Below, piece by piece: positions 1-32,000 of a stretch of DNA of 32,000 bases. The stretch's first letter is position 1. The number at the start of each line of letters is the position of its first letter. A program made the translations under genes and the position numbers. This DNA is from an uncultured Actinomycetes bacterium (GTDB lineage Bacteria > Actinomycetota > Actinomycetes > Streptosporangiales > Streptosporangiaceae): NCBI GenBank assembly GCA_963753195.1, contig CAVWBH010000001.1:1057499-1089498 (forward strand). The letters run 5' to 3'. The notes under the pieces are model-generated. The model did not search any database and had not been told where the DNA came from. It was given only the letters and a program-made list of their open reading frames with translations.

Positions 1-32
1 AAGACACCGTGGTTGACCGCTCGTGCCCGCGG

Positions 33-557
33 CTAATGGCACGCCACGGGCCCGGTGATCTGGGCTGCCTGACCGGAGCCGCCCGGTGACCGGTCCCGCG
101 CGGACCGCCTGCTGGCACGCCTCTCAAGCACCACAGCGATCAGCCAGATCGAGAGAAGCGACACCGGCAGCAAGATAAGCACGATGGCCACGCCCGGCGA
201 CCGCTGAGCAGGCCCGTTGTCCGACGCCCAGAGCGACGCTGCGACTACGATGCTCCACCACGCCGCGACCGCGCTGATAACCGCCACTGCCGCCTTCTTC
301 TCATTCCATTCCCGGGCGGGCTGCGGCGCCTGGGCACCGGTCAGGCCGGCCGGGATGTCGGCGGTGAGGGCGGACAGCTCCGCGCGGGTCCGCGACGTGA
401 GCGCCTGGCCGACCCGCAGGTCGAACTCGTCCTTGGTGAGCCGTCCCTGTACGAACGCGGCTTGGAGCAGGCCGATCACCTGCTCGCGTTCTGCGTGCGA
501 GGCCCGCAGGTGACTACGGCCTGCTGCGCCTGCTATCTCGCCGTCCGGCTCTGGCAT
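33..557 (-). CDS. DUF1707 domain-containing membrane protein
   Basis: The N-terminus RASHAEREQVIGLLQAAFVQGRLTKDEFDLRVGQALTSRTRAELSALTADIP fits the DUF1707 pattern. Two hydrophobic helices follow. The ATG at 557 is preceded by GGGAGG. Confidence 0.7.
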   Translation of the reverse strand: MPEPDGEIAGAAGRSHLRASHAEREQVIGLLQAAFVQGRLTKDEFDLRVGQALTSRTRAELSALTADIPAGLTGAQAPQPAREWNEKKAAVAVISAVAAWWSIVVAASLWASDNGPAQRSPGVAIVLILLPVSLLSIWLIAVVLERRASRRSARDRSPGGSGQAAQITGPVACH

Positions 558-572
558 TCCCTGGCGCCTCCC

Positions 573-1031
573 CTACGAGCACGATCTACCGAAAGCGTAC
601 GCGACTGCCCTCCGTGAGAAAGCTCTGAGAGATTTGCCTCCGACGCGATGCTGGCCGGGCACCGTCCTGTATGCCAAGCTGGCGATGGCCTCGAAGGCGC
701 CGGCCAGGAAGACCGGGCTGTCCTCGTCGGCGACCACCATGGCGTGCTCGGCGGGCAGCTCGAAGGTGCCATCGACCGGGTCATAGACGACGTAGCCGCC
801 AGCCGCCTGATTGCCGAGCCACTCACGGACGTACCGCTCCGCGGTGCCGGTCCGCGCGGCCAGGGCCGGGGCCGTGATCGGCCCGGCGCCCGCCATCGCC
901 TGGTAGAGGCCGAGCCGGTCGCCGATGTGCAGCAGCAGCCCCGAGATGGCTGCGCCCATGTCGGTGACCGCCTGCCCGACGAAGGCCTCCAGCCTGGCCT
1001 CATCGATCCGGTTCGTTTCTGTCGTGGTCAC
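573..1031 (-). pseudogene. Truncated N-terminal remnant of an Rv2258c-like SAM-dependent methyltransferase (winged-helix part only)
   Basis: The first ~115 aa (LEAFVGQAVTDMGAAISGLLLHIGDRLGLYQAMAGAGPITAPALAARTGTAERYVREWLGNQAAGGYVVYD...DEDSPVFLAGAF) match the N-terminal domain of ~350-aa methyltransferases. The Rossmann/SAM-binding part is absent and the last ~30 codons look like junction sequence. Confidence 0.5.
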
Positions 1032-1450
1032 GTCCTGTCTCCTGTCTTAGCCTGCGGGTCCCGGGCGGACCCGTAAGCGAAGCGTGCGCGCGGAGCACCG
1101 TGGCGGGCATCCGTGCCCGGCACGGATCGCACCACCGAATCCCGGCCATCCGTGCTCACCGCCGATGCCTTCGCAGCCGTATATGCCGCAGGTTGGACCG
1201 GTAACCACGCCGGATACCGGCCAGCCTGAAGGAGCGATTGACGATGACCCATCCCTATATCTTGACCGCGCTGGCGCGTGAGCGGACCGCTAGCCTCCTG
1301 GCGGAGGCGGAAGCCGCCCGCCGGGCCAGGCAGGCGCGCCCGGGGCCGCCGGCGGTCACCCACGGTGCCCGCGGCTTCGTGCCGCGCTGGCTCGCGGGCC
1401 GACGGCGGCCCGGCACGAGTGCATGCGGCCGAGCCGCCGCTGGCGAGTTG

Positions 1451-2275
1451 TCAGCGGAGGGTCAGGACGGTCTCGAGGTAGCTGGCCGGGATGGCGATGC
1501 TCCCGCCGTCGCCGTTGCGGTCCCGGCGGCGGGCCAGGTCGGCCAGGTCGGCCGCCAGCGCATCGCGGCCGCCGTCGCCGGCTGCCTCGAAGGCCTTGAG
1601 GGTCGGCCCGTACCAGCGGCGGAAGAAGGCGACGAACTCCTCGGCGGAGGTGAACCGCCAGGTGCAGGTGCGCTCCACCGACCGGGCGTCGGCGATGGCC
1701 GGCCCGAACAGGTCCGAGAGGTGCTCTTCGGTCCCCCACAGCATCGGCGATGCGACGCCGGGCGGCCCGGGCACATGCCGGGTGATGACGCCGAACATCT
1801 CGCCGATGAACCCGCCGGGAGTCCACGAGGCGAGGCCGACGGTACCGCCCGGGCGGGTGACCCGGATGATCTCGGCGGCGGCCCGCTGATGATCCGGCGC
1901 GAACATGGCACCGAAGACGCTCAGCACCGCGTCGAACGCCGCGTCCGGCACAGGCAGGTCTTCGGCGTCACCGAGCCGGAACTCGACGTCGAGGCCTTCG
2001 GACATCGCCCGCCCGCGCCCGCCTTCGAGCAGCTCGGAAACATAGTCGATGCCCAGCGCGCGGGTGCCGGAACGGGCCGCCGCCAACGTGGCGTTGCCGT
2101 TGCCGCACGCCACGTCGAGCACCTTCCAGCCGGCCCTCAGGTCGGCCGCGTCGGCCAGCAGCTCGCTGGCCAGCACGATCCGCGAGGCGACGACGGCGAA
2201 GTCGCCGCTGGCCCAGGTCTTTTGCTGGCGCGCCTTGATGACCGAGAGGTCCGCACGCGCCGTGGTCACAGTCAT
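1451..2275 (-). CDS. Class I SAM-dependent methyltransferase
   Basis: Contains the SAM motif I VLDVACGNGN plus AFDAVLSVFGAMF and RPGGTVGLASW. I chose the internal ATG at 2275 (MTVTTARADL...), which is preceded by GGAG. The upstream part of the 335-aa ORF is Arg/Pro-rich junk. Confidence 0.85.
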   Translation of the reverse strand: MTVTTARADLSVIKARQQKTWASGDFAVVASRIVLASELLADAADLRAGWKVLDVACGNGNATLAAARSGTRALGIDYVSELLEGGRGRAMSEGLDVEFRLGDAEDLPVPDAAFDAVLSVFGAMFAPDHQRAAAEIIRVTRPGGTVGLASWTPGGFIGEMFGVITRHVPGPPGVASPMLWGTEEHLSDLFGPAIADARSVERTCTWRFTSAEEFVAFFRRWYGPTLKAFEAAGDGGRDALAADLADLARRRDRNGDGGSIAIPASYLETVLTLR

Positions 2276-2496
2276 GATGTCTCCTGTCCCTCGCGCCCCG
2301 GTGTAGGGCGCCTCGGTTAACAGGCTGCGGCGGCGGCGCCACGGCGGACTAGTGACGTTCCCGTACCACCGCCGGCGGCTCCGCGGCCCGGCGAACCGGG
2401 CCGAGCGGCGGCCCGGACCCGCGCAGCCTGCCGCGACGGTGCCAGGGCCGGTCCACAATCTGTACTACCCCCAGGCCGGCCGGTCATCATGGGAAC

Positions 2497-3128
2497 ATGA
2501 CAGGCTACGCGGACTACTGCCCGATCTCGGACGGGGTCGAGGTGCTGGGTGACCGGTGGACGCCACTGGTCATCCGCGAGCTCATGGTGGGCGCCAGCGG
2601 CTTCAACGAGATCCACCGGGGCATTCCCCGGATCAGCCGGACCCTGCTCGCGCAGCGGCTCCGGCTGCTCGAGCGCCGCGGCCTCGTCCGCCGCTCGGGC
2701 ACTGGGCCGCCGAGTGGACCTTCGGTGACCCCGAGGACGAGGACTGCGACGGCCTGTCGCTCATGTGGCGGCTGCACCAGCACGCCATCACCGCCAAGCT
2801 GCCGCAGCAGCGCACCGTCCTGCATATGACGCTGACCGGCGCGGGCGCCGCCGCAGGCTGGCTCAACATCGACCGCGGCACGATCACCGTATGCAAGGAC
2901 GACCCCGGCTACGACGTCGACCTGGCCATCGAGGCCAGCACCGGCCAGATGCAGCGGTGGCTGATCGGCCTGGTCCCATTCCGGGACCTGGTGGCCAACG
3001 GCCACGCCCGCCTGCTCGGGCCCAGCCGGCTGGCCCGGGCCTTCCCGACCTGGTTCGACACGTCCTCTTTCGCCGAAGGCCTACGCCGGGCCCAGCAACG
3101 CCGCCGGCGGGCCGCCGTGCCCGCCTGA
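2497..3128 (+). pseudogene. HxlR-family transcriptional regulator (with C-terminal SCP2-like extension), disrupted by an internal out-of-frame deletion
   Basis: The N-terminus YCPISDGVEVLGDRWTPLVIRELMVGASGFNEIHRGIPRISRTLLAQRLRLLERRGLVRR is in frame 1. The continuation LGHWAAEWTFGDPEDE...ARLLGPSRLARAFPTWF is in another frame from about 2694. The wing and recognition segment normally between them is missing. Confidence 0.6.
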
Positions 3129-4100
3129 CGCGGACCCGCGGCGCCCGCGGGCCCCCGGAGACGAGTGGTGCCTGACGTTGCCGGCGATCAGCTCGGCCGC
3201 GCGGCGGGCGTCGACGAGCCAGGGGGCGTGTCCGCCGGGCATCTCGAAGAGCCTGGCGCCTTGGATCTGGTCGATCGTCGGCCGGGCGCGTTCGATGGAC
3301 AGGTACGGGTCCTGGGATCCGAGGATGAAGACCGCGGGCGTCGTGATCGCGGAAAGCTCTGCGCTGGTCAGGACACTCTCCGGGCGCGGGCGGCGGAACC
3401 GGTCGATCGCGTGCATCAGCGACGCCACGGTTCTCGCGTTCTCCGGCCGGCGTACGGACAGGCGCAGCGCCTCGATCAGAGAGTCCGGCGCGGCCGCTAC
3501 TTCGGCGGGGCCAAGCCCCTGGGTGAGCAGGCGGCGATAGACCCGCGGTGAGCTGGGTGAGCGCAGGACAGCGACGCCTAGTCCACGGACGGTCAGCAGC
3601 GAGAGCGGCATGCGTACGCGTACGCCCGGGAGCGCGACCGCAGGCTCCCCGATCGCGACCACCTCGCAGATCCACTCGGAACCGGCGGCTACGTGCCACA
3701 GCGCGAACATGCCGCCCAGGGAGTGACCGATCACGGGCACATCGTCGAGTCCGAGTGCGTCGAGGATGTCGTCGACCAACCGGCGGGCGTGCTCTCGTAC
3801 CTGCCCGCGCCGGAAGGCCATCGGGTCAGACAAGCCGTGGCCGGGAAGGTCCACGGCGAGCAGCCGGAAATGACGGAGCTCGGGAAACAACGGCGCCCAG
3901 ATGGCGGCGCTCTCCGACACGCCGTGGAGCAGGACAACCGCCGGGCCGTGCCCATGCGAGAGCACTCGTACTCGCAGGCCTGTCTGCGCGAGTTCGAGGA
4001 AGAACTCGTCGACGTCCGCGCCGACGGCGGCAAACAGATCACTCTCCGCGTCGTGGATGCGCCGCTCGAGATTCCCGGTCGCCCGGGCCTGGTGTTTCAT
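3081..4100 (-). CDS. Alpha/beta hydrolase
   Basis: Has the oxyanion region VVLLHGVSES and the nucleophile elbow GHSLGG. The ATG at 4100 is preceded by GGAGGAGAAG and overlaps the marR stop as ATGA. Confidence 0.85.
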   Translation of the reverse strand: MKHQARATGNLERRIHDAESDLFAAVGADVDEFFLELAQTGLRVRVLSHGHGPAVVLLHGVSESAAIWAPLFPELRHFRLLAVDLPGHGLSDPMAFRRGQVREHARRLVDDILDALGLDDVPVIGHSLGGMFALWHVAAGSEWICEVVAIGEPAVALPGVRVRMPLSLLTVRGLGVAVLRSPSSPRVYRRLLTQGLGPAEVAAAPDSLIEALRLSVRRPENARTVASLMHAIDRFRRPRPESVLTSAELSAITTPAVFILGSQDPYLSIERARPTIDQIQGARLFEMPGGHAPWLVDARRAAELIAGNVRHHSSPGARGRRGSASGGHGGPPAALLGPA

Positions 4101-4585
4101 GACTTCTCCTCCCGCTTGACCGCTGCCTTCTTGAGGCTTGTCGGCATGGCCGCCACGTCGGCGAGCCACGCTCGTACGGTTCGCTCGTCCTCAGGGCTGA
4201 GATCTGCGAGCGCAGCATGCTCTGCCGCCCGTACTCGGCGCGTTGCTGTCTCCAGGCACGTACGGCCTGTCTTCGTCGGCCGCACGAGCACGACCCTCTG
4301 ATTCCTCGCTCGGCGCTCAATCAGCCCCGCCGCCTCGAGGCTGAGGACGGACGTGTGCATCGTCTGCCTCGTGACCTGCGAGATGCGAGCAAGCTCGGAG
4401 GTGGATAGCTCGGGCCTGGTCTCGAACACGCTCAGGATCCCGTACTCCTGCGCGGTCAGCCCGAGGTCCTCCAGTTCGCTGTCCAGTAGCGCCCGGAAGC
4501 GCTGGTGCGCGAGCCGGAACAGATAGCCGAGATTCGCGTCCAGCCGAGGAAGCGGCCGTGTCGTAGTTGTCAGTTCTTCTGACAT
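4097..4585 (-). CDS. MarR family transcriptional regulator
   Basis: Shows the MarR wHTH pattern LGLTAQEYGILSVFETRPELSTSELARISQVTRQTMHTSVLSLEAAGLIERR. I chose the internal ATG at 4585 (MSEELTTT). Confidence 0.85.
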   Translation of the reverse strand: MSEELTTTTRPLPRLDANLGYLFRLAHQRFRALLDSELEDLGLTAQEYGILSVFETRPELSTSELARISQVTRQTMHTSVLSLEAAGLIERRARNQRVVLVRPTKTGRTCLETATRRVRAAEHAALADLSPEDERTVRAWLADVAAMPTSLKKAAVKREEKS

Positions 4586-4592
4586 AACGGTC

Positions 4593-4622
4593 ACCGTATA
4601 AGTTGTCAGTACACCTGTCAAC
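4593..4622 (-). promoter_or_regulatory. Candidate marR promoter (TTGACA-17 nt-TACGGT) with an overlapping imperfect inverted repeat
   Basis: Read on the minus strand: GTTGACAG-GTGTA-CTGACAAC (8-5-8 with one mismatch). TTGACA lies at 4621-4616 and TACGGT at 4598-4593. Only 7 nt separate the -10 from the ATG at 4585, which suggests a leaderless transcript. Confidence 0.45.
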
Positions 4623-4681
4623 CTAGGTGGCGCAACGGGCACATCAAGCGGGGCAACCGCAGAGGGTGACGCTGCGCAGGA

Positions 4682-5335
4682 TCACCCCGTGGCCGCCGAT
4701 GGGGCCAGGGACTGGCGCAGGCTTGCGGTCCCGGGGCCGGACAGCTGCGGCAGCGCGGCCGGACGACCGGTGAGCAGCAGGAGCAGCGCGCCGATCGGCC
4801 CGCAGACCTCCTGGCCCTGCCCAGCTGACCATGAGGCGTCGTCGGCGACGAGCCGGTAGCCGCCGAGCTTCTTGCGGGCGTGGAACATCCGGGGGGTTGA
4901 CCAGACACGGTCCGCTGCGAGCAGGGCGAGCTCTCGTGACATCGTCATGTCTCGCCCGAGCGGCAGGGCGATGTCCTGGCCGTGCACCAGGTAGTCGATT
5001 GCGCTCTCGCGGAAGGTGACGGTCGGCAGCGGCCGGTGCACTCCGATGCGGTCGCCTATCTCGGCGATGATGACCTCGACGGCAAGCCGGGCGTGGCGGC
5101 ATGCCATCGCGTGGATCGCGCCGTTCATGCCCCCGTAACGCACGGCGTCGACCATGGCCCGGGGCATCGCCGACCATGGGGCGTTCTGCAAGGCCAGGTG
5201 CGCCGCCACCTGGCGCACCGTCCAGCCGTCGCACAGCGATGGCTGGTCCCATTCTTCCGCTGACAAGCTTTCCAGCAGCCGCACCAGCGCCCGCCGCTGC
5301 TCATCAATCGCGGCCCACGCCTCGCCCTGGTCCAT
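4682..5335 (-). CDS. Maleylpyruvate isomerase family mycothiol-dependent (DinB-like) protein
   Basis: The N-terminal pattern W..IDEQRRALVRLLESLSAEEWDQPSLCDGWTVRQVAAHL is typical of the TIGR03083/DinB_2 family. Confidence 0.7.
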   Translation of the reverse strand: MDQGEAWAAIDEQRRALVRLLESLSAEEWDQPSLCDGWTVRQVAAHLALQNAPWSAMPRAMVDAVRYGGMNGAIHAMACRHARLAVEVIIAEIGDRIGVHRPLPTVTFRESAIDYLVHGQDIALPLGRDMTMSRELALLAADRVWSTPRMFHARKKLGGYRLVADDASWSAGQGQEVCGPIGALLLLLTGRPAALPQLSGPGTASLRQSLAPSAATG

Positions 5336-5370
5336 CGCGGCCTCCGTTCCCCGGCGTGTGATGCCCCTTA

Positions 5371-5958
5371 TTACGTGCGTGCCTGGCGGCCCGCCGCGGA
5401 CTCAAGCAAGGCCACAATCTCCTCTGCGGGGTCGAACCGGGGATCGGGCATGGCGAGCTGATGCAGCATCAGCCCGGTGATGTAGTTGCCGAGCACGTGC
5501 ACGTCACGGTCGGTGTCGGCGGACCCGATCTGGCGCAGCCAGTTCGCGAACCAGGCGTTGACCCTGTCACCTGTCTCGGCGAGCCGACGCCGGATCCTGG
5601 GGTTGGTCCCGGCCTCCAGCAGGACGGCATACCGAACCAGGGTCAGGGCCCGGAAGTCGCCGGTAGCCTCCTGGACCCAGCCGGCCATCGCGCGGCCGAG
5701 ATCCACCGGGGTCACCGGGACGACCTCGACCGCTAGCTCATCGAAACGCTGCCGCTCCAGCTCAGAGACCCGGTCCACGATCGCCTCGAGCAGCGCCTCC
5801 CGAGCCGGGAAATAGTTCGCCGTCGAGCCCGTGGCCAGACCCGCCTCGCTGTCCACCGCCCGGTGCGTCAGAGCCCGTACCCCGCGCTCGCCGAGCACCC
5901 GGATCGCGGCGTCCAGCAGGACCTGTCTCCGATTCGACACGATCGCCATACTACACAT
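5371..5958 (-). CDS. TetR/AcrR family transcriptional regulator
   Basis: HTH region RRQVLLDAAIRVLGERGVRALTHRAVDSEAGLATGSTANYF. The start is uncertain: ATG 5958, ATG 5949, or the in-frame GTG at 5940. An AT-rich ~40-bp stretch lies just upstream. Confidence 0.8.
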   Translation of the reverse strand: MCSMAIVSNRRQVLLDAAIRVLGERGVRALTHRAVDSEAGLATGSTANYFPAREALLEAIVDRVSELERQRFDELAVEVVPVTPVDLGRAMAGWVQEATGDFRALTLVRYAVLLEAGTNPRIRRRLAETGDRVNAWFANWLRQIGSADTDRDVHVLGNYITGLMLHQLAMPDPRFDPAEEIVALLESAAGRQART

Positions 5959-6176
5959 GTTGTCTTATAAACAGCAAGTGTTGTAACCGAATCTGAGCAG
6001 GGCCGACGATCCCGTTTGCGGCCGTTCGCTGCTGCCGTTTGATCATCGGGTGGCCTCTGCGAGCGACCAGCGCTTGCCCACGCCCATGGCCCGCAGAGGC
6101 CATCCCCCGTATCGAGGTCGTCATCGACCTGCTAGCCCGCCCTCCACGGGCGTCACGTGACCGGCCGATAGGCCCC

Positions 6177-6527
6177 TCAGCCCTGCTGGGTCAGTCCCAC
6201 GACGTGGCCTTGCGGGTCGGCGACCAGCGCAAAGGCGACGCCCGGCACGTGCTGCGGCTCCTGGATCACCTGGCCGCCGAGGTCGCTGGCCCGTTTCACG
6301 GCGTCGTCGATATCGTCCACGGCGACGAAGAAAGTGACGAGATCCGAACCGCCCTGCAGCGGGCTGATCGCCGTGTACAGCGCACCGGGAACACCGGTGT
6401 CGACGAAGGTGTAGCCGGGGATCGCGCCTGGGTCCGGGTAGGTCCAGCCGAGCAAGTCCGCGAAGAACTTGCGAGTCGCGTCGGGGTCCTTCGACCGGAT
6501 CTCGGCGTGCACGATCGGATGCGGCAT
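6177..6527 (-). CDS. VOC (glyoxalase/bleomycin-resistance/dioxygenase) family protein
   Basis: 116 aa. Pattern HAEIRSKDPDATRKFFADLLGW...GGQVIQEP...VAFALVADPQGHVVGL. The RBS AAGGGAG precedes the ATG. Confidence 0.8.
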   Translation of the reverse strand: MPHPIVHAEIRSKDPDATRKFFADLLGWTYPDPGAIPGYTFVDTGVPGALYTAISPLQGGSDLVTFFVAVDDIDDAVKRASDLGGQVIQEPQHVPGVAFALVADPQGHVVGLTQQG

Positions 6528-6636
6528 CTTTAACTCCCTTGCCTTAGCCCGGGGCGCCCCGCGGGCGCCCTCCTGCCCCTACTACGAACGGGAGTGCACC
6601 CGATCCGACATCTGCTGCCGGGAAGGTCAATAAGGG

Positions 6637-8367
6637 TCACTGACTGTCATCGACCGATTCCGCGTGCCGGCCAGACAGGGACGACGCCACGTCCAGGAAT
6701 GAATCCTCCAGTGAGGTACGGGCCACGATAACTGACGTCCCCGGGTTATCTATAGACTCTTTGAGAGCGTTCCGCAGGTCATTCTCGTTTGTCACGGTGC
6801 TGGCTGCGCAGCCGATGGCGGCCGCGATTCCCGCGAGATCGAAGTCGGCGAAAGTAGACGCGAACGGCTTGTTTCCCTGGCCGTGAAGTACCCACCCAAG
6901 TGCCCGGTTGTTGAATACGACAACCGTGATCCGCAACTGGTTCTCGACCGCGCTCATCAGGCCGTGCAGTGTCATGGCGAATCCGCCATCCCCGCACACC
7001 GCATACGCCGGGCGGTTCCCTATCAGGGCCGCGGCCATGGCCGCCGGTATCGCGTATCCCATGCCACCGCCAGCGTTCGGCTGAAGGAGAGTCCCGCCCT
7101 CACCCACGACGAAGTCGTGCAGCATGAACAGCCGGTTTTCCCCGGCATCACAGGCCATGACGCTGTCCGGCGGAACTTCCTCGGCCAGGATCTGGGCCAC
7201 CCGCCGCGGCCGGAGCTGACCCTCGCCGCTCACCGGCAAGCCTGGGTGCCAGCCGAGCTGGCCGCGCAGGCGGGCGACCCGGGCTTGGCCGTCAGCGTCC
7301 AGACTGCCGACCTCCGCGGCCAGGGCGTCCAGCCCGGCCGCGGCATCGCTGATGACCTGGATGTCGACGGGGTAGGTCCACCCCGCGTTCAGCGGCTCCG
7401 CGTCGATCTGGATGATCTTCTGCCGGTGCGCGTCGATGAGCGCCGGGTTCTCGTTGGCCGTATCGGTGGCGCCGAGCTTGGTGGCCACCGCCACGATCAG
7501 GTCAGCGTCGCCCACCGCGGCGTTCGCCGTCGGGTGGCCGAAGGTGCCGATCACCCCCAGGGCCAGCGGGTGGGTCTCGGCGAATACGCCCTTTCCTGCC
7601 GCGGTCGTGGCCACTGGAATCCCGTGCCGCTCGGCGAAGGTCCGCAGCGCCGCGTCCGCGCGGGCCAGGCGGATGCCGTTGCCTGCTATCAGCACCGGCC
7701 GTTTCGAGGCGCGCAGCGCGGCCGCGGCCTTGCGCACCTCGCTGGGCAGCGGTGACAGTGCTGAACGGCTATGGTAGGGGCGGTCGAGGTAGAGCCGCAG
7801 CCCGTCGGCGCTGCTGATCGAGCCCGACAGCGCACGACTGTGGAAGACGACAGCCACGGGCCCAGGCTGCCCGGCGACGGCATGCTTCACGGCGAGCTGG
7901 GTCATCTGTACGGCCTGCACGGGATCGAGCGCCACGAACACCCGCTTGGTAATGGCCCGCAGCCCGTTGACGATGTCGTACGCGCCGTAATCACCGTATC
8001 CGGACTGGTACGGGCCATGGTGGGAGAATGAGCCGCCCTCGGTAGCGTCGACGAGGATGAGCATAGGGGAGCTTCCCAGGTGAGCTTCCATGATCCCGAT
8101 CCCGGCGTTGCCCAGGACCCAGGCGCCCTGGCCCATCACGACCGCGGGCTGCGAGGTCAGGCGTCCGAGAGCCTCCGCCATGACAGTGGCCAGGGATTCC
8201 TCGCGCAGCAGCAGCGTCCGCACCTTGTCCTGATACGACGAGAGCGCATCGAACACGCTCATCATGTGGCCGCCCGGGATCCCCAGCACAACCGGCTCCT
8301 CCAGGCTGGCGATGATCCTGGCGACTCCGGCGGCTCCGGTGATCTCTTCCTCGTGATACTCAGTCAA
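6637..8367 (-). CDS. Thiamine-diphosphate-binding enzyme (acetolactate-synthase-like superfamily)
   Basis: 576 aa. Has the ThDP motif GDGGF...(about 25 aa)...NN and N-terminal PYR domain signatures. The TTG start at 8367 is preceded by GAGGAA. Confidence 0.85.
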   Translation of the reverse strand: MTEYHEEEITGAAGVARIIASLEEPVVLGIPGGHMMSVFDALSSYQDKVRTLLLREESLATVMAEALGRLTSQPAVVMGQGAWVLGNAGIGIMEAHLGSSPMLILVDATEGGSFSHHGPYQSGYGDYGAYDIVNGLRAITKRVFVALDPVQAVQMTQLAVKHAVAGQPGPVAVVFHSRALSGSISSADGLRLYLDRPYHSRSALSPLPSEVRKAAAALRASKRPVLIAGNGIRLARADAALRTFAERHGIPVATTAAGKGVFAETHPLALGVIGTFGHPTANAAVGDADLIVAVATKLGATDTANENPALIDAHRQKIIQIDAEPLNAGWTYPVDIQVISDAAAGLDALAAEVGSLDADGQARVARLRGQLGWHPGLPVSGEGQLRPRRVAQILAEEVPPDSVMACDAGENRLFMLHDFVVGEGGTLLQPNAGGGMGYAIPAAMAAALIGNRPAYAVCGDGGFAMTLHGLMSAVENQLRITVVVFNNRALGWVLHGQGNKPFASTFADFDLAGIAAAIGCAASTVTNENDLRNALKESIDNPGTSVIVARTSLEDSFLDVASSLSGRHAESVDDSQ

Positions 8368-8516
8368 GATTCATTCCTCGCTTGCTCGGGAGCGATTCCA
8401 TCATGACGCCGCTCAATACCCCCGCGCCAGCATCCCAGGGCAACTACCACCGCCGGCCGGCCACCTCCGGGTGAACTAGTTGCACGGAGATCGCTGAGTG
8501 GCGGAAGGGGCTCAGG

Positions 8517-8945
8517 TCAGGCTGCCTGCCAGCCGCCTTCTGCGCGGAACTCGACATTCAGCGCGCCAAGGTCTGGCCGCCCGAAATCGTCCAGCGGGGA
8601 GAGCTGGTTCTCGCCGCTCGGGTCGTACAGCCGGCCGATGACGAGTTCCCGGCCCCTCCCGTCGACCAGCCGGAAGAACCGGCCAGCGGTCAAGGCCTCG
8701 GCGACGTCCTCGGCGATCGCCTCGCCGGGCCCGGACTTACCTACCGCTGACGGCTCGGCCCCGTCGTAGCCGGCGACCGTGTCCTCGGTGATGACCCAGC
8801 AGTAGGGCGTGGTCAGCGAGGAAAATTCGGAGACCAGCGAATCGGGAACCACATCGGTCTCCAGCTCGCTGCCCGGCGGCGGGGCGAGTTCCGTGCCGAC
8901 GGGTTGCAGCCGGGCGTCTTCCTGGTCCTCGCTCTGGGCATCCAT
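8517..8945 (-). CDS. Hypothetical acidic protein
   Basis: 142-aa ORF with realistic, non-Arg/Pro-biased composition and GC-rich third positions. I recognised no family. Confidence 0.45.
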   Translation of the reverse strand: MDAQSEDQEDARLQPVGTELAPPPGSELETDVVPDSLVSEFSSLTTPYCWVITEDTVAGYDGAEPSAVGKSGPGEAIAEDVAEALTAGRFFRLVDGRGRELVIGRLYDPSGENQLSPLDDFGRPDLGALNVEFRAEGGWQAA

Positions 8946-9142
8946 ACCGGCTCTACCTGTCCAGATCCGCCCAGGTTATGTCTCGGGCGACCGCGTCGGC
9001 GCTCACCGGCGTGCCTGCCGCGGGCCAGCCTCGCGCTTGCCTGCAGCCGGGCCCGTTGAAAAGATCGCAATACTGCGCAAAGTACACAACAGTTATCGCG
9101 AGAGGCTGCGGCCCTCGGAGGTAACCGGACGAGGAAGCCTGG

Positions 9143-9952
9143 GTGAGGATCAAGATGAGTGACAACCAAGCGGTCCTGGTAGAGCGGATCGGACGGGTCA
9201 TGGTGGCCACGATCAACCGGCCGGAGGCCCGTAACGCGGTGAACCGGGACGTCGCGTCGGGTCTTGGCCACGCGCTGGAGGAAGCCGATACCGACGATCA
9301 GATCTGGGTGTTCATCGTGACCGGGGCCGGGGACCGCGCGTTCTGCGCGGGGGCTGACCTGAAAGCGCTCAGCCAGGGCGACCGGAGGCAGCCCGATGAT
9401 CCCCGCGAGCTGGCCTGGGGTTTCGGCGGGTATACCCGTCATCCCATCAGCAAGCCGACCATCGCCGCCGTCAACGGGTTCGCGCTCGGCGGAGGGAGCG
9501 AGATCTCGCTGGCCAGCGACATGATCGTGGCCGCCGAGACCGCGAGTTTCGGGCTCCCGGAGGTTAAGCGGGGCATCATCGCCGCCGCGGGCGGCGCGTT
9601 CCGGCTGCCGCAACAGCTGCCGAAGAAGGTCGCGATGGAGATGATCATGACCGGCGAGCGCATCAGCGCCCAGCGAGCCTACGAGCTCGGATTCGTGAAC
9701 CGCGTTGTCGAACACGGCAAGGCCCTGGAAGGGGCGCTCGAACTCGCCCAGTCGATCTGTGTCAATGCCCCGCTGGCGGTCCAGGCCTCCAAGCGCATCG
9801 CCAACGGGATCATCGACGGGCAAGTCAGCGCCGAAGATGCGGCCTGGGCCCTGAACGACACCGAGACCAGGGCCGTCATGACTTCCGCCGACGCGAAGGA
9901 AGGTCCGCTCGCCTTCGCCGAGAAGCGAGACCCGGTCTGGCAGGCGCGTTAA
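9143..9952 (+). CDS. Enoyl-CoA hydratase/isomerase (crotonase) family protein
   Basis: Motifs INRPEARNAVN, FCAGADLK and AAVNGFALGGGSEISLASDM. The start is either GTG 9143 or ATG 9155; both have GAGGA upstream. Confidence 0.85.
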   Translation: MRIKMSDNQAVLVERIGRVMVATINRPEARNAVNRDVASGLGHALEEADTDDQIWVFIVTGAGDRAFCAGADLKALSQGDRRQPDDPRELAWGFGGYTRHPISKPTIAAVNGFALGGGSEISLASDMIVAAETASFGLPEVKRGIIAAAGGAFRLPQQLPKKVAMEMIMTGERISAQRAYELGFVNRVVEHGKALEGALELAQSICVNAPLAVQASKRIANGIIDGQVSAEDAAWALNDTETRAVMTSADAKEGPLAFAEKRDPVWQAR

Positions 9953-9975
9953 CCCAGGCAGCCGAGCTGGAACAT

Positions 9976-10015
9976 GGTGCGCAGGCCCTCGTCCTGCGGC
10001 GAGGGCCTGCGCACC
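9976..10015 (+). terminator. Stem-loop downstream of the crotonase gene (16-bp perfect stem, 8-nt loop)
   Basis: GGTGCGCAGGCCCTCG-tcctgcgg-CGAGGGCCTGCGCACC begins 24 nt after the stop codon. There is no trailing U-tract, which is common in high-GC actinomycetes. Confidence 0.5.
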
Positions 10016-10156
10016 ACGCTGCCCGCCCCGCTGTGGTCGCGTTTCACGGCCGGCTTATCGGCCGCCCGAAACATTTGGACACGGTATTTCCTGTTCGCTA
10101 AGAGTGTTGCTTCATAGCGGCTCGTCCCGAGATTGGCGGAGACGTAGCCTATAGAC

Positions 10157-11050
10157 GTGACGGCGACCCTTGATTGGTACGGCTGTGCCACATTCCGGCT
10201 GACTGTCGGCGAGCTCGTTGTTTTCCTGGATGCCTACATCGACCGGGCCGAAGGGGCGGCGGGCACGGGGCTAACCGCAGGTGACATCGACCGATGTGAC
10301 TTCGTAGTGGTCGGCCATTCGCATTTCGATCACCTCTGGGGGGCAGAGCGAATTGCCCGGAACACCGGGGCGACGATCATCGGTAGTTTTGAGACCGTCC
10401 GTGTCATGCAGACCCAGGGTGTCCCGCTCGCCCAGCTCATGCCCGTCGCGGGCGGGGAGCGCATCCGGCTGGCTGATGAGGTGTCAGTCTCGGTTTACCC
10501 GTCGCTGCACTCCTGCATCTGGTCCCATGCGTCGGCACGCGACCCAAGCGAGGTCTGCCTCGGTGATCTCGGGGTGCGGTACCAGGATCGGCAGGCGCGG
10601 CTCGCTGAGATGGGACGTCGGCTGGAATCCCTTGGCCCGGCGGTCGCCGAGCACCTCCAGGGCAGCGAGCAGGGCGCCCGGGGGGACGGCGGCGCTCTGT
10701 GCTACGTCTTCGACACGCCCGGTGGACGGTTGTTCTACCAGGACACCTCCGGTTACTGGACCGGAATGGTGCAGGGGATCCGCCCCGACGTCGCCATCAT
10801 CGCCGCAGCCGGCCGGGGCAACATCGACGGTGAGCCGATCCAGGGCTCGCTGGCCCAGTTTGTCGGCCGGGAAGCCGCGCTGCTACGCCCCCGGCGGATT
10901 GTCCTAGGCCACCACGACAACTGGCTCCCTGGATTTTCCGCCGCCACCGACGTCGCCCCGTTCCGCGAGGAACTCACCCGGTTCACGCCCGGTGTGGCCT
11001 TGGACGAGCTCGGCTACCTGGACGGCCACGAGATCTTCGGCGGCCGGTAG
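10157..11050 (+). CDS. MBL-fold metallo-hydrolase
   Basis: Has the HxHxDH motif (VVGHSHFDHLWG) and a later HHDNW. GTG start at 10157. Confidence 0.8.
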   Translation: MTATLDWYGCATFRLTVGELVVFLDAYIDRAEGAAGTGLTAGDIDRCDFVVVGHSHFDHLWGAERIARNTGATIIGSFETVRVMQTQGVPLAQLMPVAGGERIRLADEVSVSVYPSLHSCIWSHASARDPSEVCLGDLGVRYQDRQARLAEMGRRLESLGPAVAEHLQGSEQGARGDGGALCYVFDTPGGRLFYQDTSGYWTGMVQGIRPDVAIIAAAGRGNIDGEPIQGSLAQFVGREAALLRPRRIVLGHHDNWLPGFSAATDVAPFREELTRFTPGVALDELGYLDGHEIFGGR

Positions 11051-11084
11051 CATATCGGCGGCGTATCGGAAACCACATACGGGC
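11043..11084. repeat. Left copy of the ~41-bp direct repeat bracketing the van cassette; contains TATCGG-N5-TATCGG (candidate VanR operator upstream of vanH)
   Basis: gccggtagcatatcggcggcgtatcggaaaccacatacgggc aligned to 15662-15702 gccggtgtatatcgtcggcataccgaaaaccacagacgggc. 34/39 aligned positions are identical, with one 3-vs-2-nt indel. It spans the MBL stop codon and ends 31 nt before the vanH ATG. Confidence 0.8.
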
Positions 11085-11114
11085 CGGCAACACCATGCTG
11101 CCTTGACTGGGGGC

Positions 11115-12155
11115 ATGACCTACAGCGAACCGGCACTATCAGAGGCCTGCCGCACGCGATCGCTGGCGTCCCCGTCCTCCTCGGCGGTCCCGGCCACGGG
11201 AATCACGATTTACGGATGCGGGCAGGACGAGGCCGTTTTGTTCCGGGAGATAGCGCCTCGCCTTGGCGTGATGCCAACTATCACAGAGGCAGCGGTATCT
11301 GAAGCCAATATTGAGCTGGCTTCCGGAAACCGGTGCATCAGCGTCGGCCACAAGACTCAGATCACGAATTTCACTCTTCTTGCGCTCAGCCGCGCCGGCG
11401 TAACGTACATCTCCACGCGAAGCATTGGATATAACCATATCAATGTGAAATACGCGGAGAGCGTCGGCATTTCCGTCGAGAACGTCGCCTATTCGCCCGA
11501 CAGCGTGGCCGACTACACGCTGATGCTCATGCTGATGGCGGTGCGCAATGCAAAATCCATAATCCGCCGTGCGGATATTCATGATTACAGATTGAATGAT
11601 GTACGCGGGAGAGAACTGCGCGATCTGACCATCGGGGTAATCGGGACAGGACGCATTGGTGCCGCGGTCATGGACAGGCTGCGGGGGTTCGGCTGCCGGA
11701 TACTGGCCTATGACAGGCGTCCCAAGACCGCTGCCGATTACGTTCCTCTTGATGAATTGCTGCAGCTGAGCGACGTGGTAACGCTCCATACACCGCTTAA
11801 CGCGGACACGCACCATCTCTTGAATCGCCGGCGTATCGAGCAGCTGAAGCACGGCGCGTTCATTATCAATACTGGACGCGGTTCACTTCTCGATACGGAG
11901 GCCCTTATCCCGGCACTGGAAAGCGGCAGACTGGGCGGTGCGGCGCTGGATGTCCTCGAGGGAGAGGAAGGAATATTCTACGCCGACCGAAGGAACGAGC
12001 CCATTGAGAGCAAGCCGCTGTTGCGGCTGCAAGAGCTGCCGAATGTGCTTATCAGTCCGCACACGGCCTACTACACGGACCACGCCCTGAGCGACATTGT
12101 TGAAAACAATATCATCAACTGCCTGAAATTTGAAAGGCGAAATCGGCATGGATAA
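11115..12155 (+). CDS. vanH: D-lactate (2-hydroxyacid) dehydrogenase VanH
   Basis: Collinear by eye with enterococcal VanH as I recall it (ITIYGCGQDEA..., CISVGHK, YISTRSIGYNHI, VAYSPDSVADYTLMLMLMAVRN, GVIGTGRIG, VTLHTPLNADTHH, INTGRGSLLDT, GGAALDVLEGEEGIFY, ISPHTAYYT, FERRNRHG). The stop overlaps the vanA start (ATGGATAA). ATG 11115 is the only canonical in-frame start downstream of the MBL gene. Confidence 0.92.
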   Translation: MTYSEPALSEACRTRSLASPSSSAVPATGITIYGCGQDEAVLFREIAPRLGVMPTITEAAVSEANIELASGNRCISVGHKTQITNFTLLALSRAGVTYISTRSIGYNHINVKYAESVGISVENVAYSPDSVADYTLMLMLMAVRNAKSIIRRADIHDYRLNDVRGRELRDLTIGVIGTGRIGAAVMDRLRGFGCRILAYDRRPKTAADYVPLDELLQLSDVVTLHTPLNADTHHLLNRRRIEQLKHGAFIINTGRGSLLDTEALIPALESGRLGGAALDVLEGEEGIFYADRRNEPIESKPLLRLQELPNVLISPHTAYYTDHALSDIVENNIINCLKFERRNRHG

Positions 12156-13194
12156 GCTTAGGGTCGGTATCATATTCGGGGGCTGTTCAGAAGAACATCC
12201 CGTCTCCGTCAAGTCTGCGCAAGAGGTCGCAAAGAACCTCGATACCGAAAAGTATGAACCGTTCTATATCGGGATTACGAAGAGCGGCGCCTGGAAGCTC
12301 TGTGACGGCCCTGGCACAGACTGGGAGAACGGCAGTTGCCGTCCGGCCGTCCTGTCACCGGACAGAAGCGCACACGGATTGATTGTCCTGGAGGAGGGAC
12401 AATACGAGGCGATCAGCCTGGACCTGGTGCTGCCCGTCCTGCACGGCAAACTCGGCGAGGATGGCGCGATGCAAGGTCTGCTGGAGCTCTCCGGCATCCC
12501 CTACGCAGGCTGCGATGTCCAAAGTTCTGCCCTGTGCATGGACAAATCCCTTGCTTACATCGTCGCCAGGAGCACGGGAATCGCTACGCCGAATTTCTGG
12601 GCCGTCACCGCGAACGAGAATATCGATACCGACCGGCTAACCTATCCCGTCTTCGTAAAGCCAGCCCGTTCAGGGTCATCCTTCGGCGTCAGCAAGGTAT
12701 CCCGGAAAGAAGAGCTGGCGAGCGCGATGGAAACTGCGAGGCAGTACGACACGAAGGTGCTGATTGAAGAGGCTGTCGTCGGCAGCGAGGTCGGATGCGC
12801 CATTCTGGGAAACGATACGGATCTGATTGCGGGCGAGGTAGACCGAATCTCGCTATCTCATGGCTTTTTCAGAATCCATCAGGAAAGTGCGCCTGAAAGC
12901 GGTTCCGAAAACTCAACTCCGATCGTTCCCGCTGACATTTCGGCAGAGTCGCGCTCGCTCGTCCAGGAGACAGCCAAGGCCGTATACCGCGCCCTGGGAT
13001 GCAGGGGACTATCGCGAGTGGACATGTTCCTCAAAGAAGACGGAGAAGTAGTCCTTAACGAGGTTAACACCCTACCTGGCATGACCTCATACAGCCGTTA
13101 TCCGAGAATGATGGCAGCCGCAGGGTTGTCGCTTGCCGAAGTGATCGACCGGATGGTGTCGCTGGCATTGACGGGAAGAGCCGATGAAAGATGA
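12148..13194 (+). CDS. vanA: D-alanine--D-lactate ligase VanA-type
   Basis: Motifs FGGCSEEHPVSVKSA, YIGITKSGAWKLC, HGKLGEDGAMQGLLELSGIPYAGCDVQSSALCMDKSLAY, YPVFVKPARSGSSFGVSKV, EVGCAILGN, the omega-loop FRIHQE...GSEN, and NEVNTLPGMTSYSRYPRMMAAAG. It is translationally coupled to vanH and vanX. Confidence 0.95.
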   Translation: MDKLRVGIIFGGCSEEHPVSVKSAQEVAKNLDTEKYEPFYIGITKSGAWKLCDGPGTDWENGSCRPAVLSPDRSAHGLIVLEEGQYEAISLDLVLPVLHGKLGEDGAMQGLLELSGIPYAGCDVQSSALCMDKSLAYIVARSTGIATPNFWAVTANENIDTDRLTYPVFVKPARSGSSFGVSKVSRKEELASAMETARQYDTKVLIEEAVVGSEVGCAILGNDTDLIAGEVDRISLSHGFFRIHQESAPESGSENSTPIVPADISAESRSLVQETAKAVYRALGCRGLSRVDMFLKEDGEVVLNEVNTLPGMTSYSRYPRMMAAAGLSLAEVIDRMVSLALTGRADER

Positions 13195-13792
13195 TTTTGT
13201 CTTTATAGACGAGTTCGTGTCCGGAGTACGCTGGGATGCTAAGTACGCCACGTGGGATAACTTTACCGGCAAACCGGTGGACGGATATCTGGCCAATCGG
13301 ATTCTCGGTACGAGCGCTTTGTGCGCGGCCCTGGAAAGAGCCCGAGAAGAAGCCGCATCCCTTGGCTTTGGCTTGCTTCTTTGGGACGGTTACCGCCCGC
13401 AACGCGCCGTAGATTGCTTTCTGCGCTGGTCAAGGCAGCCGGAGGATGGCCGGACAAAGCTGCGGCACTATCCGAATATTGACAGAGCCATGATGTTTGA
13501 AAAAGGATACGTGGCCGCAAAGTCGGGCCACAGCCGGGGCAGCGCCGTTGACTTGACGCTCTATCACCTGGCGACAGGTGAGCTTGCCCCCATGGGCGGT
13601 GACCATGACTTGATGGATTCAATCTCGCATCATGGAGCGAAAGGCATCACGCGAAGCGAGGCGAGAAACCGTCAATACCTTTGCTCCATCATGAAGGCGT
13701 GCGGTTTTGGCTCATATGATTGCGAGTGGTGGCATTACACACTGGAAGGCGAACCTTATCCAGACACCTATTTTGATTTTCCCATCACATAG
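13184..13792 (+). CDS. vanX: D-Ala-D-Ala dipeptidase VanX
   Basis: 202 aa. Motifs GVRWDAKYATWDNFTGKPVDGY and LLLWDGYRPQRAV, plus the Zn-site motifs SGHSRGSAVDLTLY and EWWHYTL, ending YFDFPI. The start overlaps the vanA end by 11 nt. Confidence 0.95.
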   Translation: MKDDFVFIDEFVSGVRWDAKYATWDNFTGKPVDGYLANRILGTSALCAALERAREEAASLGFGLLLWDGYRPQRAVDCFLRWSRQPEDGRTKLRHYPNIDRAMMFEKGYVAAKSGHSRGSAVDLTLYHLATGELAPMGGDHDLMDSISHHGAKGITRSEARNRQYLCSIMKACGFGSYDCEWWHYTLEGEPYPDTYFDFPIT

Positions 13793-13847
13793 TTGAGCGC
13801 GGTCGCCGAGCGACGTAGGTCCGCCTCATGAGTCCTTCCCCTGGTCG

Positions 13848-14949
13848 TCATCTGCCGGTGTGCGGAGCCGCGATGGGCAGTTGCACCGTGACGCAGAGCC
13901 CTCCGGCGGCCGGCGGGGCGAGGGCAAGGGTTCCGTCGTGTGCTTGGGTGATGCTCTTGACGATGGCCAGGCCGAGGCCGACACCTGCATGGTCACCACG
14001 TATGCGTTCAGTGCCGCGCTGGAACGGTTCGGTGAGGGTCGAGACCACCCGCGGGCTGAGCTTGACGCCGGTGTTCTTGACAGTGAGCATCACAGACTCG
14101 GCGCGGATGGCGGTGCTGAGCTGCACGGTGCCGTGTTCGGGGAGGTTGTGGACGATGGCGTTGTGCAGGAGGTTCGTGGTCATCTGCAGCAGGAGCGCGT
14201 GGGAGCCGACGGTGGGGGTGATGTCCCCGGAGGTCTCGATGGTGACGCCGTGCTTTTCCGCGAGCGGGAGGAGCGTTTCTGCGGCTTCTTCCGCGATGAG
14301 GGACAAGTCGACGTGTTCCCGGGTGAAGGATCGCTGGCCGGCGCGGCTGAGCAGAAGCAATGCTTCGGTGAGATCGATCGCCCGGGTGTTGACGGCGCGG
14401 AGGCGGTCGTCGAGCTCGCCGCGGTCGCGGTTCGGATCGCCGCGGGCGACGTCGAGCAGGGCCTGCGTGATCGCCAGCGGGGTGCGCAGTTCGTGGGAGG
14501 CGTTGGCCGCGAACCTCTGCTCTTCGGCGACGTGCGCTTCGAGCTGTGTGAGCATGATGTCGAAGGCGTCGGCGAGTTCGCGGAACTCATCGCTGCGGCC
14601 CGGTAGCCGGATTCGGTGTGAGAGCGTTCCGGTCGCGGCTATTCGTGTGGCGTCTGTGATGCGAGCCAGGGGGGCAAGCATGCGCCCGGCGAGAATCCAC
14701 CCACCCAGGAGACCGAATACCAGCAGGAACGCCAGGACTGCGGCGGCCGCTTGGCCGAAGGCTCGCTGGGGGATGTCGCGGCCTGGAGCGAACGCCCCGC
14801 CGATGCCAGATCTTGTGGTTCTGATGACCGCCGCGTCGGAGAAGTATCGTTGGAGGATCACCCACAGGGCGAGCAGCAAGGCACCCGCGAGCACGAGGAA
14901 TCCGGCGTAGCTGAGGGTGAGTTTGAGGCGGACGCTCAAACCAGGGGCT

Positions 14950-14957
<8 letters not shown>
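13848..14957 (-). CDS. vanS: Sensor histidine kinase VanS
   Basis: Two TM helices flank a ~34-aa external loop. Followed by HAMP, the H-box ASHELRTPL, the N-box LLHNAIVHN and G-box GVGLGLAIV. I chose the GTG at 14957 (369 aa) because it overlaps the vanR stop (GTGGATAG) and follows AGGAG. The longer ORF to 15173 overlaps vanR. Confidence 0.88.
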
Positions 14958-15645
<688 letters not shown>

Positions 15646-15661
15646 GCTCTTAAGGCTACGA

Positions 15662-15702
15662 GCCGGTGTATATCGTCGGCATACCGAAAACCACAGACGG
15701 GC
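15662..15702. repeat. Right copy of the ~41-bp direct repeat; lies between the vanR start and the SDR stop (candidate VanR operator / vanR promoter region)
   Basis: See the left copy. It contains TATCGT (15671-15676) and TACCGA (15682-15687), 11 bp apart. It starts 17 nt upstream of the vanR ATG (minus-strand sense). Confidence 0.8.
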
Positions 15703-15711
15703 TGCGCTGAT

Positions 15712-16539
15712 TCAGCGGCCGGTGAGGGTTCCGCCGTTGACGCTGTAGAGCTGGCCCGTGATCCAGGAGCCCTGGTCCGAGCACAGGTAGACGGTCATCC
15801 AGGCGATGTCCTCGCCGGAGCTGGCGCGTCCCAGCGGCACGCGCGCCACGAAGTCGTCCCATTGCTGGCCGCGCGGAATGTCATCCAGGCGGTACGTATC
15901 GACGATGCCGGGACAGATCGCGTTGACACGCACGCGGGAACGGCCGAGCTCAGATGCCATCGCGCAGGTGAGGGCGTGGATGCCGGCCTTGGACGCCGAG
16001 TACGCGGCCGTGCTGGCCGACATCATCTTCCCGGCGTCCGACGAGATGTTGACGATACTGCCGCCGTTGCCTTGCTCGGCGAGGGCCCGGCCGAAGGCGC
16101 GGCTCATGTAGAAGGTGCCGTTGAGGTTTACGTCGATGACGGTCCGCCAGAGGTCGACGTCGAGGTCGATCACCGGTACCCGGTCCGCGCCGCGCGCCGC
16201 GGCCGCGTTGTTCACGATGATGTCGACTCGTCCGAAGGTGCCGAGCACCTCGGCCAAGAGGCGGTCCACCGCCCCGGGATCAGACACGTCGCTGATCACC
16301 GGGAGCGCGCGGCGGTCCAGCGCCCGCACCTCCTCGGCGACCGAGTCGATGTCACGCCACCCGGCCTGTTTCTCGTCGTCTGGATACCGCTCCGGTGCGC
16401 GCCCGGTGCCAGTGAGCACCACGTCACAGCCGGCCCGGGCCAGCTCCGCGGCGATCGGCCGCCCGATCGAGCGCATCCGGCCGGCGCCGGTGACCACGGC
16501 GACCTTGCCCTCTAGTCCGGTCAGCGTGAGTCCCGTCAT
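15712..16539 (-). CDS. SDR family oxidoreductase
   Basis: Motifs VAVVTGAGRMRSIG (cofactor-binding Gly motif), NNAA and the catalytic YSASKAG. I chose the internal ATG at 16539 (MTGLTLTGLEGK). Confidence 0.85.
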   Translation of the reverse strand: MTGLTLTGLEGKVAVVTGAGRMRSIGRPIAAELARAGCDVVLTGTGRAPERYPDDEKQAGWRDIDSVAEEVRALDRRALPVISDVSDPGAVDRLLAEVLGTFGRVDIIVNNAAAARGADRVPVIDLDVDLWRTVIDVNLNGTFYMSRAFGRALAEQGNGGSIVNISSDAGKMMSASTAAYSASKAGIHALTCAMASELGRSRVRVNAICPGIVDTYRLDDIPRGQQWDDFVARVPLGRASSGEDIAWMTVYLCSDQGSWITGQLYSVNGGTLTGR

Positions 16540-16679
16540 GGTCGCCGAGTCTGCCAGTTGCCTGGATCCTCCGCAATGGCCGGATGCTCCGCCGAAATCC
16601 CTAGCGAGACGCCTCTGCCGCGTGAGGCCGGACCGGCCTCGGTAGCTTGTTATGCCAGTGACCATTGAGAGGAAATGTC

Positions 16680-17795
16680 ATGGTTGTGCCGCTTGCTGCC
16701 CGCGCGGTGATCGCGGTTGTCGGCGCCCTGCTCGTACTCAGCACGTGGGGGAGCCTAATCGGCACGCTTATTGTGCCCCGTCCGGCCGGTGACCGGCTGA
16801 CCCGCTGGGTCGACCGGATCGTCAACTCGGCGTTTCGCTTGGTCACCAGTCGCATCGCCGATCATAGGCAGCGTGACCGGGTGCTTGCCGCGCAGGCGGC
16901 CGCCGTCCTGCTAGCTCAGCTGGCGGCCTGGCTGGCGATCTTCTTCGTCGGCTATGCGCTGCTGCTGTGGCCGTTCATCGACACCGGGCTGGGGTCAGCG
17001 TTCAGCGTGGCCAGCCCCGAGGTGTTCGGCCCCAACGAAGCTGTGGGCAATGCAGAGAAAGTGCTCGCGGATCTGGCCGCCTTCACGGGGCTGGTAGCCG
17101 TCACGCTGCAGATCGCCTACTTGCCCACCTTGTATTCGGAGTTCAACCGGCGGGAGAACGAGGTAGCCCTGCTGAACGCCCGGGCCGGGGTTCCCTCCTG
17201 GGGGCCGGAGCTGCTGGCGCGTACCCATTACGCCCTGGGGTCGGGAGCGTCCACCATCCATACCCTGCCCGATCTTTACGCGCAGTGGGAGAACTGGGCG
17301 GCTGAGGTGGCGGAGAGTCACACCACGTACCTGCCGCTGGTGCGGTTCCGTTCCCCCCGGCCGCTGTCGTCGTGGGTCATAGCGCTGCTGGCGGTGCTGG
17401 ACTCGGCAGCGCTCTACCTCGCGCTGTGCCCGGAGGCCGCGCCAGTGGTGCCCGCCCGGCTTTGTCTGCGGGGCGGGTTCGAGTGCCTCACCCGGGTCGC
17501 GAGGGCGATGGGCCTCGACGTCCCGGAGGTGGTCGACCCGGCCGTCGGGATCACCCTCAGCTACGACGACTTCCTCGGCGCGGTCGCCCATATGCGGGCG
17601 GTCGACTTCCCGATCGAGCGAGACCCCGCCGACGCCTGGCCGGACTTCGTCGGCTGGCGGGTCAACTACGAGCAGGCTGCCTATGCGGTAGCGGCCGCGA
17701 TCGATGCCGTCCCGGCGATGTGGTCGGGTCCGCGACGGCGCCGGGTTGCTGCCGTCGCCCCCATCCGGCCACCGCTCGGACGGCCGCCCAGCTAA
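16680..17795 (+). CDS. Hypothetical integral membrane protein
   Basis: Several predicted TM helices in the N-terminal half, and good GC3 coding bias. ATG 16680 is preceded by GAGAGGAAA; an alternative TTG lies at 16665. No family recognised. Confidence 0.55.
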   Translation: MVVPLAARAVIAVVGALLVLSTWGSLIGTLIVPRPAGDRLTRWVDRIVNSAFRLVTSRIADHRQRDRVLAAQAAAVLLAQLAAWLAIFFVGYALLLWPFIDTGLGSAFSVASPEVFGPNEAVGNAEKVLADLAAFTGLVAVTLQIAYLPTLYSEFNRRENEVALLNARAGVPSWGPELLARTHYALGSGASTIHTLPDLYAQWENWAAEVAESHTTYLPLVRFRSPRPLSSWVIALLAVLDSAALYLALCPEAAPVVPARLCLRGGFECLTRVARAMGLDVPEVVDPAVGITLSYDDFLGAVAHMRAVDFPIERDPADAWPDFVGWRVNYEQAAYAVAAAIDAVPAMWSGPRRRRVAAVAPIRPPLGRPPS

Positions 17796-17854
17796 TCAAC
17801 GCGGAGCGAGACGATAGGTAGGTTGCAGACTGGTCCCATGGGAGGGCGATGATT

Positions 17855-19596
17855 ATGGCTGGTTACAGTGGCGGGCCGGTGCTGCGCGGCGTGTTGGATG
17901 ACCCGTTGCGTAACCGGGGGGCTGCGTTCACTCACGCTGAACGGGAGGCCCTCGGCCTGACCGGACGGCTGCCTGCGGCGGTGCTGAGTCTTGAGGACCA
18001 GGCGCGGCGCGTGTACGAGCAGCTGCACGGTCAGCCTACCGATCTGGCGAAGAACGTGTTCCTGGAGCAGCTGCACGACAGCAACGAGGTGCTGTATTAC
18101 AAGGTGCTGGCCGACCACCTGGCCGAACTGCTGCCGGTCGTGTACGACCCGACGATCGGGGATGCGATCAGGAAGTATTCCCATGAGTTCCGCCGCCCGC
18201 GGGGCGTCTTCCTGTCGATCGATCAGCCTGGCGACATCGAGAAGGCCTTCGCGGCCCTTCAGCTCGGGCCTGGTGATGTGGACCTGATCGTGTGTACCGA
18301 CGCCGAGGAGATCTTGGGCATCGGCGATTGGAGCGTAGGCGGCATCCAGATCTCGGTCGGCAAACTTGCCGTCTACACCGCTGCGGCCGGGATCGACCCG
18401 CGCCGGGTCATCCCGGTATCGCTGGACGTGGGGACCAACAACGAGGGCTTGCTGAACGACCCGCTGTACCTGAGGAACCGGCATGCCAGGGTGCGTGGCG
18501 ACCGCTATGACGCCTTCATCGCCGCGTACCTGCAGGCTGCGTCGTCGCTGTTCCCCGGCGCGCTGCTGCACTTCGAGGACTTCGGCGCGGATAACGCGCG
18601 GCGGATCCTGGTGAGTTACCAGGACAAGTACCGGATCTTCAACGATGACATGCAAGGAACCGGCGCGGTCGTGCTGGCCGGGCTGTTCAACGCGGTGAAG
18701 ATCACCTGCGCCCGGTGGCGTGACCAGAGGGTCGTCGTGTTCGGCGGGGGCACCGCCGGAGCCGGTATCGCCGACCAGATCCGCGCTCAGATGATCCGTG
18801 ACGGGCTGGATGAGGCGCAGGCCACCCGCCAGATCTGGATCGTGGACCTGCCGGGCCTGCTCACCAGCGACATGGGGGACGGGCTGCTGGACTACCAGCG
18901 CTCCTACGCCCGTCCCCGGCCGAGGCGGTCAGCTGGGCCAAAACCCCGGTCCAGGTCGATCCGGCCACGGCGGTGCGCTGGCCGCAGATGGCCGCCCTGC
19001 GCCAGGCACGCGCCGCCTCCGGGATCATCACCCTGCACACTGTGGTCGAACAGGTCAAGCCCACCATCCTGATCGGGACCTCGACTGCGCACGGGGCGTT
19101 CACCGCCCAGGTCGTCCAGGCTATGGCGGCCGGGACACCACGGCCGGTGATCTTCCCGATCTCCAACCCCACCTCACAGATCGAGGCGATGCCGGCCGAC
19201 ATCATCGCCTGGACCAACGGCCAGGCACTGGTGGCCACCGGCCTGCCCATCCCCCCATTCGACTACGGCGGTGTGCGTTATTCATTCGGGCAGGCTAACA
19301 ACGCCATGCTCTACCCCGGGCTAGGCCTGGGCGTGAACGTGTCCGGCGCAGCTAAGATCACCGACGGCATGCTGCTGGCGGCAGCCCGGGCCGTGGCGGG
19401 CCACGTCGACGTCAGCGCACCCGGGGCTGCGCTGCTGCCCGCAGTGGAAAACCTGCGCGCTTCCTCAGCCACCACAGCGGTCGCTGTGGCCCGGGCCGCC
19501 GTAGCGGACGGCGTGGCGGCCAAGGAGCACGAGAACCTGGTCCAGGCGGTGAACGACGCCATGTGGCAGCCCGTCTACCCAGACGGAGCCGCATGA
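17855..19596 (+). pseudogene. NAD(P)-dependent malic enzyme, apparently frameshifted near 18914-18917
   Basis: N-terminal frame: [89 protein letters not shown]. The C-terminal part ([38 protein letters not shown]) is in the -1 frame. The switch occurs at a CCCC run. Confidence 0.7.
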
Positions 19597-19630
19597 TGGG
19601 CCGTAACATGCTGGGCGCCAAGGCTGACAG

Positions 19631-21001
19631 CTATCCGGCGGCGTGTCGCCCGAACGGGAACATGCCCGCCGGGTCGTGCCGGGAGCGGATGGTGTCCAGG
19701 CGATCGTTCTGGTCGGGTGACCACGAACGAAGCACTGCGCTGGTGTCGTTTGCGCGGCCGACGAAGTTGATCAGCTCCGTGGGTGCGCGCCATTGGGCGA
19801 CTGATCCCAGTACGGACCGGACGGCCGCCAGGCGTTCTGGGTCGCTGAGGGCCGGCTCGGGGGCAGCGTAGACGTTGAGCAGGTGGGCTGCGGAGCGGCC
19901 GCCGACAGCGTTGGGGACCGGTGCCTGGCGCGCCGTTGCTCCGCCCAGAGTGCGGATCTCGACCGAAGACAGCGGGGCATCGGTCTGCGGACCCGCGACG
20001 GCGAGCAACGCTGCTAGGGCATCGGCGTCAAGCGTGGCCAGCGCGGCTGAGCCGTTGGCCACGGACATGGGGGTGACGGGATCACCGTGGATCGTGCCGA
20101 TGCGGTCGTAGGGCAGCGTGCCGATGGTGTCGAGCAGGGGCGGGGCCACCGCGCGGATCGCCGCAAGTTGCCGTTCGGCGGCGGCCGGGGCGTCGGTGCT
20201 GGCCACGCGGACGTGGGCCACCCGCTGGCCGCGGATCGCCTCGGGCAGCGCGTCAGCGTCAGGGAGCCGCAGCAGGGCGATGGAGGCTGTCGTCGACTCC
20301 GGCAGCGCGGGTGACCATTCGGCGTAGGCGGCGAGCACGGCCGGTACGTCAGCGGCCCCGAAGTACAGCGCGCCGCCATATACCTCGCTGAGCGAGAGCA
20401 GCCCGATGGTCACCGCGGTGACCACGCCGAGGCCCCCCTTGCCGCCCCGCAGGGCCCAGAACAGGTCAGGGTGGGACTCCGCCGTCACGGTCAGGCGGCC
20501 GTCGGCGGGAGTGACGACCTCGACGGCCTGGACATGGTCGGCGCTGAAGCCGTAGGTGCGTGCCAGCGGGCCGAGACCTCCGCCCAGCAGATATCCGGCG
20601 ACACCGACCGCCGGCGCCGACCCGCACAAGGCGGCGAGCCCATGCGGGGCGGTGGCCGCCAGGACTGGCTCCCAAGTCGCGCCCGCACCGATCCGGGCCG
20701 AACGCTGGCCGGTATCGACCTCGACGTCCGCGAGGGCCCGCATGCTGATCGCGACCCCGCCGTGCACCTCGTGCAGGCGGCCGTGCCCGGAACCTAGAAC
20801 GGTGAGCCGCTCGCCGTGTTCGCTGGCGACGGCGACGGTCGCCGCCACGTCGGCGGGTGTCCGTGCCGCGACCACGATGTCGGGCAAGCAGGCGATCCCG
20901 AGGTCAAACCCGGATGTCTCGCTGGCGTATCCCGGATCGTCCGGGGCCAGGACGCTCGTCACCCCTGCGCTCCGTAGCGCCTGTGTGGTGCTTGTCGCCA
21001 T
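19631..21001 (-). CDS. FAD-binding (PCMH-type, BBE-like C-terminus) oxidoreductase
   Basis: Motifs VLGSGHG, GAGATWEPV, GSAPAVGVAGYLLGGGLGPLARTYG, LFWALRGGKGGLGVVT and a C-terminal HDPAGMF. ATG 21001 is preferred over TTG 21031. Confidence 0.8.
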   Translation of the reverse strand: MATSTTQALRSAGVTSVLAPDDPGYASETSGFDLGIACLPDIVVAARTPADVAATVAVASEHGERLTVLGSGHGRLHEVHGGVAISMRALADVEVDTGQRSARIGAGATWEPVLAATAPHGLAALCGSAPAVGVAGYLLGGGLGPLARTYGFSADHVQAVEVVTPADGRLTVTAESHPDLFWALRGGKGGLGVVTAVTIGLLSLSEVYGGALYFGAADVPAVLAAYAEWSPALPESTTASIALLRLPDADALPEAIRGQRVAHVRVASTDAPAAAERQLAAIRAVAPPLLDTIGTLPYDRIGTIHGDPVTPMSVANGSAALATLDADALAALLAVAGPQTDAPLSSVEIRTLGGATARQAPVPNAVGGRSAAHLLNVYAAPEPALSDPERLAAVRSVLGSVAQWRAPTELINFVGRANDTSAVLRSWSPDQNDRLDTIRSRHDPAGMFPFGRHAAG

Positions 21002-21079
21002 CGCTAACCCTTTACCGGTCGTTGCTCCCAACCTGCCGCCGACTGCTGAGACTACCGGGGATGCCGGTGGCGGTGATGC

Positions 21080-22684
21080 TCAGGTGCTGGACAGGCGCTC
21101 CTGGGGGACTTCGATCAGGCGCGGGCCGTCGCCGGCCAGTGCGTCTCTTACCGTGGTGGTGAGCTGGGCCAGGCTGGTGACCTGTGTTGCGGGTATTCCG
21201 TAGGCGGTGGCAATGCCGGTGATGTCGATGTCGGGAAGTTCGAGGCCGGGCACGCCATCGATGTGCATCACCTGGGCGAACTTCTTCAGAGCGGCGTACT
21301 CCCGGTTCCGGGCCACGACGAACACGACGGGAACCCGGTAGCGCGCGGCCGTCCACAGCGCGCTGACCGTGTAGTGCAGTGCGCCGTCACCGAGGATGGC
21401 CAGCACTCGCCGGGACGGGTTTCCCAGCTGCAGCCCGATCGCTGCGGGAAGGCCCCACCCGAGCGCTCCGGCGTCGGGGAAGAACAGGCTGCCGGGGCGG
21501 GAGAGGTCGAACCGGTCCCAGGTCGTGTCGACCGACGTCCACTCGTGCGCGATGACCGTGTTCTCGTCCTTGGCGGCGTTGAGCGCGCTGATGATGGCGT
21601 CCGCGCTGAACGCGGGGCCTGCCTCGTCGAGGAGGCCAGGCTGGGCGGGAGAGGTCAGCGGCGGCCGCCCGGCGGCGGGCATCGAGCCGGCGAGCCGGGT
21701 CAGCGCATCGGACGGGTCGCCGATCAGGATGTGGCCGACCGGGGCGCGGGCTGCTTCATCGGGGTCGGAGGTGACGGCCCACAACTCGGCGCCTGCGGGC
21801 AGGTAGTCACCTTCCGCGAATTCGTGGTAGCGGAAGATCGCGGCGCCGAACGCCGCGATGAGGTCGTGCCCGTCAAGCTTGCCCGCGACGCCGGGGATGT
21901 CGGACGGCAGGATGCCCCGGTAGTTCGGGTGCCGGGTGGGGAACGGGCATCGTGACGGGCTGGATGCGACGAACACCGGCAGTGCGAGCTGCTCAGCCAG
22001 CCGGGTGGCGCCACCCCAGCCGACCGCGTCGTCGGTACCTGGCCCGAGGATCATCACCGGGTTCGACGCCGCGGCCAGCCTGCTCCGCAGCAGCTCCAGC
22101 GATCCCTCCGGGACAACGGGATCACCGTAGACGGCCCGGGCCTTGAGCTGCTCGAGCGCGCTGGCATCGGCATCGATGTCCCAGTCGTCCAGGGGGAGGG
22201 AGAGGTACACCGGTCCGGCCGGGGCCGATGTCGCGAGGAGAATGCCCTTCGAGAGCGCGTGTGGAACGTCCTGCGGGCGTAGCGGCTCATTGCTCCATTT
22301 CACCAGCGGCCTGGCCAGCGTCGGCGCATCGACGTTGGTCAGGAGCGCTCCCAGCGCCGCGTACTGACGGGCCTGCTGGCCTGAGGTGACGATGACCGGC
22401 ACATGCGCCGATTGCGCATTGGTCAGGTTCCCCATCGCATTGCCGGTCCCCGCCGCGGAATGGACATTCACCAGCACCGGCCGTCCGGTCGCCTGCGCGT
22501 AACCGTCCGCCATCCCGATCGCCGCGCCTTCCTGCAGCGCGTGGATGTAACGGAAATCGTCCGGAAAGTCACCCAGCAACGGCAGCTCGTTCGAACCCGG
22601 ATTTCCGAAAATGGTGGTAATGCCGTGAACACGGAGCACTTCGTAGAACGCATCACGGACGTTCACCCTTACTGCCACCCCCAC
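21080..22684 (-). CDS. mdlC: Benzoylformate decarboxylase-like ThDP enzyme
   Basis: Collinear by eye with Pseudomonas putida MdlC as I recall it: IFGNPGSNELP.L.DFP.DFRYI.ALQE, GYAQA, HSAAGTGNAMG, LLTNVDA...RPLVKWS.EP, GPVYLS.P.DDWD, RCPFPTRHP, GDG...SALWTAA.Y. GTG start. Confidence 0.8.
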   Translation of the reverse strand: MGVAVRVNVRDAFYEVLRVHGITTIFGNPGSNELPLLGDFPDDFRYIHALQEGAAIGMADGYAQATGRPVLVNVHSAAGTGNAMGNLTNAQSAHVPVIVTSGQQARQYAALGALLTNVDAPTLARPLVKWSNEPLRPQDVPHALSKGILLATSAPAGPVYLSLPLDDWDIDADASALEQLKARAVYGDPVVPEGSLELLRSRLAAASNPVMILGPGTDDAVGWGGATRLAEQLALPVFVASSPSRCPFPTRHPNYRGILPSDIPGVAGKLDGHDLIAAFGAAIFRYHEFAEGDYLPAGAELWAVTSDPDEAARAPVGHILIGDPSDALTRLAGSMPAAGRPPLTSPAQPGLLDEAGPAFSADAIISALNAAKDENTVIAHEWTSVDTTWDRFDLSRPGSLFFPDAGALGWGLPAAIGLQLGNPSRRVLAILGDGALHYTVSALWTAARYRVPVVFVVARNREYAALKKFAQVMHIDGVPGLELPDIDITGIATAYGIPATQVTSLAQLTTTVRDALAGDGPRLIEVPQERLSST

Positions 22685-22945
22685 TACTCAGGATCAGCTG
22701 GGCCGCTGGCATCGCTTCCACCACGGTCCCTGGACCAAAGCGATCTTCAGCAACGCCAGCTTGGCATCGAGGGTGCGCAAGGTATCCCCCGTGTCACGGG
22801 GCCAGCACGCATATCGTCCGTCACTGGACCATAGTACTGAACTGCGATTACACCACGGCGGCGGCCGGTGCCCGTTTGGTCTGGGAATGCCGTCGGCGTT
22901 ACGGGCCGGTCCTCCGCGGCAGAGCCGGAGCCGGTCGCGGCGTGC

Positions 22946-24682
22946 TCAAATGACGGGCAGGATGAGCCGCGAGGTGGAATGGATGGTGTTGAGGCTGCTT
23001 GTCCCGACTGGGGCGTGACGGAAGCCCATGATGGCTGGTGTCTCCGCGGGCTGGTCGTCGCTCGTGATGACCAGCCGGACGCAGTGGCCTGCCGGGAAAC
23101 GCCACGCATTCGCGACGATGGGGATCCGGTAGCTGGTCTTCTCGCCGGGTGCCAGGGCCCGTGGGGTCCGGCAGGGAAGTGACGGTGCGCCGACCGGGCT
23201 GTGCTCGGTGTCGACTTCCCTCATACTCGCCCGGAGCCATCCGGCCGTGATGTCGGTGACCGTACCGTCGGGTGAGACGTCTTGCAGTGTCACGATCCAT
23301 GCCGTGTCAATAGCGGTTGCGGTGGCGTCGAGTGCGAGTTCGATGTTTCCGGCTACCTCGATCGCTTCCGCCAGCGGCGCCGTCGTCCAGGTCAGCAGCG
23401 CGGGCGGATCGGTCGGGCTGGGCCGGGCCCGGCCCAGTCCGGCTCCCAGCGCAAGCAACGACCGGGCGCCTGGTGTGTCGTCGGCTCCGGCGAGTACCCC
23501 GTCACTGCGGAGCGCGAGCCGGTGAGCCGACGTTCCCGTGGGCGGCCATACGGAACTGGTACGCCATTCGCCGGCGCCGGGCATGCGGTACCGGATCGGG
23601 GGACCTTCGAGGATCCCGGTATCGCGGCCCTTGAGCCAGTGGTCATACCAAGCGAGGGCTTCGAGGTGGAGGCTCTCCCACGGCCAGGTCAGGCCGAATT
23701 CACCGAGCATCCCGACGCGCACGACCGGCGCGCTGGTCAACGCGGCAAGCGCGCGGAACGTCGACGGCAGGTGGAGCGGGACATTCTGCCAATCACAGCC
23801 CAGGTAGGTGGGCACCTCCACGTTCCCGAGCAGCGGCTGGATATCGCGCTCGTCCCACCAATCGTCGCGCAGGGGATGTTCGACGGCCATCGCCCGCCAC
23901 AGGTCATCCCACGGATGCGGGTTGTGGTGCAGCTTCAGCAACTCGTGCAGCATCGCGACCGACGATTCCCCGTTCATCGTCGCGAACTTCTTATGCAGCA
24001 CCGGTGTCCGCAGGACATGCCGCGCGGCGTCGATGAGCGTGCTGCGCCAGAACTTGTCGCTGCGGCCCGACGTCAGGCCGACCATAGCCAGGAACGGCGT
24101 GACGAAACCCGAGCTGAACAACCCATGGTGCATCGCGGCTTCATACAGGTCGGTCGTGACCGCAACAGGGAAGATCGCGCGCAAGTGGGCGGGCCGTTCA
24201 ACCGCCGCCTCGAGCTGAGTCATCGCGAAATAGCTGATGCCGATCATCCCGACATTCCCGTCGCACCATGGCTGCGCGGCGGCCCACTCGACCAGATCGT
24301 AAAGATCGCGGCGCTCCTGGGAGTCGAAGAACCCGAACGTCCCGCCCGACCCGCCGGTCCCCCGCAGGTTGGTGATCACGTGACCATAGCCGCGGGGGAC
24401 CCAGAAGTCGGTCGCCCCCGCTTCGATAAACCCCATCGGCGCACCGAGATCCTGGATCTGCCGCGGATAAGGGGACGCGGCGATCAGCGCCGGGAACCGC
24501 CCGTCAGCATCAGGGCGATGCACGTCCGCCAGCAGCGTCACCCCGTCCCGCATCGGGACGGCGACATCCTCATCGCACCGCATCCCGTACTCAGGAACGG
24601 ACAGGTTCCGGTAGTCCCGGCCCGTCGTCTGCGGGCCGTTGAGCTGACGCTGACCCGGATCCACCCCCGCGGCCTTGGGCAT
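22946..24682 (-). CDS. CocE/NonD family hydrolase (S15 X-Pro dipeptidyl-peptidase-like)
   Basis: Motifs VPMRDGVTLLADVHRP, NLRGTGGSGG, the nucleophile region VGMIGISYFA and a C-terminal jelly-roll-like region. ATG 24682 is preceded by GGAG; an alternative ATG at 24718 lacks an RBS. Confidence 0.82.
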   Translation of the reverse strand: MPKAAGVDPGQRQLNGPQTTGRDYRNLSVPEYGMRCDEDVAVPMRDGVTLLADVHRPDADGRFPALIAASPYPRQIQDLGAPMGFIEAGATDFWVPRGYGHVITNLRGTGGSGGTFGFFDSQERRDLYDLVEWAAAQPWCDGNVGMIGISYFAMTQLEAAVERPAHLRAIFPVAVTTDLYEAAMHHGLFSSGFVTPFLAMVGLTSGRSDKFWRSTLIDAARHVLRTPVLHKKFATMNGESSVAMLHELLKLHHNPHPWDDLWRAMAVEHPLRDDWWDERDIQPLLGNVEVPTYLGCDWQNVPLHLPSTFRALAALTSAPVVRVGMLGEFGLTWPWESLHLEALAWYDHWLKGRDTGILEGPPIRYRMPGAGEWRTSSVWPPTGTSAHRLALRSDGVLAGADDTPGARSLLALGAGLGRARPSPTDPPALLTWTTAPLAEAIEVAGNIELALDATATAIDTAWIVTLQDVSPDGTVTDITAGWLRASMREVDTEHSPVGAPSLPCRTPRALAPGEKTSYRIPIVANAWRFPAGHCVRLVITSDDQPAETPAIMGFRHAPVGTSSLNTIHSTSRLILPVI

Positions 24683-24942
24683 CCTGCTACTCCAATACAG
24701 CCAGTGGGCCAACGCCATAACGCAGCAGCAGCCTACACACCGCCAAACGCATCAACGAGGCCGATCTGGCTCATCGGCCCCGCACGCACCAGCAACGTCA
24801 GTCCATTTGCGTGCCTGTGATCCTGCGGCATCAGCACCGACGGGCGCTGCGCCGGGACCCGCTCGCTCAGTCTGTTAGGTGACCAATGACTCTGGTGCGC
24901 CGGTTCGCGCGGAGCAAGGTGATGGATAGGAGGTGCTGCGCG

Positions 24943-25416
24943 ATGACTACCACCGTGAAACGATCCGTGCCGCCGCCCGCGCTCGTCAAGATGGGTAACC
25001 CGCTGGTGCGGATGCTGCTTGGCTCGCCGTTGCATAGGGTGCTTGACCATTTCTTCCTGGTACTGCACCTGACCGGCCGCAAGACCGGACGCCGCTACGA
25101 TATCCCGGTTGGCTTCGTAGACATGGACGGGCAGCTCACCGTCGTCACCGTAGCCAGGTGGCGGGTCAACCTGCGCGGCGGGGCTGACGTCGAGGTCACG
25201 CTGCGCGGGCACCTGCGGCCGATGCTCGCGCTGCTGGAAGAGGACCCCGCTTCGGTCGCGGTTGGCTACCAGGCCATGATCGGCCACATGGGCTGGAAGA
25301 AGGCACAGCGCCAGCTCGGCCTCTCGCTGCCCGGCGGACGGCCGCCGACGCTGCTGGAACTCAAAGACGCGGCCGATGAGTACGGTTGGTCGGTCATCAC
25401 TTTGACCCCGCGGTGA
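24943..25416 (+). CDS. Deazaflavin-dependent nitroreductase-like (DUF385/PNPOx-like) family protein
   Basis: Pattern NPLVRMLLGSPLHRVL...LHLTGRKTGRRYDIPVGFV...W.VNLRGGADVEVTLRG. ATG 24943 is preceded by a strong AGGAGG. The stop lies 4 nt before the next gene. Confidence 0.6.
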   Translation: MTTTVKRSVPPPALVKMGNPLVRMLLGSPLHRVLDHFFLVLHLTGRKTGRRYDIPVGFVDMDGQLTVVTVARWRVNLRGGADVEVTLRGHLRPMLALLEEDPASVAVGYQAMIGHMGWKKAQRQLGLSLPGGRPPTLLELKDAADEYGWSVITLTPR

Positions 25417-25420
25417 CCTA

Positions 25421-26779
25421 GTGATGTCGGCCCCGCCTGAGCGGGCTACCGCTGCGGACCTCATGCAGTCCGCTACGGGCGACGGGAGAGCTGCCGGGCA
25501 CATCGGGGCCGTCTTGGTGCTCGACGCCGCGCAGGGGTTCACCGCCGCGCAGGCGCGGCGGGTGCTCGCCGAGCGGATCCGTGCGGTGCCACGGCTACGG
25601 CAGCGGCTGCACCGGGCACCGCCTGGATGCGGGCGGCCGTACTGGGCGGATGATCCGGCGTTCGATATCGGCGAGCACGTCCGGCAGGTGTGCTGCCCGC
25701 CGCCCGGGGACGAGCGGGCGCTGCTCGATCTCGCTGCGGCTCGCCTCGCCGAGCCCATGCTCCGGTCCCGGCCGCTGTGGTCAGCCACGTTCGTTACCGG
25801 GCTGGCCGACGGCGGCACCGGGCTGGTCGTCATCATGGACCACGTGCTGGCGGACGGCGTTGCTGGACTCGCGGTCCTCGGCACGCTGGTTGACCAGGCC
25901 GCCGGGACGGCACCGGCCCGGGCGGACCGGTTCCCGGCACCGGCACCTAGCGTCCGGGAACTTGCCGCCGATGCCTGGCGAGGGCGCCTGCGCCGGGCGG
26001 GGCAGGCCGGACCAGGTGCTCCGCGCCAGGTGCGCGGCCTGCGCCGGATCCGCGCGGGAATGGCAGAACTGGGGGGCGCCCGGCCGCCGCGCCGGCTCCC
26101 GGTGACATCGCTCAACCGGCCGGTCGGGCCGCGGCGGCGGCTCGACGTCGCCGCCGTCGACCTGGCCGCCGTCCGCGACCTGGGCCACGCCAACGGCGGC
26201 ACCGTCAACGACGTGGTGCTCGCCGCGGTCGCCGGGGCGCTGCGAACCCTGCTGGCCGCGCGCGGGGAGCAACTCAGCGAAGTCACCATCACGGTCCCGG
26301 TGGCCGCCCGGCGGGCGGCCACCGGCGGCGAGCTCGGCAACCAGATCGGGATCATGCCGGTCACCGTGCCCGCCACCGGCGACCTCGGCGCCCGGATAAC
26401 CCGGACGGCCCAGATCACCCGCGAACGCAAGTCGCGTGCCCGCGGCGCCTCAGCCGCCCTGTTCGTGCCCGCGTTTCTGCTGCTGGCCCGCACCGGGCTG
26501 CTGCGCTGGTTCACCAGCCACCAGCGGATGGTCCAGACCTTCCTCACCAACCTGCGCGGCCCGCAAGACCCGCTCACGTTCGGCGGCGCCGCCGTGCGGG
26601 CGATCATCCCCATCCCGTCCACCACCGGGAACGTCACCGTAACGTTCGCGGCGTCCTCCTACGCCGGAACGCTGCGCATCACCGTCCTGTCAGACCCCGC
26701 CCGGATGCCCGACGCCCCCGCACTAGCCGCTGCCCTCCGCCGCGAACTGTCCGCCGCGCTGGCCGCCCCTCCGCCGTGA
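25421..26779 (+). CDS. Wax ester synthase/diacylglycerol acyltransferase (WS/DGAT) family protein
   Basis: The N-terminal condensation-like domain has the active-site region VVIMDHVLADGVAG. The C-terminal DUF1298-type region contains TNLRGPQDPLTFGG. Start is GTG 25421 or ATG 25424. Confidence 0.78.
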   Translation: MMSAPPERATAADLMQSATGDGRAAGHIGAVLVLDAAQGFTAAQARRVLAERIRAVPRLRQRLHRAPPGCGRPYWADDPAFDIGEHVRQVCCPPPGDERALLDLAAARLAEPMLRSRPLWSATFVTGLADGGTGLVVIMDHVLADGVAGLAVLGTLVDQAAGTAPARADRFPAPAPSVRELAADAWRGRLRRAGQAGPGAPRQVRGLRRIRAGMAELGGARPPRRLPVTSLNRPVGPRRRLDVAAVDLAAVRDLGHANGGTVNDVVLAAVAGALRTLLAARGEQLSEVTITVPVAARRAATGGELGNQIGIMPVTVPATGDLGARITRTAQITRERKSRARGASAALFVPAFLLLARTGLLRWFTSHQRMVQTFLTNLRGPQDPLTFGGAAVRAIIPIPSTTGNVTVTFAASSYAGTLRITVLSDPARMPDAPALAAALRRELSAALAAPPP

Positions 26780-26959
26780 GCATGCCGAACAGCGTCCCCG
26801 CACCCCCGCCTCGGGCACCCCCGCGGCTCGCGTCTCGCGAGGGTCTGTGACGGGCTATGGCTTTTTGGGCCGTTTGGCCAAGCAGGGGTGACGTTAGGCC
26901 TGTGTGCTGCGCGCCGTCTGGCGGGACCATGAGGCCGGGAACCAGTTGAGGGAGTTGTC

Positions 26960-27820
26960 ATGACTGCCATCGACGAGCGGCCGCCGCAGGTCGGGGGTGG
27001 TCCGCGGCTGAATGTCAGGGCCCTGGTCGCGTTTTTCGTCCTGGCTTACGCGCTGAGCTGGTCGTGGCTCATCCCGATGGCGGTAGTCCATGAGGTTGTC
27101 CGGCGCGGCGTGAGCTGGCCGACTCATTTCCCGGCCTTGCTAGGCCCCACGATCGCGGCGCTGGCGGTGACCGCCTGGACGCTGGGCCGCCCGGGGGTGC
27201 GTGACCTGCTGGCCCGAATGATCCGGTGGCGGGTCGCCGTACGCTGGTGGCTGGTGGCGGTGAGCCCGGCGGTGTTTTTGGGGCTCGGGCTGATCGTGAT
27301 GGCCGCGGCGGGGAAGACGCTGCCGAACGCGGCGGACTTCGGGTGGTTCAGCGGGATCCCGGCGATCGGCCCAGCGGGTGTGCTGCTGCTTCTTCTGATC
27401 GGCGCGCTAGGTGAGGAGACCGGCTGGCGCGGATACGCGCTGCCGCAGTTGCAGCGCCGGTTCAGCCCGCTGGCCAGCTCGCTCATCCTCGCGGTGATTT
27501 GGTTCGGCTGGCACCTGCCGCAGTTCTTCGTCATCGCTACCTACCGAGACTCCGGCCCGGTCCAGTATGTCGGCATGTTCCTCGGGCTGGCCTGCGGCTC
27601 GGTCGTGCTGACCTGGCTGTACAACCGGTCCGGGGGCAGCATCTTGCTGGTCGCCCTCTGGCACGGGCTGTACAACTTCGTCAGCGGCACCCAGGCCGCC
27701 ACCGGAACGCTCGCCGCAGTCGTCAGCACCCTGATCATGATCCAGGGCCTGGCCCTGATCGGCCTTGAAGTGCGAGCCCGGCGGCACGGCCGGCCCTCCG
27801 TGCTGGGTACCGCCACGTGA
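26960..27820 (+). CDS. CPBP family intramembrane glutamic endopeptidase
   Basis: Multi-TM protein with EETGWRG (EExxxR), FGWHLPQF (FxxxH) and LWHGLYN (HxxxN) motifs. The RBS GAGGGAG precedes the ATG. Confidence 0.85.
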   Translation: MTAIDERPPQVGGGPRLNVRALVAFFVLAYALSWSWLIPMAVVHEVVRRGVSWPTHFPALLGPTIAALAVTAWTLGRPGVRDLLARMIRWRVAVRWWLVAVSPAVFLGLGLIVMAAAGKTLPNAADFGWFSGIPAIGPAGVLLLLLIGALGEETGWRGYALPQLQRRFSPLASSLILAVIWFGWHLPQFFVIATYRDSGPVQYVGMFLGLACGSVVLTWLYNRSGGSILLVALWHGLYNFVSGTQAATGTLAAVVSTLIMIQGLALIGLEVRARRHGRPSVLGTAT

Positions 27821-27822
27821 CC

Positions 27823-28599
27823 TCACGTGCAGTGCAGTGTTTCCTCGCCGGCGTGATCACTGGATTCAGCTGTCGCGACGGCCAGCGATGCTGCGCCGGC
27901 GGCCGTGAGGTGCTCGGCCCGCTGCTTGATGCCGAGCAGGCACTTGCGCATCATGAACGGGTCGCCGATCTCCATCAAGATCAGCTCGGTCACGATGGCG
28001 GGCTTGGCCCAGGTGTAACGGCTGCGCAGCCGGCTGATGAGCCGCGTGTGCCCGGCGGCGGCTGGCTCGAGCAGCCAGAGCCAGGTGCCGCCGGGCTTTT
28101 CCCACAACATCAGCGCGCCGGGTTCGAGCCGGGCGACCCGGTAGGCAGTCGCGGGCGTCGGCTTGCCGCCCATGGGCACCCAGTCCCCCACCGCAAGGCG
28201 CTGGAACTGCGGGAGGACCTGCCGGGCGCTGGCCCGGCCCAGGTTGTCCAGCAGGTCGTAGCTGTAAAAGCCAGCCCGGTTCCAGCCCCACTGGGCCAGC
28301 CACGGCCAGATGTCCTCCGCCGGGGCGGCGATGGTGACCGCGCGGGTGGCGTTCAGCTGCGGCCGCGGGCACAGGTCATCGCCGGGCATCGGCCGGTTCA
28401 CCTCATCGCCGGTGGCGCCCCAGCTGAACATCCGGGGACGGATCCAGCGGAGGTGCGCACCCAGCGCCACGGCGGCACCGAGACCGGCTACGCAGGCACG
28501 GTGCCTTCCGCCCACATCGGCCCAGCCGATCCCGCCCGGGCACCGGGTACCTGGCGGGGCCGACGCCGCGGGGCGCCGGTGGCCAGACGCAGGCATCAT
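27823..28599 (-). CDS. SRPBCC family protein
   Basis: Pattern WGATGDEVNRPMPGDDL...TRAVTIAAPAEDIWPWLAQWGWNRAGFYSYDLLDNLG...GDWVPM is typical of this family. The start overlaps the upstream gene's stop (ATGA). Confidence 0.68.
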   Translation of the reverse strand: MMPASGHRRPAASAPPGTRCPGGIGWADVGGRHRACVAGLGAAVALGAHLRWIRPRMFSWGATGDEVNRPMPGDDLCPRPQLNATRAVTIAAPAEDIWPWLAQWGWNRAGFYSYDLLDNLGRASARQVLPQFQRLAVGDWVPMGGKPTPATAYRVARLEPGALMLWEKPGGTWLWLLEPAAAGHTRLISRLRSRYTWAKPAIVTELILMEIGDPFMMRKCLLGIKQRAEHLTAAGAASLAVATAESSDHAGEETLHCT

Positions 28600-29048
28600 C
28601 GGGGCGTCCCCGGCAGACGCCAGGCCAGCCAGGTGACCGCCAGGCCTACGACCGCGAATACCGCCTCCAGCGGCTGGAACCCCAGCCAGGCCAGCTCAGC
28701 GGCCTCAAAGCAGACCAGCCCCGTCCCCGCGGCCATCGACAGCTCGCGGGCATGCCGGTGACCGCGCCACTGCCACCAGCCCGCCAGCAGGAAACCCCCG
28801 CCAACCAGCCCGGCCAGCAGAACCCCCGGCACCCGCCAGTCACTGAACGGAGTCCCTGCCAGCGTGCCCGGATCCGCATGAAGCAGCGACCCATCCGGGG
28901 CGGCCGCCAGCAGCACACCGCCAGCGAGGCCCGTGACCCCAGTCACCAGCTCCAGCGTGACCAGCGCACGGCGGGCCCCACCCGGCCGCCGCAGCACGGG
29001 CGACCGAACCGACCCGCCAGGGCCCCTGGCCGGTACAGCACTATTCAC
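28596..29048 (-). CDS. Hypothetical membrane protein (4 predicted TM segments), co-transcribed with the SRPBCC gene
   Basis: Hydrophobic segments, good GC3 and 4-nt overlap coupling with the downstream gene. The GTG start is uncertain. Confidence 0.5.
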   Translation of the reverse strand: MNSAVPARGPGGSVRSPVLRRPGGARRALVTLELVTGVTGLAGGVLLAAAPDGSLLHADPGTLAGTPFSDWRVPGVLLAGLVGGGFLLAGWWQWRGHRHARELSMAAGTGLVCFEAAELAWLGFQPLEAVFAVVGLAVTWLAWRLPGTPR

Positions 29049-29833
29049 CCCCCCGACCCTGCAAGACGGTGATGAGCCTGAACAGGGCCAGAAGTCCCAA
29101 CCGGAGCCCGCGGAGAGAGGACGTTAGCACCTGCCTCGCGTGAGCGGCGTCCGTCAGGCTATTCGCCAGCAGTAAGCACGCGCAACGGGCGGATCTGCCC
29201 GGACCCGCCGCATAGCGCCGGGCGTCCGCTTGAGCGAACCGGCGAGCGCCGGGTCGCCCGTACGTCCGCCTGGCTGATAGGAGGTTGTGATGCCCGATAG
29301 GAGCCCCGCACGGGCACGACGATCACATTCGGCGCCCAGGGTTGTGTCGCCGAGGAACAAAGTGAACATTGCCCTCCCCCTGTCGATGATCAGGGCCGAG
29401 GAGCCAGTGGGGATGAGGGCGGGAGACTGGATCAGCCTTGCCGGACTGGTGGTCTCGGTCATCGGGTTCACCGTGGCGATCAAGGAGCTCATCCGAATCG
29501 CACATACGTCGGATGGGGCCAGGAGCGCGACATCGCCATCATGAAGGCCGAGATCGACGGGCCTGGCTGAGCTGCGTCCGTCGCCATCGGAGCCAGCTGC
29601 AGGCGGTTCGCCAAGGCTATGGGTGTGGCCTACGCCCGGGCACGGCCATTACATATGCCCAGAAAAGGGACTTTTGCTATTTAGCGAAATCTGGGTGCTA
29701 AACTCTGAATGTGGAAGGAAACAAATGACGTCGACTGTCACCAAGATACGGCTCACAGCAGCCGGGTAGTTCTGGTATGTCCTGAATGTTTCGCTTTCGG
29801 TGCTGGATACTTCGCCAAGGTTCCGGAAAATTA

Positions 29834-29859
29834 GGCCCAACCAACTGAGCTAGGTCAGA
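29834..29859 (-). other. tRNA 5'-fragment-like sequence (D-arm consensus), not a functional tRNA
   Basis: The minus strand reads TCTGACC-TA-GCTCAGTTGGTTGGGC-C. The 14-mer TAGCTCAGTTGGTT equals the canonical U8-A9 plus D-stem/loop of many bacterial tRNAs. No anticodon arm, T-arm or matching 3' acceptor follows. Confidence 0.3.
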
Positions 29860-30143
29860 TTCCCGGTACCCGATACACCGGCACATCGGGACAAGGCGGC
29901 ACGCCTCAAGTCGGCGGGGCGTACGGGGCGACCGGCAAGAAGCAATAAGTACGGGCGCGCCCGTAGGAGGCGACGTGAGTGCAATGACCCCAGCCGGGCG
30001 GCCTGCTGTTGCCTTCATACCCGGGCGGGTAATAGAGGAGCCCGCCTCAGTTACGCACCTCGTTCATGAAATTGGGACCTTCCTGTCCCCGGCGGCGCCG
30101 TGGATCCCCGAATTCTTCACCTCACCTTAGAGGCGGTGCCGGG

Positions 30144-30671
30144 ATGAGGATGGGTCCGAACACCGACAGGGTGCCAGCCTCGGTTAACAGGTACCTGCTT
30201 CCCCATGAACACCAAGTCATCTCGGTCCATCAGCACCCGGCGGTACTGAGCGGGCGTATTTTCTTCGTTATCGCCGGCTTCGTCGCCGCGGTCTGGCTGA
30301 GCATCTCGGTCGCGTCTGGCAACGGCACGGCCCTTCTCATCATCTGGTTCTTGTGGGGACTGCTCCTGGTCTGGCTCGCGGTGAAGGTCGTCGACTGGTC
30401 CCTGAATTACTTCGTTGTCACGTCGCAGCGGCTGCTCCTCGCTCAAGGTTTCGTCGTCCGCAAGGTGAACATGATGCCGCTCGCCAAGGTGACGGACATG
30501 AGCTTCCAGCGCACCGCAGTGGGCCAGATCCTCGGCTACGGCGAGTTCATCGTGGAGTCAGCCGGGCAAGACCAAGCGCTGCGAAACGTCCGATTCCTGC
30601 CCCATCCCGAGCAGCTCTACCTGGAGGTCTGCGGGCTGATCTTCAAAGAGAACGAGGCAAGCCCTGACTAG
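30144..30671 (+). CDS. PH domain-containing (bPH_2/YdbS-like) membrane protein
   Basis: Pattern RYLLPHEHQVISVHQHPAVL, then two TM helices, then the bPH fold region YFVVTSQRLLLAQGFVVRKVNMMPLAKVTDMSFQRTAVGQILGYGEFIVES. ATG 30144 is preferred over 30066 on third-position GC. Confidence 0.75.
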   Translation: MRMGPNTDRVPASVNRYLLPHEHQVISVHQHPAVLSGRIFFVIAGFVAAVWLSISVASGNGTALLIIWFLWGLLLVWLAVKVVDWSLNYFVVTSQRLLLAQGFVVRKVNMMPLAKVTDMSFQRTAVGQILGYGEFIVESAGQDQALRNVRFLPHPEQLYLEVCGLIFKENEASPD

Positions 30672-30798
30672 GGGCTTACGCGGTCTTCATTGCCGTCGTC
30701 GCTCAGTGCCGTCAGCCACGGCGAGCTGACGCGGGCAAGCTTGCTAGAGGTCTCGACCCGGCAGGTGAAGAAGCTGGCCGCCTCTCTCGGGTCACTGC

Positions 30799-30823
30799 TC
30801 ATTCATGCATCATGCATGAATGA
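30799..30823. promoter_or_regulatory. Perfect 25-bp palindrome (12-1-12), candidate VapB operator
   Basis: TCATTCATGCAT-C-ATGCATGAATGA lies 17-41 nt upstream of the vapB ATG. Confidence 0.6.
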
Positions 30824-30839
30824 TGGGCAGACTAGGGAT

Positions 30840-31085
30840 ATGAGCGAGCCTACGGATACAGGTATCGTCCAAGTCCGCGACGTCGATCCGGCGACACTTG
30901 CGGTCCTGCGCGGCCGGGCCAGGTCGCTCGGCCAGTCGCTGTCGGGTTACCTACGCGACCTGATGGACGCCGATGCCGCCGCCGAGACCAACGCCGAGGT
31001 CATCGCCCGGATTGCCCGCGATCGGGAACCAGTGGATCTGACCATGGACGATATTCTCGCGGCGCGCGACGAGGGGCGGCGTTGA
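30840..31085 (+). CDS. vapB: Ribbon-helix-helix (FitA/VapB-like) antitoxin
   Basis: 81 aa. IVQVRDVDPATLAVLRGRARSLGQSLSGYLRDLM fits the RHH beta-strand plus two-helix pattern. The stop overlaps the TTG start of the PIN gene (TTGA). Confidence 0.72.
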   Translation: MSEPTDTGIVQVRDVDPATLAVLRGRARSLGQSLSGYLRDLMDADAAAETNAEVIARIARDREPVDLTMDDILAARDEGRR

Positions 31086-31467
31086 GCCTCACCTATGTCG
31101 TCGACCGCTCCCTGGTGGTAGACGCGCTGTCCGCGCGGGAGGGGGATGCCGTGCTGCGGCAGCGACTGTCCGCGCCGCGCACACTGCACGCGCCGCACCA
31201 TATCGACGTAGCGGTCGCGGCCACGGTCCGGGGACTCGCGGCCGGAAAGAAGATCACCGATTACCGCGGAGAATAGAACCTCGCCGACTACGCCCGCCTG
31301 CGGTCACCCGCCATCCAGTTTGGCCCTTTCATCCCCGGATGTGGAAGCTGCGCCACAACCTGGGAGCGTATGACGCCGCTTACATCGCACTAGCCGAGGC
31401 CCTCGGCGGTGAGCTGCTGACCGGCGACGTCAAGCTGAGAACGCCGCTGGGCACCATGCGACAGTGA
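31082..31467 (+). pseudogene. vapC: PIN-domain toxin VapC, disrupted (in-frame TAG at 31274 plus frameshift near 31300)
   Basis: N-terminal part LTYVVDRSLVVDAL...LHAPHHIDVAV. After the TAG the same frame reads NLADYARL. The rest (VTRHPVWPFHPRMWKLRHNLGAYDAAYIALAEALGGELLTGDVKL) is in the -1 frame and ends at TGA 31465-31467. Confidence 0.7.
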
Positions 31468-31608
31468 TCGTCACCCGTTAGCACTCCATTCGCGGTGCTG
31501 GTATCGATACCGCCGGCCTTCCGATCGCATCCGCGACGGGATACATTACTCATTGCCTGATGTCATCATCCAGTGACATCGTCGGATGACGAGTGCGGGA
31601 GCACCTCC

Positions 31609-32000
31609 ATGACGGCGACCGCCAAGCCACCTGGGACCGGCTCGCCGGAGCCGGTCGGGGCCGGTGACGTCCCTTCGCTGCGCCGGCGGCTCCTGGTACC
31701 GACCCTGGTGCTGTCCGGGTCCTTGATGGCCGTGGTGTCGAGCCTCGGCGCGCCCCTCATCCCCACCCTGGCGCGAGACGACGGGGTGTCGCTGAGCACC
31801 GGGGAGTGGATCCTCACCATCACCCTGCTGACCGGCGCCCTGGCCACGCCGGTGATGGGGCGGCTGGCCGACGGGCCCCGCCAGCGGGCGGTCATCCTCA
31901 TCGCCCTCGGCGCGGTCGTCGTGGGCTGCGTGCTCGCAGCGGTATCCAACGGCTTCACCGTGTTGATCATCGGCCGGGCCCTGCAGGGCGTCGGCCTCGG
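31609..32000 (+). CDS. MFS transporter (N-terminal part; runs off the window)
   Basis: Not in the ORF track because there is no stop. My translation from ATG 31609 gives TM1 LVLSGSLMAVVSSLGAPLIPTL, then the MFS motif-A-like GRLADGPRQRAV, then LIIGRALQGVGL. GGGAG lies upstream. Confidence 0.72.
   Translation, partial: MTATAKPPGTGSPEPVGAGDVPSLRRRLLVPTLVLSGSLMAVVSSLGAPLIPTLARDDGVSLSTGEWILTITLLTGALATPVMGRLADGPRQRAVILIALGAVVVGCVLAAVSNGFTVLIIGRALQGVGL

Follow-up and report, generated by a model that had tools for sequence, protein, structure and literature searches.

The three enzyme genes of a van cluster in an uncultured bacterium form an island of low GC in a chromosome of 68% GC, and we consider it probable, at about three chances in four, that this island represents the unfinished amelioration of vanH, vanA and vanX, inherited throughout the family, and not a splice specific to this genome. 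The window (the whole stretch of DNA analyzed, 32,000 nt in length and of 67.6% GC) contains one of the least ameliorated copies. The locus, from a soil bacterium, is one more environmental cluster of the VanA-Sc type, complete and, by its sequence, predicted to confer glycopeptide resistance, and its odd composition is attributed to incomplete amelioration after horizontal transfer. For the single locus the result is modest, being an ordinary cause for an odd composition; the comparison across the family bears on the origin of vanHAX and on the direction of its transfer between actinomycetes and low-GC bacteria.

Architecture and chromosomal setting of the van cluster

The cluster consists, in order, of a VanR-dependent promoter, vanH-vanA-vanX, the convergent vanS-vanR pair and a second VanR-box. 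The vanH gene (11115..12155, plus strand) encodes a D-lactate dehydrogenase of 346 residues, assigned by the NCBIfam model vanH_gen (NF000492; 552.8 bits against a cutoff of 540), and overlaps by 8 nt the gene for a VanA-type D-Ala-D-Lac ligase of 348 residues (12148..13194, plus strand), which scores 685.2 bits on VanA-Sc (NF000129; cutoff 650) with residues 1-344 of 348 aligned. The ligase is 80-91% identical to homologues in 80 genomes and about 93% identical to the best full-length metagenome proteins. Its translation contains LSHGFFRIHQESAPE, with the histidine of the FRIHQE motif, which we take to be the lactate-selecting active-site residue (His244 in the enterococcal VanA numbering). 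The vanX gene (13184..13792, plus strand; 11-nt overlap with vanA) encodes a D-Ala-D-Ala dipeptidase of 202 residues, recognized over residues 3-201 by dipept_VanX (NF033115; 403.4 bits against 320); vanH, the ligase gene and vanX lie contiguously and in this order, all on the plus strand, as in a vanHAX operon.

On the minus strand, vanS (13848..14957), convergent with vanX, encodes a sensor histidine kinase of 369 residues, a length also called in nine syntenic contigs, and its start overlaps the end of vanR (14950..15645), encoding an OmpR-family response regulator of 231 residues. The best NCBIfam models are VanS-O for VanS (528.8 bits, under its cutoff of 720) and VanR-O for VanR (463.8 bits, under its cutoff of 505). 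VanS is 67-83% identical to the VanS proteins adjoining vanHAX in other loci, and VanR shares 88-95% identity with its counterparts in van loci of other orders, L016 (72%) being the one exception. As expected for an actinomycete VanRS pair, an OmpR-family regulator and a HAMP/HisKA kinase adjoin vanHAX (Pfam domains taken from the gene tables of the syntenic contigs), and orthologous pairs occur in more than 30 loci. By analogy to the families concerned, VanS would sense the glycopeptide and phosphorylate VanR, which would bind the direct-repeat boxes and turn on vanHAX; VanH would make D-lactate, VanA would make D-Ala-D-Lac and VanX would destroy D-Ala-D-Ala, and the resulting cell-wall precursors would no longer bind vancomycin. 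Resistance of the uncultured host to glycopeptides is thereby suggested by homology.

The vanH promoter and 5' region (11041..11114, plus strand) is conserved, with a mean column identity of 83% in an alignment of 12 loci (A1), and a G-rich ribosome-binding site stands directly before the vanH ATG. It includes VanR-box-like direct repeats (11052..11084, plus strand; TATCG, TATCG and ATACG, with starts 11 and then 13 nt apart), nearly invariant across the 12 loci, which recur with 85% identity at 15670-15702 (repeat family D3) and, in relatives, upstream of other van-associated genes. These repeats are presumably the binding site of VanR. The second copy lies in the vanR promoter region (15646..15704, minus strand; 16 vanR upstream regions aligned), where a -10-like TAGCCT is found about 7 nt before the ATG. 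In relatives, the box near vanR occupies the centre of a promoter that is bidirectional and serves a divergent gene as well; of this arrangement, only the box remains in the window.

Homology to other van loci sets in right where the upstream MBL-fold gene stops. The blastn matches to dozens of loci begin at 11037-11060, mostly 11041-11053, extend with 77-87% DNA identity over 11041-13798 and 13836-15704, and end on the right, according to locus, at 15683-15704, the most distant end (15704) falling 8 nt short of the stop codon of the flanking SDR gene. By these alignments, the unit common to dozens of van loci is the entire cluster (11041-15704), from the promoter to the second VanR-box, and this whole cluster is probably the unit that circulates horizontally. 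In the host relatives L093 and L094, whose MBL proteins are 89-92% identical to that of the window, blastn homology ends at 11050 and 11051, respectively, exactly at the MBL stop codon, and their gene tables hold no van genes after the MBL gene. The match of L093 covers 9033-11050 only, whereas L094, the closest relative, matches at 9049-11051 and then at 31550-32000, with about 2.1 kb of unrelated genes in the position of a variable chromosomal segment of about 20.5 kb (11051..31549), at whose left edge the van cluster lies. Nine same-species contigs from nine different assemblies are syntenic with the window and all carry the van cluster; two of them were compared by blastn and showed 96-99% identity to it. 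The first-pass annotation had regarded vanS and vanR as resident-type genes, a view that finds no support, since 13836-15704, including the promoter, is 77-87% DNA-identical to the same foreign van loci, host-relative homology stops at the MBL gene, and VanR is so well conserved across orders. Like a genomic island, the cluster is absent from the same site in the close relatives L093 and L094; deviant composition, another mark of such islands, is seen for vanHAX only, vanRS being host-like. No tRNA was found in the window, no integrase or transposase was recognized by eye among the ORFs of 28500-32000, and the VanR-box is the sole repeat bordering the cluster, so that its arrival route is marked by neither mobility genes, tRNA nor flanking repeats.

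Composition of the island and the start of vanH

A maximum-likelihood two-change-point fit, run on 8000-18000, places the low-GC island at 11200..13796 (2-lnL support intervals of 11184-11298 for the left bound and 13781-13862 for the right bound). The GC falls from 0.675 outside the island to 0.562 inside it, and the fit improves the log-likelihood by 52.8. These bounds are nearly those drawn by eye in the first-pass annotation (11196-13795), whose hand counts of 33, 31, 42 and 44 GC in 60 nt were exact on recount. Elsewhere in the window, no 2.6-kb stretch has a GC under 0.631. Relative to 16 flanking genes (GC3 0.843 +/- 0.026), the deviation is marked for vanH (GC 0.572, GC3 0.677, z = -6.4), vanA (GC 0.571, GC3 0.662, z = -7.0) and vanX (GC 0.544, GC3 0.601, z = -9.3), whereas vanS (GC3 0.796, z = -1.8) and vanR (GC3 0.853, z = +0.4) both match the host, bearing out the earlier impression that vanHAX is compositionally foreign to the genome and vanRS is not. 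The reported excess of A/T-ending codons in vanHAX was likewise recovered, its size depending on the codon: per codon, AGA, AAA, TTT, ATA and AAT are 4.5- to 9-fold commoner than in host genes, and GAT, CAT and TTG about 2-fold.

Near the left bound of the island, a breakpoint inside vanH had been proposed, making the VanH N-terminus chimeric. The segment in question is an N-terminal extension of 29 codons, MTYSEPALSEACRTRSLASPSSSAVPATG (11115..11201, plus strand), which precedes the conserved ITIYGC and occurs in about 45 loci with the consensus MTYSEPARTAARRTRSLASSSSSAVPTTG; VanH of Bacillota and Ktedonobacteria starts with MAKMGITIYGC and is without it. The proposal is not supported, given the retention of promoter, ribosome-binding site, ATG and extension in these loci of other genera, the continuity of the alignments to other van loci, which extend over 11041 to about 13798 and are not interrupted at 11196, and the in-frame nature of the extension deletions (3 codons in L016; 18-21 codons in L077, L047 and L081). 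The apparent breakpoint at codon 28 is the transition from a conserved extension to the catalytic domain, and no recombination junction with host DNA. The extension, with identities of 0.73, 0.78 and 0.75 at codon positions 1, 2 and 3 and an amino-acid identity of 0.57, is confined to the actinomycete clade, under weak constraint and dispensable.

The high GC of the first 27 or so vanH codons was correctly noticed, and is due to amino-acid composition, the extension being rich in Ala, Ser, Pro and Arg and therefore GC-rich at codon positions 1 and 2. Their supposed host-like codon usage could not be demonstrated, since the log-likelihood ratio of host against vanHAX body for the first 27 codons (+1.47) is ambiguous, lying within the outer 5% of body blocks and the outer 9% of host blocks. 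In 46 loci the extension (GC3 0.736) and the vanH body (0.731) are equal in GC3, and the extension is far under vanRS (0.845; p=5e-9); its GC3 is slightly over that of the body in the low-GC3 subset (0.72 vs 0.66, p=2e-4), and in the window it is 0.79 versus 0.67, a difference resting on 29 codons. The NCBIfam profiles VanH-Ac1 and VanH-AOV align from VanH residue 1, with scores under their own cutoffs; a chimeric host graft was also rejected on the ground that the extension is part of both profiles.

Probable inheritance of the low GC across the family

The mosaic is not particular to this genome, as the GC3 of vanHAX is lower than that of vanRS in 38 of 39 loci (p=2e-11). The GC of vanA is under that of the flanks in all high-GC hosts, and equals or exceeds it in almost all low-GC hosts; in hosts under about 45% GC the van genes are GC-richer than their flanks, and the Ktedonobacteria, Peptococcaceae and Syntrophomonadaceae carriers are the sole hosts with van genes at compositional equilibrium. 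Sites with A/T at the third position in the window are A/T in the Bacillota homologues at 78-94%, versus 30-44% elsewhere (odds ratio 7-30), with the identical base at >=95% of the shared sites, in agreement with the earlier suggestion that the A/T-ending codons indicate a lower-GC ancestry. These codons are most likely retained ancestral states, judging from this sharing.

With a latent-class star-tree model, in which star-likeness is assumed, the ancestral GC3 is 0.60-0.61 for vanHAX and 0.81-0.82 for vanRS. On average, a fraction of 0.49 of the ancestral A/T sites of vanHAX and of 0.50 of those of vanRS has been converted to G/C; the lineage values span 10-fold (0.07-0.81), are correlated between the two modules (r=0.87), and amount in the window to 0.27 for vanHAX and 0.43 for vanRS. 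The inferred ancestral A/T sites are A/T in 89% of Bacillota sequences, versus 28% at other sites, and root-to-tip protein distance increases with GC3 (rho=0.66, p=1e-8). The 80 loci were picked by similarity to the window's VanA and form a biased sample. It is different ancestral compositions and a shared amelioration history that produce the mosaic: the common ancestor of actinomycete-type vanHAX would have had a GC3 of about 0.6 and the accompanying vanRS about 0.8, both modules since drifting together towards host GC, lineage by lineage. In the window lineage, conversion would have reached only about 27% of the vanHAX third positions that were ancestrally A/T, leaving vanHAX conspicuous and vanRS already native-looking. 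The neighbor-joining tree is poorly resolved, and the 10-fold spread of conversion is hard to square with a single simultaneous radiation.

A different explanation, close to that of the first-pass annotation, is that the vanHAX body, from about codon 28 to the vanX stop, was recently imported from an organism of about 50-55% GC and took the place of a resident allele through recombination, while the vanH 5' end and vanRS of the resident cluster stayed. The fitted bounds at 11200 and 13796 coincide with the junctions so proposed; the A/T third positions are largely common to Bacillota, to whose homologues the window has a dS (0.61-0.72) no larger than to many actinomycete copies; VanH of Bacillota and Ktedonobacteria is without the extension; and the nearest neighbours of the window differ between vanHAX (L011, L002 and L016) and vanRS (L047, L039 and L018). 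The higher GC3 of the window's extension than of its body points the same way, but is peculiar to the window and its 29 codons, with an ambiguous codon-usage ratio. Against such an import, of 14 amino-acid sites with a derived residue in the high-GC3 actinomycete copies, 12 carry the actinomycete residue in the window and none the Bacillota or ancestral one, which places the window's VanHAX in the actinomycete clade; the Bacillota clade, with a bootstrap of 96-100, does not include them; and the pattern of relatedness along the cluster has no break at 11200 or 13800, alignments to actinomycete loci being unbroken across 11196. Vectors of distance to the window correlate as strongly between VanS and each of VanH, VanA and VanX as among the latter three, and the near-universal GC3 gap and the correlated amelioration of both modules argue in the same direction. 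We regard recent replacement as improbable and as strongly disfavoured by the present data. Between the distance matrices of vanHAX and vanRS the correlation is only moderate (Mantel r=0.41), which together with the differing nearest neighbours implies some module reassortment.

Somewhat less probable still is that selection or a local mutation bias keeps the GC3 of vanHAX low, for instance to tune the translation of a costly inducible operon, and that the low GC3 is no record of ancestry. The GC3 deficit in 38 of 39 loci and the same A/T base at the same synonymous sites across phyla would fit such a constraint; it must nevertheless be weak, as many lineages have reached a GC3 of 0.85-0.92 with 76-81% of the ancestral A/T sites converted. 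Moreover, the van genes are GC-richer than their flanks in the hosts under about 45% GC, which fits regression from a common intermediate origin, conversion tracks vanRS by lineage, and TTA codons are absent, giving no hint of bldA-type control. An assembly or binning artefact, by which a foreign vanHAX fragment was wrongly joined into this metagenome-derived contig of 1.74 Mb, is extremely improbable, since, although frameshift-like gene splits occur in related contigs, the same gene order surrounds the cluster in the nine independent contigs and the cluster boundaries lie at conserved promoter elements and not at arbitrary positions.

Comparison with known van systems and a possible origin of vanHAX

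With the van cluster of the Streptomyces coelicolor type, in which a VanA-Sc ligase is found and VanR-dependent promoters control vanRS and vanHAX, the cluster shares a ligase over the VanA-Sc cutoff, the order of overlapping vanH, vanA and vanX genes, an adjacent OmpR-family VanR with VanS, and a repeated promoter element upstream of vanH and vanR. It differs in that its conserved unit is without vanJ- or vanK-like accessory genes, in the reduction of the divergent promoter next to vanR to the box alone, with vanSR convergent to vanHAX, and in a GC3 of 0.66 as compared with 0.77-0.92 in most Streptomyces copies. The vanO cluster of Rhodococcus equi supplies the best models for VanS and VanR and a strong ligase match; an assignment to vanO itself was rejected, since VanO (623.2 of 750 bits), VanS-O and VanR-O all remain under their curated cutoffs. 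Enterococcal VanA (Tn1546) and VanB (Tn1549) have the three enzyme activities, the vanH-ligase-vanX order and two-component regulation in common with the window. However, the window ligase is just 63.8% identical to VanA and 65.1% to VanB (529.3 and 530.1 bits, under the cutoffs of 775 and 750), VanR and VanS are of a different subfamily, and the transposon context is missing, confirming the earlier description of the proteins as actinomycete-type and not enterococcal.

The vanI loci of Desulfitobacterium and Desulfosporosinus and those of Ktedonobacteria and Candidatus Formimonas have ligases 81-85% identical to that of the window, which scores 675.7 bits on the VanI model (under its cutoff of 700), and synonymous A/T sites largely in common with it. 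In clear distinction from the window, their VanH has no N-terminal extension, their nearest response regulators are just 32-34% identical to VanR, and their van genes match the host GC of roughly 46-52%. The Van proteins of these groups have already been grouped with actinobacterial Van (PMC4229326, PMC9689679), and the published polarity runs from actinobacteria to Ktedonobacteria and Clostridia (PMC9689679); codon-position composition was not analysed in two van surveys (PMC8698665, PMC9689679).

The GC3 lag in 38 of 39 loci, the A/T sites matching those of the low-GC carriers, and the ancestral GC3 of about 0.6 as against about 0.8 bear on where vanHAX originated. We speculate, tentatively, that the enzyme core of the 'Core Actinobacteria' Van clade may have arisen outside the high-GC actinomycetes, from an ancestor in a genome of about 50% GC like those of the Ktedonobacteria or Peptococcaceae/Syntrophomonadaceae carriers. 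A single capture may then have placed it downstream of a VanR-dependent promoter of actinomycete type and equipped it with the VanH extension and with vanRS from an actinomycete; radiation and amelioration would have continued since, the window carrying one of the least-changed surviving copies. If this were true, transfer in this clade would have run opposite to the published polarity (PMC9689679). For reconstruction of the ancestor, the most informative copies are poorly ameliorated ones like that of the window.

Low-GC enzyme genes within a conserved van cluster

The van cluster at 11041-15704 is characterized directly by its gene content, order and overlaps, by membership of three enzyme families, by a repeated promoter element, and by its composition and comparative pattern. 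Overall GC in the window is 67.6%, and a 300-nt profile falls to 0.52-0.62 solely at about 11100-13800, the region of vanH (11115-12155, forward strand; GC 0.572, GC3 0.677), vanA (12148-13194, forward; GC 0.571, GC3 0.662) and vanX (13184-13792, forward; GC 0.544, GC3 0.601). Referred to the 16 surrounding genes, with a mean GC3 of 0.843 +/- 0.026, the GC3 z-scores of these three genes are -6.4, -7.0 and -9.3, against -1.8 for vanS (13848-14957, reverse strand; GC 0.671, GC3 0.796) and +0.4 for vanR (14950-15645, reverse; GC 0.684, GC3 0.853). A maximum-likelihood fit with two change points delimits the island to 11200-13796 (log-likelihood gain 52.8), with support intervals of 11184-11298 on the left and 13781-13862 on the right, and the codons AGA, AAA, TTT, ATA and AAT occur 4.5 to 9 times as often in vanHAX as in host genes. 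The low-GC vanHAX island and the excess of A/T-ending codons described in the first-pass annotation are thus borne out, and its four 60-nt GC counts, made by hand, are all exact on recount. The compositional island, which lies in a resistance cluster of known type, is real and accurately located.

All three enzymes pass NCBIfam cutoffs: VanA with 685 bits against 650 for VanA-Sc, VanH with 553 against 540 for vanH_gen, and VanX with 403 against 320 for dipept_VanX; for VanS and VanR the top models are VanS-O and VanR-O, both scoring below cutoff. The ligase is only 63.8% and 65.1% identical to enterococcal VanA and VanB, respectively, in agreement with the earlier by-eye call of actinomycete-style VanHAX proteins. 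Its identity is ~93% to the best full-length metagenome proteins and 80-91% to homologues in 80 genomes, which include Streptomyces, Dactylosporangium, Actinoallomurus, Jiangella and Kribbella, as well as Ktedonobacteria and Bacillota (Candidatus Formimonas, Syntrophomonas, Desulfosporosinus). An exact look-up of VanX returned a 1.4-kb Logan contig as the sole match. The roles of the five proteins are well established for Van systems; by analogy, VanS would sense the glycopeptide and phosphorylate VanR, which would activate its boxes, VanH would reduce pyruvate to D-lactate, VanA, in which the FRIHQE histidine is present, would form D-Ala-D-Lac, and VanX would remove D-Ala-D-Ala.

When positions 9000-17000 are compared by blastn with the 80 van loci, two homology blocks emerge (11041-13798 and 13836-15704), both 77-87% identical to dozens of loci in different orders. 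The first block opens at the stop codon (11050) of the upstream MBL-fold gene and the second closes 8 nt short of the stop (15712) of the downstream SDR gene; the conserved unit is the whole van cluster, not vanHAX alone. The earlier reading of the vanS-vanR pair as resident-type is not supported, since the pair lies in the second block and matches foreign van loci in the same range. A 33-nt element stands at each end of the cluster (11052-11084 and 15670-15702; the copies are 85% identical to each other) and contains the short direct repeats TATCG, TATCG and ATACG, with spacings of 11 and then 13 nt from one start to the next. We infer that it is a VanR-binding site (VanR-box), because OmpR/PhoB regulators bind such repeats and because relatives carry further copies of the element ahead of other van-associated genes. 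The copy upstream of vanR is reversed and adjoins a conserved -10-like TAGCAT, which reads TAGCCT in the window and precedes the ATG by ~7 nt. This vanR-side box also serves a divergent gene in many relatives, and the window retains the box alone. In such relatives (e.g., at 14015-14082 of the compared locus L004) it forms the center of a bidirectional promoter, the other arm being a copy of the vanH promoter that drives the divergent gene; in the window (15646-15704), the cluster stops just past the box, and both this arm and the divergent gene are missing. No terminator was found between the convergent vanX and vanS (fold z-score +1.1), and a sigma-70-like promoter search gave a single match, at chance level.

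The GC gap across the van family and its probable history

The idea that enzyme genes of lower-GC ancestry stand beside GC-rich regulators is supported, as a property of the family rather than of this genome. Among the 39 loci having all five genes, vanHAX GC3 is below vanRS GC3 in 38 (mean gap 0.097, p=2e-11), so that a mosaic specific to one genome is not supported, and the gap of 0.17 in the window ranks fourth. Moreover, vanHAX GC3 follows vanRS GC3 (rho 0.83) more closely than flank GC (rho 0.48). The GC of vanA is lower than that of its flanks in every high-GC host (by 0.01 to 0.16; by 0.11 in the window), higher in nearly every low-GC host (up to +0.17, with one locus at -0.01), and equal to them (within 0.02) only in hosts of roughly 46-52% GC. 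Such hosts are represented by loci L017 and L061 (Ktedonobacteria), L020 (Ca. Formimonas), and L045 and L056 (Syntrophomonadaceae), whose VanH is without the actinomycete extension; the closest response regulators in this group, which lie beside L017 and L061, reach just ~33% identity to VanR. We found no published analysis of GC, amelioration or codon positions for actinomycete vanHAX, nor of the gap between vanHAX and vanRS. The locus itself is of moderate-to-low note, and the family-wide pattern that it exposes matters somewhat more.

The origin of the gap was approached through third positions, comparing only codons with the same amino acid and identical first and second bases. At the A/T-ending codons of the window, Bacillota homologues likewise end in A/T at 78-94% of sites, with the same base in at least 95% of shared sites; at its G/C-ending codons, they end in A/T at just 30-44% (odds ratio 7-30), and the low-GC3 actinomycete copies display the same A/T-sharing pattern as Bacillota. 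The A/T-ending codons of the window vanHAX are retained ancestral states. A two-class model, in which a star tree is assumed, gives an ancestral GC3 of 0.60-0.61 for vanHAX and 0.81-0.82 for vanRS, and, under the same assumption, mean fractions of ancestral A/T sites turned G/C of 0.49 and 0.50, respectively. The conversion values of individual lineages for vanHAX and vanRS are correlated (r=0.87), those of the window (0.27 for vanHAX and 0.43 for vanRS) being among the lowest. As an independent check, the sites assigned an ancestral A/T are A/T in 89% of Bacillota sequences, compared with 28% at the remaining sites. Root-to-tip protein distance climbs with GC3 (rho 0.66, p=1e-8). Pairwise dS is unsaturated: vanHAX values range over 0.44-0.99 between actinomycete copies and over 0.61-0.72 in comparisons with Bacillota, and vanRS values over 0.28-0.52; dN/dS is ~0.12 for vanHAX and ~0.27 for vanRS. 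According to the model, vanHAX and vanRS would have gone through one shared amelioration history from different starting compositions.

As an alternative to the published direction of transfer, out of actinobacteria, the data are compatible with entry of the enzyme core into the high-GC actinomycetes from a lower-GC lineage, a tentative idea to which we give rather less than even odds, and no firm claim is made for it because of the tree resolution and the star-tree assumption. In neighbor-joining trees of VanH+VanA(+VanX), rooted with enterococcal VanA and VanB, bootstrap values of 96-100 unite the Bacillota sequences; their clade joins Ktedonobacteria with 77-79% support (69% with Dayhoff-6 recoding), and the window falls, without support, in a star-like actinomycete group near loci L011, L003, L002 and L048. 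The split separating all actinomycete-type sequences is supported at only 63% when amino acids are used and at 48% after Dayhoff-6 recoding; given this and the star-like trees, the polarity of transfer is not regarded as settled. In published surveys of van genes within and beyond Actinobacteria (PMC8698665, PMC9689679) and in a paper on vanI (PMC4229326), the ligases of Ktedonobacteria, Formimonas and Desulfitobacterium were grouped with actinobacterial ones and read as transfer out of actinobacteria, and the GC content of these loci (<50%, vs >60% in actinobacteria) was ascribed to adaptation to new hosts (PMC9689679).

Published surveys also assign independent histories to vanHAX and vanRS (PMC8698665). 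In our loci, the distance matrices of the two modules are correlated (Mantel r=0.41, p=0.0005) with differing nearest neighbors, and some module reassortment across the van family is possible. A recent re-import of the vanHAX body from a low-GC donor, which the island had suggested, is not supported: at 14 sites with a derived residue common to the high-GC3 actinomycete copies, the window carries the derived residue in 12 and the Bacillota/outgroup residue in none, all other low-GC3 copies behaving like the window. Nor do the distance-to-window vectors indicate that the relatives switch at 11200 or 13800; VanS correlates with VanH/VanA/VanX at 0.51-0.65, these three correlate mutually at 0.57-0.64, and the promoter-plus-extension segment correlates with VanH at 0.45, VanA at 0.49 and VanS at 0.66.

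A genome scan by itself confirmed 511 loci of the family, several of which deserve mention. Actinomycete- or Ktedonobacteria-type van loci (L013, L032, L063, L077) occur in MAGs labeled Patescibacteria, Gemmatimonadota, Dormiibacterota and Candidatus Angelobacter; L013 is near-identical to Ktedonobacteria brp13, and in the other three vanRS is actinomycete-type and the flanks are ~70-75% GC. Unless these MAGs are misbinned, the host range is broader than supposed. Actinoallomurus sp. CA-150999 has two closely related vanHAX copies (L005 and L007; bootstrap 100, branch lengths ~0.02) ~2 Mb apart on one chromosome, with no actinomycete-type vanRS within 10 kb of either.

The VanH N-terminal extension

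The first 29 codons or so of vanH (11115-11201), preceding ITIYGC, had been interpreted as a host-derived graft that makes VanH chimeric. This is contradicted by ~45 loci that encode MTYSEPARTAARRTRSLASSSSSAVPTTG ahead of ITIYGC, by the NCBIfam profiles VanH-Ac1 and VanH-AOV, whose alignment to the window VanH begins at residue 1, and by the GC3 of the extension (0.736), which over 46 loci equals the body value for vanH (0.731, p=0.51) and lies well below the vanRS value (0.845, p=5e-9). The total GC of the extension is raised to ~0.68-0.70 by Ala, Arg, Pro, Ser and Thr codons. A 12-locus alignment shows conservation, at a mean column identity of 83%, from the box through a G-rich ribosome-binding site and the ATG (11115) into the next codons, one locus (L016) having a 9-nt in-frame deletion in the 5' part of vanH. 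The composition step at ~11200 is real, and it marks where a conserved GC-rich extension meets the catalytic domain, not the edge of a host graft. In the window alone, the codon-usage likelihood ratio for the first 27 vanH codons is ambiguous between host and vanHAX body.

In three loci (L077, L047, L081), 18-21 extension codons are absent in frame, and VanH of Bacillota and Ktedonobacteria starts MAKMGITIYGC. Over about 33 loci, identities at codon positions 1/2/3 are 0.73/0.78/0.75 in the extension, with an amino-acid identity of 0.57, compared with 0.86/0.92/0.66 in the vanH body; the extension has no codon periodicity in its conservation and is mostly lost, in frame, in several lineages. 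It may be a weakly constrained linker, with which these features fit. Nucleotide-level constraint, which the third-position identity of 0.75 might suggest, is not claimed, as the equal identities and low amino-acid identity fit weak constraint equally well.

Chromosomal setting of the cluster

An assembly chimera is excluded, since nine more contigs, each from a different assembly, encode an identical VanR protein and have the same gene order; the two compared with the window by blastn (L082 and L086) are 96-99% identical to it. The two closest other relatives by MBL protein identity (L094, 92%; L093, 89%) have the enoyl-CoA hydratase/MBL gene pair in common with the window, lose all homology to it at 11050/11051, and contain no van genes there. 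Homology of L094 resumes at 31550, so that ~20.5 kb of the window (11051-31549) replaces ~2.1 kb in L094. Besides lacking the cluster, both relatives differ from the window in the genes downstream of MBL, for which reason they are not read as an empty site; the event at the MBL gene was a replacement in a variable region rather than a clean insertion. A further sequence (P0218, locus L095), 75% identical, is too distant to inform this comparison. The named matches of the MBL protein are to Streptosporangiaceae (73%), Acidimicrobiales (68%) and Ktedonobacteraceae (66%). The window yielded no tRNA gene, none of the ORFs of 28500-32000 was recognized as an integrase or transposase, and no flanking repeat was found at the van cluster except the VanR-box.

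The van cluster occupies the left edge of the 11051-31549 segment, the rest of which has host-like GC, so that the segment is a variable part of the chromosome and not a compact island; the ~2.1-kb counterpart in L094 consists of unrelated genes. Near the right end of the segment lies the second lowest-GC stretch of the window (29000-30900, 0.58-0.63), which has small ORFs only, among them one for a membrane protein of 201 aa (30066-30671); just downstream come an ORF that is possibly antitoxin-like (30690-31085) and a short one overlapping it (31082-31276). At 17849-19596, a malic enzyme gene is broken into two overlapping ORFs (407 and 207 aa), probably by long-read indel errors, or else as a pseudogene; it is also split in the syntenic contigs L083 and L089 and intact (580 aa) in others such as L082, and a search with the intact L082 protein returned metagenome proteins only.
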